Assembly (NCBI GenBank): GCA_031266365.1
Contig: JAISBE010000012.1
Span: 445-64,444 of the forward strand
Direction of reading: 5' to 3'
Length of the DNA: 64,000 nucleotides
From: Oscillospiraceae bacterium
Lineage (GTDB): Bacteria; Bacillota; Clostridia; Oscillospirales; Acutalibacteraceae
Shown here: in pieces, positions 1-64,000 of the stretch
How the letters are laid out: the number at the start of each line of letters is the position of its first letter
Numbering within the stretch: position 1 is the first letter of the stretch
Translations under genes and position numbers: made by a program
Notes under the pieces: model-generated
What the model was told of the DNA's origin: nothing
Databases searched by the model: none
What the model saw: only the letters and a program-made list of their open reading frames with translations

Positions 1-132
1 GAAACCATGCAGGTTTTGCGAAGGCACCTGGGATACCAACGCCGCCGGCAAAAGTCATTGCACTAAACGCCACGAATTTCAGCTCTTGTTAATCCTTTTT
101 TGCACTATTCTAAGAAATTCACTATTTTTAAA

Positions 133-357
133 TCACTTTTGCAAAAGCGAGTTTTCCAATTTTCTAATCCTTTTACGTTCCTCCTGCGTTCGCGCAACAT
201 CTATTAAGAATCTGCCACCTTCTTCAAGCGATAAAATAGTTCCTTCAACGACATTTGGCGGCAATCGCTTTTTCTCTATAATGTGAACTTTTCCCTTTTC
301 ATCAATGCAAACCGCGCCCGATTCCAAAATACGATCCACCGAAAAATATTTTTTCAT
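133..357 (-). CDS. small conserved hypothetical protein (DUF3006-like)
   Basis: 74-aa ORF MKKYFSVDRILESGAVCIDEKGKVHIIEKKRLPPNVVEGTIL... The pattern resembles the DUF3006 small-protein family as I recall it. No search was run. Confidence 0.4.
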   Translation of the reverse strand: MKKYFSVDRILESGAVCIDEKGKVHIIEKKRLPPNVVEGTILSLEEGGRFLIDVARTQEERKRIRKLENSLLQK

Positions 358-897
358 ATTCGCTCTTCCTCAAATCTTGATAATTACTATATCATAATTT
401 CAAAAATAATACCGACATAAATCCCAAAGCTATACAAAATAATAGTTTTACCAATAGCAAACTTTGCATGTAAAATAAAGTTAACCACACTGCTGACGTT
501 TTCTGAAAAATTTGCTCCAGCGAACAGCAACGTGTTTTCTTAATTCATCCCAGATCTCAAACCGGTACATTCACAGCGATGAGCGGACATTACAGCGAAA
601 AATAAACACGCCGCCCTGCTCACTTTTTAAATCTATATTGATATGCAGCAAAATGTTATGTATAATTTATTTGTGGATGTACTCAATTGAATGCCATTTT
701 TCAAAACAAATGCTTTCGCACAAGATGTGATAATTTTACGCCCAAACTATATTCCGCACTTCCTTTGCTTTACGCCACCGGTCTCGGCAGAATCGGCATT
801 CGCAATAAAATGCTCCACTTTTCGTTTTCTACCCTGATTTAAAGTATAGCCTTTTGGAGGGTTATGTAAAAAATAAATATTATAGTCTGTTGACATA

Positions 898-926
898 TTG
901 ACAAAATAGGTCAAAAAAGATAGAAT
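898..926 (+). promoter_or_regulatory. sigma-A type promoter candidate upstream of trpS
   Basis: TTGACA (898-903), 17-nt spacer, TAGAAT (921-926). It lies about 50 nt upstream of the trpS start. Confidence 0.4.
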
Positions 927-978
927 AAAAATATAATAAATTTATATATTTTAACATTTTTGGAGGTTTTATTTAAAA

Positions 979-1986
979 TTGGAAGAAAAACAATATCCGA
1001 AACCAAAGACTATGTTTAGTGCAATTCAACCCAGCGGAACCATCACACTCGGGAATTATTTAGGCGCTCTGCGCCATTGGATCAACCTTCAAAAAGAATA
1101 TTTTTGCATATTTGCCCTCGCAGACCTGCACACAATCACAGTGCGCCAAGAACCGCTAAAAATGCGAAAAAACGTCTTAGAGGCGTACGCACTTTTGATT
1201 GCCTGCGGAATCGATTTAGATAAATGCATATTTTTTATACAAAGTCATGTGAAGGCCCACTCCGAGCTGGCGTGGATACTCAACTGTTATGCACAATTCG
1301 GCGAGCTTGCCCGTATGACGCAATTTAAAGATAAATCACAAAATCATAAAGATAACATAAACGCTGGACTTTTTAGTTACCCTTGCCTCATGGCGGCCGA
1401 TATTTTGCTTTACAAAAGCGATTTCATTCCGATTGGAGCTGACCAAAAACAGCACGTTGAGTTGACAAGAAATATCGCTGAAAGATTTAACGGAATTTAT
1501 GGAGAGGTTTTTTCTATACCAGAACCATATATAGCCAAAACCGGTGCTAAAATTATGTCGCTGCAAGACCCTAGCAAAAAAATGTCTAAATCAGACAAAA
1601 ACAAAAATGCTTGGATTTCTATTTTAGATAATAAAGATGCAATTATAAAAAAATTTGGACGAGCTATCACCGATTCTGAGGCAATAGTTAGAAGTCGCGA
1701 AGGTAAAGATGGAATAAATAATCTAATTAGCATATATTCATGTGCCACTGGAAAAAATCTTGATGAAATAGAAGAAGAATTTTCAGGTAAAGGTTACGGC
1801 ACATTCAAAGCTGCGGTCGCAGAAGCCGTTTGGTCTCATATTGAGCACATACAAAACCGATTTAAAGAGATTATCGACGATAAACCTTATTTGGAAAAAT
1901 GCTATCGCGAAAATGCAGAAAAAGCAAGCTATTTAGCTGAGAATACTTTAAAAAAAGTCAAAAAAAAGATAGGCTTTATTATTTAA
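979..1986 (+). CDS. trpS: tryptophan--tRNA ligase
   Basis: 335 aa with class I aaRS signatures: SGTITLGNYLGALRHW at the HIGH-motif position and KMSKS. TTG start preceded by GGAGG. Confidence 0.93.
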   Translation: MEEKQYPKPKTMFSAIQPSGTITLGNYLGALRHWINLQKEYFCIFALADLHTITVRQEPLKMRKNVLEAYALLIACGIDLDKCIFFIQSHVKAHSELAWILNCYAQFGELARMTQFKDKSQNHKDNINAGLFSYPCLMAADILLYKSDFIPIGADQKQHVELTRNIAERFNGIYGEVFSIPEPYIAKTGAKIMSLQDPSKKMSKSDKNKNAWISILDNKDAIIKKFGRAITDSEAIVRSREGKDGINNLISIYSCATGKNLDEIEEEFSGKGYGTFKAAVAEAVWSHIEHIQNRFKEIIDDKPYLEKCYRENAEKASYLAENTLKKVKKKIGFII

Positions 1987-2033
1987 TAAATATATTGCAA
2001 ATTAAAGTTTTGTATTTCTCGCTTCTAATCATA

Positions 2034-3020
2034 TTATTTTTTAAAAAAGCTTGATTTTTTTAAAGATTCGCGGATTTGATAAGGCATTTGCGGTACTTTT
2101 GACACTACTTTATAATTTTCTTTTGTGAAAAATTGCAGAGATTTAAGCGCACTCCGGGCATTGATACTTATCCCTTTAAACGAACGAGCCCCAAAATGGA
2201 TCTCAAATATCCAAAATAAACTACAAAGCGCAACTTTTTTCGAATAATAAAGCAGACATTTTTTATATATTTCACACATATCATGCCTTTCTAAAAAATC
2301 ACGAATTGCACCAAAAGATATGATATAATCATTTATTTTGGTTGCGTTCATAGATGTTAAAATGCTACCTTTATGCAAAGTATAGTAATAAAGCCGTTCA
2401 CTGATAACAGCCACGCGCTTTGCATGGTAAAAAAGCTGCAGCGCAATTACGATATCTTCAAAATACATTTTTTTAAAAAATATATTATTTTCATAAAAAA
2501 GAGAACGTTTAAAAAGTTTATTACACATAAAATAGCCAATAGTATTATCCGCAATTAACTTTTTCAATGCCTGCTCAGTGGTATACACAGAAGTTTTCAA
2601 TCTGAATGGATAAGGAATCTTCAGTTTTCTTTTTGAGAAATAATAAAAATAACTGCAGCAGCTAATATCTGCGTTATAATACTTTATTGCATTATAAAGT
2701 TTTTCTAAAAATTGAGGATGTATAAAATCATCACTGTCGATAAATGCAACATATTTTCCACGAGCAACTTCAAGCCCCATATTTCGGGCACTCGAAGGCC
2801 CACCGTTGATTTTTTTTATAACAGAGAAGTTTTTGTATTTATCCGCAAACCCTTGCGCTATTTCCACGCTTTTATCTATAGAACCATCATCTACCAAAAT
2901 TACTTCAACGTCTTTAAACGTTTGCATCGCTATAGAATTCAAAGTTTTACTTAAAAATTTTTCAGCGTTATATATGGGAACAATAACACTGATTATCGGT
3001 ATACTTTCTTTCTTTATCAA
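2034..3020 (-). CDS. family 2 glycosyltransferase
   Basis: N-terminal ISVIVPIYNAEKFLSKTLNSIAMQTF...ILVDDGSIDKS and a DSDD motif, typical of the GT2 GT-A fold. Confidence 0.85.
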   Translation of the reverse strand: MIKKESIPIISVIVPIYNAEKFLSKTLNSIAMQTFKDVEVILVDDGSIDKSVEIAQGFADKYKNFSVIKKINGGPSSARNMGLEVARGKYVAFIDSDDFIHPQFLEKLYNAIKYYNADISCCSYFYYFSKRKLKIPYPFRLKTSVYTTEQALKKLIADNTIGYFMCNKLFKRSLFYENNIFFKKMYFEDIVIALQLFYHAKRVAVISERLYYYTLHKGSILTSMNATKINDYIISFGAIRDFLERHDMCEIYKKCLLYYSKKVALCSLFWIFEIHFGARSFKGISINARSALKSLQFFTKENYKVVSKVPQMPYQIRESLKKSSFFKK

Positions 3021-3045
3021 AAATCATCATCCTTCAAATTTAAAA

Positions 3046-4089
3046 TTACTTTTCCGGTTTAAGATTCTCCAGCATTTTTTTATCTTTCGTCATGCGCGAA
3101 AATGGAAAAGATATCAAAATAGTTAAATAATAAGAGATTAATCTAGTCATAGCCACTGCGGGTTTAATAGTTGTTTTCGTGAAAAAATCATTCAAAAAAA
3201 TCATACCCGCACCTTCGGTCGCTCCTGAAGCTCCAGGAATTGGAAAAAACGCAGTTGACATAGTAATGAACGCCTGCACGCAGACTATATCTAATAATGT
3301 TGCGCCACTGAGGTTAAATGATCTATAGATACAATATGGAATCAAAAACGTAGATGTTATCTGAATTATCGTAAATATATATGCCTTAAACAGTAAGCTC
3401 TTATTTTTATAAAGTTCCCTATTGCTGTCATGGAAAGCTTTTAACTGTTTTTGTAATCCCTTCACTTTATCGTCAGGATTTTTAATAATATGCAGCTTGC
3501 CTAACAGAGACAATATCATAAAAATAAAACGCATTGTCAGTTTTTCGTAAAAAGAAAAGAAAATAAGCACAAAAACCATCAGTGATTGAATGATAAATCC
3601 AAATATCGCCCAAATGCACACCCGACTGTCCAAAGCTGTAAAATAATCAAATTTTACGAAAAACGCGAAAATACAGTAACCTACCAGAACATTTTGGTAA
3701 AGAAGGAATTTTTGTATAAGAGCTGAGGTTGAATGACCAGCACCTACTCCCTGCTTTGACATAACATAAACCTGCATAGGCTGACCTCCTGTGGCCGATG
3801 GGGTGACAGAGTTAAAAAACTGCCCTACTAAAGACGCTTTGATAGCGTTTTTCATATTATAATTTTTCTCTCCATTAAAGACAAAAAGGTAAATCAAAAA
3901 AGCATCTATTAATAAATCGACAAACTGGCATAAAACAGCGATAATTAACCAGCTTTTTTTGAATTGCTTGGCATTTTTCGATAAATCTATCAACCCATTT
4001 TCAGAAAAGCAAAAATATACAAACACTCCAACCACAAATAAAGTTATAATAAAGTTATAAATCGCTTTTGCATTAATTTTTTTCCTCAT
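3046..4089 (-). CDS. polytopic membrane protein, flippase-like / lysylphosphatidylglycerol-synthase TM-region family (UPF0104-like)
   Basis: Multi-TM ORF adjacent to the GT2 gene. Start trimmed to the ATG at 4089 (MRKKINAK...), which follows GGAGG plus a 5-nt spacer. The family call is from general resemblance only. Confidence 0.55.
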   Translation of the reverse strand: MRKKINAKAIYNFIITLFVVGVFVYFCFSENGLIDLSKNAKQFKKSWLIIAVLCQFVDLLIDAFLIYLFVFNGEKNYNMKNAIKASLVGQFFNSVTPSATGGQPMQVYVMSKQGVGAGHSTSALIQKFLLYQNVLVGYCIFAFFVKFDYFTALDSRVCIWAIFGFIIQSLMVFVLIFFSFYEKLTMRFIFMILSLLGKLHIIKNPDDKVKGLQKQLKAFHDSNRELYKNKSLLFKAYIFTIIQITSTFLIPYCIYRSFNLSGATLLDIVCVQAFITMSTAFFPIPGASGATEGAGMIFLNDFFTKTTIKPAVAMTRLISYYLTILISFPFSRMTKDKKMLENLKPEK

Positions 4090-4368
4090 CACAGCCTCCC
4101 CGCAAGCATAATAATAAAAATTTCTTAAGAAACCGTAGCGTAAAATAGCATTTTTAACCGTTAACCGCAAATAGCTAGCGAAATTATTTTTTATTTTCTA
4201 AGATTAACTTTACTAACTTCATAATGTTCTATATTATTATATTAACCCTATTTTCTAAAAAGTCAATACAAAAGCCAATCAAATAATAAATTAGCTACTT
4301 ATTATTTGATATCTCACACATCTTTTAAGTGTTTTATGTTATAATAAATATCGGAGGTAAAAAATAGG

Positions 4369-6645
4369 ATGAAAAAAGCTGATATCAATCAGTATGGAAA
4401 TTTAAAAAATAGTTCACTTGCGGACGTAAAATATAAAAAAGAAAATAATTTTAAAATTATTTTTAAGCTAATTCTTACTGTTTTTACAATCTTCGCAACC
4501 ACCGGCATGATTGTTGGGATGTATCTTATTTCCTATATTATCAGCATGTCTAGCGAAAAAATCGATTACGATTTAAGGGCAATGAAATTGCAATTAACAA
4601 GCCAAATTTATATACTAGACGAAAACGGAAAATTTAAAGAATACGATAGCGTTCATCACTCAGAGGATAGAATTTGGGTAGATTTCAAAGATATACCAGA
4701 CGCGATGAAAAACGCTATCATTGCTATTGAAGATAAGCGCTTTGAAAGCCACAATGGCGTGGATTGGATACGCACTTTCAGCGCAGTGTCACACTTATTT
4801 GGTAGCGGAAGTAGTTACGGCGGTTCCACTATAACTCAACAAACTATAAAAAATTTAACTGAAGATAACGAAGTGAGTCTAACAAGAAAAATTCGAGAAA
4901 TATTTAGATCTATAAACATGGAAAACGAATATTCAAAAGATGAGATATTAGAAGCTTATTTAAATGCTGTTAATTTTGGAAGCGGCTGTCGCGGGGTTCA
5001 GGCATCGGCAAAAAATTATTTCAACAAAGATATCTCCGAATGTTCAATAGCTCAATGTGCAGCTATAGCGGGAATTACTAAAAATCCCGCAGCTTATAAC
5101 CCGTTAATTTTTCCAGAAAATAACAAAAAGCGTCGAGAACTTGTTTTGTCTGAAATGTACAATCAGGGAAAAATTTCAAAACAAGAATATGACGACGCAA
5201 TTGAAGAATCAAAAAATATGACATTTGGTAAAGTAAGCGATACCGATGAAGAAGAAGTCAGTGAAAAATGGATTTACAACTGGTATGTAGACGCCATGTT
5301 AAAAGAGGTAGTTGATGACTTAAATACCCGTCTCGAGCTTGGAAGACAATCTGCATGGGAAATGCTTTGTAGGCAAGGTCTAAAAATTTATTGTGCCATG
5401 GATGAAAACACCCAAAAGGCGGCGGAGTCTGTGATTCGCGATCCTAATATTATGCCAAAAGATGAAAAATTAGAGTTAGGATATATCATGATGGATTTCG
5501 ATGGAAGAGTACTTGCGAGTTTGGGAAGCAGAGAGGAAAAGAAAGGAAATTTATGGAGAGATCGCGCAAACGATAGGCAAAGCAGACGTCAGCCCGGCTC
5601 TGCAATAAAACCTTTAGGCGTATATGCCCCTGCAATAGATTCGGAACTATGCCACTATTCTTCGTTTATAAGCAATGAAAAAATTCCAAATTTTTATGGA
5701 GCTGGAAATCCCGGGCCCAATAATTGGGATAACAGTTCAGGCGGAGAAGTTTTCACTTTTAAAGCAATATCGAGATCCTTAAATATTCCAGCTGTCCGAA
5801 CGTTAGAAAAATTAACATCCATGAAAAGTTACGAATTTTTAACCAAAAAGCTTGGATTTACCAGCTTAGAGGAAAGCGATATTCACGCTCCTGTGGCGCT
5901 TTCACTCGGCGGAATGGCTCATGGAGTTACACCAAAAGAAATGACAGCTGGTTTTCAAATATTTGGCAACGGTGGAATTTACCATAAACCTTACAAATAT
6001 TTTTACATAACAGACAGAAATGGTAAAGTTTTACTCGATAATAGAAACCAAGTTGGCATTCAAGCAATAAAACCAGAAACCGCCACTATTATGAACCGCT
6101 TGCTCACAAACGTTGTGCAATCCGGAACAGGTACAAGTGCAGCCATTTCCGGTTGGCGCATTGGAGGAAAAACTGGAACAACCAATAACGATAACGATGC
6201 TTATTTCGTTGGTTTTTCTCCCTATAGTGTTGCAGGATTATGGCTAGGGTATGAACCGGCCAAAAAAATCAATCAAGCAACAACCACCACCAATATCATC
6301 TGGCGTGAAATAATGAAAAAATTTCTATCCGGCAAACCTTCAAAAGATTATCCCTCGAATTCAAATGTCGTTGAGCGATCTTTTTGCGCAACAACTGGTA
6401 AAATTGCAACCAACAGGTGTCCTATAGGTGGGACTGGATATTACGCTTCAAGCAACATGCCGCCGGTCTGTAATTTACACCCCGGGGATTATTCTACTCC
6501 CCCCAAAAAAGAAGAACCTTCTCCTCAAGAGCCAAAAGAACCAGAAAACCCAGCTCCGGGAAACGATGCAGAACAACCCAATATAGCTCAACCGAATGGA
6601 GAAAACAATACTGAAAATACCCAACAAAACCAAGCAGAGCAGTAG
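4369..6645 (+). CDS. class A penicillin-binding protein (transglycosylase/transpeptidase, PBP1A family)
   Basis: GT51 motifs EDKRFESHNGVD, GGSTITQQ and RKIRE. Transpeptidase motifs SAIKP (SxxK) and KTGT. N-terminal TM anchor and a low-complexity P/E/N/Q C-terminal tail. Confidence 0.9.
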   Translation: MKKADINQYGNLKNSSLADVKYKKENNFKIIFKLILTVFTIFATTGMIVGMYLISYIISMSSEKIDYDLRAMKLQLTSQIYILDENGKFKEYDSVHHSEDRIWVDFKDIPDAMKNAIIAIEDKRFESHNGVDWIRTFSAVSHLFGSGSSYGGSTITQQTIKNLTEDNEVSLTRKIREIFRSINMENEYSKDEILEAYLNAVNFGSGCRGVQASAKNYFNKDISECSIAQCAAIAGITKNPAAYNPLIFPENNKKRRELVLSEMYNQGKISKQEYDDAIEESKNMTFGKVSDTDEEEVSEKWIYNWYVDAMLKEVVDDLNTRLELGRQSAWEMLCRQGLKIYCAMDENTQKAAESVIRDPNIMPKDEKLELGYIMMDFDGRVLASLGSREEKKGNLWRDRANDRQSRRQPGSAIKPLGVYAPAIDSELCHYSSFISNEKIPNFYGAGNPGPNNWDNSSGGEVFTFKAISRSLNIPAVRTLEKLTSMKSYEFLTKKLGFTSLEESDIHAPVALSLGGMAHGVTPKEMTAGFQIFGNGGIYHKPYKYFYITDRNGKVLLDNRNQVGIQAIKPETATIMNRLLTNVVQSGTGTSAAISGWRIGGKTGTTNNDNDAYFVGFSPYSVAGLWLGYEPAKKINQATTTTNIIWREIMKKFLSGKPSKDYPSNSNVVERSFCATTGKIATNRCPIGGTGYYASSNMPPVCNLHPGDYSTPPKKEEPSPQEPKEPENPAPGNDAEQPNIAQPNGENNTENTQQNQAEQ

Positions 6646-6743
6646 CATCTAGGATAATTACGTTTTTATCTTTACACAAGAAAATCACAAATTAATTTTA
6701 ATTTAAAATCCTTAATTGTTTTAAATAAGGGGGCATAATAATC

Positions 6744-7934
6744 ATGAGTTTAATTGTTCAAAAATTTGGTGGCAGTTCTGTTGCAAATACCAACCTTTTA
6801 CTCAATGCAGCAAAAAAAATTATAAAAAAATATAATGAAGGCAATGAAGTTATCGCTGTGGTTTCTGCTCAAGGGAACACAACAGACAAGCTAATCGCAG
6901 AAGCCTTTAAAATTAGCCCTCTTGCATCAAACCGAGAACTGGACGTCTTACTTTCGTCCGGAGAGCAAGTTTCTATTGCACTTCTCTCAATTGCCATCAA
7001 AAAATTGGGATTTCCCGTAATTTCGCTGCTCGGTTGGCAAGCCGGGTTTAAAACAGACTCAAATTTTGGCAATGCACAAATTAAAAAAGTTGAAACAGAA
7101 AGAATAAAAAAAGAAATCGAAAAGAAAAATATTGTAATTGTCGCAGGATTTCAAGGTATAGACAGTTACGGCGATATCACAACTTTCGGTAGAGGCGGTT
7201 CAGATACAAGTGCGGTTGCGATTGCCGCCGCTATGAAAGCTAATATTTGCCAGATTTATACCGATGTAGAAGGCGTATACACCGCTGATCCACACAAAAT
7301 CCCTGATGCGCGAAAATTATCAGAAATTTCTTATGATGCCATGTTAGAAATGGCTTCTTTAGGGGCACAAGTTTTAAACAGTCGATCAGTTGAGATTGCC
7401 AAAAAGTATAAAGTTAAACTCGAAGTATTATCTAGTTTAACAGATGTTCCCGGCACTATTGTAAGGGAAATGGCAAAAAATGACGAGATAGTAATCACCG
7501 GAATAACCGGCGATAAAGATGTTGCTATAATAGAAATATTAGAAATGCCCGATAAAAAAGGAGAAAATTTAAGAATTTTTTCTAAATTATCGGATCTTGG
7601 CATCAATACCGATGTTACACAGCAATTTATAAATGATAAAACAACAAAAAACCCTACCTTCGCTGTAAAAAGAAATATCTTGCTCGAAACACTTAACATA
7701 CTTAAAAGCTGTTGTGTAAACAAAATATTTTACGACTCTAAAATAGCTAAAGTTTCCCTAATTGGCGCTGGATTGAAATTGCACCCTGAGGTTGCGGCAG
7801 CGGTTTTTGAAACACTAAATAAAGCCAAAATTAAAGTACATCTAAGTGAGACAAGTGAGACGAAAATATCTGTATTTATCGACAATCAATACATGGATAA
7901 GGCTGTTAAAATTTTGCATGATAAATTTTTTTGA
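6744..7934 (+). CDS. lysC: aspartate kinase
   Basis: 396 aa. N-terminal VQKFGGSSV, and GFQG...GRGGSDTSAV. The C-terminal part is consistent with ACT domains. Confidence 0.88.
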   Translation: MSLIVQKFGGSSVANTNLLLNAAKKIIKKYNEGNEVIAVVSAQGNTTDKLIAEAFKISPLASNRELDVLLSSGEQVSIALLSIAIKKLGFPVISLLGWQAGFKTDSNFGNAQIKKVETERIKKEIEKKNIVIVAGFQGIDSYGDITTFGRGGSDTSAVAIAAAMKANICQIYTDVEGVYTADPHKIPDARKLSEISYDAMLEMASLGAQVLNSRSVEIAKKYKVKLEVLSSLTDVPGTIVREMAKNDEIVITGITGDKDVAIIEILEMPDKKGENLRIFSKLSDLGINTDVTQQFINDKTTKNPTFAVKRNILLETLNILKSCCVNKIFYDSKIAKVSLIGAGLKLHPEVAAAVFETLNKAKIKVHLSETSETKISVFIDNQYMDKAVKILHDKFF

Positions 7935-8058
7935 AAACGTCAGATTGACTATTTCTATAAACCTTATAATTATTCTAATAGCTTTATATTCAATGTAAAA
8001 TGTAAATTAAAAATTTTTAATAAAATTAATGGCGATTTGCTTCTAAAATTCTTCTCAA

Positions 8059-8940
8059 TTATGCTTTTAATTCATACAATTCCAACAAACTTAAACTACA
8101 TAAAAATAAAATCTGTTCACGCAGCGTTAATTTGCGATTTTCATCTTTTTTTGACCATTTTTCTATGTTTCGTGCTGCTTTGACCGTGATTTTCTTCAAT
8201 ACATCTTTAGCTTCATCGGAAAGCCCCACAGTATAAATAGAGAAACGACCTTCTGTTTGAGGTTTTGGGTAATCATCTATCCCCATGCCGATCAAAAACC
8301 AATCTGCGTGATACTCACCTGCAGCAGACGACATTCCAGCATAATCGGCGATTAATTCGTCGTGCAAATTATTTTGAGAAGAACCCAAAAAACGCTTTGT
8401 AAAATAATGCGTACATTCATGTTCACGACGAATTATAAGCGAAAAATCTTTCCATTGCTCGTCTTCAAGCCCCAATTTTTGCGCAGGAATGTTGCTATAC
8501 GGCTTATTCGAAAGAATTATGAACCTCGTGGACTTTCCATTCGCAAAACTAGCACCTGTTTTCTCTATGCCTGGAAATTCCTTGCCTTTGTGTATTAATT
8601 TTATTACCAATTCCTCAAAATCTTTAGTATCCGTGGCATAAAATATTGGAATTGGGCCCGCTAAAGAATCATATATTTCTATTTTTACGCCTTCTGGTTT
8701 TTGAAGAACTATATCTTCTTCCCCATGAGATATATTATTGTTTAAAGCAGCCACTATGCCCTGATCTTTTACCTTTTCTATAAAGCTTTTCCAAGCTCCA
8801 ATAAACGGTTCCTCTGCGATTACTTCTGGAATTTGGGGATTTTTACCAAAGCGGTTAGCAGTATAATCAAGTAATTCCTGCAAAATTTCGCCCTTGGCTC
8901 CAATCGCTTCCAATAATTCGCTGCTCTTATCAATTGGCAT
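8059..8940 (-). CDS. hypothetical protein with HExxH motif (putative metallopeptidase-like), last gene of the GG-leader peptide operon
   Basis: 293-aa ORF containing REHECTHYF (H-E-C-T-H). It starts 18 nt downstream of the preceding peptide gene on the same strand. Confidence 0.5.
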   Translation of the reverse strand: MPIDKSSELLEAIGAKGEILQELLDYTANRFGKNPQIPEVIAEEPFIGAWKSFIEKVKDQGIVAALNNNISHGEEDIVLQKPEGVKIEIYDSLAGPIPIFYATDTKDFEELVIKLIHKGKEFPGIEKTGASFANGKSTRFIILSNKPYSNIPAQKLGLEDEQWKDFSLIIRREHECTHYFTKRFLGSSQNNLHDELIADYAGMSSAAGEYHADWFLIGMGIDDYPKPQTEGRFSIYTVGLSDEAKDVLKKITVKAARNIEKWSKKDENRKLTLREQILFLCSLSLLELYELKA

Positions 8941-8958
8941 GACGTCACCGTCCTTTCA

Positions 8959-9165
8959 CTAGTCTGGTTCCACAGACTCAACATTAGGCTCAGCTTCAGG
9001 CTCAGCTTCAAGCGGACCGAGCGTTGAAAATTGCTCTCCACCGAGCATCATTCCGTTGTTATTGTTCAAATCGCCACTATAGTTCTGTTGCGTCGCATCA
9101 CCTCCACCTATAACAAATCCCATTTGGTTATCGTTAAGTTTACGCAATTCTTCTTTTTTTGACAT
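8959..9165 (-). CDS. double-glycine-leader peptide precursor (bacteriocin-like)
   Basis: Start trimmed to MSKKEELRKLNDNQMGFVIGG|GDATQQ..., where AAAGGA lies 9 nt upstream. The 21-aa leader ends in VIGG. The core is acidic: GPLEAEPEAEPNVESVEPD. Confidence 0.6.
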   Translation of the reverse strand: MSKKEELRKLNDNQMGFVIGGGDATQQNYSGDLNNNNGMMLGGEQFSTLGPLEAEPEAEPNVESVEPD

Positions 9166-9387
9166 AATATTCATTCCTTTCCCCAATTCAATTTATAAGT
9201 TTTATTTTCTTTCCAACAAGATATATCAAAACAAAAACAGTAATGCGAGCAGCTCATCTGCAAACCTTTTATTTTTGCCATAATTGACTTTTTAATCATA
9301 CGAGCAACGCTAGTTAAGCTGAATATTTTTTTGATATAACCACATTGCTCGCATTCATTCGATATATTCAACTTTAAGTTACCAAAA

Positions 9388-9759
9388 TTATTTGTTACTA
9401 TACTTGTTGTTGTATACCTCCACTCCAACCAATGCCGCTAAGCCCGCAAGAGATTGTGCTAAGTCGATAACTTTTTGACTCCCTCCCGCTACGTTAACTA
9501 CATTTCCGACTACCTGACTAGCTAGTCCCACCGCCGCGGTTGAGTCCACCGCACCACCGGCGACTTGTGATATATTTGCCTCATTTAGCTGGGCACAGAC
9601 CGATCGCAATTCTTCGACAAATTCTTCGTAAGACAAACCGTCCAAGTAAGGTTTAAGAAAAGCTTCACCTTCTTTTTGAGTTTTCAGTTCTCCGAGTTTT
9701 CTAGCCAATTCCGGGCGTTTCACTAATTCATCAACAAATCTTTTCACTTGATCTTTCAT
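9388..9759 (-). CDS. Nif11-like long-leader GG peptide precursor
   Basis: About 68 aa of helical leader (MKDQVKRFVDELVKRPELARKLGELKTQKEGEAFLKP...NEANISQVAGG) followed by a Gly/Ala/Val-rich core. The leader architecture resembles Nif11-type leaders. Confidence 0.55.
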   Translation of the reverse strand: MKDQVKRFVDELVKRPELARKLGELKTQKEGEAFLKPYLDGLSYEEFVEELRSVCAQLNEANISQVAGGAVDSTAAVGLASQVVGNVVNVAGGSQKVIDLAQSLAGLAALVGVEVYNNKYSNK

Positions 9760-9846
9760 ATTGATTATACCTCTTTCCTAAATAAAATAGAAATTTCCTC
9801 ATATATATCTCACTAGCTATGATCGCTAGTTTGTAATCTAATTTAC

Positions 9847-10245
9847 TCAAAAACTTTTATCGCCATTTTTTAATGGATGCTCACATTCATAGCCATGCAC
9901 ATCTTTTACTTGGCCCTTCCCATCTGTGGCATATATGCCATTATAAGTCAATATTAGCGATCCATTATTATAGCCGCCAGAAACATATTGCAGCAGCATA
10001 TCGTCGTTTGAATCTAGTTCCGCGGACTTATTCATAGCTAAATATCGATTCAATATTTTTCTGAAATCGCGGTAAGAAAGCTTGTCAAAATATGCCTTTG
10101 CTATTTCATATTTTTCTCTATCGGAAAGGTTAGAGCTAAAATCTCTTTTCAGTTGCTCATCTCGCTCAAGCTCTTCAAAAAACTTTTCTATTTCCTTGCT
10201 TTTCAGTTCTTTTAAAAAATCTTCTATTTCATTTTTCATACACAT
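9847..10245 (-). CDS. Nif11-like long-leader GG peptide precursor
   Basis: Leader ...FLKELKSKEIEKFFEELERDEQLKRDF...DDMLLQYVSGG, then a roughly 43-aa core YNNGSLILTYNGIYATDGKGQVKDVHGYECEHPLKNGDKSF. The second ATG at 10239 is an alternative start. Confidence 0.5.
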   Translation of the reverse strand: MCMKNEIEDFLKELKSKEIEKFFEELERDEQLKRDFSSNLSDREKYEIAKAYFDKLSYRDFRKILNRYLAMNKSAELDSNDDMLLQYVSGGYNNGSLILTYNGIYATDGKGQVKDVHGYECEHPLKNGDKSF

Positions 10246-10745
10246 CTTTCACATGCCGTACTTTTCAAAAACTTTACTGAACTTTAGGATATATCATGCA
10301 TAAGAACTATATTTAGCAAACAATTTATTTAATCACTAAATACTGGCATGCTTATTGACCTCCTATTTCTTCATATTAAATTGCGCATCCCATCCTTATT
10401 AATTTTATATGATGAACTTTTTATTTAATTCAGATATCTTTTGCATATATCAACTCAATTTTCAATATTTCCATTTTTATTATATATTATTTGCGAGTAT
10501 ATTGTCAAGTGTTTTATATAAATTATATAAATTATTTTGCTTGTCGAGCCATTAATCTCTTATTTCAAATTTTAATCATTTACTTTAAATCAAAAACAAT
10601 GTAAAATTATATTATAGCCAAGTTTTGTTTATAGTTTACCTTACATATATAAACTACAGCTAAACCAAAAGCACAATAAAAATGTTAAAAATCGCTTTTA
10701 AATTTATTAATAGAAACGATTGCCATGAACAGAAAGTAGGTTTTT

Positions 10746-12311
10746 ATGAGAAAAACTTTCTACATCACAACCCCAATATACTATCCTTCTAATAAAGCTC
10801 ATATTGGACACAGCTACTGCACCGTCGCAACCGATGCTCTAGCCCGATATAAACGTATGCGCGGCTACGACGTAATATTTTTAACAGGCACCGATGAGCA
10901 CGGCCAAAAAATTGAACAAAAAGCTTTAGAAAAAGGCGTCACACCAAAAAATTACGTTGACGAAATTTCTTTGGAGTTTAAAAAACTTTGGAAATTATTA
11001 AATATTTCTAATGATTATTTCATCCGCACAACGGATATTTCGCATAAAAAAACCGTTCAAAAAATTTTTCGCAATCTATATGATAAAGGGGAAATTTATA
11101 AAGGCAACTACAAAGGCTGGTATTGCACGCCATGCGAAACCTTTTGGAAAGAAAGCCAATTGAACGATGCAAAATGCCCTGACTGTCAGCGCGAGGTACA
11201 ATGGGCTCAAGAAGAAGCTTATTTTTTTAAGCTTTCCGACTATTCAGAAAAACTTCTCTCACTCTACGAAAAAAATCCCAAATTTATACAACCGGAGAGC
11301 CGCAAAAATGAGATGATACAATTTATAAAAAGTGGCCTTGAAGATATATGCGTCAGCCGGACTAGCTTTAAATGGGGCATACCAGTGGATTTTGACGAGA
11401 AACACATAGTATATGTTTGGCTCGACGCGCTAACAAATTATATAACAGCTCTTGGCTATACCAGCGAAGATGACTCCACGTTCAAAAAATTTTGGCCAGC
11501 CGATGTACATTTTGTCGGCAAAGAAATTGTGAGATTTCACACAATTATATGGCCTGCTATTTTAATGGCACTAGATTTGCCAATGCCCAAGCAGGTTTAC
11601 GGGCATGGGTGGCTTCTTTTTGGAGATGGGACTAAAATGTCGAAATCCAAGGGCAATGTTGTTGACCCAACTATATTATGCAAACGCTATGGCGTCGATG
11701 CGATCCGTTACTTTTTGCTGCGAGAGATACCTTTTGGTGCAGACGGCCTTTTCACCAATCATGCACTGATAAGCCGTATCAATTCAGACCTCGCCAACGA
11801 CCTCGGCAACCTGCTTTCACGCGCAACTGCAATGATAGAAAAGTACTTTTCAGGGGAGCTTCCAACCGAGCAAAAGGCTGATGTTTTGGATGAAAATTTA
11901 ATTAAGCTTTCTCGAGAGGTCTGCAATTCAGTGGAAAACAGTATGGATGAATTTCAATTTTCTTCTGCGTTATCGGATATTTGGAAATTAGTTGCATATT
12001 TAAATCGATACATCGAAGAAACCGTTCCGTGGAATCTCGCAAAAGACCCCTCAAAGCAAGGTCGCCTTGCCCGGGTACTTTATAATCTTTGTGAAGCCTT
12101 CCGGATAATATCGATTTTGCTGGCACCGTTTCTCCCCGAAACTTCCCAGAGAATACGCGAACATTTATCCTTAAAAAGTTCCACTTTAAGCTGGGGAGAT
12201 GCAAAAGTTTGGGGTTTACTCCCCCAAAATTCAAAAATCAGCAAAACTGAGGCTCTTTTCCCGAGGATTGATATAGAAAAAGAGATTGAAGCGCTGAATA
12301 AACTATTATAA
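10746..12311 (+). CDS. metG: methionine--tRNA ligase (short form)
   Basis: 521 aa with HIGHSY and KMSKS motifs and a Cys knuckle CTPCETF...CPDC. Confidence 0.93.
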   Translation: MRKTFYITTPIYYPSNKAHIGHSYCTVATDALARYKRMRGYDVIFLTGTDEHGQKIEQKALEKGVTPKNYVDEISLEFKKLWKLLNISNDYFIRTTDISHKKTVQKIFRNLYDKGEIYKGNYKGWYCTPCETFWKESQLNDAKCPDCQREVQWAQEEAYFFKLSDYSEKLLSLYEKNPKFIQPESRKNEMIQFIKSGLEDICVSRTSFKWGIPVDFDEKHIVYVWLDALTNYITALGYTSEDDSTFKKFWPADVHFVGKEIVRFHTIIWPAILMALDLPMPKQVYGHGWLLFGDGTKMSKSKGNVVDPTILCKRYGVDAIRYFLLREIPFGADGLFTNHALISRINSDLANDLGNLLSRATAMIEKYFSGELPTEQKADVLDENLIKLSREVCNSVENSMDEFQFSSALSDIWKLVAYLNRYIEETVPWNLAKDPSKQGRLARVLYNLCEAFRIISILLAPFLPETSQRIREHLSLKSSTLSWGDAKVWGLLPQNSKISKTEALFPRIDIEKEIEALNKLL

Positions 12312-12631
12312 CACCCTGGGGTTCCATGTCATTCCTCTATTATTGTAGTAAGGGTTGTTATAGTGCTCAGTTACAGTTCCATCCGAAGTGACTCTGTAAA
12401 TCTTAAATTCACCCTTCATTTTAGTCGTGCAGGGCCCTTCAGCTGATTGCAAATCATTCACTATTTTATCAATAACTGTTTGCGGCTGGCCTTTTAATTG
12501 CTCGCCAACATAATCAGCATATGTTCCCGATTCATCACTTCTGTCAACGCGCGTGAACTTATAAACAATATCATTTCCTTCTTAAACACTACTTTCGAGA
12601 CGATACCCTCCTCCGCTTTAAGTTTATCCAT
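12306..12631 (-). pseudogene. frameshifted small gene (unknown function)
   Basis: GGGAGGG RBS plus ATG at 12631 opens MDKLKAEEGIVSKVVFKK..., which stops after 38 codons. A second frame continues without any start codon as EGNDIVYKFTRVDRSDESGTYADYVGEQLKGQ...RGMTWNPRVL, reaching a stop at 12306-12308. Confidence 0.35.
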
Positions 12632-12710
12632 CGCATTGCCCTCCCTATATTGCAAATTATCATATTTATATTCACGCGCATTATAATATAATTATTTAAG
12701 GACCATGGTT

Positions 12711-13460
12711 ATGTACATACGCACAGAAGGTCTCATAGTAATGGAACAGAATATAGGAGAAAAAGATAAACTCTTAACCATTTTGACAAAATGTGAAGGG
12801 CTAATCCGCGTATTTGCGCGCGGTGTGAAAAGCTTTCTCAATCGCAATGCCTCTGCAACGCAGCTTTTTTGCTATTCTGATTTAATATTATATAAAACTA
12901 AGGATAAATACGTTTTAACCGAAGCGAGTGCAAAAGTGCTATTTTTTGATCTCCGAAACGATATCGAAAAGCTCTCTTTGGCAGAATACTTTTGCGAATT
13001 AACCATCGCCTTAACGTCACATAATCACGAAATTGGCGACATTTTAAGCCTAATTTTAAACTCATTTCATTACCTGCAGACTGGAAAAATTTGCGCAAAT
13101 TTACTCAAACCTATTTTCGAAATAAAAATTCTATGTTTTTCCGGATATACGCCAAATCTTATTTGCTGCAAAGACTGTGCCGCCTACTGTGCATCGACAT
13201 TTTATTGGATTTTAAAAGAAGGCTCGATTTTTTGCGAAAATTGCTTTAAAAATCATTTTGCTCCAGGTTTGACGCTACACAGTGCTCCCTTAGCCGCCTT
13301 ACGCCACATTATTTACGCTGAGCCTAAAAAAACATTTTGGTTTGAACTTTCCTACGAAAGCAAAAAAGAACTAATTTACGCAGCAGAGCAGTATATTCTC
13401 TATTGCCTTGAAAAAGAGTTAAAAACGCTCGATTTTTACAATTTAATCGCTCAAAACTAA
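12711..13460 (+). CDS. recO: DNA repair protein RecO
   Basis: About 249 aa with an OB-fold-like N-terminus (MYIRTEGLIVMEQNIGEKDKLLTILT) and a C-terminal Cys cluster CCKDCAAYC...FCENC. The second ATG has the better RBS spacing. Confidence 0.82.
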   Translation: MYIRTEGLIVMEQNIGEKDKLLTILTKCEGLIRVFARGVKSFLNRNASATQLFCYSDLILYKTKDKYVLTEASAKVLFFDLRNDIEKLSLAEYFCELTIALTSHNHEIGDILSLILNSFHYLQTGKICANLLKPIFEIKILCFSGYTPNLICCKDCAAYCASTFYWILKEGSIFCENCFKNHFAPGLTLHSAPLAALRHIIYAEPKKTFWFELSYESKKELIYAAEQYILYCLEKELKTLDFYNLIAQN

Positions 13461-13821
13461 ACTTCGACCAACCAGCAATAAATCAAATACAATATCAAAA
13501 TAAGTTAAGATTTTTGGCATAGTGAACAATAATTTTCCGCCAATATTTTGACAATAAAAATATTTTTTTAATTCAATTGCAAAATTTGTAAATATATAAT
13601 ATATTATGTATTATAATGTCTATTTTTAGACTTTACTGTAAATAAATACAATTTAAGCCTAATTTAATTATCATTTATCCATCTTTTTGAATATTTTATC
13701 ACAATATCTCCTATTTATTAATTTTATAATAATATTTTATAGTTAAATTTTATAATATTTGTAAATATGCCGTAAAAATAGCAAAAAATCTAAAAAATAC
13801 AAAATCCGCGTTATTTAGCTC

Positions 13822-13850
13822 TTGACATCAAGAATAAATTATAGTAAAAT
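13822..13850 (+). promoter_or_regulatory. promoter candidate ahead of the cassette array
   Basis: TTGACA (13822-13827), 17-nt spacer, TAAAAT (13845-13850). Confidence 0.3.
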
Positions 13851-13915
13851 TAAATTAATATTTGATCAAATAGAAAACTATTATAATTTATAAAAACATG
13901 AAAGGAAGTATACCC

Positions 13916-14500
13916 ATGAACATTAATTTTCGTAAACTCAAAAACTCTTTATTAAGCCTCGGCTTAAGTGCTACCTTATTTTCTGCCTCCGGCCTAAAGA
14001 CGCTTGCTGAGCCGTTATCCCTGAGCTTTGTCAAGCAGCAGCTGAAGGACCTCCTCCCTGCCCCGACGGCGCCCCCTGATGAAATGGCGCGTGGTGTGCG
14101 TCTGCTACTAACGCGTGCGAGCCTATTTACACATGAGGGAGCCCAGCGGCAGGTTAAAGATGCCGATGGTCGAATCAGTAAGACGGAGGAGTGGGCTTCC
14201 GTTGTACGCTTGAATGCCGACACTTTCTACGTTAATACGCATAACTTAGCGAACGTGGCTGGAGTCGCGAAGTCTACGGTGAACGCGCGTCTGAAGGCAG
14301 CAAAAGTAATAAGAGTTTTTCTTACAGAGTCAGATATACGCTATGTGGAGGGGATAGTACCGACTCGCATCAGATCGAACTATTGGAGAAAAAGCACTCT
14401 AACGGCGGCTCCACCCATAGCGGCGCATGCACTGTTTCCCGACAAAGACTCTTCTGATGGCACAACTTGGGAGGAACAATTCGATTTAGCTGATGAATGA
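13916..14500 (+). CDS. cassette protein U1: Sec signal peptide plus GC-rich variable domain
   Basis: AAAGGAAG RBS 7 nt before the ATG. MNINFRKLKNSLLSLGLSATLFSASGLKTLA|EP. The upstream ATG is ACG or out of frame in sister cassettes, so the second ATG is used. Acidic aromatic tail TWEEQFDLADE. Confidence 0.7.
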   Translation: MNINFRKLKNSLLSLGLSATLFSASGLKTLAEPLSLSFVKQQLKDLLPAPTAPPDEMARGVRLLLTRASLFTHEGAQRQVKDADGRISKTEEWASVVRLNADTFYVNTHNLANVAGVAKSTVNARLKAAKVIRVFLTESDIRYVEGIVPTRIRSNYWRKSTLTAAPPIAAHALFPDKDSSDGTTWEEQFDLADE

Positions 14501-14521
14501 GCTGTGAGATGAAAACATCTT

Positions 14522-14542
14522 AATCGGGGGTACCCCCCGATT
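14522..14542 (+). repeat. cassette 3' palindrome (hairpin) after U1
   Basis: AATCGGGGGTACCCCCCGATT, a near-perfect inverted repeat. It is followed by the conserved CTTCACACCCCACCGCATTTAATTTAAATAAAAAATT. Confidence 0.75.
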
Positions 14543-14614
14543 CTTCACACCCCACCGCATTTAATTTAAATAAAAAATTAATATAATTTATAAAAACACG
14601 AAAGGAAGTTACCC

Positions 14615-15274
14615 ATGAACCTTAATTTTCGTAAACTTAAAAACTCCTTATTAAGCCTCGGCTTAAGCGCTACCTTATTTTGCACCGCCGGCCTGGCCGG
14701 AGTGCCCGCTTCAGCTAACGACCCGAACCCAGAGGCAACCAGTGCGTACCAACGGAAGGTAGTAACTATGCAGTACCGGAGCACAGCCGAGGGCGGAGAG
14801 TTTGCCAACCTGTCCGACTGGTTACACCAAGTCACAGACATGTCCACAGAGGCCAGAGAACAGGGAGCTGAGGTGGGCATATACTGGCAGGTCCGCGACC
14901 AGGTACTGTGCCTGAACTCGCAGATCCTGGCGGGCGATTTAGGTATTAAAGTTAACACGCTGAATAAACGACTGAAAGGGACATGCGGTCCGGCGCAGCC
15001 CTTAACGGTAGCACAAGTGAAAGAGATGGGGTACGCGAAACCAAGGAGCTGGTGCAAACGCGCTTTTTGGCCCAAGCGCACGACCCGCATGGTCGAGCCG
15101 CCGACGGCAGCGTGGATTCAAGGACCCGGGGCAAGCCTCGGCCGCCTGGCGACCGCCATCGCTGCCCCTGCACCGGCGCAACCGTTAGCCCCTCCGGTCT
15201 GTATCAGCCCTCAAATTGAAGATCATGATACGGACGGTTTGAATGACTGGGATCCTGACTTTGGATGGACTTGA
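14615..15274 (+). CDS. cassette protein U2
   Basis: MNLNFRKLKNSLLSLGLSATLFCTAGLAGVPASA|NDP. GC-rich body. Tail DWDPDFGWT. Closest paralogue is U3. Confidence 0.7.
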   Translation: MNLNFRKLKNSLLSLGLSATLFCTAGLAGVPASANDPNPEATSAYQRKVVTMQYRSTAEGGEFANLSDWLHQVTDMSTEAREQGAEVGIYWQVRDQVLCLNSQILAGDLGIKVNTLNKRLKGTCGPAQPLTVAQVKEMGYAKPRSWCKRAFWPKRTTRMVEPPTAAWIQGPGASLGRLATAIAAPAPAQPLAPPVCISPQIEDHDTDGLNDWDPDFGWT

Positions 15275-15288
15275 CCCTGAAAAATCTT

Positions 15289-15309
15289 AATCAAGGGTAC
15301 CCCCCGATT
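15289..15309 (+). repeat. cassette 3' palindrome after U2 (imperfect)
   Basis: AATCAAGGGTACCCCCCGATT, in the same position relative to the conserved tail. Confidence 0.65.
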
Positions 15310-15381
15310 CTTCACACCCCACCGCATTTAATTTAAATAAAAAATCATTATAATTTATAAAAACACGAAAGGAAGTTACCC

Positions 15382-16071
15382 ATGAACCTTAATTTTCGTA
15401 AACTTAAAAACTCCTTATTAAGCCTCGGCTTAAGTGCTACCTTATTTTGCACCGCCGGCCTGGCCGGCTTACCCGTTTTCGCTACCGACCCGAACCCAGA
15501 GGAAACCAGGGCGTACCGACAGACTGTAAAAGCTATGCTGTACCCGCGCACACCCACGGGCGTACAGTTTGACACCATGCAAGACTGGTTACACGGAGTA
15601 GCGGACGTGTCCACAGTGGCCAGAGCGCGTGGGGCTGTGGTGGGCATATTCTGGCGGGTCCCAGGTAGGGAATTGTGCCTAAACAAGCATATCATGGCGA
15701 GCGATTAAGGTCTTAAAGTTAACACGGTGGCGAAACGACTGAAACTGGTTAGATCCGGTCCGGCGCGTCGCTTACCGGTAGAACTCGCGATAATGCTGGG
15801 TGGCGCGAACCCAACGCACTGGTCCCGCCGCGCTTTCTGGCACGAGCCAAGACCCCCCGTGGGCGTGACACAAGCGGCAAACGGGGAAGCACTAGCCGAG
15901 GCGAGCCAAGGCCCGCTCGCGATACCACGAGCGGCCAATGCATCGGCAACAGCGTTAGCCCTTCCTGCCTCTACCAGCCCTGAAATTCAAAATTATGACT
16001 GGGATCTCGACGATACACCCTTTAGAGAGTACCCTGACCCGCATGACGACGCGGACGACTTTTGGCGCTGA
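15382..16071 (+). pseudogene. cassette U3, interrupted by one in-frame TAA (15706-15708)
   Basis: The two track ORFs (15382..15708 and 15727..16071) are in the same frame. U2 has GAT TTA GGT ATT AAA GTT AAC where U3 has GAT TAA GGT CTT AAA GTT AAC. Confidence 0.65.
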
Positions 16072-16167
16072 GCCGGGTCGGTCACGGCACCCTGGTGGAC
16101 TAACTGCGTAAGTGCCGGCAGCACGCCCAACCACCGGACTGGGATAAGCTTGAAAATGAAACATCGT

Positions 16168-16189
16168 AATCGGGGGTACCCCCACGATT
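16168..16189 (+). repeat. cassette 3' palindrome after U3
   Basis: AATCGGGGGTACCCCCACGATT. Confidence 0.7.
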
Positions 16190-16262
16190 CTTCACACCCC
16201 ACCGCATTTAATTTAAATAAAAAATTATTATAATTTATAAAAACATGAAAGGAAGTATACCC

Positions 16263-16982
16263 ATGAACATTAATTTTCGTAAACTCAAAAACTCTTTATT
16301 AAGCCTCGGCTTAAGCGCCACCTTATTTTGCACCGCCGGCCTGGCCGGCTTACCCGTTTTCGCTACCGACCCGATACGCGAAGTGGCCTTAAGGGAATGC
16401 GTTATCGGAATCGGAAGGGGGGCAATCAGGTACAGCCGCGGAAAGGCTAGGGCCGTATTTGTAGCTATTGTGAATCAACTAGTAAACCTTGCGTCAGTGG
16501 CTGCCAAGCGTGGAGTCATCGGTCCAGATGGACGGCCAGTGCCGCTACATTGCGTACTACCACTAATCCCGCTGGGACGCGGCGCATTCATGGTGCATAC
16601 ACAACTGCTAGCTGAGGTCGCGAAGGTAAGTAAATCTTCGGTTAACTCAAACTGGTGCGCAATAGGTTATAACAGCTCAACGCCGACTCCCGCGCAGATA
16701 GCACAACTAGAGATGCAACCACACCAGTGTCGGAGCTGGACGGTCCGCACGCTACGGACACCCGAATCTACCGGCGAACCGGAGGTCCACGCCGACGAGG
16801 CGCACACGGATGCTCCGACAAGCACACCAGGGGGATCCTTCGCGCAGGCTGACTGGCCGGAACTCTCGCTACCCGAGCAACCCGAGGGCTACGACCCATT
16901 AGCAGACACAGACACTGGGAGCGGCGAATACGGCTTTTTTGAACGTGACGTCGCTACCGAAGACCAAAGGTGGCTTTTTTGA
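16263..16982 (+). CDS. cassette protein U4
   Basis: MNINFRKLKNSLLSLGLSATLFCTAGLAGLPVFA|TDPIRE... Paralogue of U5. Contains ...SKSSVNSNWCAIGY...CRSWTVRTL. Confidence 0.7.
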   Translation: MNINFRKLKNSLLSLGLSATLFCTAGLAGLPVFATDPIREVALRECVIGIGRGAIRYSRGKARAVFVAIVNQLVNLASVAAKRGVIGPDGRPVPLHCVLPLIPLGRGAFMVHTQLLAEVAKVSKSSVNSNWCAIGYNSSTPTPAQIAQLEMQPHQCRSWTVRTLRTPESTGEPEVHADEAHTDAPTSTPGGSFAQADWPELSLPEQPEGYDPLADTDTGSGEYGFFERDVATEDQRWLF

Positions 16983-17065
16983 CCTTGCCGTCGCTCCCGA
17001 CGACCCTTGGCCTGTACTTAGTCCCAGTGGTTCAAAAGAACCCTTTTAAATGAAAAATTGTAATC

Positions 17066-17079
17066 GGGCGCTCTCGCCC
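17066..17079 (+). repeat. cassette 3' hairpin after U4 (different sequence, same position)
   Basis: GGGCG-CTCT-CGCCC followed by ATTTTTCACACCCAACCGCATTTAATTTAAAT. The stem sequence is replaced but pairing is preserved, and a T-run follows. Confidence 0.6.
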
Positions 17080-17155
17080 ATTTTTCACACCCAACCGCAT
17101 TTAATTTAAATAAAAAATTATTATAATTTACAAAAACATGAAAGGAAGTATACCC

Positions 17156-17884
17156 ATGAACCTTAATTTTTGTAAACTTAAAAGCTCCTTATTAAGCCTC
17201 GGCTTAAGTGCCACCTTATTTTGCTCCAGCCTGGCCTGCTTCCACGTTTCCGCTAACGACCCGATACGCGAAAAGGATTTAAGGGCACAACTTATCGAAC
17301 TCAAAAGAAAAGCCGCGCCAGTCAAGTATCAGCGCGGACGGGCTGGGGCCGTATTTGCAGCTCTTTGGAATGAACTACTAACAATTGCGAATGAGGCTGC
17401 CGCGAGTGGAGTCATAGATGAAGCCGGAAGGCCAGTGCCGCTGCATACCGTACTATCACTAATACGGCTGGGGCCGACAGCATTCGCAATGAACACACCC
17501 GCCCTAGCGAAGGACTTAGGGAGAAGTAAATCTTGTGTTAACAACCAGTTGTGGAAACTAGGTTATACCAGCTCTCCGCTGACTACCGAGCATATGGCAC
17601 AACTAGGGATGCGACCACACCAGTGTCGGAGCTGGACGGTCCGCACGCTCTGCCCACCCGAAAATACCGGCGAAGATGGGGGCTCTGCCGACGAGGCACT
17701 CACGAGTAATCCCCCAGAATCAACCGGCGACTCCTTCGCGCCCGCTGAATGGCCGAGACTATCGCTACCCGATCGACCCGCGGGCGCGGGCCGCTTGGCA
17801 CTCACAGACACTGGGCGAGGCGACGGTGGCTTTTTTGCCCTTGACCATGCTCCAGCCGGCGCCAGCTGGTTTGACCTTTACTGA
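17156..17884 (+). CDS. cassette protein U5
   Basis: MNLNFCKLKSSLLSLGLSATLFCSSLACFHVSA|NDPIRE... Contains LAKDLGRSKSCVNNQLWKLGY...CRSWTVRTL. Tail ASWFDLY. Confidence 0.7.
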   Translation: MNLNFCKLKSSLLSLGLSATLFCSSLACFHVSANDPIREKDLRAQLIELKRKAAPVKYQRGRAGAVFAALWNELLTIANEAAASGVIDEAGRPVPLHTVLSLIRLGPTAFAMNTPALAKDLGRSKSCVNNQLWKLGYTSSPLTTEHMAQLGMRPHQCRSWTVRTLCPPENTGEDGGSADEALTSNPPESTGDSFAPAEWPRLSLPDRPAGAGRLALTDTGRGDGGFFALDHAPAGASWFDLY

Positions 17885-17904
17885 GCTTAGGAATGAAAAA
17901 TCTT

Positions 17905-17925
17905 AGCCGAGGGTTACCCCCGATT
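17905..17925 (+). repeat. cassette 3' palindrome after U5 (degenerate)
   Basis: AGCCGAGGGTTACCCCCGATT followed by CCTCACACCCCACTGCATTTAATTTAAAT. Confidence 0.55.
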
Positions 17926-17997
17926 CCTCACACCCCACTGCATTTAATTTAAATAAAAAATCATTATAATTTATAAAAACACGAAAGGAAGTTACAC

Positions 17998-18603
17998 ATG
18001 AACCTTAATTTTCGTAAATTCAAAAGCTCTTTATTAAGCCTCGGCTTAAGCGCTACCGTATCTTTCGGCTTCGGCCTACCCGGCTTCCACGCTTTCGCCA
18101 TTGATCCAATACCGACCACGCGGGGCGCCTGGAGGGCCGCGTTGTTGAGCGTGAGGCGATACCACGAGCCGGGCAAGAGAGGCAACCACGCTGAAAAGGC
18201 CGATACCAAAGCGCGGTGGCTTAGGCTGGTGGCATTGGCGCCCGGGCCCGAAGGCAATGAAATACTTGGTGCGGACACAGGTGTCGTAGAGCTCGGTGAC
18301 GGGTTCATCCTAATAAACTCGCGACTAGTGGCAAAGAACTTGGGGCGAAGTAAATCGTGCGTCAACGGACTCCTGGCGGAGCTAACTTACGAAAGACAAC
18401 CGATAGCTGGTGAGCACAGGCAAGTGTTGCGCGGGCTCACGAAAAAACCTCGTGAGTGGTCTCTGCGCAAAATCAAGCCGCAAGGCGCGCAGGACGGGGG
18501 CCGAGCCACGACCCACTCGCCCGATACTAGACCTTTCAACCCTGATCAGGACGGCGCGCCTACATGGGATCCTGTCGATGACTGCGACTTTGATGAGATC
18601 TGA
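17998..18603 (+). CDS. cassette protein U6
   Basis: MNLNFRKFKSSLLSLGLSATVSFGFGLPGFHAFA|IDP... Contains LVAKNLGRSKSCVNGLLAELTY...PREWSLRKI. Tail WDPVDDCDFDEI. Confidence 0.7.
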   Translation: MNLNFRKFKSSLLSLGLSATVSFGFGLPGFHAFAIDPIPTTRGAWRAALLSVRRYHEPGKRGNHAEKADTKARWLRLVALAPGPEGNEILGADTGVVELGDGFILINSRLVAKNLGRSKSCVNGLLAELTYERQPIAGEHRQVLRGLTKKPREWSLRKIKPQGAQDGGRATTHSPDTRPFNPDQDGAPTWDPVDDCDFDEI

Positions 18604-18611
18604 ACAGTCTT

Positions 18612-18633
18612 AATCGGGGGTACCCCCACGATT
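18612..18633 (+). repeat. cassette 3' palindrome after U6
   Basis: AATCGGGGGTACCCCCACGATT followed by CTTCACACCCCACCGCATTTAATTTCAAC. Confidence 0.7.
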
Positions 18634-18705
18634 CTTCACACCCCACCGCATTTAATTTCAACAGAAAATTGTTATAATTTATAAAAAAATGAAAGGAAGT
18701 TACAC

Positions 18706-19860
18706 ATGAAACTTAATTTTCGTAAACTTAAAAACTCCTTATTAAGCCTCGGCTTAAGTGCTACCTTATTTTGCACCGCCGGCCTCGCCGGCTTACCCGT
18801 TTTCGCCGAGGGACCTGCCACAATGGATGAGTGGCGCGAAGCGATACTACGCATCCTGGCCGGGATGCCAGAGTACTCTGCGCGGGGGAAGGACGCAGAA
18901 GCCCGCACATCCACTCTGTTGCACAACCAACTGGCAGTGAGCCGACAAGCACTAGCAAACGGCGTGAAACCACCCCTGCAACCAGTGGAAGGGGGGTTCA
19001 CGATCCACTTGTCGGCATTCGCGAGATACACCGGCATTACCGAACGCCAAGTGGAAAGGCAGCTAGTACGCGGAGGGGCACACTTAGCCGGGCGTGGTGA
19101 TGGCTACTGGAGCTGGTACACACTAGTGTCGGTGGACGACGGTGCAGGTCGCGCGGAAGGCGACATAGTTGAAGCCACCGCCGTTCCTCCCATGGTTGAC
19201 GATCGTGGCCAATTGGAAGTCCAGGTAATAGAAAAATACAAGAAGCTGGAACCAAATTTAGCACTACGCAAGACCGCACGGGGAGAGAACCACCGTCAGT
19301 GGCTGAGAGATTTAATCACGATATCGGAAGAAACCCTCGAGCATGGACAGCCGGACCTAGCGACCGTCGTATTACTGGGCGACGGAACCTCCCTCGCTGT
19401 AAACGCGGGCGCGTTGAGGCGTTTGACTGGTATCTGCAAATCGGCGACGAATTACCGCTTACAAGCCGAGGGACTCCACAAACGCAGCTTAGCGGACGCC
19501 AGCGAGCTGGACGCACGCTTTGGGAGACCATTAGGTTTAGCGGACCGCCGGCACTGGGAAGTCTGGACACCCACCCCGCCCGCTGCGATCGACTATTCTG
19601 AAAAAGATAATCCCTGGTTAACCAGGGCCTTTACGGCCGCGAACTGGTCGCGCCGACCCGGGGAACAACCAGCCATCGCGAGAGGGACGGACGGCAAAAC
19701 CCTATGGGTACGGGTCGAGGAGCTCAGCCGAAAATTAGACACAACGGATCTTGACGTTATGAGGCACCTTGAAAACTTGGGGTACCGGCTCACGGGAACT
19801 AAACAGTGCCGGCTCGCCACAGGTGAAGAAGTGGCATTGACGATCTGGGCACAGCGTTAA
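18706..19860 (+). CDS. cassette protein U7 (largest, about three internal HTH-like repeats)
   Basis: MKLNFRKLKNSLLSLGLSATLFCTAGLAGLPVFA|EGP... 384 aa. Three segments of the form hydrophobic strand, helix, turn, helix: FTIHLSAFARYTGITERQVERQL, SLAVNAGALRRLTGICKSATNYRL and TLWVRVEELSRKLDTTDLDVMRHL. Confidence 0.7.
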   Translation: MKLNFRKLKNSLLSLGLSATLFCTAGLAGLPVFAEGPATMDEWREAILRILAGMPEYSARGKDAEARTSTLLHNQLAVSRQALANGVKPPLQPVEGGFTIHLSAFARYTGITERQVERQLVRGGAHLAGRGDGYWSWYTLVSVDDGAGRAEGDIVEATAVPPMVDDRGQLEVQVIEKYKKLEPNLALRKTARGENHRQWLRDLITISEETLEHGQPDLATVVLLGDGTSLAVNAGALRRLTGICKSATNYRLQAEGLHKRSLADASELDARFGRPLGLADRRHWEVWTPTPPAAIDYSEKDNPWLTRAFTAANWSRRPGEQPAIARGTDGKTLWVRVEELSRKLDTTDLDVMRHLENLGYRLTGTKQCRLATGEEVALTIWAQR

Positions 19861-19988
19861 GAACGAAGTTGCACCCCCCGACGACCGCCCCTGGAGCCAG
19901 CGGTGGTGCCTTGGACCCGGCAAATCAGCTTGGGTTCTTCGAACATCAAGACAACGGAAATTCTCAATGAGCCTTGGCATTAAAAAAT

Positions 19989-20014
19989 CTTACCCGGGGG
20001 TGCATCCTCCGATT
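19989..20014 (+). repeat. degenerate cassette 3' element after U7 (first of two)
   Basis: CTTACCCGGGGGTGCATCCTCCGATT followed by CTTAACATCCCACCACATTTAATTTAAG. Recognisably homologous to the tail block but decayed. Confidence 0.5.
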
Positions 20015-20097
20015 CTTAACATCCCACCACATTTAATTTAAGACGACCACACACACCTGGTACGGCGAGGCGCGTGAACGGTGAGATGAAATATCGA

Positions 20098-20118
20098 AAT
20101 CGAGGGTTACCCCCGATT
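20098..20118 (+). repeat. cassette 3' palindrome (second copy after U7, precedes the U8 head)
   Basis: AATCGAGGGTTACCCCCGATT followed by CTTCACGCCCCACCGCATTTAATTTAAATAAAAAATT. Confidence 0.65.
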
Positions 20119-20190
20119 CTTCACGCCCCACCGCATTTAATTTAAATAAAAAATTATTATAATTTACAAAAACATGAAAGGAAGTTACAT

Positions 20191-20952
20191 ATGAAACTTA
20201 ATTTTCGTAAACTCAAAAACTCCTTATTAAGCCTCGGCTTAAGCGCCACCTTATTTTGCAGCTCCGGCCTGGCCAGCTTACCCGTTTTTGCTGAACCTGT
20301 AGTACTATCTGCTCTCAATATGCGTCTAGACGAAAAGAAGAAGCACTGGAGCGACTTTGACGTGGATAGCATGGTGAACACTGAACTGACATATACAGAG
20401 GAGCTGTTAGCCCATGGGGCAGTTGATGAAAAAGGTATGTGGAGTCCCGGTGAAGGGCACCTCGCCGTCGTATACGTAGGTTCTGGAGTTGTCGCAATTA
20501 AGATACAGACGTTATCAAAAAGGGCGGACAGAGCTAAAAGTCGATTAAACAAGGTACTTGCTTCTGCAGGTTATACCCCTTTAACACCGACTGAGGGTCA
20601 CAAGCACATCCTAGCGTCACGACTAAAAGTAAACCCACATGACAGATCTTTAGTGTCCTGGTCGTTCCGAATCAAACCGGATCGCCGCGCGGACGCAGAC
20701 AGGGCATCTAGTGACGCTGAGGCTACGGATGACCCTGCATTACAATTCCCAAGATTAGCAGAGGAACCAGCAGATGCTATGATTTTTTCCAGAATGCAAG
20801 GCGAAGCTACACAGCACGTCTTGCAATTTGGCCAGGGTGATTTAAGGCCGCACCCGGCCAAATTTGTTGCACCAGCTTCTGAGGACCGGATTATTGTTAG
20901 ATGCAGTAAAGACAGGATCCCCGAATGCGCATGCTGCTATCGCGTTGACTGA
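20191..20952 (+). CDS. cassette protein U8 (terminal, less GC-rich, no conserved tail element)
   Basis: MKLNFRKLKNSLLSLGLSATLFCSSGLASLPVFA|EP... The body is visibly less GC-rich than U1-U7. The array ends without the palindrome block. Confidence 0.65.
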   Translation: MKLNFRKLKNSLLSLGLSATLFCSSGLASLPVFAEPVVLSALNMRLDEKKKHWSDFDVDSMVNTELTYTEELLAHGAVDEKGMWSPGEGHLAVVYVGSGVVAIKIQTLSKRADRAKSRLNKVLASAGYTPLTPTEGHKHILASRLKVNPHDRSLVSWSFRIKPDRRADADRASSDAEATDDPALQFPRLAEEPADAMIFSRMQGEATQHVLQFGQGDLRPHPAKFVAPASEDRIIVRCSKDRIPECACCYRVD

Positions 20953-21095
20953 TGTAAAGTTAAAATATACAGCTCCTTTGCTTTTTGATGCCACCTGAAT
21001 AATTATTATGTGATTTTCAAAATTTTAAGTTGCACGACCAGCCATAAGTATGACGGATTTTGCGAAGGTCGATATTATTAACTCACCTAGTCTTC

Positions 21096-21124
21096 TTGAT
21101 GTTTTTGCAAAAATATGTTATAAT
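21096..21124 (+). promoter_or_regulatory. promoter candidate for galU (extended -10)
   Basis: TTGATG (21096-21101), 17-nt spacer ending in TGT, TATAAT (21119-21124). Confidence 0.4.
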
Positions 21125-21159
21125 AATATATGTAAATCAAAATAATTTAGGAGAAATAA

Positions 21160-22029
21160 ATGCAGATCAAAAAAGCCGTCATACCCGCCGCCGGTCTTGG
21201 AACACGAGTTTTACCTGCAACAAAAGTCATGCCAAAAGAAATGCTCCCGATCGTGGACAAGCCTGCCATTCAATACATAGTAGAAGAAGCGGTGGCATCA
21301 GGAATCGAAGATATATTAATTATCACAAGTCGTGGCAAAGACTTGATAGAAGACCACTTTGATAAAACTCCAGAATTAGAAAGCCGCCTATATGGAACCC
21401 AAAAATATAAGCTTCATCAAGATATCCTCGATATTTCAAATCTTGCAAATATATATTTTCTTCGCCAAAAAGAAGCAAAAGGGTTGGGGCATGCCGTTTT
21501 ATGCGCGCGATCATTCGTGGGAAATGAGCCTTTCGCCGTTTTATATGGAGATGACGTAATCATTGGCGAAAAGCCCGTTACCAAGCAACTAATGGAAGTT
21601 TACGAAAAATTCGAGCGCGGTGTTTTAGGCGTTAAAAAGGTCTCCAGTGACGTTATTCAAAACTACAGTTCAATAAAAATAGACCCAATATATGACAATA
21701 TTTATAGTTGTACAGATATGATCGAAAAGCCCTCCAAAGATCAGGTCTTATCGCTCTATTCCATCTTGGGACGCTGCATACTTCCACCTGAGATATTTGA
21801 AGTATTAGAAAATACAAAGCCGGGCCGCGGTGACGAGATTCAATTAACCGATGCCATGTGCATTATAGCGCAAAGCACCGGTTTTATGGCAGTGGATTTT
21901 ATTGGCAAACGTTACGATATGGGAGATAAATTAGGCATAATGAAAGCTTCTGTTGAAACCGCTCTAACTCATCCAGAAATTGGAGAAAGCTTTAGAGGAT
22001 ATCTAAAGAAAGTTTGCATGAATTTATAA
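21160..22029 (+). CDS. galU: UTP--glucose-1-phosphate uridylyltransferase
   Basis: KAVIPAAGLGTRVLPATKVMPKEMLPIVDKPAIQYIVEEA, the canonical GalU N-terminus. 289 aa. Confidence 0.9.
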   Translation: MQIKKAVIPAAGLGTRVLPATKVMPKEMLPIVDKPAIQYIVEEAVASGIEDILIITSRGKDLIEDHFDKTPELESRLYGTQKYKLHQDILDISNLANIYFLRQKEAKGLGHAVLCARSFVGNEPFAVLYGDDVIIGEKPVTKQLMEVYEKFERGVLGVKKVSSDVIQNYSSIKIDPIYDNIYSCTDMIEKPSKDQVLSLYSILGRCILPPEIFEVLENTKPGRGDEIQLTDAMCIIAQSTGFMAVDFIGKRYDMGDKLGIMKASVETALTHPEIGESFRGYLKKVCMNL

Positions 22030-22112
22030 TCACCCATATAGCAAAATTGAGTATATAAATAAAAAGAAATTTAACTGCACAGCTGGGTTTGCTTGCAAAA
22101 GGAGGTAAATGC

Positions 22113-22271
22113 ATGCTCACCGATTGCATTATAGCCGCCATTGCAGTAGCATTCGTAGTTATCCCCATTTATAAAGGCATTATGCATAAAAATGAAAATA
22201 AATTTTGCAGAAATTGCAAATGCAGTAGCTGCGAATTTTGTACTATCTCAGATAATAAAAATAAACTTTGA
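22113..22271 (+). CDS. small Cys-rich membrane protein (FeoB-associated Cys-rich family-like)
   Basis: AAAGGAGG RBS, then MLTDCIIAAIAVAFVVIPIYKG (one TM helix), then CRNCKCSSCEFC. Confidence 0.4.
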   Translation: MLTDCIIAAIAVAFVVIPIYKGIMHKNENKFCRNCKCSSCEFCTISDNKNKL

Positions 22272-22301
22272 GAGTACATTTTGCCTTTTTCCAAGCTATT
22301 T

Positions 22302-22964
22302 TTATAAATAAACCTGCTTCGCAAAAACTGGAGGTCCAGAAAGCAGATACATCTGATCGGAAAGCAATTTTCCATGATATACATCATGTGTCACGATTAT
22401 AGTTATGATATTTTTTGCGTTTTCTTTAATTAATTTAACAATTTTTCTTTTTAAAGTTAAATCCAATCCCACAAACGGCTCATCCAACAGAAGAATATCT
22501 TTTGGAGAAGCCAGCGCTCGAGCGATAGAAACTAACTGCTGCATACCACCGCTTAGATTTTCAACTTTTTGATCACAATATTCGTTTAATCCCATTAATT
22601 TCAGCCATTTTTTCGCTTGTGATTTTTTGTAATCGTCACTTATGCTTTTCCAAATTTCTCGCATTGAAAATTTCTCTATTTGAGGATTTTTCCCTATTAC
22701 ACACGCGATATTTTTCTCTGCTGTTTCCGAAAGCAAAAGCCTTTTATCTTGAAAAACGCAAGAAATTCGCTTACCCTTAACTCCATCAATAGTTCCATAA
22801 TCTGGCATATAAATACCCATAATCAGATTTAGAATTGTAGTTTTTCCTATGCCAGAACGTCCATTTAAAAAAATTATTTTAGAATTTTCAAAGCATATTG
22901 AAAAATCAGCTAAGATTTTTTTTCCACCAAAAGCTTTCACAACATGATTTATATGAATCGCCAT
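22302..22964 (-). CDS. ABC transporter ATP-binding protein (NitT/TauT-type importer)
   Basis: Walker A GRSGIGKTT, signature LSGGMQQ, Walker B LLLDEP. Forms an operon with the permease and binding protein upstream. Confidence 0.85.
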   Translation of the reverse strand: MAIHINHVVKAFGGKKILADFSICFENSKIIFLNGRSGIGKTTILNLIMGIYMPDYGTIDGVKGKRISCVFQDKRLLLSETAEKNIACVIGKNPQIEKFSMREIWKSISDDYKKSQAKKWLKLMGLNEYCDQKVENLSGGMQQLVSIARALASPKDILLLDEPFVGLDLTLKRKIVKLIKENAKNIITIIVTHDVYHGKLLSDQMYLLSGPPVFAKQVYL

Positions 22965-23049
22965 TGAAATTTCTCCTATTTTTCCAAATAATCAAAAAAA
23001 TATTTAACATGGAAAAATTAAAAATACAGCTACTAAATTAATTTCCGTA

Positions 23050-23874
23050 TCAAGCATAATTTCTAAAAATTCCTTTTAATACGATTTTCTCTAAAATTGA
23101 GCTAAAAAAAGCGATAATTATAGTCCACGCAAACAGGTTTATTGTATTCAGATGAACCTGCGAAAAATATATTTCCATCCCTATTGAATTTCTGCTGTTA
23201 CTTATAACTTCCGCTGAAATGCCAGATTTCCAAGCAAGACCAATTCCACTCACACAAGACGAGAAAAAATGCGGTTTTATAGCGGGAAAGTAAATCATTT
23301 TCATTTTGTTCCAGCGACTAAAACGAAAAACTTTACTCATTTCAATCAGATTTGGCTCAACCGATGCCACTCCTTTTAAGATATTACTATATAATATTGG
23401 AAATGCGATCAAAAACGATATAAAAGATGGAATCCAAAAAGATGGAACCCAAATTAAAGCTAAAATAATAAAACAAGCTATTGGAGTCGTTTTGATTATG
23501 TGAATCAGTGGATTTAAAAAATATTTTATAAATTTAGATAAGTTTGTTACAAACGCAATTGTAATTGAAAATACGATTGCTAGAAAAAATCCACATAAAG
23601 TCCTCAAAGTAGATATAAAAATTTTGGGCCAAGCTGTGCAAGAGATAAAAATCAAGTCTATTATTTTACAAAACACAGAATAAGGATTTGCGATAATAAT
23701 ATCATTATTCACAGAAAGGTAAAATATTTGCCATAAAATAACCCAAATAATTAATAAAATCATCTGTTGGGCGAAATTCCACAATTTTGATTTGTATTTA
23801 TTATTAAGCTTTATTGAGTTTGTGAATTTTTTTTTAATTATTTTAAGCAACAAATTTACTGTAGAATTCTTCAT
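23050..23874 (-). CDS. ABC transporter permease (NitT/TauT family-like)
   Basis: 274-aa multi-TM ORF between the substrate-binding and ATPase genes. It overlaps the upstream gene end. Confidence 0.75.
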   Translation of the reverse strand: MKNSTVNLLLKIIKKKFTNSIKLNNKYKSKLWNFAQQMILLIIWVILWQIFYLSVNNDIIIANPYSVFCKIIDLIFISCTAWPKIFISTLRTLCGFFLAIVFSITIAFVTNLSKFIKYFLNPLIHIIKTTPIACFIILALIWVPSFWIPSFISFLIAFPILYSNILKGVASVEPNLIEMSKVFRFSRWNKMKMIYFPAIKPHFFSSCVSGIGLAWKSGISAEVISNSRNSIGMEIYFSQVHLNTINLFAWTIIIAFFSSILEKIVLKGIFRNYA

Positions 23875-24838
23875 CCGGCAAACTGCCCCCTACAGATTCA
23901 GGGTTTAAGCTGTGTAAAATCTGTAAAAATCCTTTCATGCTCTGTCTCACATTGAACAACGAATTTATACCGCATAAAGGAATTGCTTTAACGGCAATAT
24001 CTTTTTCCATGACGTTATATTTTTCACAAAGCAAAGCCGAAGCTTCTAAATCCTCATTTACAAATGAAAATGATTTTTCATAAAGCTTCAAAAATTTCTC
24101 CACTTCAGTGTCATTATTTATAAAGTCAACACTGGCGGTTAAACATCCCATAGGTGGCTCTGCTCCATTTATATCTTTCCATTCTTTGGTAATATTAACA
24201 GTCTTGCTTATAGAAGAATCTTTAAAAAGCACCTCTGTTGCGAATGGTTCCGGTAATAAAGCACAATCGCATTTCCCCGCTAACAACAACGAAGCAACCT
24301 GAGCATGACTTGATATATACTCAAGTTTTATATCAGAATCATTTAAGATATTGTGGTTTTGCAGTATATGTAAAAATATATATTCCGGAGCTGCGCCTTT
24401 TCCAGCCAAATAAAGAGTTTTGCCTTTAAAATCTTCAAGCGAATTTAAATTGCCATCTTTTGAAAGGATAAACAAGCTTCCCGATGCCCCTGACGCGATA
24501 ACTTTTATTTTACGTTGAGTTTTATGATATAAAATAGAAGCTAAATTTAACGGAATCGCTGCAGCATCTATTTCTTTTTTGATAATTTTACTGACTATCT
24601 CCTCAGGACTATTGTACATAGATATATGATAATTATATTTTCCTGCATCTTCCATGAGTTTTAGCATTGTTATTGCACTGGGACCACGTAAGCATGCGAT
24701 CTTTATTTTATTTAATTGTGTATTTTCAACATTTTTTTGACATGCTATTAAAATAAAAGATAATAAAATAGCAATCGTTAAAACTTTATATAAATTAATC
24801 CTCAACTTGCGGTTCAAAATCACATTGACAGTGTTCAT
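23843..24838 (-). CDS. ABC transporter substrate-binding lipoprotein (NMT1/SsuA-like)
   Basis: Start trimmed to MNTVNVILNRKLRINLYKVLTIAILLSFILIAC (lipobox LIAC). A TTG about 30 nt downstream is an alternative start. The family call is tentative. Confidence 0.65.
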   Translation of the reverse strand: MNTVNVILNRKLRINLYKVLTIAILLSFILIACQKNVENTQLNKIKIACLRGPSAITMLKLMEDAGKYNYHISMYNSPEEIVSKIIKKEIDAAAIPLNLASILYHKTQRKIKVIASGASGSLFILSKDGNLNSLEDFKGKTLYLAGKGAAPEYIFLHILQNHNILNDSDIKLEYISSHAQVASLLLAGKCDCALLPEPFATEVLFKDSSISKTVNITKEWKDINGAEPPMGCLTASVDFINNDTEVEKFLKLYEKSFSFVNEDLEASALLCEKYNVMEKDIAVKAIPLCGINSLFNVRQSMKGFLQILHSLNPESVGGSLPDEEFYSKFVA

Positions 24839-25238
24839 GAATACACCCACAATTTTTATCACAAATCGAATTAAAATCAAATTCCAAACCTTCACCGCAA
24901 TTTGGGCAATCAATTGGGCTTTTTAATAATACATCCTTGGAAAGACAAATAATTTTTTCGCAATTTGGACAAGGTATTTCGTAAAATGAATCAGAATTTT
25001 TTTCGCCTACGTCATTATCATCGTAATAGTCCTCTTCCAAAACACAGAGATTTTCATCTATTTCATCAACCTGATCCTTTAGATCACTATGACTTTGTTC
25101 TAGCTCAGAAACTTCCAAAGTTATGTCATCTAATAAATCGATTATCTCTTTTAAAACCTTATTTTCTGATTTTGTTTCGTCCAGCTGCAGCCCTTGAAAT
25201 AAACCTTTAATATAAGCCGATTTTTCAGTAACTGTCAT
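24795..25238 (-). CDS. acidic coiled-coil plus zinc-ribbon protein
   Basis: 147 aa with CPNC...CPNC plus a C-terminal Cys/His cluster CDKNCGCIHEHCQC. Very acidic central segment. Confidence 0.5.
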   Translation of the reverse strand: MTVTEKSAYIKGLFQGLQLDETKSENKVLKEIIDLLDDITLEVSELEQSHSDLKDQVDEIDENLCVLEEDYYDDNDVGEKNSDSFYEIPCPNCEKIICLSKDVLLKSPIDCPNCGEGLEFDFNSICDKNCGCIHEHCQCDFEPQVED

Positions 25239-25320
25239 ATCTTTTTATCTCCTCAATTATTTTTTTATAGAGCTGTCTTAAAAGCTAAGTAAATTCAAAA
25301 CCACGTTAAAATTTCTGTAC

Positions 25321-25878
25321 CTACGCTCGCTCCATATATTCACCGGTTCGTGTATCCACACGAATAACTTCATCTTGATCGATGAACAAAGGAACGCGAA
25401 TTTGTGCCCCCGTTTCCAATATTGCTGGTTTTGTTGCATTTGTGGCCGTATCACCTTTGAATCCTGGGTCGGTTTCTACTATTTTAAGCTCAACGAAAAA
25501 AGGAGGTTCCACACCAAAAACGTTACCTTTGTGAGACAAAACTTTACACTCCATATTTTCTTGCACAAATTTAAAATTATCGGATAAAACGTTTTTATTA
25601 ATCGGCAATTGCTCATATGTTTCGTTATCCATAAAATAATAGAGATTACCGTCATTGTAAAGATATTGCATGGTTTTGCGTTCCACATAGGCAGGCGGAT
25701 ATTTATCGTTGGGGTTAAAAGTTTTCTCGATAACACTACCCGTAATCACATTTTTTAATTTTGTCCTGACAAACGCCGCGCCTTTTCCTGGCTTAACGTG
25801 TTGAAATTCTATAATAGAAAAAACATTGCCATCCATCTCAAAAGTCACGCCATTTCTAAATTCACCTGCTGATATCAT
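25321..25878 (-). CDS. efp: elongation factor P
   Basis: [47 protein letters not shown]. 185 aa. Confidence 0.95.
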
Positions 25879-25905
25879 GTGATTTCCTCCTGAATTTCAC
25901 CCATA

Positions 25906-26994
25906 TTAAATTATTAAAAGATCTTTGGTTATGTTAGTTAGGTTTTCGCAGCCACTTTCTGTCACCAAAACCATATCTTCTATTCTAACACCAAATTCTC
26001 CCTTTAAATATATCCCCGGTTCAACCGTAATTACCATCCCGGATTCTAAAACAGTTTGGTTGCCCTGCGCAAGTCTTGGATTTTCATGAATGCAAAGCCC
26101 CACACCATGGCCAGTTGAATGCCCAAAACATGCACCATAACCTTCTTTTGCAATAACACTTCTTGCCGCATCATCGGCATCTCCCGCTTTAATTCCAGCT
26201 TTTATAGATTTTATACCCTCTAATTGGGCCTGCAACACAATTTCATAAACGCGGCGCTGCTTATCGCTCACAGATCTCACCGCAACAGTCCTCGTCATAT
26301 CGCTGTTGTAGCCATCTAAATTCGCACCTATATCCATAGTTAATAGTTCGCCACTTTGGATTTTTTTATCACCCGGTTCGCCATGTGGCAGCGAAGTATT
26401 CTCACCACTGACGACTATTAAATCAAAAGCCACGCTTTTTGCCCCGTTTCTTTTCATAAAAAACTCGAGGTCAAGAGCGATTTGTTTTTCTGTCATGCCA
26501 GCAGAGATGTTGTTAAGAACGTGTTTAAAGGCATCTTCCGTCAGCTTTTGAGAAGATTTAATTCTCTCAATTTCGTCATATGATTTAATTGCGCGCATAT
26601 TTTGTAAAATACTATCCAGCTTGCCGTCGCATAAAGATTTTACATTTAAGCTAGAAAATATCTCTTCCAGGCGTTCTTTTTGAGATACTTTAAGCTCTTT
26701 TTCGATTAAAACACCTTTTATATTATGTTTGCGAATTAAATTTTGCAACGTATTTTCAAGGTTATCCATTAATATAACTTCGCACACATTTGCGTTCTTT
26801 GCGGCCGCCTCATAATAACGAAAATCGACTAAATTATAAATATTACCACGAGCGGCAAAAATATAGCCCATATGAGAGTTAAAGCCTGAAAGGTAATAAC
26901 GATTCTCAGGAGAAGTGATTATAGCTGCATCAAAAGCAGCGGAATCAACTTCACAAAATAGAGCTTTAATGAATTTTTCCACACGTTTTAGCAA
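25906..26994 (-). CDS. pepP: M24 family Xaa-Pro aminopeptidase
   Basis: C-terminal metal-ligand motifs [24 protein letters not shown] and EPG...RIED. Start trimmed to the TTG at 26994, where AGGGGG lies 6 nt upstream. Classic pairing with efp. Confidence 0.85.
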
Positions 26995-27092
26995 ATAATA
27001 CCCCCTATTTTTATGACACCAAATCGGCAATCACAGTTTTCGTGCTGTTTAAAATTCAAAAAACACATGCAAAACTGCTCTAAAAAAATAAA

Positions 27093-27269
27093 TTATTTAA
27101 ATTTACGCTTTCTAGCCGCTTCCGACTTTTTTTTACGTCTAACCGAAGGTTTTTCATAAGCTTCCCTTTTGCGGACTTCCGAAATAACTCCAGCCTTTGA
27201 ACACTGTTTTTTAAACCTTTTTAGCGCATTTTCAAGAGATTCATTATCTTTAATTCTAATTTCAGCCAT
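27093..27269 (-). CDS. rpsU: 30S ribosomal protein S21
   Basis: Not in the ORF track (58 aa). My own translation is [68 protein letters not shown] upstream. Confidence 0.88.
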
Positions 27270-27480
27270 TTATCTTACCTCCCCTCTATCAATCACCAGG
27301 GGTAAATCACATTAATACAATTAAATTATCTAAAATTTGATAAAATAATTTTTATATTATTATATCATGAAGTTGATTAATTGTCAAGTTGAGCCACTAT
27401 ATAAAAACATATTTTGTCGATTTTTTCTTTTGGCTATATATTGCCTTGCCATGCCACATTGCGCTTTAAATTATCAGTTA

Positions 27481-29892
27481 TTATTTAACCACTATGTTTA
27501 CTAACCTACCTTTCACATAAATTTCTTTAATTATATTCTTTTCAGCGATAGCCTGCACAACTTTTTCGTCTCGCTTAGCCAAACAAATAGCCTCATTTGC
27601 CTCCAGAGAAGCTGCAATTACTTTACGCGACTGAATTTTACCATTCACTTGCAAGGCTATCTCTATAAAATCATCTTTACATTTTCCCTCATCGTAAGCC
27701 GGCCACTTCCTTTGAAGGCCTAAGCACACTTCATCGCCTGCAACACTATGCCAAACTTCTTCCGTGATATGCGGTGCAAAAGGATATAGCAATAATGTGA
27801 AAATCTTCAGCTCTTCTTTAGTTATACTTCCTAAAGTATAAATTTCATTGATCAAAGCCATAAGCGCTGCTATCGCCGTATTAAACTTTAGCGCCTCTAT
27901 ATCTTCTGTTACTTTTTTTATTGTTTTATGAAAATTAGATGACAATTCTTCTCTTACAAAATTTTTTTCCTCTATAATATTTTGAAGATTCCAGTATCGT
28001 TCCAAAAAATGCCTGCAGCCTTTTATTCCCGCCGCATTCCAAGGAGCTGCTTTTTCGTAATCCCCAATAAACATTTCATATAATCGCAAAGTATCTGCCC
28101 CATACGCCTCAATAACGTCGTCTGGGTTCACAACATTTCCTCGCGATTTACTCATTTTTTCGCCACTTTCACCCAATATCATCCCATGGCTTGTACGCTT
28201 GGTGTATGGTTCCGGAGTTGGCACTATTCCTATATCGAACAAAAATTTGTACCAAAATCGGCTATAAAGCAGATGCAAAGTTGTGTGCTCCATTCCACCA
28301 TTATACCAATCAACGGGCAGCCAATGCTTTAGAGCACCCATTCCTGCAAATTCTTCGCTATTCTTAGGATCAATATATCTCAAAAAATACCACGATGAAC
28401 CGGCCCACTGCGGCATTGTGTCCGTTTCTCGCTTTGCGCTTCCGGCACATTTAGGGCAACTCGTGTTCACCCAATCCTCGACCCCGGCAAGTGGCGATTC
28501 CCCAGTAACAGCGGGTTCATATGATTCTATTTTGGGAAGTTTTAACGGCAACTCTGATTCAGGCAGTGGGACATATCCACACTTTTCGCAATAAACAATA
28601 GGAATAGGTTCGCCCCAATAACGCTGCCTAGAAAATACCCAGTCGCGCAGTTTATAGTTTACCTTTTTCTTCCCTTTATTATTACTTTCAAGCCAATTTA
28701 TCATCATAAGCTTAGCGTCGTTGACACCAAGACCGTTTAAAAAACCAGAATTTACTATTACGCCTGAGTTGCAATCAGTGAACGCCTGCTTATCGATATC
28801 TCCACCGGCAACCACTTCTATCTTCGGTAAATTAAATTTTTTCGCAAATTCAAAGTCCCTTTCATCATGTGCCGGCACTGCCATTATCGCGCCTGTACCA
28901 TACGATGCGAGAACATAATCTGAAATAAATATGGGAATTGCAGTCCCTGTTACAGGATGTATAGCAAAAATATTTTCCAGCTTAATTCCCGTCTTTTCCT
29001 TCGCAAGTTCAACCCTTTCAAACTCAGATTTTTTCGCCGCTTGCGTTTGATAGTTCTTTAAATCTTGCAAATTGCTTATTTTATCTTCCCATTTAGAAAG
29101 AATTGGGTGTTCCGGAGACAAAACAAGATAGGTCGCTCCAAAAAGAGTATCCGGGCGCGTGGTATAAATTTCGATATTATCTCCACCGCTGACCTGAAAC
29201 TTTACTAAAGCACCTTCTGAACGGCCGATCCAATTACGTTGCTGAGCTTTAACGCGTTCCGGGTAATTAACCAAATCGAGGTCTTTAATCAAGCGTTCAG
29301 CGTACTCAGTAATTTTGAGCATCCACTGCGATTTAATCTTTTGAATAACTTCACTGCCGCACCGTTCGCACGCACCTTTCACCACTTCTTCATTTGCCAA
29401 CACGCATCTACAAGAAGTGCAAAAGTTTACAGCCATTTCCTTTTTATACGCAAGATTGTGTTTAAAAAGCTGTAAAAAAATCCACTGCGTCCATTTGTAG
29501 TACGAAGGGTTAGTTGTATCAACTTCCCTATCCCAATCAAATGAGAGTCCAAAAGCCTTTAACTGTCTCCTAAAATGCGTAATGTTATTTTTCGTGACAA
29601 TTTCAGGGTGGATGTGATTTTTTATAGCGTAATTTTCCGTTGGGAGCCCAAAAGCGTCAAAGCCTATGGGGTATAGCACATTATACCCCATCATACGGCG
29701 CTTCCTTGCAACCACATCCAGCGCAGTATAAGGCCTTGGATGGCCCACATGCAAGCCTTGACCAGAAGGATACGGAAACTCGACTAAAGCGTAAAATTTC
29801 GGAGCAACTGAATCATCGCGAGCACAGAAACATTTGCTTTCTTCCCATATTTTTTGCCATTTATTTTCTATGATTTTGTGATTATATTTCAA
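27481..29892 (-). CDS. leuS: leucine--tRNA ligase
   Basis: 803 aa with HVGHPR (HIGH) and [11 protein letters not shown] start. Confidence 0.95.
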
Positions 29893-30051
29893 ATTAAAAG
29901 CCCCTTATTATTTTTTTAATGAACTATTAAAATTTTTATATTATCACCTACAAGTAAAGTATACTAAAATATTGAAAATAACTTTAATTTCCCATTGTAT
30001 GTTAAGTGCCCATAGACAGTAAAGCGTCCATAAAGCAGCTAATTCGCAATT

Positions 30052-30354
30052 TTAATAAATTATTGGCGATGCGCTTATTAAGTTGCCATTATGCACTTCA
30101 TAAGAGTATAACGTGCGTTCATCTTGCATAAAGTGCATACCAAACGTTAATGATACAGACCCTTTCCATACATCTGCTATTTTTTCTAAAAATTTTTCAA
30201 CTGTTATATCGCTAAGACATTGAATTTCTACAACATCTCCTGACGGCAATTCTACACGCACACTAATTTCTTTACCCTTACCTGGGTCCACTCCACCTAT
30301 AACCAATTCTAACTCCTCTTCGCTAAGAGCAATCAACTCTCCTTGTTTTAGCAA
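30052..30354 (-). CDS. GG-leader ubiquitin-like protein, copy 4 (divergent)
   Basis: TTG start after AAGGAAGGGGGGG. (M)[20 protein letters not shown]|VDPGKGKEISVRVELPSGDVVEIQC... It has lost the RL(R/M)G C-terminus and ends ...ISASPIIY. Confidence 0.65.
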   Translation of the reverse strand: MLKQGELIALSEEELELVIGGVDPGKGKEISVRVELPSGDVVEIQCLSDITVEKFLEKIADVWKGSVSLTFGMHFMQDERTLYSYEVHNGNLISASPIIY

Positions 30355-30445
30355 TTTTATCCCCCCCTTCCTTAATTTTTTTAACACTAATTATAAGCGA
30401 CTTGCTGATCAGAATTAACTAATATCAACTCACATTAAGCTTTAG

Positions 30446-30757
30446 TCAACCCATCAGCCGCAATAGTTGATGTATAGTGCTATCACGCTCCACACCACAA
30501 CTGCTTAACGTATCGACGTCTTCCAGTTGCTTTCCTTGAAATACTAATCTTATGCCATCACCAACTATGCCATAGCACTTTGCTATTAGTTTTTTAAGAT
30601 CCATAACTGTCATCGAACGCCCACAAGTAAACGATGCAGTTTTTCCTGTTGTCAATATTATAAAAACCGTAATATTGTCATCCTTATCTGGGTTCGCTCC
30701 ACCTATAACCAATTCTAACTCCTCTTCACTAAGAGCAACTACTTCTTGTTTTATCAA
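30446..30757 (-). CDS. GG-leader ubiquitin-like protein, copy 3
   Basis: Start trimmed to the TTG at 30757, giving the same 312-nt length as copies 1 and 2. (M)[19 protein letters not shown]|ANPDKDDNITVFIILTTGKTASF...RLVFQGKQLEDVDTLSSCGVERDSTIHQLLRLMG. Confidence 0.75.
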   Translation of the reverse strand: MIKQEVVALSEEELELVIGGANPDKDDNITVFIILTTGKTASFTCGRSMTVMDLKKLIAKCYGIVGDGIRLVFQGKQLEDVDTLSSCGVERDSTIHQLLRLMG

Positions 30758-30841
30758 TTTTATCCCCCCTTCCTTAATTTTTTTAACACTTATCAACCAC
30801 ACTGCCAAAATCAACACGTTTTAACTTTCATTAAACTTTAG

Positions 30842-31153
30842 TTAACCTCGCAACCGCATCATCAGATGTATAGTGCTATCACGCTGCACACTATAACTGG
30901 CTAACGGAAACCCATCTTCTAGTTGCCGTCCTGCGAATGTTAACCTAACTTGCTCAATTGGAATACCCTGGCAATTTGCAATTATTTCTCTAAGCTCTCT
31001 AACTAACATGCCATCAGTGAAAAGAACCCTTTTATGATCTCCTGTTAATAATTTTACATATATAAACGGTTTATCCGCATCTGGATCCTTTCCGCCAATA
31101 ACCAATTCTAACTCCTCTTCGCTAAGAGCAATCAACTCTTCTTGTTTTATCAA
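30842..31153 (-). CDS. GG-leader ubiquitin-like protein, copy 2 (most ubiquitin-like)
   Basis: (M)[20 protein letters not shown]|[24 protein letters not shown]...[43 protein letters not shown]. Compare ubiquitin: MQIFVKTLTGKTITL...[43 protein letters not shown]. Confidence 0.8.
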
Positions 31154-31246
31154 TTTTACCCCCCTTCCTAAATTTTTTTAACATTAACTCATTATAAGCG
31201 ACTTGCTGATCAGAATTAACTAATATCAACTCACATCAAACTTTAG

Positions 31247-31558
31247 TCAACCCATCTGCCGTAATGCCGCAAATACAGTGCCATTTGCCACAACACTATC
31301 TCCTAAAACTTGACCATCTATTAGTTGCTTCCCACTGCATGTTAACCTTATCGCCTCCACGGGAATTCCAGGGAGTCCTTCTGCTACTTTTGCTATTAAA
31401 TCATTAACTGTCATGCCTCTATTAACCCTCATCAGCTGTGGTTTCCCTTGAAACTTTACAAATATTTGAATTTCTTCACTTCCAGCTGGATCCACTCCAC
31501 CTATAACCAATTCTAACTCCTCTTCACTAAGAGCAATCAACTCTTCTTGTTTCATCAT
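31247..31558 (-). CDS. GG-leader ubiquitin-like protein, copy 1
   Basis: [21 protein letters not shown]|VDPAGSEEIQIFVKFQGKPQLMRV...GIPVEAIRLTCSGKQLIDGQVLGDSVVANGTVFAALRQMG. The ATG lies 1 nt after the yqeK stop. Confidence 0.78.
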   Translation of the reverse strand: MMKQEELIALSEEELELVIGGVDPAGSEEIQIFVKFQGKPQLMRVNRGMTVNDLIAKVAEGLPGIPVEAIRLTCSGKQLIDGQVLGDSVVANGTVFAALRQMG

Positions 31559-31559
31559 T

Positions 31560-32159
31560 TTATATCTCCCTAAATTTTTTTAACACTAATTCATTATATG
31601 CAGCTATACTACCAGGATCAATTGGTAGATTTTTACTTAAAAGTTCGCGAATTGTGTACTTTAAACCAGATCTCATAGCTTTTTCCAAACTAATTGTAGC
31701 ATCTTCCCTAATTCTGTCAACATCTCCGTAATTTCTATCTTTTGAAGTAAAATCCGCTACAAAAACAATTTTTTCGAGCAAAGACATTCCACCTCGAGCA
31801 CTCGTGTGATATCGAATCGCGTTGTAAATGTCGATATCTTTGATATGTAAAACATGTTTTACATACGCACTGCCGGTGATAGCATGCCAAAGTTTAAAAG
31901 ACTTTTTTTCTATATCAGTTAGTATTATACCAAAGCGATTTAAAATTTGCAAGTGTTCTTCTCGAGGAGCCTCTTTAAAAATATCATGTAAAATACCGGC
32001 AATTTCTGCTTTTTGAGGATCCATTCCATATCTCTTTGCAAGCCTTTTTGCCTCATTTGCAACATTCAAAGAATGCTTGAATCGTTCATTACTCAAGCGA
32101 GATTTAACAATTTTTATGCAAGCTATAAACACATTGTCACTATTACCTTTCCCCATCAT
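31560..32159 (-). CDS. yqeK: HD-domain phosphohydrolase, YqeK family
   Basis: RFKHSLNVANEAKRLAKRYGMDPQKAEIAGILHDIFKE (HD motif). 199 aa, typical YqeK length. Confidence 0.72.
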   Translation of the reverse strand: MMGKGNSDNVFIACIKIVKSRLSNERFKHSLNVANEAKRLAKRYGMDPQKAEIAGILHDIFKEAPREEHLQILNRFGIILTDIEKKSFKLWHAITGSAYVKHVLHIKDIDIYNAIRYHTSARGGMSLLEKIVFVADFTSKDRNYGDVDRIREDATISLEKAMRSGLKYTIRELLSKNLPIDPGSIAAYNELVLKKFREI

Positions 32160-32366
32160 GGTTACACCTCTCTCATTAATTAAATTAACCCAGCTATAAA
32201 TGGCAAACTGGTCAAATGATATGAGAATCAGATTTGATTTTTTCTTTAATGATTTTCTACAATATAAAAATACCCGAATTAAAATGCATCGACAAATTAA
32301 CTCAGATATAAAACTGTATTTAATACTATATTAAAACTATGAACATAGATTTTTTATTTGCCAATT

Positions 32367-32708
32367 TTATATTAACTCTATTATCGCCATTTCTGCCGAA
32401 TCGCCACGCCTCGGACCTATTCTACTTATGCGTGTATATCCTCCTTTTACATCAACATATTTTGGGGCAATTTCGTCAAATAATTTTTTAACAACACTTC
32501 CCTTTGTCAAAAAAGACATCGCTCTGCGCCTATTGTGCAGATTCGCCACTTTCGCGTCAGTAATAACCTTTTCAACTAATGAACGCACCTCTTTAGACCG
32601 TGTAATAGTGGTCTCAATTTTCCCATTTTCTAAAAGAAAAGTAACCATCGCCCTTAGCATGGCTATTCTATGGGCAGTAGCTCGACCTAACTTCCTTATT
32701 CCGGCCAT
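32367..32708 (-). CDS. rplQ: 50S ribosomal protein L17
   Basis: [21 protein letters not shown]... Follows rpoA. The ATG has the better RBS spacing. Confidence 0.93.
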
Positions 32709-32805
32709 CACAATTCACCTCTTTAAATCTTTCTATACAACCATAAATAAATTAAAACTAATAACATGCCTTTGATCAAATATTTAATAACAGCTTTCTA
32801 ATAAT

Positions 32806-33753
32806 TTATTCTTTATCTAGATCAAACCCTAGTGATTTTAATTTGTTTAAAACTTCATTAAAAGATTTCTTTCCTAAATTACGCACTTTAACAATATCAT
32901 TTTCAGATTTATGTACCAAATCTTCCAAAGTATTAACTCCAGCGCGCTTCAAACAATTAAATGAACGCACAGATAAATCCAATTCTTCAATAGTCATTTC
33001 CAATGCGTTTTCTTTATTTTTTAAATCCTTCTCAATCACAACATCCGAGTCATTATCTTTATTTGAAAGTTTAACAAATAAGTTTAAGTATTCAATTAAA
33101 ACTCTCGAAGCAAGAGCGATCGCTTCTTGAGCATTTATAACTCCGTTCGTCCAAACTTCAAAAGTCAGTTTATCATAGTCTATAATTTGTCCAACACGCG
33201 TATTTTCCACATCATAATTCACTTTTATAACAGGAGTATATATAGAGTCAACAGGAATAGCTCCAACAATCGCCAATTCCACATTCGATTTGTTGCGCTC
33301 AGCCGGAATATACCCGCGCCCTTTATCAAGCGTGAGTTCCATATGAAGTGTCGCTTTCTCCGAAAGCGTTGCAATGTGCATACCAGGATTGAGTATTTCC
33401 ACTTCACTATCACACTTTATGCTCCCAGCTGTCACTTCACAAGGTCCCACGGCTCTTATCTCCACTGTTTTTGCATGGGCGCTATGTAGTTTCGCTGTAA
33501 GATTTTTAATATTCAAAATAATTTGAGTTACATCCTCTTTCACACCCGGTATTGTCGAAAATTCATGCAATACACCTTCTATTTTTATAAAAGTAACTGC
33601 AACACCCGGCAAAGACGAAAGTAAAACCCGGCGCAAACTATTACCCAATGTATTTCCAAATCCTCGCTCTAAAGGCTCAACCACAAATTTACCATAAGCG
33701 CCATCATCGGATAATTTTTCTATTACAATTTTAGGCTTTTCTATTTCGATCAC
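32806..33753 (-). CDS. rpoA: DNA-directed RNA polymerase subunit alpha
   Basis: 315 aa. MIEIEKPKI...[21 protein letters not shown]-terminal-domain motif [16 protein letters not shown]. Confidence 0.95.
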
Positions 33754-33894
33754 TTGCGATCCTCCTTGACATATGGATAATCCTTAAGCTGAGTTATTGC
33801 AAAAAACAAATTCAAGATCGATTTTAATATCAATTAAAAGAAAAGATCATATATAATTAAGTAAAGATAACTATACACACACTGTTCCAAAACA

Positions 33895-34527
33895 TTACTT
33901 TGAGTATAACTCCACTATTAGCGTTTCCTCTACCTCTAAATCTATATCTTCACGCTCTGGCAGCGATAAAATTTTACCTTCAAAACCTTCTCTATTAACT
34001 TCCATCCATTTTGGTACCGGATGTGAAGCGTTTGCTTCGACAATAGATTTCATTTGAGGGTTATTTTTACTTTTTTCAACGATAGCAACCGTTTCGCCAG
34101 GTTTTGTTAAATAAGAAGGAATATCTACCTTTTTTTGATTGACCGAAAAGTGCCCATGCACAACCAGCTGGCGAGCCTGCGCCCTTGAATTCGCAAATCC
34201 CAGTCTATACACAACATTATCCAAACGGCTTTCTAAAATCGCCAAAAGAGCATCGCCGGTTTTTCCTTCCTTTTTTCTGGCCAGTTCGTAATAATGCCTA
34301 AATTGGCCTTCTAAAATTCCATAATAGCGCCGTGCAGACTGCTTCGCTCTGAGCTGTAAGCCATATTCTGAGAATTTTTTTCGGCCACCCTGTTGTCCGT
34401 GCTGGCCAGGAACATAAGCTCTCCTAACAACGCCACATTTTTCAGTATAGCATCTTTCCCCTTTTAGAAAAAGCTTTTTACCTTCACGTCGACAAAGTCT
34501 GCACGTTGCACCTGTATACCTTGCCAT
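33895..34527 (-). CDS. rpsD: 30S ribosomal protein S4
   Basis: [31 protein letters not shown]. Start trimmed to the family N-terminus. Confidence 0.93.
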
Positions 34528-34691
34528 ATTATTACAACACCTCCATAAAATCACAAATTACCGTTAATAGTCTTTTTAAAACCATAACTATCAAAATTTA
34601 AAGTTCAAATAAAAAATTCCTATTTTAAATTTACTCCACAAACAAATTTAAAATATACAACTATAAGTTAAAAAAGCTAAATCTAAATAAA

Positions 34692-35099
34692 TCAAACTCT
34701 CCGCCTTTTTGGAGGGCGACAGCCATTATGCGGAATTGGTGTAACATCTTTAATCATGCTCACTTCGAGCCCAGTGGCCTGCAAAGCACGGATAGCTGCC
34801 TCACGCCCCGAACCTGGACCTTTAACAAAAACTTCCACGTGCTTCATACCGTGATCCATCGCCGCTTTCGCCGCGGTTTCTGCCGCACTTTGAGCGGCAA
34901 AAGGCGTTGATTTTCGCGAGCCTTTAAACCCCAATTCACCTGAACTTGCCCACGCAACAGCATTGCCTTTAACATCGGTTATAGTAACAATCGTATTATT
35001 AAAAGTTGACTGTATATGCGCCATTCCCCGTTCGATATTTTTTCGATCACGCCTTTTTCGAACCGTCGAAGCTTTATTGCCACTTTTTGGCACCGCCAT
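34692..35099 (-). CDS. rpsK: 30S ribosomal protein S11
   Basis: ...[30 protein letters not shown]... Confidence 0.94.
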
Positions 35100-35115
35100 A
35101 ACTCATTCCCCTCCT

Positions 35116-35487
35116 TTATTTCTTCTTATTAGCCACAGCCACTCTAGGCCCGCTTTTACGCGTTCTTGCATTCGTCTTTGATCTTTGTCCTCTAACAGGT
35201 AGCCCCTTACGATGACGAATTCCTCTGTAACATCCTATTTCTTTCAATCTTTTAATATCAAAAGCAATATCCCTTCTCAGATCGCCTTCCACCTTGCAAT
35301 TTCGGTCTATATACTCTCTCAATTTTGAAACATCGTCTTCCGTAAGATCTTTAACACGAGTATCAGGATTTACTCCTGTTGATTTTAATATCTTTTGTGC
35401 AGTTTTTATGCCAATACCAAAAATATAAGAAAGGCCTATCTCCACTCTTTTATCTTTCGGCAAATCAATACCCGCTATACGTGCCAT
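35116..35487 (-). CDS. rpsM: 30S ribosomal protein S13
   Basis: [26 protein letters not shown]. The ATG lies 7 nt after GGAGG. Confidence 0.94.
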
Positions 35488-35516
35488 TTTCACACCTCCA
35501 TTATAAAATTATATTT

Positions 35517-35630
35517 TTAACCTTGGCGTTGCTTGTGTTTTGGATTATCGCATATAACCATTACTTTTCTTTTGCGCTTAATTATTTTGCATTTTTCGCA
35601 AATTTTTTTTACCGAAGGTCTCACTTTCAT
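35517..35630 (-). CDS. rpmJ: 50S ribosomal protein L36
   Basis: Not in the ORF track. My translation is [37 protein letters not shown] (37 aa). Lies between infA and rpsM. Confidence 0.92.
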
Positions 35631-35644
35631 AAATTTTATCCTCC

Positions 35645-35863
35645 TCACTTACGGCGCCAAATAATGCGCCCCTTCTCCAAATCATATGGAGACATCTCAA
35701 CAGTGACTTTATCTTCCTTTAAAATTCTTATATTATGCATACGTAATTTCCCCGAAATATGCGCTAATATAATTTTACCGTTTGGAATTTCTACTTTAAA
35801 CTCCGCATTGGGCAATATTTCCTTAACTATACCCTCTAATTCGATAATATCCTGTTTAGACAA
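35645..35863 (-). CDS. infA: translation initiation factor IF-1
   Basis: [48 protein letters not shown]. 72 aa. Confidence 0.95.
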
Positions 35864-35893
35864 AATAACAGCCTCCTCATAACGTCAAGATCA

Positions 35894-36154
35894 TCAAACT
35901 TTCGTGCAAAATTTACTCAGAGCTTTTCTTATATCTCGGTTGCTTTCCATTGAGCTCTCGTCTATAAGAGTATTTGTAACGAAAAGATGTTTCTTCTTTT
36001 TTTTCTTGAGCTTTGAAATAGGTCTGCATTTGCCATCACAAATATATGCATATAGAGAATCACAATCAGCTACCACAAAAAAATTATCCTTATCTCGCCC
36101 CGCAGCAGACCTAACTATCAACCCTTTCACTATCTCCATTACTTTCTTCTCCAA
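35894..36154 (-). CDS. KOW-domain RNA-binding protein (Clostridia-type gene between map and infA)
   Basis: VKGLIVRSAAGRDKDNFFVVADCD...KKKKKKHL. Call based on position and pattern. Confidence 0.6.
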   Translation of the reverse strand: MEKKVMEIVKGLIVRSAAGRDKDNFFVVADCDSLYAYICDGKCRPISKLKKKKKKHLFVTNTLIDESSMESNRDIRKALSKFCTKV

Positions 36155-36202
36155 CCTTAATTCGCTAAATTTAGAAATATATATAATATAATTATATTCA
36201 TT

Positions 36203-36952
36203 CTAATCCTCCAGAGTTAAAATTAACGAGCCTTCCATCGTGATGGCGATTGTGTGCTCAAAATGCGCTGAAAGGCTGCCGTCAGAGGTAATCACCGAGC
36301 CGTCAGGTAAAATGGTAACATCCGGCTTCCCCATATTGACCATTGGCTCTATAGCAATAGTCATCCCAGAATCCAAACGCAAACCTCTTCCTTTAACCCC
36401 AAAATTCGGTACACTGGGATCTTCATGTAGTTTAGTACCTACCCCATGGCCCACAAAATCCCGCACTATCGAATAACCTCGAGATTCAACATATCCTTGA
36501 ACAGTGCTAGAAATATCGCCTATATGGCTCCCCGCTCTTACTATCTTGATCGCTTCAAATAAGCTTTCTTTTGTCACATCAATCAACGATTGCGCTTGAT
36601 TGGAAATAGTCTCACAAGAAAAGGTTGCCGCGGTATCTCCATGATAGCCTTCAAAACAAGCTCCAACATCAATGCTGACTATATCGCCTTGTTTTAAAAC
36701 ACAGGTTTTGCTCGGTATGCCATGAATAACCATATTGTTAACCGAAATACAGGCACTCGCCGGAAAACCACCATATCCTAAAAAAGAAGGCTTTGCCCCT
36801 TGAGACTCAATATAATCCCTAATCATACGATCAATATCTATTGTTGTTACCCCTGGTTTAACAGCTGTTTTCGCCAGATTTAAAGCCCCAGCTGCGATTC
36901 TGCCTGCCTTTTTCATGCTTTGCAGTTCTCTATCAGTTTTAAGAATTATCAT
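36203..36952 (-). CDS. map: type I methionine aminopeptidase
   Basis: 249 aa with metal-ligand context DIVSIDVGACFEGYHGDTA, HGVG and EPM. Confidence 0.92.
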   Translation of the reverse strand: MIILKTDRELQSMKKAGRIAAGALNLAKTAVKPGVTTIDIDRMIRDYIESQGAKPSFLGYGGFPASACISVNNMVIHGIPSKTCVLKQGDIVSIDVGACFEGYHGDTAATFSCETISNQAQSLIDVTKESLFEAIKIVRAGSHIGDISSTVQGYVESRGYSIVRDFVGHGVGTKLHEDPSVPNFGVKGRGLRLDSGMTIAIEPMVNMGKPDVTILPDGSVITSDGSLSAHFEHTIAITMEGSLILTLED

Positions 36953-37586
36953 ATTGAAGTCCTAATTTCTCAAAAATCAGCTCTGTCGTTTTGCTCACGT
37001 CATTTTGTCCTTGTATTTCTATAAATTTACCTTGTTTTATATAATAATCCTTTAATGGCTCAGTTTGTTGATGATAAACCTTTAAACGCTCCTTGACCGT
37101 ATCCGGATGATCATCCTTCCTTTGAATGAGCGCTCCTTGGCAATTATCACAGAGATTTTCTACTAAAGGATGTTTAAACTCCAAATGATAACTCGATCCA
37201 CATTTTTCACAAACGCGGCGGCCAGACATTCTTTTAATTATCTCATCATCAGTGACTTTTATATTTAAAACTTTATCTATTTCAATTTTTATAGAATCCA
37301 GCGCCTGTGCCTGTGGAATCGTTCGGGGAAAGCCGTCTAATATAAAGCCACCTTTGCAGTCCTCTTTTTGCAGCCTATTTTCTATTATTTCTATAATGAT
37401 ATCGTCGCTGACTAGTTTGCCTAAATCCACAAAAGCTTTAGCTATTTTGCCTAATTCATCATTATTTTTTATCGCTTCTCTAATAATATTTCCTGTTGCA
37501 ATAATAGGAATACTAAGACTTTTACTGATAAGTTCCGCTTGAGTGCCTTTCCCCGCACCGGGAGCACCTAAAATTATTATTTTCAT
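36939..37586 (-). CDS. adk: adenylate kinase
   Basis: MKIIILGAPGAGKGTQ P-loop. Zn lid CEKCGSSYH...CDNC. Confidence 0.93.
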   Translation of the reverse strand: MKIIILGAPGAGKGTQAELISKSLSIPIIATGNIIREAIKNNDELGKIAKAFVDLGKLVSDDIIIEIIENRLQKEDCKGGFILDGFPRTIPQAQALDSIKIEIDKVLNIKVTDDEIIKRMSGRRVCEKCGSSYHLEFKHPLVENLCDNCQGALIQRKDDHPDTVKERLKVYHQQTEPLKDYYIKQGKFIEIQGQNDVSKTTELIFEKLGLQYDNS

Positions 37587-37606
37587 AAAACTTAACACCT
37601 CTCTTC

Positions 37607-38950
37607 TCAGTCCAAAAACCCTTTATAATGACGCTGCATCATCTGCGCCTCCATCTGTTTAACAGTTTCTAAAGCAACACCCACTAATATTATAATCGAA
37701 GTTCCTCCAAAAGACAAATAACTCAGTGAACTTATTCCTCCAAATGCCATAGGCAGCAATGCGATAAATGCCAAGAATAAAGCACCAATCAATGTGACTT
37801 TAGAAAGAACTTTTGTTATAAAATCCGAAGTCGGTTTGCCCGGACGAATCCCAGGTACTGTTCCATTGCTCTGTTTGAGGTTATTAGCTATCTCTATTGG
37901 ATTATATTGGATAGAAACGTAAAAATACGCAAACATTATTATCAACAAGAAATATAAACCAGCATACAGCCAACCGTTCGGCGATAAGGCTGTTAAGATA
38001 GTCTTCCACAAACCCGGCTCAGCTTGTTCTATAGTTTTCGCATGGGTCAATTGGTAAACAGTGACAGGTAACATTAAGATTGTACTCGCAAAAATAATCG
38101 GCATAACGCCTGTGAGTCCCACCTTAATCGGCAAATGACTATTCTGCCCGCCATACATCTTCCGGCCAACCAAACGCTTCGCATACTGAATTGGTATACG
38201 CCTTTCTGCATCGTTCATAAATACAATAACCCAAATTAAACCTAAGAACATAACCACAAATAACGGCACAAAAATGAAATTTCCACTCAATGATTCCGGA
38301 TTTTCTATAGCTGAAGTGATGGAAACCCACAATTTTCCTATCATATCCGGCATTCTTGAAACAATTCCTGCAAACAGCAGAATTGATATACCATTTCCTA
38401 TTCCCTTTTTGTTAACTTGTTCTCCAAGCCACATCATCATTGCCGTTCCCGCTGTGAAAGCTGCAACGATAACCACGGCAGCAAACCAAGACTCCCAACC
38501 TGTCCTAAACGGCACAATATAGCGGGCTCCATGATGTTGATTTTTCAAAATCCAATAAAACCCCACACCTTGCATTACCCCAATAATCACCGTTACGTAT
38601 CGCGTTATAGCTGCAATTTTTTTATGCCCTTCTTCGCCTTCTTTTGATAATCTTTCCAAAACAGGGAGGCCAACCGTCAATAATTGCATGATAATCGAAG
38701 AGTTGATATAAGGCTGCACAGACATTGCAAATAAAGTTGCATGGGCAAAAGCACCACCTGAGAACATGTTAAATTGCGCAAATAATCCTTCATTCGCGGC
38801 ATCGGCCATGTAGCCCTTTAGTGCTTCCACATCTAAAAACGGAACTGGGATCACAGACCCTAATCTGAAAACTATTATAATAAATAGAGTAAAGATAATT
38901 TTCTTTCTCAAATCAGGCACATTCCATGCGTTTCTTATCGTTTGAAACAA
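37607..38950 (-). CDS. secY: preprotein translocase subunit SecY
   Basis: 447-aa, 10-TM type ORF between rplO and adk. Confidence 0.94.
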   Translation of the reverse strand: MFQTIRNAWNVPDLRKKIIFTLFIIIVFRLGSVIPVPFLDVEALKGYMADAANEGLFAQFNMFSGGAFAHATLFAMSVQPYINSSIIMQLLTVGLPVLERLSKEGEEGHKKIAAITRYVTVIIGVMQGVGFYWILKNQHHGARYIVPFRTGWESWFAAVVIVAAFTAGTAMMMWLGEQVNKKGIGNGISILLFAGIVSRMPDMIGKLWVSITSAIENPESLSGNFIFVPLFVVMFLGLIWVIVFMNDAERRIPIQYAKRLVGRKMYGGQNSHLPIKVGLTGVMPIIFASTILMLPVTVYQLTHAKTIEQAEPGLWKTILTALSPNGWLYAGLYFLLIIMFAYFYVSIQYNPIEIANNLKQSNGTVPGIRPGKPTSDFITKVLSKVTLIGALFLAFIALLPMAFGGISSLSYLSFGGTSIIILVGVALETVKQMEAQMMQRHYKGFLD

Positions 38951-39391
38951 TTATATCACCTCCGCTTTTCCACCAACTTTTTCAACCTTTTGCTTTGCCG
39001 AATCAGAAAATTTTCCAACTTTAACAGTCAATTTTTTAGTTAAATTTCCATTTCCAAGAATTTTAACACCATCACAACGCGTTTTAATAATGCCAGCTTC
39101 TCTCAAAACTTTTTCATCTATAATGGAGCCATCTTCAAATAAATTAAGAGAACAAACATTAACAGCAACAATTTTTTTCGCAAATATATTATTAAAACCT
39201 CTCTTAGGCACTCTTCTTTGTAAAGGCATCTGCCCACCTTCAAAACCCACTCTCACTCCACCACCAGATCTCGCTTTTTGTCCTTTATGGCCTTTTCCAG
39301 CAGTTTTGCCCTGTCCTGAGCCGTGCCCTCTGCCAATACGTTTACTCTTTTTTTTAGCACCAACTGCAGGTGAAAGTTCATGTAATTTCAT
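38951..39391 (-). CDS. rplO: 50S ribosomal protein L15
   Basis: [44 protein letters not shown]. Confidence 0.94.
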
Positions 39392-39406
39392 CGCCTCACA
39401 CCTCCT

Positions 39407-39586
39407 TTAATTTTTTTCTACATTAACAAGGTGGGTTATCTTATTTATTTTACCTTTAGTCTGCAGATTATTTGGCTGAGTTGTTTCATCGCCAATTTTT
39501 TTAAGACCAAGGGAATGCGCAACTGCGATCTGATTTGTATTGCCGCCAATAAGACTTTTCGCCAGCTTTATTTTAATTTCTCCCAA
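39407..39586 (-). CDS. rpmD: 50S ribosomal protein L30
   Basis: Start trimmed to a TTG 5 nt after GGAGGTGGAG. (M)GEIKIKLAKSLIGGNTNQIAVAHSLGLKKIGDETTQ... 59 aa. Confidence 0.85.
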   Translation of the reverse strand: MGEIKIKLAKSLIGGNTNQIAVAHSLGLKKIGDETTQPNNLQTKGKINKITHLVNVEKN

Positions 39587-39602
39587 GATAGCTCCACCTC
39601 CA

Positions 39603-40106
39603 TTAAAAAATCTCGCTAACTGCTTTACCGCGCAATTTAGCAACTTCTTTTGCCGTGCGCAGGCTTTCTAAACCCTGCATAGTTGCGCGTACCACATTAC
39701 AAGGATTATTTGACCGCAGAGCCTTAGTGCTAACATCTTTAACCCCCGCAGCATCCATCACGGCGCGCACCGGCCCACCAGCAATAATACCGCTACCAGG
39801 AGCTGCCGGTTTCATTAAAACCCTTGCCGCACTAAAAATCCCGATAATTTCATGCGGAATTGTTGTCCCTTTTAAAGAAATTTTCTTTAAATTTTTCTTC
39901 GCATCTTCAATACCTTTGCGAATTGCGTCCGGCACTTCACCCGCTTTACCTATACCAAAGCCAACAGTTCCATTGCCGTCACCCACAACTACCAAAGCTG
40001 AAAATTTAAAAATACGCCCACCTTTAACGGTTTTAGATACCCTGTTCACCGCAACTAATTTTTCTTTTAAATCTAAAGCGGCTGCATCAATTTTTATCAA
40101 CAACAA
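39603..40106 (-). CDS. rpsE: 30S ribosomal protein S5
   Basis: ...[39 protein letters not shown]. The start is ambiguous among three consecutive TTG codons. Confidence 0.92.
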
Positions 40107-40116
40107 TACCTCCCTT

Positions 40117-40479
40117 TTAGAACTTAAGTCCGCCTTCTCTGGCGCCTTCTGCCAATTCTTTCACACGCCCATGAAATATATATCCACCGCGATCAAAAAC
40201 CACTTTATTTATACCTTTTTCAGCTGCACGCGTTGCAAGTAATTTTCCAACTTCGTTTGCGCCTTTTTTATTTCCGCCATTTGGCACCAATTCGCGATCT
40301 AAACTCGACGCCGAGCATAAAGTACTACCTGCTTGATCATCGATCAACTGAGCATAAATATTATTCAGTGAACGAAAAACGTTCAACCTTGGTCTTTGTG
40401 CTGTACCATTAGAGATTTTTCCTCTCACTCTTTTATGACGAACTAACCTGGTCTTATTACTATTAATTTTTTTTACCAT
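40117..40479 (-). CDS. rplR: 50S ribosomal protein L18
   Basis: [22 protein letters not shown]...[18 protein letters not shown]. The ATG lies 8 nt after GAGGT. Confidence 0.93.
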
Positions 40480-40495
40480 TCTCACTTACCTCGCA

Positions 40496-41044
40496 TTACT
40501 TTTTACCGCCTTTACCAACTTTGCCCTCTTTACGCTTAATAACTTCGTTTTCGTATTTAATACCTTTACCTTTATAAGGTTCTGGAGGGCGTTTTTCTCT
40601 AACTTCAGCGGCAAACTGACCCACTTTTTGTTTATCTATTCCATTAATAATTATCTTATTTGGCCCTGGTACTTCAATTTTAATATCTTCTGTATCAGAT
40701 ACTATTACTTGATGAGAATATCCCAAATTCATAACGAGATTTTTTCCTTGCTTTTGGACACGATATCCCACTCCATTGACTTCAAGCGCTTTTTTAAATC
40801 CATTAACAACGCCTTCTACCATATTAGCGATTAAAGTGCGCGTTAAGCCGTGCAGAGAACGATTTTCTTTGTTATCATTCGGACGGGTAACGTTAATTAC
40901 TGAACCTTCAACTTTAACGGTCATGTTTTTATTTATATTTTGTATTAAAGTTCCCTTAGGTCCTGAAATTTCAATTTTATTGCCATCGAGCGCAATTTTA
41001 ACTCCACTGGGGATATCGATTGGCTTTCTTCCTATTCTAGACAA
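40496..41044 (-). CDS. rplF: 50S ribosomal protein L6
   Basis: Start trimmed to a TTG giving (M)SRIGRKPIDIPSGVKIALDGNKIEISGPKG. GGAGG upstream. Confidence 0.92.
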   Translation of the reverse strand: MSRIGRKPIDIPSGVKIALDGNKIEISGPKGTLIQNINKNMTVKVEGSVINVTRPNDNKENRSLHGLTRTLIANMVEGVVNGFKKALEVNGVGYRVQKQGKNLVMNLGYSHQVIVSDTEDIKIEVPGPNKIIINGIDKQKVGQFAAEVREKRPPEPYKGKGIKYENEVIKRKEGKVGKGGKK

Positions 41045-41057
41045 TTCATACACCTCC

Positions 41058-41456
41058 TCACCAAACGAATGCAAGTACTTCGCCACCCACATTTTCTGTT
41101 CGGGCCTGACGATCCGTCATGACTCCTTTTGATGTGGAGACTATAGCGATACCTAGACCTTTCATTACCCTGGGCATAGTTTCAACATCGCTATATATTC
41201 TAAGGCCTGGTTTTGAAACTCTTTTTAGCCCCATAATGACTGGAGATTTATTTTCTCCATACCTCAAATTCATCTTAATTAAACCCTGTTTGCCGTCCTC
41301 GATTACAGTAAAATTTCTAATATATCCCTCATCTACAAGAATTTTAGAAATCGCTTTTTTTATGTTAGAAGCCGGAATCGTCACGGTATCGTGTTTGGCA
41401 GAACTTGCATTGCGAATTCTCGTCAGCAAATCCGCAATTGCATCCGTTATTTGCAT
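41058..41456 (-). CDS. rpsH: 30S ribosomal protein S8
   Basis: [30 protein letters not shown]. Confidence 0.94.
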
Positions 41457-41481
41457 AATATATTCCTCCTTTGATAAGCTG

Positions 41482-41667
41482 TTACCAGCTTGCCTTTCTC
41501 ACGCCTGGAATCTGACCTTTATAAGCAAGTTCTCTAAAGCATATACGGCAAACGCCAAACTTTCTAAGATAAGCATGAGGTCTTCCACATATCCGGCATC
41601 TACTATATTTTCGCGTTGAAAATTTAGGAATCCGTTGCTGTTTGATTTTCATTGACATCTTAGCCAC
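41482..41667 (-). CDS. rpsN: 30S ribosomal protein S14 type Z (zinc form)
   Basis: 61 aa. [38 protein letters not shown]. Confidence 0.94.
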
Positions 41668-41679
41668 GATAATCTCTCC

Positions 41680-42219
41680 TTACTTTGCAAATGGAGCTCC
41701 CATTCGCTCCAAAAGCTCTCGAGCTTCTTCATCTGTTTTTGCTGTTGTCACGAAACATATATCCATTCCACGAACTTTATCAACTTTATCATACTCTATT
41801 TCAGGGAAAATTAGCTGTTCTTTAATTCCCATATTATAGTTGCCTCGGCCATCAAACGAGTTTGCGTTGATTCCTCTAAAATCTCTAACTCTCGGCAACG
41901 CAACATTAAAAAATCTATCCAAAAATTCATACATTCTATCGCCGCGCAGCGTGACTTTTGCACCGATTTTCATGCCCTCTCGAAGTTTAAAATTCGCCAC
42001 TGATTTCTTAGCCGTACACACCACCGGTTTTTGCCCTGTAATTGCAGAGAGATCTGCCACAACCCCATCTATTACTTTTGAATTATCTTTAGCTTCACCA
42101 GCAGCAACGCTCACTATAATTTTTTCTAATTTAGGTATCTGCATCACATTTTTATAAGAAAATTTCTTCATCAAATCAGGACTGACAGTCTGTTGATAGA
42201 ATTCCTTTAGCCTAGCCAC
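41680..42219 (-). CDS. rplE: 50S ribosomal protein L5
   Basis: [36 protein letters not shown]. Confidence 0.94.
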
Positions 42220-42231
42220 ATTTTTCCCTCC

Positions 42232-42552
42232 TCACAGTGTCTCTCCGCACTTTTTGCAAATCCGATCTTTCGATTTATCTTCGCAAATTTTATGCGCAAT
42301 ACGCGTCGGTTTATTACAGCGCGGGCACAAAATTTGAACTTTACAAGCATATAATGCAGCTTCCGCTTTTACTATTCCACCTTGTTCTCCCATTTTGCGG
42401 GGTTTTACGTGTTTTGATACCAAATTAACTTTCTCAACTATAACTTTACCCTCTTTGGGGCTCACTTCCAAAATTTTGCCCTTTTTCCCTCGGTCTTTAC
42501 CGTTCAAAACAACAACAGTATCGCCCGTTTTCACATGAACTTTTTTAATCAT
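42232..42552 (-). CDS. rplX: 50S ribosomal protein L24 (with C-terminal CxxC...CxxC)
   Basis: Start trimmed to MIKKVHVKTGDTVVVLNGKDRGKKGKILEV (KOW). The C-terminus contains CPRC...CKKC. Confidence 0.9.
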   Translation of the reverse strand: MIKKVHVKTGDTVVVLNGKDRGKKGKILEVSPKEGKVIVEKVNLVSKHVKPRKMGEQGGIVKAEAALYACKVQILCPRCNKPTRIAHKICEDKSKDRICKKCGETL

Positions 42553-42662
42553 AAAAACATCTCCATAAAAGGTGATTATTCCAACAATATACTTCGAACA
42601 AATTTTAGCCGCATCCTTGATATTACCGAAAGCAGCGCTAATTAAATAATCAACAAAATGCG

Positions 42663-43031
42663 TCAAAGCACTTCTGGCGCAAGACTCACTATTTTCATAT
42701 AATCCTTATCTCGAAGTTCTCGCGCAACTGGCCCAAATATACGCGTACCTCTCGGATTTTTATCCTCTTTTATAATCACCGCAGCATTTTCATCAAAACG
42801 AATATATGTGCCATTTTCACGCCGTTTGCCTTTTACTGATCTCACAACAACAGCTTTAACAACTTCGCCTTTTTTTGCCATTCCATTCGGTGCTGCCTTT
42901 TTTACTGAAGCTACAATAATATCGCCAATATTAGCATATTTTCTGCCAGATCCGCCAAGAACTTTAATGCACATCAATTCTTTAGCACCAGTATTATCCG
43001 CAACTCTAAGGCGTGTTTGTTGCTGTATCAT
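42663..43031 (-). CDS. rplN: 50S ribosomal protein L14
   Basis: [28 protein letters not shown]. 122 aa after trimming. Confidence 0.94.
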
Positions 43032-43100
43032 AATTTTCGCCTCCATTCGACTGGATTTATTAATTTTATCTAAAATTTAGCTATTTTACAAAATAAGTAA

Positions 43101-43364
43101 TTATTTCGCTTTTTCTAAAATCTCCGTGACTCGCCAACGCTTTTCTTTTGATAAAGGGCGAGTTTCCATAATGCGCACTCGATCGCCAATACTGCATTCA
43201 TTTTTTTCATCATGCGCTTTTAGTTTAACAGTACGTTTAATAATTTTTTTGTAAAATTTATGTCTTATACTATTTTTAATCGCAACAACAACTGTTTTTT
43301 CCATTTTATCGCTAACTACTCTACCTATTCCTGTTTTTCTCATATTTCTATCTGGCAAAATCAA
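43101..43364 (-). CDS. rpsQ: 30S ribosomal protein S17
   Basis: ...[25 protein letters not shown]... The TTG start overlaps the rpmC stop. Confidence 0.92.
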
Positions 43365-43582
43365 TCATCCCCTTTTCTCACAGACGCTGTGGCCCTTAAT
43401 TCATTTTGTCTCATAATAGTTAATATTCTAGCGATATCTTTCTTCACAGCATTTATGCGCATCGGGTTTTCTAATTGATTAACAGCAAGTTGGAATCTCA
43501 AATTAAAAAGTTCGCTTTTTAAATCCTTTAATTTTTTTTGTAACTCCACTAACGTCAATTCCCTAATATCAGAAATTTTCAT
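43361..43582 (-). CDS. rpmC: 50S ribosomal protein L29
   Basis: [40 protein letters not shown]. Confidence 0.93.
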
Positions 43583-44007
43583 TGCTGTTCATCACCCGCT
43601 TTTTCTTTTATTAAAAATTTACACTTAATCGGTAATTTATTAGCTGCCAACCGCAACGCCTCCTTGGCGGTCTCCTGAGATACCCCAGCGAGCTCAAACA
43701 TAACTCTACCCGGTTTCACCACTGCAACCCAAAACTCCGGCGAACCTTTTCCTTTACCCATTCTTGTTTCCGCGGGTTTTTTAGTCACAGATTTACTGGG
43801 AAAAATTTTGATCCAAACTTTACCAAATCTTTTGCAATATCGGGTCATAGCAATACGAGCAGCTTCAATTTGATTAGAAGTGATCCAACCCGGCTGTAAA
43901 GCCTGCAAACCAAATTCACCGTATGTTATTTGTGTACCACTAGTCGCTTTGCCTTTCATTCGCCCTCGATGTAAGCGGCGATATTTCACACGTTTTGGCA
44001 TCAACAT
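43579..44007 (-). CDS. rplP: 50S ribosomal protein L16
   Basis: [21 protein letters not shown]. Confidence 0.94.
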
Positions 44008-44672
44008 TATTTTTTGCCCCCTTCTCTTTGAGGGCTGCGCGCATCTCCCAATACCTCACCTTTATAAAGCCATACTTTCACACCAATTCTACCGTAAGTT
44101 GTTGCTGCTTCAGCAAAACCATAATCTATATCGGCTCTTAAGGTTTGAAGCGGAATGGTGCCTTCGCGATAATGCTCGCTTCTTGCAATTTCAGCGCCTC
44201 CTAAACGACCCGAAACTTGTGTTTTGATTCCTTTGGCACCAAATTTCATAGTACGGCTCATCGATTGCTTCATAGCGCGGCGAAAAGAAGTTCGTTTTTC
44301 TAATTGCGCTGCTATATTTTCCGCAATTAATTGCGCATCCAAATCTGGCGACTTTATTTCCACAATATTGATAAATACTTGCTTTTTTAACATGGTTTCA
44401 CAATCCAGACGCAATTTATCAATTTCACTGCCGCCTTTACCGATAACAACACCAGGTTTAGCACAATAAATATGCACGCGTATCTTTGCAGAATCTCTCT
44501 CTATTTCTATTTTAGAAATTCCAGAAACATATAGTCTCTTCTTTAAATATTTTCGCAATTTATAATCTTCAACGAGAGTATCGCCAAAATATTTATTTTT
44601 CACAAACCAGCGCGAATCCCAATTTTTAATCACGCCAACTCGAAGTCCATGTGGATGCACCTTTTGGCCCAT
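44007..44672 (-). CDS. rpsC: 30S ribosomal protein S3
   Basis: [23 protein letters not shown]. Confidence 0.95.
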
Positions 44673-44691
44673 AACTCACTTCCCCCTTTCA

Positions 44692-45027
44692 TTAATTTCT
44701 TTCTTTAAGCACGATAGTCACATGCGAAGTTCTTTTTTTAATTTGCAATCCGCGTCCTTTAGGCCCTGGCCGTAATCGTTTGAGGATCGGTCCTGGACAT
44801 ACAAAACATTGATCGATATATAATCTGTCTTTATCCATATTATAGTTATTTTCAGCATTTGCTATTGCCGATTTAAGCAATTTTTTTAAATCTTCACAAG
44901 CCGATTTTGGTACATGCTCTAAAACTGCCATCGCAAGATAAGTAGATTTATTTCTAATCAAATCTAGAACTATCGAAATTTTTCGTGGAGATATTCTAGC
45001 ATATTTAAGATAAGCCTTAGCTTCCAT
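44692..45027 (-). CDS. rplV: 50S ribosomal protein L22
   Basis: MEAKAYLKYARISPRKISIVLDLIRNK after trimming. 111 aa. Confidence 0.93.
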   Translation of the reverse strand: MEAKAYLKYARISPRKISIVLDLIRNKSTYLAMAVLEHVPKSACEDLKKLLKSAIANAENNYNMDKDRLYIDQCFVCPGPILKRLRPGPKGRGLQIKKRTSHVTIVLKERN

Positions 45028-45102
45028 TATTATATCACCTCTGCCGTCATTAAACATTATCTACAGTAAAATTTATTTTAAAATTTCTAATTGAGCGCTG
45101 TT

Positions 45103-45378
45103 TTATTTTTTAGTCGTTTTTGAACCAGCATGACCCTTAAATGTTCTCGTCGGCGCAAATTCCCCAAGTTTATGCCCAACCATATCTTCAGTTATATAAA
45201 CAGGCACATGCCTACGACCATCATGGACCGCAAAAGTATGGCCTACAAAATCTGGAAAAACAGTCGAAGCCCGACTCCACGTTTTCAAGATCTTCTTCTC
45301 TTTTGCTTCATTCATCGCCTGAACTCTCTTTAGCAATACAGGCTGTACGAATGGTCCTTTTTTTATGCTTCGTCCCAT
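45103..45378 (-). CDS. rpsS: 30S ribosomal protein S19
   Basis: [19 protein letters not shown]...[29 protein letters not shown]. Confidence 0.95.
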
Positions 45379-45398
45379 ATTATCGACCTCCTCTAACC

Positions 45399-46232
45399 TT
45401 ACTTTTTCCCACGACGTCTTACGATATATTTATCTGAGCGATGACGTTTTTTGCGCGTTTTAAGTCCGAGCGCTGGCTTACCCCAAGGTGTTCGCGGTCC
45501 AGGGTGACCGATCGGGCTCTTCCCTTCTCCACCACCGTGCGGGTGATCGCAAGGGTTCATCGCCGATCCACGTACTGTTGGCCGCCAGCCCATATTACGC
45601 TTTCTACCCGCTTTTCCTAGTTCGACGTTTGCATGATCCGCATTTCCCACTGGGCCAATTGTCGCTATGCAGCGATTCGATACTGTTCGCAGCTCACCTG
45701 AAGGCAATCTAAGCAAAGCATTTTGCCCTTCCAGTGCCATTAATTGTGCCATATTTCCAGCCGATCTTGCAAGTTGCGCACCTTTGCCTGGATATAGCTC
45801 CACGTTGTGGATAAAAGTACCAGTTGGGATATCTTTAAGCGACAGTGCATTGCCAGGTTTTATATCTGCTTGTGCACCCGCATTTATTTTGTCGCCAGCT
45901 TTCAAGCCTTGTGGCGCAATAATATAGCTTTTAGTTTCATCTTCATATTTAATCAGAGCGATAAGAGCGGAACGATTTGGGTCATATTCCAGCCCTAATA
46001 CTTCAGCTAACATATCCACTTTTTTCCTCTTGAAATCAATAATGCGATATTTTTTACGATTCCCACCACCTCTATGCCGAACCGTGATTCTACCATAACT
46101 ATTTCGGCCCGCTTTTTTATTGAGTGGAGCCAATAAGCTTTTTTCCGGCCCTGATTTAGAAAGATCAGAATAATCCACTACTGACATATTCCTCCTGGAA
46201 GGAGTAGTCGGCTTATAGTTCTTAATTGCCAT
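45399..46232 (-). CDS. rplB: 50S ribosomal protein L2
   Basis: [18 protein letters not shown]...[13 protein letters not shown]. Confidence 0.95.
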
Positions 46233-46320
46233 CAATTTCACGCCCCTTTTTAAGGCTCATTTATGCGATATTTCGCTTGCCTTAAATATTATTTACCATT
46301 TAAATGAAACTTTATAATTT

Positions 46321-46611
46321 TTACATCATATCTTCAAAAAATTCAATATTTTTACTTTTCTCACTCAGCGTTACTATAGCTTTTTTCCAAGAAGGCGTAT
46401 AACCTTCTGTTTTACCTCTTTTTCTAAGTTTTCCTCTAACGTGCATAGTGTTCACTTTATCAACTTTAACGTTAAAAAGTTCTTCCACTGCTTTTTTTAT
46501 CGTGATTTTATTTGCATTTTTAACAACTTTGAAAGTATATTTTTTCATAGCAGTCCCCGCCATGGTCTTTTCCGTGATAATAGGGCGAATAACGATATCT
46601 TGAGCAAACAC
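46321..46611 (-). CDS. rplW: 50S ribosomal protein L23
   Basis: ...IIRPIITEKTMAGTAMKKYTFKVVKNANKITIKKAVEELF. Confidence 0.93.
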   Translation of the reverse strand: MFAQDIVIRPIITEKTMAGTAMKKYTFKVVKNANKITIKKAVEELFNVKVDKVNTMHVRGKLRKRGKTEGYTPSWKKAIVTLSEKSKNIEFFEDMM

Positions 46612-47234
46612 TAAGCATACACCTCCTCAATTATATTCACCGCATCGCGCACCACAACCAATTTTTCAGCATTTAGGAGATCATAGACATTTAATATATT
46701 AACCGACGAAGTTTTCACTTCTGGTATATTATTAACCGATTTAACAATTTTATCATTATATTCCGGCAATACAATCAAAGCTTTTTTTTCAACATTAATA
46801 TTTTTTAACATATTCACAATTTTGCGAGTGCTATATTCATTTACATCTATTTTATCTAAGATTATCATATTATTATCTAATACTTTAGAAGAAAATGCCG
46901 ATTTCATAGCCAGACGTCTTGCTTTTTTATTCACCGTGTAGCCGTAATTTCTCGGTTTTGGCGCAAACACAACCCCTCCATGCCGCCACTGCGGAGCCCT
47001 GGTTGAACCTTGGCGCGCCCTGCCAGTGCCTTTCTGCCTCCACGGTTTTCTCCCACCGCCGGCAACCTCCGCACGCGTTTTTGCGGATTGCGTGCCCTGC
47101 CTTTTATTTGCAAGATAATTCACCACAAGTTCATGTAAAACAAACTTATTGGGTTTTATACCAAAAACCGAATCTGAAAGATCTATCTCCCCTACTTGAT
47201 CCCCTTCCATATTCAACATCGCTAATTTAGGCAC
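46611..47234 (-). CDS. rplD: 50S ribosomal protein L4
   Basis: Start trimmed to a GTG 7 nt after GAGGGGG. (M)[25 protein letters not shown]. Overlaps the rplC stop by 8 nt. Confidence 0.9.
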
Positions 47235-47928
47235 TCTGCATCCCCCTCTTCTTGGCTTTAATGCTGCCACGGATCAACAAAGTGCCCCCATTCGGGCCAG
47301 GTACTGCACCCTTAATCGCAATCAAATTGTTCTCCGCATCAACTTTAATCACTGTTAAATTTTGCACAGTCACCCTTTCACAACCCAGATGCCCTGCCAT
47401 TTTTTTCCCTTTAAACACCCTAGAAGGATCGGAACAGCAGCCCATCGAGCCACCTGTGCGCACACACGGACCTGTACCATGCGTTTCTTTTAATCTTCTA
47501 AAATTCCAACGTTTAATAACCCCAGCCGTGCCTTTACCTTTGCTGGTGCCAGTCACATCGATCTGATCTCCCGTATTAAAGATGTCCACCTTAACTAAAT
47601 CTCCAATTTTATAATCACCTATATTATCAACGCGAAATTCTCTAAGGAAGCGTTTAGGCGCCACATCAGCTTTAATAAAGTGCCCTTGAAGCGGCAACGT
47701 TATATTCGCAGGTTTTTCCGCGAACTTTTGCGATCTTTGTTCTTTTTTATATTTTAATTTCATATCCTGAAACCCAACTTGAATGGCAGCATAGCCATCC
47801 TTTTCCAGATTTTTTATCTGCGAAACCACACACGGTCCTGCTTCCACAACAGTTACAGGAATTACTTTCCCATTTTCATCGAAAATCTGCGTCATTCCGA
47901 TTTTTTTTCCAATGATTGCTTTGTTCAT
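47227..47928 (-). CDS. rplC: 50S ribosomal protein L3
   Basis: [33 protein letters not shown]. Confidence 0.95.
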
Positions 47929-48000
47929 TACTGCATCCTCCTCAGGTTATTGGTTGAATTACGGCCGGAACACATTCAACTTGACCTTAAAGTCATTTTT

Positions 48001-48312
48001 TTAAAGTTTGACTTCAATATCAACGCCAGCAGGTAGCTCAAGCCCCATTATTGCCTCAACAGTTTTGTTCGAAGGCTTTATAATGTCAATTAGTCGCTTA
48101 TGTGTCCTCATCTCAAATTGCTCACGGCTATCTTTATGCTTATGGACAGAACGCAAGATTGTTATGATTTGCTTGTTAGTCGGCAACGGAATTGGACCTG
48201 AAACCTTTGCTCCACTGCGTTTTGCAGTATCTATAATTCTACCTGCCGACTGATCCGCCAGCTGATGATCATAGCTTTTAAGTCTAATTCTAATTTTTTC
48301 CTTCACCGCCAT
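48001..48312 (-). CDS. rpsJ: 30S ribosomal protein S10
   Basis: [45 protein letters not shown]. Confidence 0.95.
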
Positions 48313-48930
48313 TTTGTTATCCCCTCCCTGCTTCTTACAGCAACTAATTTTATGCTACCTATCCCGGGTGTTTTGAATAATTAAAGAAAACTCTAGCGCC
48401 CTATTTCACAGGATATTCCCTGAAATAGGAAACGCTTTTTTAAGATTATTATGAAAATCCTAAATTAAAATTATAAATTTCCAGTATCTTCCATACTTTA
48501 TATACACAATTGCATATGCTCAAACTACATAATAATTTATAGTATAGCATAGGCCAAAAATAAATACAAGTGTTTTTCAAATTATTTTTTAACATAAAAA
48601 ATTAGATATTAATGATAAGCTTTACATTTTAAAAATTAAACACCAAAGAAAGCATTTTCGAAAAATAATTAAAATTTAATCATAATTTAAGGCGTAAAAT
48701 ACGGTCAAAATTATACAAAAATAAACAAAAAATCAATAATGTTATCTACTAAATTAATTTGAAAAAATTGTGTACTGTTAAATTTTATTGCTTATTTTTT
48801 GACCTTCTCTAACATGCTCGTTTTTTCGCAACAGCCAACATTTTTTAATATATTTGCCGCTTTTCTTCAGCTTTTAAATCGGCTTTTTATTTTCCTCTTT
48901 AATTTTTTCACCCATTCTTAATACTACATT

Positions 48931-49485
48931 TCAAAACTCCTTTTCCACAGCTTTATTTTGTTTGATTGAATTTCGCGGATCTATAATTCTCTGATTTTTA
49001 GATCCACAAAATTTCAAAATAAGGCTTTTCTCTTTCAAGATAAACGGCCCGTCTATTAATGTGTCTGTTTCCTCCAGCAAGGCCTTCCAATAAGGTTTGC
49101 TTTGGATCATCGTTAATATTTCCTCAACAGTATAGCCGGTATAGGTTACCACATCAAGCCCTATAAAATGAGCAAATTTAGCAAGCTCTACGAGAGGTTT
49201 TGGCTGTAAAAACGGTTCGCCTCCAGAAAAAGTGACCCCTTTTAATATGGGATTTTGCTTTATAGCAAATTTTAAATTGCCCAGACTTTCTTCATATCCA
49301 CCCAACGGATCATGTGTTTCCGGGTTATGGCAACCTTCACATCTATGAGGACAGCCTTGAACAAAAACAACAAATCTTATTCCAGGTCCATCCACTATGG
49401 ATTCTTTAATTGTGCCCGAAAGCCTTAATTTAATCTGTTTTTCATCTGCATTCACGTAAATAGAAGATAATTCCACATCTTGCAA
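48931..49485 (-). CDS. nrdG: anaerobic ribonucleoside-triphosphate reductase activating protein
   Basis: DGPGIRFVVFVQGCPHRCEGCHNPETHD, a radical-SAM CxxxCxxC in the NrdG context. Confidence 0.85.
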   Translation of the reverse strand: MQDVELSSIYVNADEKQIKLRLSGTIKESIVDGPGIRFVVFVQGCPHRCEGCHNPETHDPLGGYEESLGNLKFAIKQNPILKGVTFSGGEPFLQPKPLVELAKFAHFIGLDVVTYTGYTVEEILTMIQSKPYWKALLEETDTLIDGPFILKEKSLILKFCGSKNQRIIDPRNSIKQNKAVEKEF

Positions 49486-49609
49486 TTTTTAAAATCTCCT
49501 TAATTTTTATAATTAAGTTTGCATTTATACAACTTTTTAAGAAACAGTAAAATTTTGTTGCTTATAAACCAAGATTTAATCGTCACTTACATATTTAATA
49601 ACTTTATCC

Positions 49610-50302
49610 TTAATGGCGATATATAGCATATACAAAACGCGCAGCTGCAATAACAGGGCGAAACGCATTCTCGCACATATAATGATAAAGTTCATTAATC
49701 AAAAAACCCTCACCTCGGTCTCCATATCTACGTATATAATTGTAAACTACATCGTTAGGTATCTGCTCGAATTGGCGATGATCAATACAAAGCGCAACCC
49801 TAATATTTTCAACCTCAGCTTGCTCTTCTCTAGCAGCATTTCCAGCGTCTATCGCATCTTGATCTGCAGGGTATATAGGTAAATATAATTCACGTTCGAT
49901 ACTAGCAAAAGATACATCTTCCGTTAATAACTCAAATGCAAAATTAACGTAATGAGTACACGTAGCAGGAACTGCATCGTAATCATTTATATTATCAATT
50001 TCTGTAGTCTGATTATCATCTATTTTGTATAAAGAGCTAGAATCTCCTTCACCGAACTTAAACAACAAAACAGCATCTTTATCAAGCAAAAAACTGTCTT
50101 CACTCAGCTGAGAAAAAAACAAGACAAGCCCATCAAAACCTTGAGATTTATATGGCTCCCAATTGCTAACATTAAAATTCCCCCCTTTTATATCTATATT
50201 AATACATCCTTCAGCAAATACAATAGGTGATAAAGCAAACAAATTAACCAGTACTCCCAACGATGATAGGCAAAGCAATGATATTTTTTTAAATATTTTC
50301 AT
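49610..50302 (-). CDS. secreted hypothetical protein
   Basis: Signal peptide MKIFKKISLLCLSSLGVLVNLFALSPIVFA|EG. No recognisable domain. Confidence 0.5.
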   Translation of the reverse strand: MKIFKKISLLCLSSLGVLVNLFALSPIVFAEGCINIDIKGGNFNVSNWEPYKSQGFDGLVLFFSQLSEDSFLLDKDAVLLFKFGEGDSSSLYKIDDNQTTEIDNINDYDAVPATCTHYVNFAFELLTEDVSFASIERELYLPIYPADQDAIDAGNAAREEQAEVENIRVALCIDHRQFEQIPNDVVYNYIRRYGDRGEGFLINELYHYMCENAFRPVIAAARFVYAIYRH

Positions 50303-50420
50303 ATTAATCCTCCTTATTTAATATAAATAATATTGAATTAATACGATTATATTATAAAACGCCAAGAACGTCAATCTATTTTATGAATTATTTATAAATT
50401 TATATTACAAATATTCACAC

Positions 50421-51380
50421 TTAATAAAAATTCCCTAAAAAAGCCGCACCAATAATACCGGAATCATCTCCCAGCTCTGCTTTGCGTACTTCAGTTTGTT
50501 TTTTTGAATGCTTACTGTATCTATTTTCTTCCACATATTTCCTTATCGGGCCTAAAAGTGTTTCACCTTCTCTGCTAATACCACCTCCAACACAAAATAT
50601 TTCTGGCTGAAATAGGTTAATAGCGTTTACAATTCCACATGAAAGATATTCCAAATATTGATCTAAAGCCACTTTAGCCAATATATCTCCTTTTTTCATC
50701 GCTAAAAATGGCATACGTCCGCTAATTTTATTGTGATTATTCTCTATCATCTCCCACATACAGCTTTTTTTTTCTATATCTCTATCTAAATTCTCACGCA
50801 CAATTGCGACCAGCCCTCTACTAGACGCATAAACTTCCCAACAGCCTTTTCTTCCGCAAGCGCAAGGCAGCCCGTTGCTTATTATAACGGTATGCCCCAG
50901 CTCTCCTCCCGTGAAATTACAGCCACTATAAAGTTTATCATCAATAATAATTCCGCTACCTATACCTGTCCCCACCGTTATTGTAATTGAGGTTTTCGAG
51001 CCTTTAGTTGCCCCAGCGATATGTTCTCCATATGCTGCCGTATTTGCATCATTTTCTAAAAAGATTTGCTTAAAAAGTCTTTCTTTCATCATCTCTGCAA
51101 GGTTCCAATTATGAAAAAATAGGTTTGCCGAATATTCAACTATTCCTGTCTCTATATTAACCGATCCAGGGCAGCCTATGCCTATCCAAGGAATATCATC
51201 GAGTGTTGCGTTCACTAAACTTAAAGCTTGTTTTGTGAGCCTGGCCATATCATCGCAAATTTTTTCTTCTGCTCTAGGAATAGCAGTTTTACAGGTCAAT
51301 CTGGATATCACCGAAAAATCTTCATCGACAACTCCGACTGCAATATTAGTGGCACCCAAATCTATTCCCAAATATTTCAT
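50421..51380 (-). CDS. glcK: ROK family glucokinase
   Basis: MKYLGIDLGATNIAVGVVD. ROK zinc motif CACGRKGCWEVYAS. Confidence 0.85.
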   Translation of the reverse strand: MKYLGIDLGATNIAVGVVDEDFSVISRLTCKTAIPRAEEKICDDMARLTKQALSLVNATLDDIPWIGIGCPGSVNIETGIVEYSANLFFHNWNLAEMMKERLFKQIFLENDANTAAYGEHIAGATKGSKTSITITVGTGIGSGIIIDDKLYSGCNFTGGELGHTVIISNGLPCACGRKGCWEVYASSRGLVAIVRENLDRDIEKKSCMWEMIENNHNKISGRMPFLAMKKGDILAKVALDQYLEYLSCGIVNAINLFQPEIFCVGGGISREGETLLGPIRKYVEENRYSKHSKKQTEVRKAELGDDSGIIGAAFLGNFY

Positions 51381-51771
51381 TATCTAACAAGCTCCCTTTT
51401 CTCGATAAAGCAGGATATGATATTTTTTATTTCCAATTTTTTCCATAATCATAAAAACAATTTATTAAGCAATTACTGATAGCCTTGCTTGCCGCATTTC
51501 TTTTTTAACAAATGCTTTATATATTTATTGTAAATATTTTGATTTCATTGTCAAGCTTTTTAAGCTTAATATTCGCTTTATTCAGCATTATAACTGAAAA
51601 TTAATTTTTTTATAAAATAGCACTTAACATGCTTCTGTTGCAAAAAATTGTAAAAATTAGTCAAGTATTTTTAAATAGAATATTTTTCAAAATTGTCAAA
51701 TTAAGATAATTTTCGCCATAAAATCATGCTATGATTTAACAGTAGTACAGAGTAAAAGGAGTGTTTATATA

Positions 51772-51795
51772 ATGAATACCACGCCACGTAACTAA
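51772..51795 (+). CDS. microcin C-like heptapeptide precursor (MccA-like): MNTTPRN
   Basis: ATG AAT ACC ACG CCA CGT AAC TAA. AAAGGAG RBS ends about 10 nt upstream. C-terminal Asn as in E. coli MccA (MRTGNAN). Lies directly upstream of the MccB-like gene. Confidence 0.7.
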   Translation: MNTTPRN

Positions 51796-51804
51796 AATTT
51801 CAAA

Positions 51805-51832
51805 GCTTCCTGACTATTATATGTCAGGAAGC
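51805..51832 (+). terminator. stem-loop between the heptapeptide ORF and the adenylyltransferase gene (attenuating terminator or stabiliser candidate)
   Basis: GCTTCCTGAC-TATTATAT-GTCAGGAAGC, a perfect 10-bp stem 9 nt after the stop codon. No clear T-tract follows. Confidence 0.55.
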
Positions 51833-51894
51833 CACTTGTAGTTAAATCTCAAAAAAATATTAGGCAATAAGAAAACAAACAGGAGGGCAAATCT

Positions 51895-52962
51895 TTGAGC
51901 ACAAATAAATACATTTTAGCCCCATATGTTGGGGTTGGCATGGATGAAAAAGCGATGTATATGGGATTTGGTTCACTTCAAAAGCTAGTTATTAATAAAA
52001 CAGAACAAACCTTGATTTTGTCGGCTGCTCAAAATTGGTTAGTCCCTAAAACAGAAGATGAAATGATTGAATTTCTGCAAAAAGAAAAATATTTCTCTAA
52101 AGATGATGCTCAAAAGGCAGTAAATTATTTAAAACAAGGCAACTATTTGATGAAAGCTTCCTATGATAAAAATGATCGATATAGCCGACCTGCATTATAT
52201 TATTCTCTATCCGGTGCTGATCCCGATTTAGTTCAGGAAAAATTATCAAATAAACACGTTTTAATTATCGGTTGTGGAGGGATAGGAAACCACATCTCGA
52301 GTGCTCTCGCCACAGCTGGCATAGGAAAATTAACTCTTATCGACTTTGATACTATAGAAATATCCAATTTAACAAGGCAAACCTTATTTACTGAAAAAGA
52401 CGAAGGGAAATCAAAAATAGAAATTTTAAAGCGCGAACTTTTAAAAAGAAATTCCACAATTCAAATCGATATAATTCAAAAAGAATCCGGGCAAAAAGAT
52501 GATATTTTTCCAAAATGCGATTTGGCTGTAGTCTCTGCAGATGGAAATTCAGTTGTTAGCAAATTCAACAGTTATGCTGTAAAAAATAATATACCATACA
52601 TAAACGTTGGATACATTGAAGATATTGCTATTTGGGGACCTTTTGTTATTCCCGGAAAAACTGGCTGTATTGCATGCGCCAAACTCGCTTCAAATACTCC
52701 ATTTGAAATTACATCTGACGAAGACAAAAAGAAATGGGAAATTATAGGAAAAATCAATGAAAGATATCAAGCACCATCTATCTGGGCAACCAACACTTTA
52801 GCCTCTTCTTTAGCCGTGCTGGATATCATACGCTACTTGGGAGAATTCGGTGAAATAATGTCAATCAATCGCAGAATGGGTTTATGGACGCATAATTTAA
52901 AACTGGATTTCCAAGAATGCCCGCCAAACAAGGCTTGTTCTGTCTGCGGCGGGGGTGTATAA
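51895..52962 (+). CDS. MccB-like ThiF/E1-family peptide adenylyltransferase
   Basis: 355 aa with a roughly 110-aa N-terminal extra domain. Rossmann motif HVLIIGCGGIGNHISSALATAGIGKLTLIDFDTIEISNLTRQTLF. YINVGYIEDIAIWGPFVIPGKTGCIAC and terminal CSVCGG. Closely parallels E. coli MccB as I recall it. TTG start after AGGAGGG. Confidence 0.8.
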   Translation: MSTNKYILAPYVGVGMDEKAMYMGFGSLQKLVINKTEQTLILSAAQNWLVPKTEDEMIEFLQKEKYFSKDDAQKAVNYLKQGNYLMKASYDKNDRYSRPALYYSLSGADPDLVQEKLSNKHVLIIGCGGIGNHISSALATAGIGKLTLIDFDTIEISNLTRQTLFTEKDEGKSKIEILKRELLKRNSTIQIDIIQKESGQKDDIFPKCDLAVVSADGNSVVSKFNSYAVKNNIPYINVGYIEDIAIWGPFVIPGKTGCIACAKLASNTPFEITSDEDKKKWEIIGKINERYQAPSIWATNTLASSLAVLDIIRYLGEFGEIMSINRRMGLWTHNLKLDFQECPPNKACSVCGGGV

Positions 52963-52982
52963 TTAAAAAGGAGGGTTTAAAA

Positions 52983-53630
52983 ATGGATTTATTAAATTTA
53001 GACAAACTTTCAACTGAAGCTAAAATGCTTGATATAACACCGGACCAAACAAGTCTAGGACTGCCAACTGAAGATTTTGCTAAAACTTCGTCTGTTGTCA
53101 CCGGCAGACTAAAATTATTTTCGATAAATTCACCTATAGATGAATCTGTGCGCGACAAAATTTCAAAATTTCGAAATGAATTCACCTCACAGGGCGATAA
53201 CTTAGATGGCTCGGCTGGTTTAGGAGAAGCAGCTTCTCTAGATGAGTGGTTTGCACAAATTCAAGATAATTCCTCGATAGAAACAGTTCGGGAAAATATG
53301 GTTCCCGCCTCCACATATTTGGCTTTAGATCAACACGATCATATAGTCGGCATAGCAGATATTCGCCACAGCTTAAATGATTACCTATTAGCAGCTGGTG
53401 GCCATATTGGCTATAGTGTTAGGCCAAGTCAGCGCAGGCAGGGATACGGAAAGGAAATTTTGTTTTTAGCCTTGTTAAAATGCAGAGAATTAGGAATAAA
53501 TAGGGTTTTACTTTCCTGCGATAGCGAAAACATAGCCAGCGAAAAAATAATACTTGCAAACGGTGGACAATTAGAAAATTGTGTGATTTTTGGTGATAAG
53601 GTTAAAAAGCGCTACTGGATTGAGTTATGA
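52983..53630 (+). CDS. GNAT family N-acetyltransferase (candidate MccE-like self-immunity)
   Basis: AAGGAGGG RBS plus ATG at 52983. GNAT core ...IGYSVRPSQRRQGYGKEILFLALLKCRELGINRVLLSCDSEN. Confidence 0.7.
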   Translation: MDLLNLDKLSTEAKMLDITPDQTSLGLPTEDFAKTSSVVTGRLKLFSINSPIDESVRDKISKFRNEFTSQGDNLDGSAGLGEAASLDEWFAQIQDNSSIETVRENMVPASTYLALDQHDHIVGIADIRHSLNDYLLAAGGHIGYSVRPSQRRQGYGKEILFLALLKCRELGINRVLLSCDSENIASEKIILANGGQLENCVIFGDKVKKRYWIEL

Positions 53631-54445
53631 AACCTGTATTTTTGACCGCAAAAGCTGTCACTTTAAAGAACAGAATAATAACAAACCGCGCATATCCTTT
53701 ATCTTCCTTCACAGAGAGGGTGGTAGGGTCTATATTTTCTATCATCTTCCCTGTATTTATATACTATTTTATATTCAATTGCCATATTTCTGAAAGCTTT
53801 ACAAAGCACGCCAACACGATGGATTATCTCACATATATCGTGCTAGGTCAAAGTGTGAATATAATTGCCGTTTCAACCTTGATGAGCGTTGGACGTTGCA
53901 TGATAACCGAGATTCGCGAAGGGACCTTAGATAATTTTCTGCTTTCTCCAGCTTCACGCATAGGCTATTTTTTAGGCAGCTATGTGGAGCAATTTTTAAG
54001 ATCTATGCTCGAATTCAGCTTGGTGTTGCTTGTGGGTATTACGCTTGGAGCTCGTATTCCAGCAGAAAAAGTTCCAATTATAGCGTTATTTATAATTTTT
54101 ATGTCGCTGGTATGCTTTTGCATGGCTATCCTAATTTCCACAATCATGGTTTTCACTAAAGATACTTATATTACCCAAAATACTTTCTTCTTATTGATCG
54201 ATTTTATCTGCGGGGTTCTTTTCCCGGTTGAATGTTTACCACATTGGCTACAGTATATATCTCAATTAATGCCGCTCACCTCTGCGCTAAAAGCTTTTCG
54301 CAATTGCATTTTAGGCAACCAGTCACTGCAAGATAATTGGATATTATTAGCCTATTCCAGCATTATTAGTATAGTTTTTTTAGCGATTGGTTACTGCTAT
54401 TTTAGAAAATTTGAAAAAAAATTGATAGAAAACATATATGTGTAA
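53627..54445 (+). CDS. ABC-2 type transporter permease
   Basis: 272-aa, roughly 6-TM ORF. Its start overlaps the GNAT stop by 4 nt. Confidence 0.7.
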   Translation: MKPVFLTAKAVTLKNRIITNRAYPLSSFTERVVGSIFSIIFPVFIYYFIFNCHISESFTKHANTMDYLTYIVLGQSVNIIAVSTLMSVGRCMITEIREGTLDNFLLSPASRIGYFLGSYVEQFLRSMLEFSLVLLVGITLGARIPAEKVPIIALFIIFMSLVCFCMAILISTIMVFTKDTYITQNTFFLLIDFICGVLFPVECLPHWLQYISQLMPLTSALKAFRNCILGNQSLQDNWILLAYSSIISIVFLAIGYCYFRKFEKKLIENIYV

Positions 54446-54459
54446 AATTAGGTGAGTTT

Positions 54460-55437
54460 ATGATTCAGGCTAAAAATTTGAATAAAATATATAAGATAAA
54501 AATGAAAAAGCACATCTGGAATCGCAGCGAAATTCAATACAAAGAAGCGGTACATGATATCAGCATGGACATAGAAAAAGGGAAAATAGTGGGATTACTT
54601 GGCGTTAATGGAGCCGGAAAAACCACAACCATCAAGATGCTATCAACCATGATATCTCCGTCTTCTGGGACTATTCATGTTGATGATATCGATGCTGTGA
54701 AATTTCCTTTTCATGCCAAAAAAATAATAAACCTCATAACAGGTGGAGAAAGGAATATTTATTGGAGATTATCCGCTCGAGAAAATTTGGAATATTTCGG
54801 AAGCTTATATGGTTTGACAAAAACTGAATTAAAAAAACGGATAGATTACTGCTTATCGATAGTTAATCTCACCAAAAATGCAGATATTCCTGTGGAAAAA
54901 TATTCCAAAGGCATGAAGCAGAGATTGCAAATTGCACGCGGCTTGATTAATAATCCCAGCTATATATTTTTGGATGAACCCACTTTAGGAATAGATATAT
55001 TGATGGCAAAAGAGTTGAGGGAATACATAAAGAGAATAACTGTGGAGGAAAATAAAGGCGTGCTCCTAACCACCCATTATATCGCGGAAGCAGATGAACT
55101 ATGCAACTATATTTATGTTATAAATAATGGGAAAATAGTCTCAGAGGGCACAGCAAATGATTTAAAAAAGCTATATACTTCAAATTACTGCCTGAACTTT
55201 ATTTTTGATTGCTACAACAAAAGCTTATTTGACGATATCGCCAAGCTTGAAAATATCATCAAAATCGAGCTAAATCCGGAATTACATTCAATAAAATTGA
55301 TCTCTAAAGAAAATTTAATAAAAAAAATCATACAGCTTTCTTCAAATTACAAATGCAACATAAACCAAATCAAAACTGAGGACAGCTTAGAGGCTTCATT
55401 GATGCAAATTTTGAAAGTTGGGAATAGCCATGCGTAA
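54460..55437 (+). CDS. ABC transporter ATP-binding protein (DrrA-like exporter ATPase)
   Basis: Walker A GVNGAGKTTT, signature YSKGMKQR, Walker B IFLDEPT. Confidence 0.85.
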   Translation: MIQAKNLNKIYKIKMKKHIWNRSEIQYKEAVHDISMDIEKGKIVGLLGVNGAGKTTTIKMLSTMISPSSGTIHVDDIDAVKFPFHAKKIINLITGGERNIYWRLSARENLEYFGSLYGLTKTELKKRIDYCLSIVNLTKNADIPVEKYSKGMKQRLQIARGLINNPSYIFLDEPTLGIDILMAKELREYIKRITVEENKGVLLTTHYIAEADELCNYIYVINNGKIVSEGTANDLKKLYTSNYCLNFIFDCYNKSLFDDIAKLENIIKIELNPELHSIKLISKENLIKKIIQLSSNYKCNINQIKTEDSLEASLMQILKVGNSHA

Positions 55438-56227
55438 TTGTTTAATAATATGCTCAGCAGAAGTAAAAAAAGCGCACAGAAACTATTTTAAATCAATTTC
55501 GAATTACTTTTCCCTGCTATTGTGGCCTATACTTTCATTCTTCACCACATATTACACTTATTCCTCTTTTGATAATTATTTTGACCCTGACTTAGCCAAT
55601 AAAACAAATTTTTTTACTTTTCTCATCTTGGGCTGTTTGGGCCACAACTGTTTTTGGGCTATGGTCCAGGGGGGCGTAATGCAAATCAGAGAAGAACGCA
55701 GAAATGGCGCATTAGAAATAATATATTTTTCACCAGCAAACCGATTAGCTTTACTTTACGGCAGAGCTTTAGGTGATTTCATTCAAAACACATGGATGTT
55801 TTTCATTTTTTCGTCAATAATAGTAATGTTGATATCCAAATTTACTTATATCATTTTGTTTAAAATTATTGGCAGTTTTATGGTATTATTACTCACTTCC
55901 ACCATCTGGGGAGGGCTAATTAATTCAATTTGCATCGCCACAAGAGACGCCGGCTTTCTATTCACTATAGGCGAACCCATGAACTTTTTTTCCGCAGTTA
56001 AATTTCCGCTAAAAAACTTACCATTCTGGGCAAGAGCAATTTCGCCGATCTTTCCCTCCACATATTGCATATATATAATTAGAGCGATTTTTATGGGAAA
56101 TAGCGTCAATACTATTAAAATCTTGGAGCTATTAACTTGCCTCTCAATTATAGTGGCAATCACTTATATACTCACTAAAATAACTGAAATTCACAATAGG
56201 AAAACGGGCAATTTACAATTTTATTAA
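55430..56227 (+). CDS. ABC-2 type transporter permease (second)
   Basis: The ATG at 55430 overlaps the ATPase stop (ATGCGTAA). Multi-TM ORF. Confidence 0.7.
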   Translation: MRNCLIICSAEVKKAHRNYFKSISNYFSLLLWPILSFFTTYYTYSSFDNYFDPDLANKTNFFTFLILGCLGHNCFWAMVQGGVMQIREERRNGALEIIYFSPANRLALLYGRALGDFIQNTWMFFIFSSIIVMLISKFTYIILFKIIGSFMVLLLTSTIWGGLINSICIATRDAGFLFTIGEPMNFFSAVKFPLKNLPFWARAISPIFPSTYCIYIIRAIFMGNSVNTIKILELLTCLSIIVAITYILTKITEIHNRKTGNLQFY

Positions 56228-56261
56228 GATCCAATCTCAAAATATTATAAAGACAATTCAC

Positions 56262-56287
56262 AAGCCTTCTGCCAACCCAGAAGGCTT
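56262..56287 (+). terminator. intrinsic terminator after the exporter operon
   Basis: AAGCCTTCTG-CCAACC-CAGAAGGCTT (10-bp stem) followed by a T-rich run TAATTTATGTTCTTT. Confidence 0.7.
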
Positions 56288-56301
56288 TAATTTATGTTCT
56301 T

Positions 56302-56377
56302 TGGCGCCTCGTGTAGGGCTCGAACCTACGACACTGCGGTTAACAGCCGCATGCTCTGCCAACTGAGCTAACGAGGC
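56302..56377 (-). tRNA. tRNA-Asn (GTT)
   Basis: Hand-folded cloverleaf. Acceptor GCCTCGT/ACGAGGC, D arm GCTC..GAGC, anticodon arm TGCGG-CTGTTAA-CCGCA, T arm GTAGG-TTCGAGC-CCTAC, encoded CCA. Confidence 0.9.
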
Positions 56378-56614
56378 TAATATTAAAATTTATGATATAC
56401 TGTTATTTTCTTTTAACTTTAAAAAAAATCCAGTTTTCTAAGAAAATATCAATATCTAACTTTCTTATTATACTATATATTAAATTAAAATACAATATTC
56501 AAATCAAAAAAAGTGCTACCTAAAGCGCTTTTTTAAGGCATGGAAATAGCTAAACTTTAATTTCACTCACACTTAACAAGACATTCACCAAAGCTGCAAT
56601 ATTAGCCAACTAGA

Positions 56615-57835
56615 TTATGTTTTTTCTAAATTTACGTTCCGCGATATGGATAAAATTATCCCCATTTGAGCGAGCAGCATCACTAAAGCTGTGCCTCCAT
56701 AGCTGAAAAACGGCAAACTTATTCCTGTATTTGGGATGGTATTCGTCACAACAAAGATGTTTAAAATGACCTGCAAAGCCATTTGAGCGGTTAGGCCAAT
56801 ACCTAAAAGTGCACCAAATTTGTCTTTTGCGCGCATGGAAATGACTATTCCACGCCAAACCAGCATAGAGAAAATTAAAAGTATTATAAATGCTCCCAAA
56901 AAGCCCAATTCTTCACACACTACCGCAAAAATAAAATCGTTATGAGGGTCAGGGATAAATAGATGTTTTTGCCTAGATTGGCCAAGGCCGAGCCCCCAAA
57001 AACCCCCTGAACCTATTGCATAAAGGCCCTGTTTAGTTTGCCAATTATTAACATTAGGGTTAAACGGATCCAGCCAATTTATCACTCTGGCACTTGCATA
57101 AGATAATTTATTTGAAAGAATTAAATATCCCACAGCGGCCAATGCAACAATCAAAACAACGCCAAACCACCGCAATTTCACCCCGCCGATATATAACATA
57201 CCTCCAGCTAAAAGTACCACTATAATTATACACGAAATATGCGGTTCAAGGTAAAGTAAAAAAGCAGTAATAGCTAAAATAGCCGCATATGGAATGACAC
57301 CGTATTTAAATTTATTCATCCTCTTAAAATTAATTGAAATAAAGTGAGCAAATGAAAGCACAATAGCAAATTTGCTCACCTCTGATGCCTGAAAGCTCAC
57401 AGGACCAAGTGAAATCCAACGATGTACACCATTTCTAACGGGCATGCAAAGAACTAAAGCCAACAAAATTGTTGATATGCACAAAATTGGGACTGCTAAT
57501 TTGTGAAAGTGATGATAATCTAGATAAGACATAAAAAAAAGAGTAACAACCCCCAAAATAGCCCATATTGCCTGACTTTTTATGAAATAGTAGCTATTAC
57601 CTTTGTGAAAGTGATAGGCGTTTGGATGAGAGGCGGAAAATAACATAATAAGGCCTAAAATCAACAAAAGTAGTGTTAAAAGCAAAAATGGCATATCTAC
57701 CTTTGAGTTAATTAAGAATAATTTAAATCTCTTTTTTCTTTTTTCCAATAATTGCCTCGTTTCACTTATCGCAGTATTTTTACCCACCGCCACTGATTCT
57801 CTATAAGCCTTTTCTAAAATACGGTTTGGTCGCAA
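56615..57835 (-). CDS. ftsW: FtsW/RodA/SpoVE family peptidoglycan polymerase
   Basis: 406-aa polytopic ORF downstream of mraY. TTG start 5 nt after GGAGGGGAG. Confidence 0.85.
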   Translation of the reverse strand: MRPNRILEKAYRESVAVGKNTAISETRQLLEKRKKRFKLFLINSKVDMPFLLLTLLLLILGLIMLFSASHPNAYHFHKGNSYYFIKSQAIWAILGVVTLFFMSYLDYHHFHKLAVPILCISTILLALVLCMPVRNGVHRWISLGPVSFQASEVSKFAIVLSFAHFISINFKRMNKFKYGVIPYAAILAITAFLLYLEPHISCIIIVVLLAGGMLYIGGVKLRWFGVVLIVALAAVGYLILSNKLSYASARVINWLDPFNPNVNNWQTKQGLYAIGSGGFWGLGLGQSRQKHLFIPDPHNDFIFAVVCEELGFLGAFIILLIFSMLVWRGIVISMRAKDKFGALLGIGLTAQMALQVILNIFVVTNTIPNTGISLPFFSYGGTALVMLLAQMGIILSISRNVNLEKT

Positions 57836-57906
57836 CTATACTCCCCTCCTTTACTGCTGCAAGCATTAATACTCTTTTGCTTTAACAACTAATTGCCCAT
57901 CTTGTT

Positions 57907-58938
57907 TTAAGCTAAAAATTTTACATAAAGCAGCGCGATAATACCTCCAAAAATTGCAACCGTACTAAATATCAGGCAAATTTTACTTTCCTTCCATCCA
58001 CACATTTCAAAATGATGATGAATTGGGCTCATTTTCAATATGCGTTTTCCTTTTGTGATTTTAAAATATATTACTTGAAGCATCACAGAGAACATTTCAA
58101 GCAAATAAACAAGTCCTATTGGTACGAGCAGCAAAGGCTTATCAAAACCGAAAACAATAGCACAAATCATTCCACCCAAAAATAGTGCGCCTGTATCTCC
58201 CATAAAAATCTTTGCGGGATAAAAATTCCAAACTAAAAAGCCAAGGCAGCCCCCCGAAAGGCATACAGATATTATGCTAAATTCTGGCATATTAAGAATA
58301 ATCGCTATTATCGTTAAAAATATACCATTAAAAAATGTGACAGATCCGTTTAAGCCATCTATTCCATCAGTTAAATTCACTGCATTTACTATCCCAGCGA
58401 TCATTATAGCAGCAATAATCCAATAAAAAATTCCGAAATCATAGGTCCCTAAAAATGGTATTTCAATAAATGTTATATCAATCTTTCCATAGCACTTTTT
58501 GACTATGTAAATAGATGTAAGGTACATTGCGGCTATAAGAAATTGAAAAAACAATTTTTGTTTTGCTTTTAAGCCAAGATTTCTCTTTTTTATCACTTTT
58601 ATATAATCGTCTAAAAATCCCAGAATGCCATAACATAATGCCATACCCAATCCTGCAAAAATTTTCACCTGCATTATGACTAAATCTTTCTGCGCTACGT
58701 TTACACTAAAAAAATAAGCTAATATGCAAGCCACACTCGATAAAATAACCCCGATAATAAAGGTAATCCCGCCCATTGTGGGTGTACCCTGCTTACTTTT
58801 ATGCCAAGAGGGGCCATCATCTTCCAGTATCGGCTGCCCATATTTTATTTTATGCAAAAAGGGTATTAATTTTTTCCCTAAGAGACATGTAGTTAAAAAT
58901 GCCATAAATGCTGCAATTAATAGCCAAAATCCATTCAT
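57907..58938 (-). CDS. mraY: phospho-N-acetylmuramoyl-pentapeptide-transferase
   Basis: 343 aa. ...GPSWHKSKQGTPTMGG...NAVNLTDGIDGL... Confidence 0.93.
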   Translation of the reverse strand: MNGFWLLIAAFMAFLTTCLLGKKLIPFLHKIKYGQPILEDDGPSWHKSKQGTPTMGGITFIIGVILSSVACILAYFFSVNVAQKDLVIMQVKIFAGLGMALCYGILGFLDDYIKVIKKRNLGLKAKQKLFFQFLIAAMYLTSIYIVKKCYGKIDITFIEIPFLGTYDFGIFYWIIAAIMIAGIVNAVNLTDGIDGLNGSVTFFNGIFLTIIAIILNMPEFSIISVCLSGGCLGFLVWNFYPAKIFMGDTGALFLGGMICAIVFGFDKPLLLVPIGLVYLLEMFSVMLQVIYFKITKGKRILKMSPIHHHFEMCGWKESKICLIFSTVAIFGGIIALLYVKFLA

Positions 58939-59108
58939 AAAATTCCACCCTACATTAATTTTTTTAGTTTTAGCTTACGTCAATAAAATTAATAATTTAT
59001 TTACGCTTTAATGGTGAAATTACCGACCTACAATATCTTTTTTATTTTATACAAACTTTACTTACTAATAAATATATTATTTTTTATTAACAGCTATAAT
59101 AATATTTA

Positions 59109-61331
59109 TTAAAAAATATTAGCTCTTTGAATAAATTCAACTGTAATAACTGTTTGTTGGCTCACTTCGGTACCTAACTTGATATTTTGGCGCACAGATT
59201 TGCTCTCATTGCCAGAATTCGTTGCTCCACTAACACACACATTAAGTTTCATTAGCGATGCCAATTTTTCAACCTGAGATAACGTCAATCCAACAAAATT
59301 TGGGACAGCCACTTTTTGTTCAGGGATTGTGCTATCTGTGGACAACAACACCGTACCACCTTTTGGGATTATAATTCCAGATTTAGGGTTCTGAGAAACC
59401 ACTTTGTTTTCGATTGGTCCACTCACTTGAACTTTGAGCCCCAGTCGCGATAACTTTTCTTTAGATTCATCCACCGAACAACCAATTAATAAAGGGGCAG
59501 ATACACCAGCATTTAAAAGCTCACTATTTGTAAACTTCTTCCTTACTCCTAAATGCGGCAATACCTCCTCCATAATAGTTCTGAAAGTTGGTGCAGCTAC
59601 TGCGCTTCCATAGTAATCTTTCCCTTTTGGGGTATCATAAATGACTAAAAGTGCAATTTGTGGGTCATCAGCCGGAGCACAGCCACAATACGATGCAATA
59701 TAATCCTTACCATCTTGGCCACTCTGGCCTATTTTTTCAGCTGTCCCTGTCTTTCCGAAAATTTGAAATCCTGGAACATTACCATTTCTTCCCGAACCGA
59801 CCTCCACATTTTTTTGCAACATTTTACGAAGTCTCTGTGATGTTTGTTTAGATATAACCTGCCTTTTAACATTTTTATCTACTATTTTTACTATATTATG
59901 AGAGTCGTCAATTATTTGCTTAACAACATGTGGTTTAACTAATTTACCACCATTTGCCACTGCCGAAACCGCTGTTATCAGTTGAATTGGGGTAATACTG
60001 AAATTTTGGCCAAATGATGCCACAACTAAAGACATCGGTTGCATAGTTCCGTCTTTGCTGAAGAAAATCCCATTTGCCTCCCCTGGTAAATCTACGCCTG
60101 TTTCCTGAGTAAGACCAAAATCTCTGTAATATTTATAAAATCTCTCCGCCCCCAAACTTTGTCCCAAAGCTATAAAAGCGGGGTTGCAGGAATGGCATAT
60201 AGCTTCTAAAAAACTTTGCGAACCATGCCCTTCTCGTTTGTGGCAATGCACTGTTTTTTCTTTATTAAACAGCCTAAATCCACCTGAACAGTTAAACCTC
60301 GTCCCTTCATTTACCACATCCTCTTCAAGCCCCATAGCTGCGGTAATCATCTTGAAAGTAGAGCCCGGCATGTATGTATCGCTAATTGCCTTATTTCGCC
60401 ACTGCTTTTGCAAAGCCTCACCCTCAGCTTTTGATCTTTCCTCTTTTTCCAAAGTTTCAATTCGCGCTTTTTCCTCTTCATTTTTTATATCAAATGGATT
60501 ATTTAAGTCATAGCCTTCCGTGGCCATTCCCAAAATTTCCCCATTATTGACATCCATCATAATGGCTACAGCGCCATTTACCACATTATTATGCACTCTA
60601 CCCGCCTCTAAATATTTTTCCATAACACCTTGGATATACTCATCTATTGATAAAACCAAACTGCGACCATTCTGAGCAGGCATAGATTGCTCATGCTCAC
60701 ATGGTATATCCATCCCAATTGCATTTTTAGCTGTGACAACTCTACCCGGCTTACCCGTTAATTCTTGGTCATAATAATTCTCAATACCAGATAATCCTTG
60801 ATTTTCTAATCCTGTAAACCCAATAACAGTCGAAGCCAAGCATCCACACGGATAACATCTCTTAGTATCATCTATAATCCTTATACCATTGCTAATTTTG
60901 TTATCTTTTTTAAATGCTAATATTTTGTCTCTATCACTGTTTTCTATTTTTCTTTTTATTATCTCATAAAAAGATTCTTTTCTCATTTTTTGCAAAATTT
61001 CGTCTTTATCTATCATTAATATTTCAGATAAACCCGTCGCGACGAGATTTTTCGATTCATCCGATTTTAAATAAACAGGCTCAAGGATCACCGTCCAAGC
61101 TTCAACACTTTGCGCAAGAGGCTTCATGTTTTTGTCATATATTGTTCCTCTTTTTGCATTTATGGCAATATCTTTTAATTGTTGAGCCATAGCCATTTGC
61201 TGAAGATCTTTCCCCTGAATCAGCTGCCATTCTACAAGTCTAAAAATGCTGACCCCAAAGCCTCCCACAAGCAATATAATCAATACCAAAAGCGCCCTAC
61301 GCCACATTCTCACAGTAACGCCTTTTGCCAT
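59109..61331 (-). CDS. class B penicillin-binding protein with two PASTA domains (PBP2B/SpoVD-like)
   Basis: Start trimmed to MAKGVTVRMWRRALLVLIILLVGG. Motifs STFK (SxxK) and KTGT. Two PASTA-like C-terminal repeats. Confidence 0.88.
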   Translation of the reverse strand: MAKGVTVRMWRRALLVLIILLVGGFGVSIFRLVEWQLIQGKDLQQMAMAQQLKDIAINAKRGTIYDKNMKPLAQSVEAWTVILEPVYLKSDESKNLVATGLSEILMIDKDEILQKMRKESFYEIIKRKIENSDRDKILAFKKDNKISNGIRIIDDTKRCYPCGCLASTVIGFTGLENQGLSGIENYYDQELTGKPGRVVTAKNAIGMDIPCEHEQSMPAQNGRSLVLSIDEYIQGVMEKYLEAGRVHNNVVNGAVAIMMDVNNGEILGMATEGYDLNNPFDIKNEEEKARIETLEKEERSKAEGEALQKQWRNKAISDTYMPGSTFKMITAAMGLEEDVVNEGTRFNCSGGFRLFNKEKTVHCHKREGHGSQSFLEAICHSCNPAFIALGQSLGAERFYKYYRDFGLTQETGVDLPGEANGIFFSKDGTMQPMSLVVASFGQNFSITPIQLITAVSAVANGGKLVKPHVVKQIIDDSHNIVKIVDKNVKRQVISKQTSQRLRKMLQKNVEVGSGRNGNVPGFQIFGKTGTAEKIGQSGQDGKDYIASYCGCAPADDPQIALLVIYDTPKGKDYYGSAVAAPTFRTIMEEVLPHLGVRKKFTNSELLNAGVSAPLLIGCSVDESKEKLSRLGLKVQVSGPIENKVVSQNPKSGIIIPKGGTVLLSTDSTIPEQKVAVPNFVGLTLSQVEKLASLMKLNVCVSGATNSGNESKSVRQNIKLGTEVSQQTVITVEFIQRANIF

Positions 61332-61516
61332 TTTATCAAGTCCTCCAAAAATACTATATCGCTCTTTAGGAATTATACTTAACCGACATAACACTAAATA
61401 TAATACTATTACTTTTCATTTAGTCAAGAAAAATAGTTATTATAAATAAAACTATATTAAATTATTTTTTTAGAGTTTTTATAAATCTATTAAATGTCAT
61501 AAAACATTTTTAATTT

Positions 61517-61591
61517 TGGCACCCCTGACCGGACTCGAACCGATATCTAAGTCTTAGGAGGACCTTGTTCTATCCTTTGAACTACAGGGGC
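61517..61591 (-). tRNA. tRNA-Arg (CCT)
   Basis: Hand-folded. Acceptor GCCCCTG/CAGGGGT (G1-U72), anticodon arm AGGTC-CTCCTAA-GACTT, T loop TTCGAGT, encoded CCA. Confidence 0.85.
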
Positions 61592-61727
61592 AAGACAAAA
61601 AATTTAATTATTTTTATAAACTTCTAAATACATTTTATGCTATAAAATTTCATCTTGTCAATAATATATTATAATTTTTAAATTTATGTTTAAATATATT
61701 CACATTAATCAATTTTTTGCTGTTATG

Positions 61728-62216
61728 TCAATGCCTAATCTTAGAAAAAAATTCTAAAATTGCAGTTAAGATATTCTTTCGCTCACTATTTTCAATTTCA
61801 GCTTTATCAGTTTTCGACAAACTAATATATTCTATTTGCGTATTGTCAACTTTTCTCATGCCAAGATTCTCAATTGAATATTTTTCTATGTTCTCACGAG
61901 AAAATTGAGACTCCAACTCAATTTTTAACTGACTATATTCATTACGAGATTCGTTTAAACTTTTTTTGGCAACATAAATTTTATTCGTGAGTTCAGACAG
62001 TTGCACCTGGTTATAAACAGTTATACCTAAAATAGAAACGGAAACGGCTAAAGAGCACACTCCTAATATTAGCGTCGCCGGACGCAGTTTGGCTTTTTGC
62101 TTTTTTTCTTCGTTTTTAGTTAGGCTTACAATATTATCTCTGTATTTCTGTCCTTTTGGTTTAGCCTCAAACAAAGATAGATCATAAGCTAAGTTTTTTT
62201 CAGAAATTCCCAACAT
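61728..62216 (-). CDS. ftsL: FtsL-like cell division protein
   Basis: 162 aa, single TM (LILGVCSLAVSVSILGITVY) followed by a coiled coil. Lies between rsmH and the PBP gene. Confidence 0.65.
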   Translation of the reverse strand: MLGISEKNLAYDLSLFEAKPKGQKYRDNIVSLTKNEEKKQKAKLRPATLILGVCSLAVSVSILGITVYNQVQLSELTNKIYVAKKSLNESRNEYSQLKIELESQFSRENIEKYSIENLGMRKVDNTQIEYISLSKTDKAEIENSERKNILTAILEFFSKIRH

Positions 62217-62255
62217 TAATTTCCCCTTTAAATAAAAACTTAAAATTATCCGTTA

Positions 62256-63182
62256 TTATATCTTCATAATAACCCTGAGCTTGGCGCTCTTACATCTCCG
62301 GTTTTCATTTAATTCTAAAAACGAAGGAACAATTGGATTTTTATTAACAGGTTCTGCTTTTTTTCTATTATCACAAACGCACACAGGAAAATCTGCAGGG
62401 CACACACAATCTTTAAACCAAGATGCCATCTTTTTTTTAACTATCCTGTCCTCCAATGAATGAAAAGAAATCACAGCAAGTCTTCCTCCTGGTTTTAAAA
62501 TTGAAAACGCCGCTTCTAGCCCTTTACATAAATTTTGAAGTTCATTATTAACTTCAATTCTAATAGCCTGAAAAGTTTTTTTTGCAGGATGCCCTGCTTT
62601 TCTACGAACAGCTGCCGGAATTGCAGATTTGATAATATTTGCAAGCTCCAGTGTGGTTTTTACCGGTTTCATCTTTCTTGCATCCACTATTGCTTTAGAA
62701 ATTTTTCTTGAAAATTTTTCCTCCCCGTAACTCCATATTATATGCGACAACACCTCTTGTGAATACTCATTCACCACACTATAAGCAGAAATACCATTTT
62801 TACTCATACGCATATCAAGTTTTGCATCATTTTTGTATGAAAATCCGCGCTCTGGTTCATCAAGCTGATAAGATGAAACCCCTAAATCCAAAATCACACC
62901 ATTCACAGACGAAATTCCAACTATATTAATCACACTCGCCATTTCAGCAAAATTAGAATTTATAATAAAAACATTCTTTTTCTCAAAAAATCTCTTGTGC
63001 AATAAAGCTAGCGAATCAGGATCTCGGTCTATCAAAATTAATTTCCCCGCAGTAAGCTTTTCAAGTATAGCTGCAGAATGCCCCCCTCCTCCCGCAGTGC
63101 CATCAACATAAACTCCAGTTGGATCTATATCTAGCAGATCGATTATCTCATAAAGTAAAACCGGTTTATGAGCGAAATTCAT
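62256..63182 (-). CDS. rsmH: 16S rRNA (cytosine1402-N4)-methyltransferase
   Basis: HKPVLLYEIIDLL...YVDGTAGGGGHS...DLGVSSYQLD. Confidence 0.94.
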   Translation of the reverse strand: MNFAHKPVLLYEIIDLLDIDPTGVYVDGTAGGGGHSAAILEKLTAGKLILIDRDPDSLALLHKRFFEKKNVFIINSNFAEMASVINIVGISSVNGVILDLGVSSYQLDEPERGFSYKNDAKLDMRMSKNGISAYSVVNEYSQEVLSHIIWSYGEEKFSRKISKAIVDARKMKPVKTTLELANIIKSAIPAAVRRKAGHPAKKTFQAIRIEVNNELQNLCKGLEAAFSILKPGGRLAVISFHSLEDRIVKKKMASWFKDCVCPADFPVCVCDNRKKAEPVNKNPIVPSFLELNENRRCKSAKLRVIMKI

Positions 63183-63252
63183 AATAACCTCTATAAAACT
63201 ATCTTAATTTAAAGCTGATAAGTTACCAAAATAGCTCAAATAAAATTCATTT

Positions 63253-63672
63253 TTAAATACCAAGTAGATCCATCGCTTGGGCGATTGTTTCCTCAGTGAG
63301 CGCTTTATTGGCTTCTTCCCAACGAGATTTATCCCAAATTTCCACCCGGCTCGATACTCCCACAAAAGTAATCTCTCTGCTTAAGTTCGCATGTTCTCTC
63401 AATAGCTGAGGTATTAAAATCCTACCTTGCTTATCCGGTTGAACCTCCAGAGCTCCAGAAAAGAAAAAGCGCTGAAGCCCTCTCGACTTAGATATCGGGG
63501 TGGATTTTATCTTCTCTTCTAAATTTTTCCATTCGCTTTGTGAAAAAACAAAAAGACAGCCATCCAAGCCTTTGGCAACATAAAAGCACTCGCCCAAATC
63601 TTCACGAAACTTGGCTGGAACTATCACACGCCCTTTTTCGTCAATACTGTGTTGATATTCTCCAATCAACAT
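63253..63672 (-). CDS. mraZ: transcriptional regulator MraZ
   Basis: [24 protein letters not shown]... and a second DKQGRILIP repeat. Start trimmed to the family N-terminus. Confidence 0.92.
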
Positions 63673-64000
63673 AACGAACCCCCATGAACTCACTTCAATG
63701 GATAATTTCTACCACTTTCCTCTACTTTCCACCACTCTATACTTTAATTATATACCTTAATAAAAAAAACACAAGGAATATTTTACTAAATTTTATTTAA
63801 AAACGACTCAAACACCTTTAAAATATAATTAAGCGATAAAAAATAATATATAAAGTGTAAAAATTTATAAAAAATAAAAGCAAGATCACGGTGTTTTTAA
63901 ATTTTTATAGACGTTCACACTTGTAATTAGTTTTTCAAAACGTAAATAAAATTATTTGAAAATATTTTTAAAAGGATTGTAAGCCAACTACCAAATATTT

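Follow-up and report, generated by a model that had tools for sequence, protein, structure and literature searches.

Can eukaryotic ubiquitin become the cargo of a bacterial peptide exporter? The question is raised by a 64,000-nt stretch of DNA from Oscillospiraceae bacterium (assembly GCA_031266365.1, contig JAISBE010000012.1, positions 445–64,444 of the forward strand; hereinafter the window), where four ubiquitin-type open reading frames lie head to tail on the minus strand (30052–31558) between yqeK and leuS. The original prediction put yqeK upstream and leuS downstream of the array and read each of the four genes as a double-glycine (GG) leader fused to a true ubiquitin homologue. Both flanks were found in their places; the ORFs, the leader consensus and the Pfam, phmmer and Foldseek results agree with the fusion, and the protein strings quoted at that time, including IQIFVK in the first copy (c1), are exact. 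The features of the locus, in the direction of reading, are as follows.

31560..32159, minus strand: yqeK, upstream flank, HD-domain phosphohydrolase (Pfam HD)
31247..31558, minus strand: c1, GG-leader ubiquitin precursor, ATG start, 103 aa, leader 31496–31558, core ending in LRQMG
31154..31246, minus strand: repeated 5' module upstream of c2, a spacer with the ribosome binding site (RBS) AGGAAGGGGGG and a copy of the last 35–60 nt of yqeK
30842..31153, minus strand: c2, GG-leader ubiquitin precursor, TTG start, 103 aa, leader 31091–31153, core ending in MRLRG
30758..30841, minus strand: repeated 5' module upstream of c3, shorter variant (from the alignment of four upstream regions)
30446..30757, minus strand: c3, GG-leader ubiquitin precursor, TTG start, 103 aa, leader 30698–30757, core ending in LRLMG
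30355..30445, minus strand: repeated 5' module upstream of c4 (from the same alignment)
30052..30354, minus strand: c4, the most diverged copy, TTG start, 100 aa, leader 30292–30354 intact
27481..29892, minus strand: leuS, downstream flank

Beyond these flanks rplQ, rpoA and other ribosomal genes follow on the yqeK side, an M24 peptidase gene and efp on that of leuS. The ATG codon of c1 is located one base past the yqeK stop, and the 3' end of yqeK contains both the RBS of c1 and a promoter-like site TTGATC-17-TATAAT (31621–31593) registered by the promoter scan. TTG starts of the other copies are supported by the AGGAAGGGGGG sequence 5–7 nt upstream, by alignment with the c1 ATG and by the NCBI calls for c3 and c4 (MDR1253912.1 and MDR1253911.1, identical to P0002 and P0004, respectively); c2 is deposited as MDR1253913.1 and c1 as MDR1253914.1, the latter bearing, like MDR1253911.1, the name “ubiquitin family protein”. 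The mechanical ORF list extended c3 to a GTG at 30817 and c4 to 30387. Longer GTG-initiated forms of these two genes (123 and 111 aa in JGI calls) were considered and rejected, since their extra N-terminus is a translated copy of the yqeK tail together with the RBS. The Rfam scan of the window registered two tRNAs only, with no match in the array or upstream of leuS.

The predicted ubiquitin identity of the cores was confirmed by the PF00240 profile, which gave 25.6, 54.9 and 58.6 bits for c1, c2 and c3 at a gathering cut-off of 25.4, with c4 below it (14.2 bits); the three complete copies (u1–u3) from the sister species described below reached 37.5, 43.9 and 46.6 bits. In the phmmer comparison of c3 with PDB sequences, residues 31–103 corresponded to ubiquitin residues 3–75 (E ~1e-11 per single domain). 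The predicted fold was likewise recovered for c2, the sole copy modelled: its AF2 model has pLDDT of 70 overall and 79–88 in the core blocks, and the top 50 PDB hits of Foldseek are ubiquitin chains (probability 1.00, 43–47% identity, target-normalised TM 0.7–0.8). Identity to human ubiquitin is 40% for c1, 45% for c2, 43% for c3 and 22% for c4, where the hydrophobic skeleton of the core is preserved but the ubiquitin tail is gone (the protein ends in ...SASPIIY). Buried core positions stay I, L, V or F in all seven complete paralogues, c4 included, while the recognition surface (the L8/I44/H68/V70 patch, K48 and K63) varies among them at all positions; Arg42 is kept in five. Mature products are expected to have 79–83 aa, 8.7–9.4 kDa, a volume of ~10,700–11,600 cubic angstroms and one to three Cys in non-equivalent positions, with no conserved C-terminal one.

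Gly75 is the last residue in c1, c2, c3 and u1, where the tail R/K72-x-x-G75 is kept, and the tails of c4, u2 and u3 are unrelated to that of ubiquitin. The Gly75-Gly76 end thus occurs in none of the seven paralogues, and the cores therefore cannot be conjugated by E1/E2 chemistry. Bacterial ubiquitin-like operons of Bil/Bub, CBASS Cap2 and 6A/6E types combine the gene of the beta-grasp protein with those of E1, E2 and JAB, and their beta-grasp proteins have no close sequence identity to ubiquitin. Apart from being beta-grasp proteins in bacteria, the products of the array have little in common with them: they are true ubiquitin homologues with an export leader and no conjugatable tail, and genes for E1, E2 or JAB were not found within ~10 kb upstream and ~8 kb downstream. 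The statement that E1, E2 and DUB genes are lacking nearby holds for the vicinity of the array, but the window does contain one ThiF/E1-family gene (51895–52962), 20 kb away. As a candidate for the missing ubiquitin E1 it was rejected, since it is homologous to MccB over the whole length (E 2e-73) and belongs to a microcin C-like cluster, with a 7-aa MccA-like ORF (MNTTPRN) before it and a GNAT gene plus an ABC-2 exporter after it. The presence of this antibiotic cluster on the same contig was counted for antagonism. It could still be supposed that the proteins are intracellular modifiers or sulfur carriers served by an E1-like enzyme, with some other use of the N-terminal peptide, and the single terminal Gly in four paralogues, as well as the ThiF-family gene itself, are in line with this. 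However, such a supposition is hardly credible given the MccB nature of that gene, the failure to find E2 or JAB among the window ORFs scanned, the three tails without terminal Gly and the conserved GG leader, which it leaves unexplained.

Leaders recognised by C39-peptidase transporters (PCATs) are 15–30 aa long and conform to L(-12)xxxE(-8)L(-7)xxxxG(-2)G(-1) with a hydrophobic residue at -4; L-12 and L-7 make up a “hydrophobic knot” at the C39 domain, and the residue at -4 adjusts specificity (PMC6959990). All four leaders of the window fit this formula at every position and share S(-11) and V(-4) in addition. The original assignment of V, L, L and L to positions -4, -7, -12 and -15, with GG at -2/-1, proved correct, and only the uniform length of 21 aa had to be amended: it is valid for c1, c2 and c4, but the c3 leader has 20 aa. 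The N-terminus is acidic (pI 4.1) and has no hydrophobic core, so a Sec/SPI signal peptide is not what it resembles. Behind the leader there is an Asp/Pro/Lys linker of 8–9 aa with an invariant Pro at +3. Scanning six frames of the window with a regular expression found this leader type at these four ORFs only. Sub-threshold NCBIfam matches fall on the leader region alone and involve the corresponding parts of bacteriocin and lantibiotic families. In the alignment of seven paralogues from two species only M1, E6, L(-12), E(-9), L(-7), G(-2), G(-1) and Pro(+3) are invariant, so that all such columns are confined to the leader and one residue that closely follows it. The last two observations strengthen the double-glycine reading.

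No C39/PCAT gene was found in the 64-kb window, where a profile built from eight ORFs with C39 and ABC motifs (two of them Pfam-verified) matched generic ATPase domains only. Those eight ORFs come from a search for the motif LSEEELExVxGG in GTDB genomes, which returned at least 119 loci, the great majority of whose ORFs are short peptides of bacteriocin or RiPP type. Two of the eight loci with C39 and ABC motifs were checked, and both have the full Peptidase_C39 + ABC_membrane + ABC_tran architecture. A PCAT-like ABC gene stands within the 8 kb examined at only ~15 of the 119 loci, and a transporter gene distant from its cargo is thus common. In two loci of related Clostridia (L066 and L106) the same leader type carries a small folded domain, SH3_3. 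Based on these sequence features, leader-dependent export of the ubiquitin-type proteins seems likely. A PCAT encoded elsewhere in the genome would bind the leader through its C39 domain, cleave after GG and export the mature protein, while the linker would hold the cleavage site clear of the fast-folding domain. PCAT1 has a cavity of ~15,000 cubic angstroms, its natural cargo (CtA) is 66 aa long and its specificity rests on the leader only (PMC6959990); the volume of the mature products is therefore compatible with this route. So far the route has been tied to bacteriocins, RiPPs and pheromones (PMC6959990, PMC7018657), and ubiquitin as its cargo has not been described before. If export takes place, the cargo range of PCATs extends to a complete fast-folding eukaryotic domain, a point of interest for the degree of folding that these transporters accept and for their application in heterologous protein secretion.

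With class II bacteriocins, lanthipeptides, ComC/BlpC and the CtA substrate of PCAT1 (PMC6959990, PMC6363468, PMC7018657) the array shares leader length and acidity, all consensus positions (L-12, S-11, E-8, L-7, V/I-4, GG), a cargo size within the reach of the transporter and the presence of multiple precursors whose leaders are nearly the same but whose cargo differs. Unlike the small hydrophobic, cationic or Cys-rich peptides of those systems, its cargo is a complete, autonomously folding domain of eukaryotic type, preceded by the Pro at +3 and the acidic linker, and transporter, immunity or modification genes are absent nearby.

How did such an array come into being? DNA identity among the window copies is 88–94% in the leaders and 45–61% in the cores, and a conserved leader with variable cargo is, judging from the sequences, the pattern of bacteriocin arrays. 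Modules upstream of the copies hold the 3' end of yqeK, which means that duplication happened in place. The array thus appears to have arisen by tandem duplication at the yqeK–leuS junction, the 5' module (spacer and leader) remaining near-identical and the cores diverging fast. In more distant relatives the ancestral order nadD-yqeK-rsfS-leuS is observed, and in one relative (L123; LeuS 70% identical to its ORF) yqeK abuts leuS directly, representing the empty site. A further array, of at least four such genes, was recognised by synteny in the sister species (L122; YqeK identity 80%), where it occupies the same place beside yqeK. The leaders of this array differ from those of the window (...KLSDEALSAVIGG, ...ELSNEALSAVTGG, ...KLNSEALSAATGG), but in the three complete copies the length of 21 aa, L-12, L-7 and GG are kept; position -4 is V or A, and the Glu is displaced to -9.

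Nothing except the eukaryotic affinity of the cores speaks for chimeric assembly or eukaryotic contamination. A JGI metagenome contig is 99.7% identical over 1307 nt covering yqeK-c1-c2-c3, and 10.65 kb of a Logan assembly of SRR14710922 match the window at 100% identity, up to the break of that assembly inside the c1 leader (window position 31507), so that the array is not an assembly artefact. The yqeK–c1 junction is common to three independent assemblies, the sister species has its array at the same place, and bacterial RBS, TTG starts and host-like GC are not those of a contaminant; the probability left for this explanation is practically negligible.

It might also be thought that the genes are decaying relics of a eukaryote-to-bacterium transfer, now functionless, as could be concluded from the loss of the ubiquitin tail and the sub-threshold Pfam score of c4, from the aberrant tails of u2 and u3 and from the rapid divergence of cores. 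Against this, all eight reading frames in the two species are open and keep their RBS, buried residues of the seven complete paralogues are conservatively maintained, consensus positions of the leader are invariant even though YqeK diverged by 20% between the species, and GC together with GC3 of the array is fully adjusted to the host genome. We consider decay very improbable. As evidence for antagonism, strain polymorphisms are anecdotal: two in c2, both non-synonymous, and two in yqeK, both synonymous.

Members of the family are known only from MAG or metagenome contigs belonging to two species. When 5.8 billion proteins were searched by word index, with c2 or a profile of c2, c4 and u1–u3 as the query, the GG leader occurred on the seven known members only; apart from them, the matches were one protein combining a signal peptide with ubiquitin (P0284) and a few ubiquitin-domain proteins of protist-like type. 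A ubiquitin-core HMM run against six-frame ORFs of the 119 GG-leader loci revealed no further fusion among GTDB species representatives with this leader motif. Searching GTDB genomes, JGI metagenome contigs and IMG/VR with the family alignment yielded no relatives, the JGI samples of L001 (the contig mentioned above) and L122 being apparently outside this collection, and tblastn against phages gave no match. The profile search of 1.84 billion representatives with a five-sequence alignment was uninformative on fusions, as its best 150 matches were all eukaryotic multi-domain proteins of polyubiquitin type.

The closest systems known are BfUbb of B. fragilis and BoUbb of B. ovatus, secreted antibacterial ubiquitin homologues (PMC3352274, PMC5705921, PMC11467351). 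Common to them and the array are a eukaryote-type ubiquitin in a gut bacterium, an N-terminal export signal, the absence of C-terminal Gly-Gly and of E1/E2 partners, and an action, established or proposed, by binding. They differ in the export signal (SPI/Sec of 28 aa versus the double-glycine leader of 20–21 aa), in copy number (single versus at least four diverged tandem paralogues), in identity to ubiquitin (61–63% versus 22–45%) and in genomic setting, which is a low-GC island in Bacteroides, while the array, adjusted in composition, is inserted between housekeeping genes. The C-terminal disulfide or Cys, crucial for toxicity of BfUbb and BoUbb (PMC11467351), is without counterpart in c1–c4. 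Producer and target of the Bacteroides proteins are diderm, with SusCD import and an essential periplasmic PPIase as target; since our Oscillospiraceae organism is monoderm, this logic of uptake and targeting cannot apply as such.

The second relative corrects the original remark that no such case was known in a Firmicute. Plasmid pRUMAL01 of Ruminococcus albus 7 encodes a “ubiquitin family protein” (WP_013483628.1), on which the literature search found nothing, with a domain 88% identical to human ubiquitin, which testifies to recent acquisition. As in the array, an Oscillospiraceae protein has its ubiquitin domain behind an N-terminal secretion signal and no Gly-Gly after the domain. In this case, however, the signal is, by eye, a hydrophobic Sec-type sequence (MKTKRLLAAGMALTMITSVCTLTANA), a C-terminal region of ~145 aa follows the domain, and the gene is present in single copy on a megaplasmid, beside proteins with PI-PLC and dockerin domains. 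Besides the SPI signal used by BfUbb and BoUbb and the Sec-type signal of R. albus, with its C-terminal extension, the array, if its products are exported as proposed, would represent a third route, found independently, by which ubiquitin captured from eukaryotes came to be secreted by bacteria. The three routes together suggest that secretion of a ubiquitin scaffold has repeatedly been of use in gut ecosystems.

It is probable that the acquired ubiquitin now serves either as a secreted weapon or as a factor directed at a host. Taken as a whole, the statement that a lineage-specific, amplified array of eukaryote-derived ubiquitin genes was re-tooled as double-glycine cargo, is exported and acts antagonistically has, in our opinion, even chances, while the antibacterial role by itself, deduced from analogy, falls slightly short of that. 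Interbacterial antagonism like that of BfUbb is slightly favoured, with a eukaryote-directed role as a serious rival. Outside the cell the proteins would act by binding and not by conjugation, and, by analogy with BfUbb/BoUbb, the paralogues may be diffusible antagonists of related bacteria, each with its own specificity. Four (or eight) natural variants of one scaffold behind one leader offer a ready system for testing specificity on bacterial or eukaryotic targets. In contrast to class II bacteriocins, the mature products are globular and neither cationic nor hydrophobic (pI 4.8–8.1), and an immunity-like small membrane ORF is found neither in nor beside the array. The antibacterial role does not obviously need the R/K72-x-x-G75 tail (4/7) or Arg42 (5/7).

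Exported proteins may, of course, be neither toxins nor host effectors but pheromone-like signals, matrix or adhesion proteins, or decoys for phages or predators. Cargo of GG leaders includes signalling peptides (PMC7595303, PMC7018657), other cargo of 70–105 aa with unknown function occurs in gut Clostridia and Selenomonadaceae, and the missing immunity gene points in the same direction. At the same time at least four fast-diverging paralogues per genome are more readily expected in an arms race than in signalling through a fixed receptor, and no cognate sensor kinase lies nearby, which makes this possibility quite improbable in comparison with the antagonistic role.

More serious, though still unlikely, is the assumption that the proteins are effectors for a parabasalid or other protist host, where these non-conjugatable look-alikes of ubiquitin would serve as decoys for ubiquitin-binding proteins, E1 or DUBs or would inhibit them. 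If the bacterium is an intracellular monoderm, export by a PCAT would place the proteins straight in the host cytosol. The eukaryotic origin of the cores, the tail kept without G76 in four of the seven paralogues, Arg42 retained in five and the fact that BfUbb, also lacking GG, inhibits ubiquitination in vitro (PMC3352274) are all in favour of this assumption. Related Oscillospiraceae living inside termite-gut parabasalids encode numerous eukaryote-like proteins with signal peptides (PMC10579323), which likewise points to a eukaryotic target. Another argument in its favour is that the same contig carries an island of seven or eight tandem paralogues encoding secreted proteins with a Trichomonas-type initiator-binding domain (IBD). 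GC content of the island is 0.50–0.57 versus 0.30–0.40 in the host, and the paralogues share, by eye, a hydrophobic N-terminal Sec-type signal with the first ~20 residues invariant. Their domain assignment is weak, as Pfam IBD (PF10416) exceeds its cut-off of 25 in three of seven aligned paralogues with 27–33 bits, and the best Foldseek hit of an AF2 model, IBP39 of T. vaginalis, has a likewise weak target-normalised TM of 0.55. Besides this weakness, the restriction of the double-glycine route so far to bacteriocins, RiPPs and pheromones (PMC6959990, PMC7018657) argues against a eukaryotic target, as does the poor conservation of the ubiquitin recognition surface, where L8, V70, K48 and K63 vary and Ile44 became T/T/V/T/T/Y/I across the seven paralogues; a microcin C-like cluster and a full set of cell-wall and division genes in the window are unexpected in a secluded obligate endosymbiont, and a literature search on the sample and accession identifiers gave nothing relevant to the habitat. 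The earlier choice of an exported toxin or mimic over conjugation thus survives in what concerns conjugation, with no conjugatable tail and no adjacent E1, E2 or DUB, but the eukaryote-directed rival is stronger than was allowed.

In its most specific form this rival implies that the PCAT route of a protist-associated, possibly intracellular Gram-positive symbiont delivers diversifying, non-conjugatable ubiquitin decoys to a parabasalid, beside Sec-secreted mimics of the initiator-binding factor. We regard this form as rather doubtful; if true, it would be the first leader-peptide ABC-exporter effector system aimed at the eukaryotic ubiquitin machinery. Together with the island of IBD-like secreted proteins the array may flag an undescribed protist-associated lineage of Oscillospiraceae. 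Endosymbiotic Clostridia of termite-gut parabasalids (PMC10579323) differ in the repertoire of their genomes, which comprises Rab GTPases, kinases, Myb factors, UCH and RING domains, while in one supplementary file of that study the ubiquitin system is represented by UCH only, and IBD, PF00240, double-glycine and C39 are absent. What they have in common with the organism studied here is that they are low-GC Oscillospiraceae with many independently acquired regulatory domains of eukaryotic type, where about half of the proteins carry secretion signals and paralogues are expanded.

Four tandem ubiquitin genes (c1–c4), each consisting of a double-glycine (GG) leader, a linker and a ubiquitin core, are arranged head-to-tail on the minus strand between yqeK and leuS. 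The genes were read as ORFs as follows:

31560–32159, yqeK, flank of the array
31558–31247, minus strand, c1, ATG start
31153–30842, minus strand, c2, TTG start
30757–30446, minus strand, c3, TTG start
30354–30052, minus strand, c4, TTG start
27481–29892, leuS, opposite flank of the array

The TTG starts were fixed because the ribosome-binding site AGGAAGGGGGG lies 5–7 nt upstream of them, they align with the ATG of c1 and they are also used in NCBI gene calls. Longer GTG-initiated versions present in the mechanical ORF list and JGI calls were rejected, their extra residues being translated spacer. The array is a real bacterial locus. GC content of its genes (0.37–0.41, with GC3 of 0.28–0.32) is that of the flanking genes and of the window average (0.379). 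A JGI metagenome contig of the same locus (sample 3300042612) reproduces yqeK-c1-c2-c3 with 99.7% identity over 1307 nt; of its four SNPs relative to the window strain, two are synonymous in yqeK and two are non-synonymous in the c2 core (window positions 30892 and 30960; P65Q and S88G). The Logan assembly of SRR14710922 is 100% identical over 10.65 kb and ends at window position 31507 within the c1 leader, the place where a short-read assembler would stop on a repeat. NCBI records of the products (MDR1253911-14, “MAG: Oscillospiraceae bacterium”) exist for all copies, with locus tags around LBJ95_02720, and PGAP already annotates two of the four as “ubiquitin family protein”.

The original prediction, whose quoted sequences proved exact, read the cores as ubiquitin, and two of the checks proposed with it, a Pfam search and an AlphaFold/Foldseek comparison, bear this reading out. 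With the PF00240 cut-off of 25.4 bits, c1 (25.6), c2 (54.9) and c3 (58.6) pass, while c4 (14.2 bits) fails. Residues 31–103 of c3 correspond to ubiquitin residues 3–75 in a phmmer comparison with PDB sequences (single-domain E ~1e-11), gapless in the printed alignments. The AF2 model of c2 has pLDDT of 79–88 across the core and below 50 for residues 1–14; its top 50 Foldseek PDB matches are all ubiquitin with probability 1.00, a target-normalised TM of 0.7–0.8 and 43–47% identity. Identity to human ubiquitin is 40% for c1, 45% for c2, 43% for c3 and 22% for c4. Buried positions 3, 5, 15, 17, 23, 26, 30, 43, 50, 56, 61 and 67 are I, L, V or F in all copies; the surface varies, at the Ile44 patch, at Lys48 and Lys63 and at most of the remaining lysines. 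C-termini of c1–c3 fall exactly at Gly75 (RQMG, RLRG and RLMG), and the tail of c4 is unrelated to that of ubiquitin. Since the domain, sequence and structure matches agree, the buried core is kept and the tails either end at Gly75 or are unrelated, the cores are real ubiquitin homologues that retain the fold and are neither activatable nor conjugatable.

N-termini of the products read M(M/I/L)KQ(E/G)E(L/V)(I/V) followed by 13 further leader residues, c3 being one residue shorter. The consensus known from the structure of PCAT1, a peptidase-containing ABC transporter (PCAT), is L(-12)XXXE(-8)L(-7)XXXXG(-2)G(-1), in which the two leucines, at -12 and -7, build a hydrophobic knot on the C39 domain and the residue at -4 adjusts specificity (PMC6959990). 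L-12, S-11, E-8, L-7, V-4, G-2 and G-1 are present in all four window copies, and a six-frame scan of the 64-kb window found this leader type nowhere beyond c1–c4. Sub-threshold NCBIfam matches of the family are restricted to the leader residues and fall on the leader portions of CTB bacteriocin, lichenicidin A2 and LSEI_2386 bacteriocin-like families. In 185,579 GTDB species genomes the pattern LSEEELExVxGG occurs in at least 119 stretches, about one being expected by chance according to our own estimate. When read in frame, almost all of the matches listed are short N-terminal leaders that precede peptides either hydrophobic or rich in Gly or Cys; they come from Clostridia, Coriobacteriia, cyanobacteria and others. 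ORFs with C39 and ABC motifs were found at eight of the at least 119 loci, and both of those checked with Pfam contain full Peptidase_C39, ABC_membrane and ABC_tran domains. The predicted GG (PCAT-type) leader thus holds by every sequence criterion.

Judging from these leaders, c1–c4 products would be exported through a PCAT. When the window was translated in six frames and searched with an HMM built from the eight ORFs with C39 and ABC motifs, only generic ABC ATPase domains matched, and neither a C39 domain nor a PCAT membrane domain was detected; most larger ORFs of the window are housekeeping genes in Pfam scans, and the 10 kb upstream of the array cover the ribosomal protein, secY, adk and rpoA region. 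A PCAT-like ABC gene lies within 8 kb of only ~15 of 119 LSEEELExVxGG loci (among the matches listed), so that the missing nearby PCAT is weak evidence against export. The predicted mature products (79–83 aa, 8.7–9.4 kDa, ~10,700–11,600 cubic angstroms) are compatible in size with a PCAT: the PCAT1 cavity has an estimated volume of 15,000 cubic angstroms, its natural cargo has 66 aa and the transporter lacks a cargo-specific binding site (PMC6959990). Two other loci with this leader type, both from uncultured Clostridiales MAGs, encode by Pfam a bacterial SH3_3 domain of ~70 aa as cargo (41 and 34 bits, respectively):

L066, 1591–1878, GG-leader SH3_3 precursor
L106, 1380–1661, GG-leader SH3_3 precursor

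Small folded domains are, therefore, among the cargo of this leader type in gut Clostridia. A 730-aa ABC exporter is encoded nearby in L066, with no C39 domain detectable in it.

The strongest argument for the leader reading comes from evolution. Because direct homology searches at the protein and locus level, including GTDB genomes and metagenomes, returned no family members beyond the locus itself, relatives were sought by synteny with YqeK as a query. A YqeK of 80% identity was found on a 2.1-kb JGI contig from a sister species (L122), followed by three complete ubiquitin genes, all passing PF00240, and the start of a fourth. Their leaders (MPDGKEVLKLSDEALSAVIGG, MIHEKEILELSNEALSAVTGG and MPDEKENSKLNSEALSAATGG) have diverged, yet each still has 21 aa and retains L-12, L-7 and GG, with V at position -4 in two and A in one. 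Across the seven complete paralogues only M1, E6, L(-12), E(-9), L(-7), G(-2), G(-1) and Pro at +3 are invariant; the alignment contains no invariant column in the ubiquitin core. In another relative (L123), with a 70%-identical YqeK, leuS follows directly after 145 nt, and this is an empty site. The GG-leader ubiquitin family, spread over two species and three or four datasets, is very rare. Between window copies, leader DNA is 88–94% identical and core DNA only 45–61% (22–42% for protein), and a duplicate of the final 35–60 nt of yqeK, TATAAT and the ribosome-binding region included, can be recognised in the spacers upstream of c2–c4. Because of these yqeK 3′-end copies, and of leaders near-identical against diverged cores, the first ubiquitin gene was inserted beside yqeK and the array expanded in situ through tandem duplication. 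While the cargo diversified, selection or gene conversion has kept the 5′ module almost unchanged; a constant leader with variable cargo is the pattern of multi-precursor bacteriocin/RiPP loci with a single transporter. Gene order in more distant relatives (L124–L127) is nadD-yqeK-rsfS-leuS; compared with it, in the window (31560–32800) yqeK follows rplQ, and rsfS is missing between yqeK and leuS, so the neighbourhood was rearranged before or along with the array insertion.

The array is not a conjugation system. As predicted, no E1, E2 or JAB gene was found near it, and the sole ThiF/E1-like gene of the window belongs to a complete microcin C-like cluster (51772–56227, plus strand), unrelated to the ubiquitin genes:

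51772–51795, plus strand, 7-aa ORF MNTTPRN, its strong ribosome-binding site being AAAGGAG, with a hairpin after it
51895–52962, plus strand, MccB homologue (ThiF family)
52917–53630, plus strand, GNAT gene
53627–56227, plus strand, ABC-2 permease, ATPase and permease genes, the exporter

A role of the ThiF gene as ubiquitin E1 was ruled out by end-to-end alignment of its product with E. coli MccB (PDB 3h5n, E 2e-73) and by its setting among MNTTPRN, GNAT and ABC-2 genes.

The original prediction knew of no such case in a Firmicute, and this did not stand. Cultured Ruminococcus albus 7 has a secreted eukaryote-like ubiquitin:

L128 11917–12657 = NC_014824.1 387760–388500, plasmid pRUMAL01, “ubiquitin family protein” WP_013483628.1

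This protein of 246 aa consists of a hydrophobic Sec-type signal, a ubiquitin domain without Gly-Gly (88% identity to human ubiquitin, PF00240 106 bits) and a C-terminal region of ~145 aa; PI-PLC-domain and dockerin proteins are among its neighbours, and a literature search found no paper on it. Similar architecture is seen in P0284 (171 aa, JGI/ENA metagenomes, standing for 14 member sequences), with the signal-like N-terminus MRYILFIVGLLVLAQPAFA, a ubiquitin domain (PF00240, 88.6 bits) and a C-terminal domain. As these two join the GG-leader array and the BfUbb-type cases, capture of ubiquitin and its fusion to a secretion signal seem to have been repeated in gut bacteria, with a different signal each time. 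Secreted bacterial ubiquitins and GG-leader cargo are already known kinds; as far as our literature and sequence searches reach, what is new is the GG-leader/ubiquitin fusion, its occurrence as an array of several diversified copies and its presence in a monoderm.

To our knowledge, study of secreted bacterial ubiquitins has been confined to BfUbb and BoUbb of Bacteroides fragilis and B. ovatus. Like c1–c4, they lack Gly-Gly and an accompanying E1 or E2. A host-directed role was first hypothesised for them (PMC3352274), but they turned out to be antibacterial: once imported through SusCD, they bind a periplasmic PPIase that is essential (PMC11467351). By analogy with this precedent, the ubiquitins predicted to be exported here may serve interbacterial antagonism, a tentative reading to which we give slightly less than an even chance: bacteriocins classically leave the cell by the GG-leader route, an arms race fits diversifying paralogues and a microcin C-like antibiotic is encoded on the same contig, but the window ubiquitins lack the C-terminal disulfide that BfUbb requires, no immunity gene is adjacent to the array and the uptake logic of BfUbb is not transferable to a monoderm, where a surface PrsA-type PPIase could, speculatively, be the obvious target analogue.

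A eukaryotic target is the less probable but serious rival. The Gly75-side tail and Arg42 matter for E1 and DUB recognition, and the tail to Gly75 is kept in four and Arg42 in five of the seven paralogues; the Ile44 patch, however, is not conserved. Oscillospiraceae endosymbionts of termite-gut parabasalids secrete many eukaryote-like proteins (PMC10579323), though the literature search did not establish the sample habitat. The same contig contains an island of secreted paralogues resembling the Trichomonas-type initiator-binding domain (IBD), which would favour such a target, though the IBD assignment is weak:

13898–20952, plus strand, GC-rich island of seven or eight tandem paralogues

Its GC content is 0.50–0.57 against 0.30–0.40 in the flanks and genome. 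The paralogues share a hydrophobic N-terminal Sec-type signal, read by eye as MNLNFRKLKNSLLSLGLSATLFC..GLAGLPVFA, with the first ~20 residues invariant, so that island and ubiquitin array have the same design of constant secretion module and variable cargo. PF10416 (Trichomonas initiator-binding domain) is above threshold in three of seven aligned paralogues (27–33 bits, cut-off 25), and in Foldseek an island AF2 model is matched best by T. vaginalis IBP39 (1pp7/1pp8; probability 1.0, target-normalised TM 0.55), which hints at association with parabasalid protists. For the largest paralogue (18706–19860, plus strand, 384 aa) neither Pfam nor NCBIfam gives a match, and the copy at 15382–16071 looks frameshifted. 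Elsewhere in the window, a DUF7005 protein (240 bits) is encoded at 8059–8940 on the minus strand.

Follow-up and report, generated by a model that had tools for sequence, protein, structure and literature searches.

The 24-base open reading frame at positions 51772-51795 of the window (i.e. the whole stretch of 64,000 nucleotides of Oscillospiraceae DNA analysed here) is most probably a genuine mccA-type gene, standing first in an operon for a microcin C-like peptide-nucleotide antibiotic. That the mini-gene is real and encodes a seven-residue microcin C-like precursor, MNTTPRN, we consider very probable. The succession of Shine-Dalgarno sequence, mini-ORF, hairpin and MccB gene (Table 1) matches the published mccA-hairpin-mccB layout and thereby supports the mccA interpretation. 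As in the Escherichia coli mcc operon, a strong Shine-Dalgarno sequence precedes a seven-codon frame ending in Asn, and a full-length MccB with its own Shine-Dalgarno sequence follows past a spacer.

An earlier note on this DNA had described the Shine-Dalgarno sequence, its spacer, the mini-ORF and the hairpin, and all four were found again at the same coordinates when the sequence was re-read. The ATG lies 10 nt past the Shine-Dalgarno sequence (spacer TGTTTATATA). When both strands of the window were searched, three ATG-initiated, seven-codon, Asn-terminated ORFs were retrieved, and only the one considered here has a Shine-Dalgarno sequence. MNTTPRN carries both Thr3 and Asn7, and in E. coli MccA it is changes at these two positions that impair MccB most (PMC12250964); these two residues are common to the E. 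coli peptide MRTGNAN and MNTTPRN, which otherwise differ in sequence. In target cells, Pro5 may be an obstacle to aminopeptidases; it is also found in the published MHVTPSN peptides.

Table 1. Features of the putative microcin C-like locus, in order along the window
Feature	Position	Strand	Description	Basis
Candidate extended -10	51727-51735	+	TGCTATGAT	Read by hand; low confidence
Shine-Dalgarno of mini-ORF	51755-51761	+	AAAGGAG	Direct sequence reading
Probable mccA-type precursor gene	51772-51795	+	24 bases, ATG AAT ACC ACG CCA CGT AAC TAA, MNTTPRN	Sequence reading
Hairpin	51805-51832	+	Perfect 10-bp stem, 8-nt loop	MFE and centroid folds, -17.5 kcal/mol
Shine-Dalgarno of mccB	51881-51886	+	AGGAGG, 8 nt upstream of the TTG start	Sequence reading
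mccB homologue	51895-52962	+	355 aa, TTG start	N-terminal peptide-clamp region and ThiF-type nucleotidyltransferase domain, two CxxC pairs
GNAT acetyltransferase	52983-53630	+	Acetyltransf_3/RimL-like	Pfam; PDB 2fck 3.6e-7
ABC-2 permease	53627-54445	+	Presumed exporter subunit	Pfam ABC2_membrane 5e-16; NCBIfam DrrB-type
ABC transporter ATPase (DrrA-type)	54460-55437	+	Presumed exporter subunit	Pfam ABC_tran 1.5e-26; NCBIfam drrA 1e-72 (below curated cut-off)
Second ABC-2 permease	55418-56227	+	Presumed exporter subunit	Pfam ABC2_membrane_3 5e-10
Terminator-like hairpin	56262-56287	+	Perfect, 10 bp, operon end	Terminator scan and hairpin search

The mccB homologue starts 99 nt downstream of the mini-ORF stop codon, on the same strand. 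Its product matches the E. coli MccB structure 3h5n over residues 5-353, peptide-clamp region included (E 2e-73), and B. amyloliquefaciens MccB 6om4 equally well (E 5e-73); identity to the E. coli enzyme is roughly 40 %. PaaA, ThiF, MoeB and E1 enzymes match the nucleotide-binding core only, at about 1e-15 to 1e-17 (PaaA 1e-15, ThiF and MoeB about 1e-16), and the Pfam ThiF domain was detected at 1e-39. Among 20 aligned MccB homologues, R161, Q162 and the four Zn-type cysteines C258, C261, C348 and C351 never vary, and at least 90 % of the sequences retain D216, the Asp of the SAD motif. This full-length homologue, together with the hairpin lying in the 99-nt spacer, bears out the mccA-like architecture that the earlier note had proposed. 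The TTG start is backed by the N-terminal alignment with E. coli MccB; a JGI gene call for the same gene (P0001, 340 aa) begins 15 codons later. Apart from this single exact copy, the nearest relative in a large protein collection is 59 % identical. A contig scan of species-representative genomes yielded no MccB orthologue, its only hit being a distant ThiF relative with 39 % identity over the core (L001); that contig belongs to an Acutalibacteraceae MAG.

To compare the locus with other MccB loci, we scanned metagenomes for further ones by means of an alignment of MccBs and examined 40 non-redundant loci in which the MccB homologue is full-length and the upstream sequence long enough. A mini-ORF was scored when a frame of 7-8 codons, preceded by a Shine-Dalgarno sequence and terminated by Asn, lay at most 300 nt upstream of mccB. 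Such frames were present in 33 of the 40 loci and in none of the 40 reverse-complement controls, which reproduces the published rule for these precursors, i.e. a terminal Asn and, in the major MccB clade, seven residues (PMC6495379). Hairpins were sought by stem enumeration (-8 kcal/mol or better, at most 70 nt from the stop codon) and accompany the mini-ORF in 27 of these 33 loci, nearly all of them being more stable than every one of 200 shuffles. E. coli mccA (MRTGNAN) and the terminator hairpin known there were both picked up, which serves as a positive control, as were peptides predicted in the literature, among them MDHSMNN and MISINPFN. Two more loci have mini-ORFs with weaker Shine-Dalgarno sequences (MNDGASN and MHVTPSN). 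By our count of the 33 peptides, 18 begin with MN and 12 have Thr3; those resembling MNTTPRN include MNTTGGN, MNGTTRN, MNGSTRN and MNTRNAN.

The four nearest relatives (L002-L005), whose MccBs are 56-59 % identical to that of the window, all present a strong Shine-Dalgarno sequence, a seven-codon MND[T/R/V]VCN frame and a hairpin upstream of mccB. Their peptides are MNDTVCN, MNDRVCN and MNDVVCN (the latter in two loci), and their mini-ORFs sit 78-244 nt upstream of mccB with the hairpin after them. They thus share with the window the closest MccBs, an orthologous GNAT gene (52 % identity) and the same order of elements, but they differ from it by an MFS pump, a Peptidase_U32 gene and, in one locus, an S66/MccF gene, all three of which the window lacks; their peptides carry Cys6 where the window peptide has Pro5-Arg6. 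As judged from the sequences, the conservation of mini-ORF and hairpin is architectural, and it holds at relatives of no more than 59 % MccB identity. The earlier note had made its reading depend on orthologous loci keeping an Asn-ended short ORF, and this is what the nearest relatives and the wider set display.

Very short ORFs are frequent in AT-rich DNA, and one could imagine that a seven-codon ORF and an inverted repeat with no connection to it came to lie by mere accident upstream of a ThiF-family gene, all the more as the window holds two other seven-codon Asn-ended frames. However, both of these (e.g. MRIGFSN, 43455-43478) are devoid of a Shine-Dalgarno sequence and lie away from the MccB gene. 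A search of the whole window for perfect stems of 10 bp or more with loops of 3-10 nt gave only four, and when the 70 nt downstream of the mini-ORF stop codon were shuffled 200 times, no structure as stable as the one observed arose. Because of this rarity of ORF and hairpin in the window, of the shuffling result and of the difference between the 40 loci and their controls, chance is effectively refuted as an explanation.

A second alternative takes the mini-ORF for a uORF, whose leader peptide would regulate the ThiF-family gene by attenuation and would not be an enzyme substrate. A short ORF and a hairpin upstream of a biosynthetic gene form the classic attenuator layout, and ribosome binding to E. 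coli mccA does control termination (PMC4231749). Nevertheless, the 33 loci keep the features of a substrate (7-8 codons, C-terminal Asn) while the other residues are free, for five bacteria the cognate MccB has been shown to adenylate the heptapeptide MccA in vitro (PMC4010828), and the enzyme possesses a peptide-clamp domain which is absent from housekeeping ThiF/MoeB enzymes (PMC4010828). Nor was a conserved anti-terminator pairing seen. In the window, as long as the right arm of the hairpin has yet to be transcribed, the left arm could pair weakly with the presumed 5' leader, at about -7 to -8 kcal/mol for a 5' end that is itself guessed; with the same proviso, this pairing recalls the upstream attenuation in E. 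coli. We also considered pairing of the mini-ORF Shine-Dalgarno (AGGAG) with CUUCCU of the left arm as an anti-terminator, which would amount to about 5 bp and -8 kcal/mol, and rejected it; by eye, no motif comparable to CUUCCU occurs in the hairpin sequences of the related loci, and the anti-terminator idea is speculation. A purely regulatory role is therefore, on these counter-arguments, very improbable, and we retain the reading of the mini-ORF as a precursor gene.

As regards expression of the precursor gene, a candidate extended -10 element (TGCTATGAT) would, if it acts as a promoter, place the transcript start near 51742, about 30 nt upstream of the ATG, a leader length similar to the 29-nt 5' UTR of E. 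coli mccA (PMC4231749). It has no recognisable -35 partner. A sigma-70 consensus scan upstream of mccA called no promoter on the + strand, TGCTATGAT included, and we graded this element as low confidence for that reason.

The hairpin between mccA and mccB is formed by the arms GCTTCCTGAC (51805-51814) and GTCAGGAAGC (51823-51832), its stem beginning nine bases past the stop codon. Both arms are unique within the window, hence a dispersed repeat is ruled out. The stem has no T-run behind it (tail CACTTGTAGTTAAATCTC), and the terminator scan passed over the site. For leader and spacer, Rfam retrieved no known RNA family, either when the region was searched at a permissive E-value or when gathering thresholds were applied to the entire window. 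The E. coli mccA hairpin has the same 10-bp stem, a nearly identical energy (-17.1 kcal/mol vs -17.5 kcal/mol here) and an equally U-poor tail (ACAAAATTTA), neither of the two being followed by a U-tract. Because stem, energy and tail are so closely alike, the hairpin of the window likely does the same job as that of E. coli.

In E. coli, the mccA-mccB spacer measures 74 bp, vs 99 nt in the window and 84 bp in H. pylori, and its stem-loop ends part of transcription when a ribosome occupies mccA (PMC4231749). This yields a short and highly stable mccA RNA, about 105 nt long, and mccA mRNA exceeds mccB mRNA about 20-fold (PMC4231749). Ribosome-induced termination was demonstrated for H. pylori too, and all mcc-like operons known in 2014 had a long spacer with terminator-like sequences (PMC4231749). 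By analogy, the hairpin of the window is presumed to be a partial terminator and/or a 3'-stabilising stem-loop of a short mccA transcript, and it may work like the E. coli terminator, with an excess of short transcript and limited read-through.

Another mechanism would lead to the same mccA excess, namely that the hairpin marks a processing boundary: a single RNA would be cleaved between mccA and mccB, with no termination, and the stem-loop would shield the mccA fragment from 3'-5' exonucleases. The lack of a U-tract and of a terminator call fits this account, as do the stability of the stem and the finding that transcript stability is credited with most of the mccA excess in E. coli (PMC4231749). 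On the other hand, the equally U-poor E. coli hairpin acts as a terminator both in vivo and in vitro, with no processing product detected there (PMC4231749), and several related loci (L012, L017, L020, L023 and L037) do have U-runs after their hairpins. We thus hold cleavage with stabilisation to be unlikely, though still a serious competitor of partial termination.

Downstream of mccB, the same strand carries a gene for a GNAT acetyltransferase and three genes for an ABC-2 exporter, so that mccA, mccB, GNAT and the exporter genes form one + strand block, most probably a five-protein operon. The start codon of the GNAT gene is uncertain, similarity to its relatives starting at 53148. Its product shares 52 % identity (E 1e-63) with its counterpart in L004, a related mcc cluster, which indicates that this GNAT travels with the present MccB clade. 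We tested it as a homologue of the C-terminal domain of MccE and discarded this assignment (BLASTP against E. coli MccE, E 1.7; no MccE chain among the PDB matches). A function in self-immunity is plausible and is presumed here; since there is no detectable relation to E. coli MccE, it is put forward by analogy and not by family membership. The hairpin at the end of the operon also counts among the four perfect stems of this length in the window.

No homologue of MccC (MFS), MccD, MccE, MccF, Peptidase_U32 or S66 was found anywhere in the window, and no carboxymethylation genes of the kind that go with the cytidine type were seen in the cluster. The flanks consist of chromosomal housekeeping genes, with a divergent ROK kinase gene directly upstream, the S10 ribosomal-protein operon farther to the left, and tRNA-Asn and a dcw cluster (FtsW, MraY, a PASTA-PBP, RsmH) on the right. 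The L2 ribosomal protein shows 78-81 % identity to proteins from MAGs of Oscillospiraceae, Acutalibacteraceae and Clostridia, which places the host among the uncultured Clostridia. A GC-rich block at 14-20 kb was considered as an rRNA operon, but Rfam found none.

Compared with the E. coli system, the locus differs in its equipment as well as in its location. The E. coli operon is plasmid-borne (pMccC7) and includes mccD/mccE-NTD for aminopropylation, MccF and the MFS exporter MccC, whereas the window locus lies on the chromosome of a low-GC Clostridia genome, lacks these genes and exports through an ABC-2 system; moreover, its GNAT shows no detectable relation to the E. coli MccE-CTD. It resembles the minimal mccABC-type clusters of Gram-positive and other bacteria, which likewise combine a Met...Asn heptapeptide, a cognate MccB and an exporter without aminopropyl machinery, and whose validated peptides include L. 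johnsonii MHRIMKN, S. thermophilus MKGTILN, H. pylori MKLSYRN and B. washoensis MDHIGFN (Bantysh et al. 2014). Their exporter, however, is of the MFS type. ABC exporters and GNAT genes had both been recorded as neighbours of MccB-family genes (PMC4010828). MNTTPRN is absent from Table S1 of predicted MccA peptides in Zukher et al. 2019, where the closest peptide by pattern is MHVTPSN (L. iners / Gardnerella), and it has no mention in the searchable full-text literature.

On the basis of the characterised systems (PMC4010828, PMC4231749, PMC6495379, PMC12250964), the following pathway can be proposed. Ribosomes would translate fMet-Asn-Thr-Thr-Pro-Arg-Asn from the strong Shine-Dalgarno sequence and the ATG. 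The hairpin would raise the ratio of substrate to enzyme, by a partial stop after mccA and/or by 3' protection of the ribosome-covered mccA RNA, while the remaining transcription would read through into mccB, where the weaker TTG start would add to the bias. The MccB homologue would bind the formylated heptapeptide through its N-terminal clamp and, using ATP, turn the C-terminal Asn into an aspartamide N-P-bonded to a nucleotide. The nucleotide is most likely AMP, with CMP as a possibility; similarity does not decide between the two because the window enzyme is as close to E. coli MccB, which adenylates, as to B. amyloliquefaciens MccB, which cytidylates. The ABC-2 transporter would then export the peptide-nucleotide, and sensitive cells would import it via a peptide permease. 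There, peptidases would cleave off the carrier and thereby set free a non-hydrolysable aspartyl-nucleotide, the actual inhibitor of aspartyl-tRNA synthetase, while the producer would be protected through acetylation of the processed toxin by the GNAT. What the analysis shows for this locus are the sequence elements, the homology of MccB, the gene content of the cluster and the arrangement kept at homologous loci; chemistry, target, GNAT immunity and all expression behaviour are inferred from analogy with these systems.

A broader reading, which we offer only tentatively, assigns the locus to a separate branch of the microcin C-like systems within the Firmicutes. Such a subclade would be characterised by MN(T/D/G) heptapeptides, a clade-specific non-MccE GNAT, at this locus an ABC-2 exporter, uptake of a Pro-containing carrier by a permease other than YejABEF, a ribosome-dependent terminator that does without a U-tract, and a nucleotide that is perhaps not AMP. 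Under the same reading, the warhead would be aimed at Gram-positive gut or environmental anaerobes and the terminator would work in a Gram-positive host.

This kind of system is already well described, the mccA-hairpin-mccB architecture having been reported as general, and the locus leaves the current understanding of how microcin C-like systems work unchanged. What is new here is the peptide MNTTPRN, an MccB with no relative above 59 % identity, and the combination of MccB, a non-MccE GNAT and an ABC-2 exporter. The locus also illustrates once more that functional genes of 24 nt are invisible to gene callers. The earlier note had anticipated that automated annotation would miss the mini-ORF, and indeed no gene is called at this place in the four nearest relatives; even for the prototype plasmid pMccC7-H22, the PLSDB/RefSeq table contains no mccA and gives a 5'-extended mccB. 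Given its distribution between the MccB loci and their reverse-complement controls, the signature of Shine-Dalgarno sequence, seven codons, terminal Asn and hairpin could be used as an automatic annotation rule. Finally, the MNTTPRN cluster constitutes a concrete candidate for a narrow-spectrum Trojan-horse inhibitor of aspartyl-tRNA synthetase, from an uncultured lineage of Clostridia.

The protein called by JGI for the MccB homologue downstream of the mccA-type mini-ORF (P0001, 340 aa) begins at its internal Met16 (window 51895-51939). When the window protein was aligned to E. coli MccB as well as to 19 homologues, the residues L8, P10, Y11 and G15 proved to be conserved, which supports the upstream TTG at 51895, preceded by an AGGAGG Shine-Dalgarno (SD) sequence, as the predicted start. 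The annotation gap at mccA-type mini-ORFs is illustrated by the prototype microcin C plasmid: in the PLSDB/RefSeq gene table of E. coli plasmid MccC7-H22 (NC_010257.1) no mccA CDS is listed, and mccB is given a 5'-extended start.

Upstream of mccA, the 390-nt region probably holds divergent promoters, since a near-consensus promoter-like site on the minus strand faces the divergent ROK kinase gene. Between this gene and the dcw cluster, the mcc-like operon is the sole plus-strand block, its 3' end directly adjoins a tRNA-Asn gene, and the sign of the GC skew flips across 52-56 kb of the window; on these grounds, the operon may be an island inserted beside a tRNA gene. The identity of this tRNA is curious, Asn being the key residue of the mccA-type precursor.

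Features located in the window and in the compared loci
Feature	Sequence	Coordinates	Strand	Remark
tRNA-Asn(GTT) gene	window	56302-56377	-	directly adjoins operon 3' end
Promoter-like site TTGACA-16-TACAAT	window	51527-51554	-	near-consensus, 11/12 matches
Seven-codon Asn-terminated ORF (MRIGFSN)	window	43455-43478	+	8-bp stem downstream
Three tandem paralogous ORFs	window	16245-16982, 17138-17884, 17998-18603		weak Pfam IBD (PF10416) match
mcc cluster	L002	3301-6877		nearest MccB relative
mcc cluster	L003	825-4909		nearest MccB relative
mcc cluster	L004	5733-11090		nearest MccB relative
mcc cluster	L005	823-4377		nearest MccB relative
mccB as annotated (PLSDB/RefSeq)	L084 (NC_010257.1)	6071-7198		5'-extended start, directly at mccA end

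Elsewhere in the window, the ORF encoding MRIGFSN was taken as a chance occurrence, because it has neither an SD sequence nor an MccB-like neighbour. The block at 14000-20000 looks foreign (52-56% GC versus roughly 35% for the contig); an rRNA operon was ruled out there by the lack of any Rfam match. It contains the three paralogous ORFs, which show only a weak match to Pfam IBD, a Trichomonas initiator-binding domain, and several further ORFs without a family.

At three loci with a distant MccB homologue (L044, L045 and L046; 32% identity), an ORF located ~130-280 nt before the MccB-homologue match (at 3001 in L044), with no SD sequence detected, encodes tandem repeats (...ANERNIANERNIANERNIANERNIAN, then stop) in which Asn closes every unit. 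This ORF may represent a precursor with multiple cores, or no more than a tandem repeat in the DNA. The nearest relatives, the metagenomic clusters L002-L005, encode Cys-containing heptapeptides, MND[T/R/V]VCN, and L004 additionally carries an S66/MccF gene and a GNAT gene. In each of the four, a Peptidase_U32-family gene stands right behind the MFS exporter gene and may point to a step of modification or immunity beyond those described for microcin C.

Follow-up and report, generated by a model that had tools for sequence, protein, structure and literature searches.

A probable microcin C-type operon with an ABC-2 exporter and a stand-alone acetyltransferase in an uncultured Oscillospiraceae bacterium

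A metagenome-assembled contig of an uncultured, gut-type Oscillospiraceae bacterium probably carries an intact, chromosomal operon for the biosynthesis of a microcin C-type (peptidyl-nucleotide, Trojan-horse) compound, as judged from the sequence of a 64,000-nt stretch (the window). The sequence-only reading had proposed a 7-codon ORF (MNTTPRN) followed by a hairpin, a ThiF/E1-family enzyme resembling E. coli MccB, a GNAT acetyltransferase and an ABC-2 exporter (permease, ATPase, permease) rather than an MFS pump. All of these features were located in the window, in the order heptapeptide ORF, hairpin, mccB, GNAT, ABC-2 permease–ATPase–permease and terminator:

51727-51735, + strand: candidate extended -10 promoter element (TGcTATGAT), read from the sequence
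51756-51762, + strand: Shine-Dalgarno (SD) site of the minigene (AAAGGAG), read from the sequence
51772-51795, + strand: mccA-like minigene, 7 codons plus stop (ATG AAT ACC ACG CCA CGT AAC TAA), encoding MNTTPRN
51805-51832, + strand: intergenic hairpin GCTTCCTGAC/GTCAGGAAGC, fully paired 10-bp stem with an 8-nt loop, without a U-tract
51895-52962, + strand: mccB, MccB-clade ThiF/E1-like peptide C-terminal nucleotidyltransferase, 355 aa, TTG start (PDB MccB match)
52980-53630, + strand: stand-alone GNAT (Acetyltransf_3 type, Pfam), 216 aa
53627-54445, + strand: ABC-2 permease 1 (DrrB-like), start overlapping the GNAT stop (ATGA)
54460-55437, + strand: ABC ATPase (DrrA-like; TIGR01188, 245 bits)
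55418-56227, + strand: ABC-2 permease 2, start TTG 55418 or ATG 55430, overlapping the ATPase stop
56262-56287, + strand: terminator-like hairpin closing the operon, between it and a convergent tRNA-Asn gene

All five larger ORFs (51895-56227) are uninterrupted and tightly packed, with intergenic gaps of 17, -4, 14 and -8/-20 nt in gene order, and the only terminator, 3' of the final gene, closes the block. The operon is the sole + strand unit within more than 20 kb of - strand surroundings, which argues for a single acquired unit. A consensus scan found no canonical two-hexamer promoter upstream on the + strand; the candidate -10 element would leave a leader of approximately 30 nt ahead of mccA.

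The MNTTPRN ORF stands 100 nt 5' of mccB. Three M-x5-N-stop ORFs were present in 128 kb (both strands of the window), and the MNTTPRN ORF was the only one preceded by an SD site; the chance expectation in the window is approximately 0.01 such ORFs per 500-nt upstream region. A short Asn-terminated ORF was conserved upstream of the orthologues: the arrangement of an SD site, an M-x5-N heptapeptide ORF, usually a hairpin, and then mccB was found in 26 of the 28 testable non-actinobacterial relatives, and E. coli MRTGNAN, the positive control of the precursor search, was recovered. The precursors of the relatives are MNDTVCN (locus L001), MNDVVCN (L002) and those of 24 further loci, which include MNTTLGN, MNTVPGN and MNTTGGN.

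The hairpin begins 9 nt past the minigene stop codon and has a dG of -18.5 kcal/mol (z = -7.9; 0 of 200 shuffles folded equally well). Hairpins with dG <= -12 were present in 13 of 20 loci, and the E. coli mccA-mccB spacer has a comparable 10-bp hairpin, likewise without a U-tract. Its presence after the ORF fits the mccA-mccB terminator architecture, which is known, together with its function, from E. coli and H. pylori (PMC4231749). As the window hairpin has no U-tract, termination is assumed by analogy with E. coli, and the hairpin is predicted to be an attenuating terminator and/or a stabiliser of the mccA mRNA.

The best match of the enzyme in a phmmer search of the PDB was E. coli MccB (3h5n; 251 bits, E = 2e-73). 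The match covered residues 5-353, spanning the N-terminal peptide clamp, and identity to E. coli MccB was 38.5%. PaaA, ThiF and MoeB reached 61-64 bits, with the next families (E1, ThiF, MoeB, PaaA) at E values of 1e-15 to 1e-17. Every MccB motif named in the sequence-only reading was confirmed by residue-by-residue alignment with E. coli MccB (RYSR, GCGGIGNH, NLTRQ.LF, K.K.E..KRELLKRNS, PYIN.GY..DIA..GP, PGKTGC..C and CSVCG). The nucleotide loop GCGGIG, R161/Q162, D216 and the four Zn cysteines C258/C261/C348/C351 were invariant in an alignment of 25 relatives. The TTG start of mccB lies 8 nt past AGGAGG.

The operon as a whole resembles the plasmid-borne E. coli mccABCDE-F system (microcin C7/C51; MccB structures 3h5n, 3h5a and 6om4). 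Both have an SD-led, 7-codon, Asn-terminated precursor and a long mccA-mccB spacer whose 10-bp hairpin lacks a U-tract. In both, a GNAT gene and an exporter share the operon with mccB, and the window enzyme is homologous to MccB over its full length, including the peptide clamp, the nucleotide loop and the Zn tetrathiolate. By contrast, the window peptide is MNTTPRN instead of MRTGNAN, the operon lies on the chromosome of a Gram-positive-type anaerobe, and a three-gene ABC-2 exporter stands in place of the MFS pump MccC. MccF is absent, as are MccD and MccE-NTD, so that no aminopropyl decoration is expected, and the GNAT, a free-standing protein, has a sequence unrelated to that of MccE-CTD.

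The closest MccB relatives (56-59% identity) belong to the sister clusters L001, L002, L047 and L048, which have the heptapeptide and hairpin architecture in common with the window and the order mccA MND[TVR]VCN - mccB - MFS - Peptidase_U32 - (S66 MccF) - GNAT. Only two contigs continue beyond the U32 gene: that of L002 has S66 (MccF) and GNAT genes there, and that of L047 a GNAT gene. In contrast to these clusters, the window has no MFS, U32 or S66 gene, it uses an ABC-2 cassette, its GNAT lies directly 3' of mccB, and its peptide lacks their conserved Cys6.

From the operon context, we infer that the GNAT is a self-immunity acetyltransferase. The sequence-only reading was correct about the presence of a GNAT, but its equation with the GNAT domain of MccE did not hold. 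Beyond the generic GNAT core no similarity to MccE-CTD was found (BLASTP E = 1.7, hhalign probability 5.9%), a GNAT profile search of the PDB returned no MccE chain at E <= 1, and orthology with the MccE C-terminal domain was rejected. This lack of similarity leaves some room for a tailoring enzyme (e.g. one that acetylates either the peptide or the nucleotide moiety of the product) or an unrelated passenger, with self-protection by the ABC pump alone, as do the lack of an NCBIfam model for the GNAT and its N-terminal extension of approximately 35-55 aa, absent from the homologue in L002. We consider such a role unlikely, although it is the most plausible of the alternatives weighed here. The gene is translationally coupled within the operon, with a strong SD 17 nt after mccB (ribosome site AAAGGAGG, 4 nt 5' of the start) and the stop/start overlap with permease 1. 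Moreover, GNATs of 52% (L002, same GNAT family) and 29% identity occur in the only two sister mcc clusters whose contigs reach that far, and the best PDB matches are Rim-type N-alpha-acetyltransferases.

The cluster contains no methyltransferase, MccS, MccD or MccF gene, and the product is consequently predicted to be an undecorated heptapeptidyl-adenylate; mccE-NTD and other tailoring genes were likewise not found in the cluster. The peptide has a predicted [M+H]+ of 833.39; the values predicted for the succinimide, the adenylate and the formylated adenylate are 815.38, 1162.45 and 1190.44, respectively. AMP is most likely the nucleotide, given the absence of a C-terminal methyltransferase domain (the enzyme ends in CSVCGGGV after 355 aa) and of an MccS gene. 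It is improbable that the same biosynthetic logic attaches CMP (or GMP/UMP) here and yields a peptidyl-cytidylate. The U32-family gene adjoining the closest mccB relatives could hint at pyrimidine chemistry there, the U32 family including pyrimidine hydroxylases, but the window cluster has no U32 gene. MccB enzymes are promiscuous in vitro, accepting all four NTPs, and some clades cytidylate in vivo (PMC8323819); the nucleotide is not readable from the sequence. However, the known in vivo cytidylating MccBs all carry a methyltransferase domain fused at the C-terminus and are accompanied by MccS, which is confined to their clusters (PMC8323819), and the heptapeptide-type MccBs assayed so far all adenylate (PMC4010828). 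Among the closest known systems are the minimal mccABC clusters validated in vitro, those of H. pylori (MKLSYRN), S. thermophilus (MKGTILN), L. johnsonii (MHRIMKN) and B. washoensis (MDHIGFN) (PMC4010828). These clusters, Firmicutes hosts included, share with the window a heptapeptide precursor, an MccB without extra domains, the lack of secondary-decoration genes and a plain peptidyl-adenylate as predicted product; they differ from it in having an MFS MccC and no in-cluster immunity gene, where the window has the ABC-2 pump and the GNAT.

The three-gene ABC-2 cassette also occurs without mccB on other Clostridia-like contigs (54-58% identity) and was absent from every other mccB locus fetched. 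Its recurrence in unrelated Clostridia contexts suggests a portable pump, and its substrate in the window is consequently inferred from operon membership only. These observations, an uncultured host and the want of a clear promoter would suit an inactive relic, or a separate resistance pump abutting an orphan mccAB pair. Both are very improbable: the five ORFs are intact with conserved catalytic residues, the gene junctions overlap or are very short ahead of a single terminator, and the isolated + strand block points to one acquired unit. Moreover, a minimal mcc cluster requires a pump, and an exporterless mccAB pair would be self-toxic (PMC8323819). That the enzyme is instead a ThiS/MoaD sulfur-carrier activator or another RiPP ThiF type (PaaA, or a thiolactone/indolylamide cyclase), with a fortuitous 7-codon ORF, is effectively refuted: Pfam assigns a ThiF domain alone and the top NCBIfam models by E-value are ThiF and MoeB, but these matches span residues ~90-260 only and fall far under the curated cut-offs (no ThiF/MoeB equivalog cut-off was reached), no ThiS/MoaD, thiamine or Moco gene lies near mccB, and the full-length MccB score and the conserved heptapeptide ORF both speak against it.

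In the microcin C-type pathway that we propose, a promoter in the 390-nt AT-rich spacer would transcribe the strong-SD minigene, giving fMet-Asn-Thr-Thr-Pro-Arg-Asn. The hairpin, as in the E. coli and H. pylori mcc systems, would terminate most transcripts and stabilise the short mRNA, so that far more peptide than enzyme would be made. By analogy with E. coli MccB, the homologue would hold the heptapeptide in its N-terminal clamp, consume two NTPs, turn the C-terminal Asn into an isoasparaginyl residue by way of a succinimide intermediate, and join this to a nucleoside monophosphate, presumably AMP, via a phosphoramidate (N-P) bond. Without mccD, mccE-NTD or other tailoring, a plain heptapeptidyl-adenylate would result and would be exported by the ABC-2 permease–ATPase–permease in the role of MccC. 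The weakest step is the putative acetylation by the GNAT of the alpha-amino group of internally processed aminoacyl-nucleotide, which would shield the producer. In a sensitive cell, uptake by a peptide permease and trimming by peptidases would free a non-hydrolysable aspartyl-adenylate mimic that blocks aspartyl-tRNA synthetase.

ABC and GNAT genes as mccB neighbours are variations already on record (PMC4010828, Fig. 5). The Synechococcus CC9605 cluster, compared by description, has three ABC-transporter genes in place of MccC and a separate GNAT gene, there MccE-CTD-like, but it differs in its 56-aa precursor, its MccD and MccE-NTD homologues and the position of the ABC genes upstream of mccB (PMC4010828). 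The cluster had been described as a specific, probably uncharacterised variant; with such neighbours already recorded, it is a further case of a known mcc kind and not a separate variant class. What is novel here is the heptapeptide MNTTPRN, an acetyltransferase of its own type and an ABC pump replacing the usual exporter.

The mcc-like cluster at 51772-56227 of the window has exactly the gene order listed in the sequence-only reading: a mccA-like minigene, a hairpin, mccB, a GNAT acetyltransferase gene and an ABC-2 permease-ATPase-permease exporter (Pfam order ThiF; Acetyltransf_3/Acetyltransf_1; ABC2_membrane; ABC_tran; ABC2_membrane). From 51.4 to 56.3 kb, no genes besides these five and the minigene were found. 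Only the mcc block lies on the plus strand; the flanking genes are all on the minus strand. The features are as follows:

51756-51762, plus strand: Shine-Dalgarno sequence AAAGGAG of the mccA-like ORF, read in the sequence
51772-51795, plus strand: mccA-like ORF of 7 codons and a stop, encoding MNTTPRN (ATG AAT ACC ACG CCA CGT AAC TAA)
51805-51832, plus strand: perfect inverted repeat GCTTCCTGAC / GTCAGGAAGC with an 8-nt loop, 9 bases past the mccA-like stop
51895-52962, plus strand: mccB, 355 codons, TTG start at 51895, 8 nt past AGGAGG; Pfam ThiF domain
From 52980, plus strand: GNAT gene, 216 codons, 17 bases past the mccB stop and 4 nt past AAAGGAGG
From the ATGA overlap with the GNAT stop at 53627-53630, plus strand: ABC-2 permease 1; Pfam ABC2_membrane
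14 nt past permease 1, plus strand: ABC ATPase; Pfam ABC_tran
Overlapping the ATPase stop, plus strand: ABC-2 permease 2; Pfam ABC2_membrane
56262-56287: terminator-like hairpin closing the cluster, between the cluster and tRNA-Asn
Flank on one side, minus strand: ribosomal-protein genes (L3, L4, L2, S3, L5), NrdG, a secreted hypothetical protein and glucokinase
Flank on the other side, minus strand: tRNA-Asn(GTT) at 56302-56377 and the dcw genes ftsW, mraY, a PBP gene, ftsL and rsmH

Among all PDB chains, the best matches of the ThiF-domain enzyme were three E. coli MccB sequences (3h5n_A: E = 2e-73, 251 bits, query residues 5-353 against chain residues 5-351). Uba1 (67 bits), ThiF/MoeB (64) and PaaA (5ff5; 61) came next, with only the Rossmann core covered. 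Since the MccB alignment spans residues 5-353, the N-terminal peptide-clamp (RRE) domain, which is missing from ThiF/MoeB, is part of the match. The NCBIfam ThiF/MoeB models scored far under their curated cut-offs (for example, TIGR02356 reached 99.9 against a cut-off of 275). The likeness to MccB proposed in the sequence-only reading was borne out by this comparison of ThiF clades, and all of the motifs it had named were found in the alignment to E. coli MccB (38.5% identity). The nucleotide loop (G126-C-G-G-I-G131), D150, R161, Q162 and D216 are invariant across 25 aligned relatives, as are C258, C261, C348 and C351 (two CxxC pairs, structural Zn site); the nucleotide loop, Arg/Asp and CxxC residues align to those of E. 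coli MccB. In the same 25 sequences the N-terminal block YxLAPYV is conserved and G15, G26 and S27 are invariant. Judged on these alignments, the enzyme is an MccB and not a ThiF/MoeB protein, and it is predicted to turn the C-terminal Asn, via a succinimide, into an N-P-linked nucleotidylate.

The nearest MccB relatives in a collection of 5.8 billion proteins are 56-59% identical. A metagenome scan with the MccB alignment returned mostly generic ThiF matches through the GCGGIG pattern and added five true mccB loci. The public record of the window enzyme (P0001, 340 aa) begins 15 codons past the likely true TTG start and loses the conserved YxLAPYV block (51895-51939). This matters because the H. 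pylori pHPM8 enzyme is inactive when its N-terminal clamp is truncated (PMC4010828). One MccB relative of 597 aa (P0102, 42% identical) carries a fused Peptidase_S51 domain, which agrees with the published part that S51 peptidases play in resistance to McC (PMC9239234).

A seven-codon ORF may occur by chance, and conservation among relatives was taken as the decisive test. In the window (128 kb over both strands) there are three ORFs of the form ATG-x5-Asn-stop, and MNTTPRN alone is preceded by a Shine-Dalgarno core; the chance expectation of such an ORF is approximately 0.01 per 500-nt upstream region. Loci with relatives of the enzyme were drawn from genome, metagenome and assembly collections, and 600 nt upstream were scanned at each. 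A Shine-Dalgarno-preceded, 7-codon, Asn-terminated ORF lay 40-260 nt before mccB at 26 of the 28 non-actinobacterial loci with enough upstream sequence, so the short ORF is kept upstream of orthologues and is judged to be beyond chance. The exceptions were L036 (a longer Asn-terminated ORF) and L061 (a 6- or 12-codon ORF). As a positive control, the scan recovered E. coli MccA (MRTGNAN) from one E. coli plasmid and one metagenome contig. The heptapeptides of the closest relatives are MNDTVCN, MNDVVCN (twice) and MNDRVCN, with Cys6 conserved in these sister clusters; those at further loci include MNTTLGN, MNTVPGN, MNTTGGN, MNTDTSN, MNTDGAN, MNTITTN, MNTISKN, MNTITKN and MNASLKN.

At about 19 actinobacterial mccB loci, the 400-600 nt before the gene held no 7-codon Asn-terminated ORF, whichever start codon was allowed (L006, L010-L014, L016-L023, L028, L032, L033, L035, L038 and L040). 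The mccB homologues there are 41-45% identical and come from Nocardiopsis, Murinocardiopsis, Salinactinospora and Nocardiopsis/Thermobifida-type hosts. Their precursor, if any, lies elsewhere or is of another type; the absence of the ORF there has no bearing on the window.

Published work reports no conservation among MccA sequences except Met1 and Asn7. Among the heptapeptides beside relatives of the window MccB, 20 of 27 start with M-N and 10 of 27 with M-N-T; their hosts are Chlamydiae, alpha- and gammaproteobacterial MAGs and the Oscillospiraceae bacterium of the window. This shared start could reflect recognition by the clamp or the efficiency of minigene translation. MNTTPRN was not found in the mcc literature searched as full text; a 2019 table of predicted MccA peptides holds no MNT- peptide and a single Clostridium entry. 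Upstream of mccA, the promoter scan gave no two-hexamer promoter on the plus strand, and an extended -10 element, read by hand, is the only promoter candidate. Two copies of AATTGTMAAWWT (51646-51657 and 51691-51702, plus strand, 45 nt apart) lie in the putative mccA promoter region; the pair is a possible operator, and the repeat falls short of significance (at least three matches window-wide in 6 of 100 shuffles). No direct repeats were found within the 520-nt upstream region. The Rfam search of the window returned two tRNAs and nothing else, which indicates no riboswitch or leader family.

The spacer between the mccA-like ORF and mccB is 99 nt long (z = -3.0 for the entire spacer), and its hairpin is very stable as RNA (-18.5 kcal/mol, z = -7.9; none of 200 shuffles was as stable). 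The hairpin has no U-tract. The folded E. coli spacer (locus L046) shows a matching pattern, a 10-bp hairpin with an A-rich rather than U-rich tail. A heptapeptide ORF followed by a hairpin of at most -12 kcal/mol was present at 13 of the 20 loci examined. In E. coli, ribosome binding and an intrinsic terminator in the mccA-mccB spacer jointly yield a short stable mccA mRNA in approximately 20-fold excess, and H. pylori behaves likewise (PMC4231749). All mcc-like operons are stated to have terminator-like sequences in a long spacer between mccA and mccB (PMC4231749); both the long spacer and the terminator-like hairpin are found in the window. The hairpin would be expected, by analogy, to terminate transcription, and it fits the regulatory design of the mcc family.

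Concerning the product, a cytidylating MccB of the B. amyloliquefaciens / Y. pseudotuberculosis type was considered and is judged unlikely. MccBs that cytidylate in vivo carry a C-terminal methyltransferase domain in all known cases, and MccS is confined to clusters with such methyltransferase-fused, cytidylating enzymes (PMC8323819). The window enzyme (355 aa) has a ThiF domain only, and the cluster contains neither MccS nor a methyltransferase for carboxymethyl-cytidine. Heptapeptide-type MccBs assayed so far all adenylate (PMC4010828). An adenylate product is predicted because the methyltransferase and MccS are missing and heptapeptide MccBs adenylate. MccD and the MccE N-terminal domain (aminopropylation) are also missing from the cluster, as are MccF, HIT and S51 genes. 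As the cluster is without decoration genes, the predicted product would be undecorated formyl-MNTTPR-isoAsn-phosphoramidate-adenosine, with a calculated [M+H]+ of 1190.44 (1162.45 without the formyl group). These masses were computed from residue masses and calibrated on the published MRTGNAN shift (763.5 to 1092.5). The ABC-2 pump would export the compound, with the GNAT as back-up immunity; in the target cell, by analogy with the family, uptake by a peptide permease and trimming by peptidases would lead to AspRS inhibition. More speculatively, a proline-specific peptidase may be needed for the Thr-Pro bond (positions 4-5).

The GNAT is of the Rim-like type (PF13302, Acetyltransf_3, 5e-9; PF00583, Acetyltransf_1, 5e-8), and E. 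coli MccE matches the same two Pfam families. Beyond these families, the parallel drawn in the sequence-only reading between the GNAT and the MccE acetyltransferase domain did not hold. BLASTP against E. coli MccE gave E = 1.7, profile-profile alignment (hhalign) gave a probability of 5.9% over the 60-residue GNAT core only, and a profile search of the PDB (E <= 1) returned Rim-type and polyamine acetyltransferases and no MccE chains. Orthology to the C-terminal GNAT domain of MccE (MccE-CTD) was rejected on these three results, which show no specific relatedness. The GNATs of two sister mcc clusters, L002 (52% identical, 167 residues) and L047 (29% identical, with a common IRHxLNxxL…GHIGY motif), link the window GNAT to the pathway. 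Because GNATs recur in sister clusters, it is plausible that the window GNAT confers immunity by acetylating the processed aminoacyl-nucleotide, as MccE2 does. A paper cited in the review PMC12250964 reportedly describes McC resistance conferred by E. coli RimL. The single-sequence AlphaFold2 model of the GNAT (pLDDT 39.8) was too poor for inspection of the binding pocket.

An ABC-2 exporter in place of the MFS pump had been proposed, and it is present: both permeases match PF01061 and PF12698, the ATPase matches PF00005, and none of the three is a homologue of MccC, the MFS exporter. The pump is encoded within the operon: the three ABC genes run in one direction, and their junctions are short or overlap. 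The exporter is assigned at the family level only, since its NCBIfam scores (drrA, 245 bits; drrB, 61 and 44 bits) are each under the subfamily cut-off. Homologues of the three genes were not detectable in the fetched flanks of 46 other mccB loci, and the mcc clusters of close relatives have an MFS pump. The permease-ATPase-permease cassette was found at 54-58% identity on other Clostridia-like contigs, in unrelated neighbourhoods such as beside a C39-like peptidase and a two-component system, or beside an HTH_5 regulator. It appears to be a portable export module that this cluster took up in place of MccC, given these unrelated contexts and the lack of mccB association elsewhere. At one cassette locus (L054, 152-9604; 54% identity), the cassette adjoins a Rce1-like (CPBP) gene, and a divergent group encodes CYTH, a hypothetical protein, PqqD, thymidylate kinase, an HD hydrolase and a B12-binding radical-SAM enzyme. 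This locus may be another peptide/nucleotide natural-product cluster with the same pump.

The sister clusters differ from the window in a further gene. A Peptidase_U32-family gene directly follows the MFS pump in all four, and the order in L002 is mccA-mccB-MFS-U32-S66-GNAT:

L001, 5732-6877: Peptidase_U32 gene
L002, 8356-9504: Peptidase_U32 gene
L047, 3244-4389: Peptidase_U32 gene
L048, 3232-4377: Peptidase_U32 gene

Among the members of the U32 family are O2-independent RNA/quinone hydroxylases. A link between U32 and microcin C was not found in the literature searched, and U32 may represent an unrecognised tailoring step in the sister clusters.

The cluster is chromosomal, and its 3' end adjoins tRNA-Asn(GTT), with which it shares the closing hairpin. 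A functional partnership with this tRNA was rejected, as other mcc loci have no tRNA-Asn. Three of them abut other tRNA genes (tRNA-Met at L007 and L037, tRNA-Arg at L041), which suggests that tRNA genes are insertion sites rather than functional partners. The cluster was likely acquired by insertion beside the tRNA. No att-like repeats shared by the tRNA-Asn side of the cluster and its opposite end were found, nor any GC contrast (0.30-0.39 in the cluster, like the flanks). In the search for an empty site, the nearest relative of the flanking glucokinase, beyond the window's own, was 60% identical (5.8 billion proteins), and a 59% relative showed no conserved synteny. Elsewhere in the flanks, tRNA-Arg(CCT) (61517-61591, minus strand) lies within the division/cell-wall cluster, with ftsL (61728-62216) on one side and the PBP gene (59109-61394) on the other, and no murE, murF or murD was found between the PBP gene, mraY and ftsW. 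A 230-aa ORF with a signal-peptide-like N-terminus and no Pfam match (49610-50302, minus strand) lies two genes upstream of the cluster, between nrdG and glucokinase, with no sign that it is part of the cluster.

The window thus holds a genuine, intact mcc cluster, showing every sequence-testable feature that defines mcc-type clusters and the MccB clade. It falls outside the cytidylating subgroup and its GNAT outside MccE-CTD orthology. The combination is distinctive: a non-MccE GNAT and an ABC-2 cassette, with no decoration genes. Wide distribution and combinatorial make-up are well-known traits of McC-like clusters (PMC4010828, PMC6495379, PMC8323819, PMC12250964). The claim of an uncharacterised variant stands in part: the peptide is new to the literature searched, but ABC transporters and GNATs near mccB had already been noted in general (PMC4010828, Fig. 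5 legend; Synechococcus cluster). The cluster is a good experimental candidate and is not conceptually surprising.

A broader reading, which we hold tentatively and with somewhat less than even confidence, is that this is the first McC-type Trojan-horse system from strictly anaerobic Clostridia of the gut type (Oscillospiraceae). Such a system would combine a new class of immunity GNAT, unrelated to MccE-CTD and common to the sister mcc clade, with a portable ABC-2 cassette also recruited by other clostridial peptide-type clusters, and the Pro-containing MNTTPRN would be taken up and processed in Gram-positive anaerobes by routes other than YejABEF and PepA/B/N.

Few natural aminoacyl-tRNA synthetase inhibitors bring their own delivery vehicle; microcin C-like compounds do, and their peptide part sets which bacteria are hit. 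The cluster adds a new precursor peptide, MNTTPRN, from an underexplored host, the uncultured Oscillospiraceae. It raises the questions of whether a second, MccE-unrelated GNAT family detoxifies aminoacyl-nucleotides and whether an ABC-2 cassette can substitute for MccC. The five-gene unit of approximately 4.9 kb is a compact, testable design, open to direct synthesis and expression. The picture of how the mcc family works is unchanged by this cluster, and its main value is as a well-defined candidate, both in the search for antibiotics and for chemistry at peptide C-termini based on MccB.
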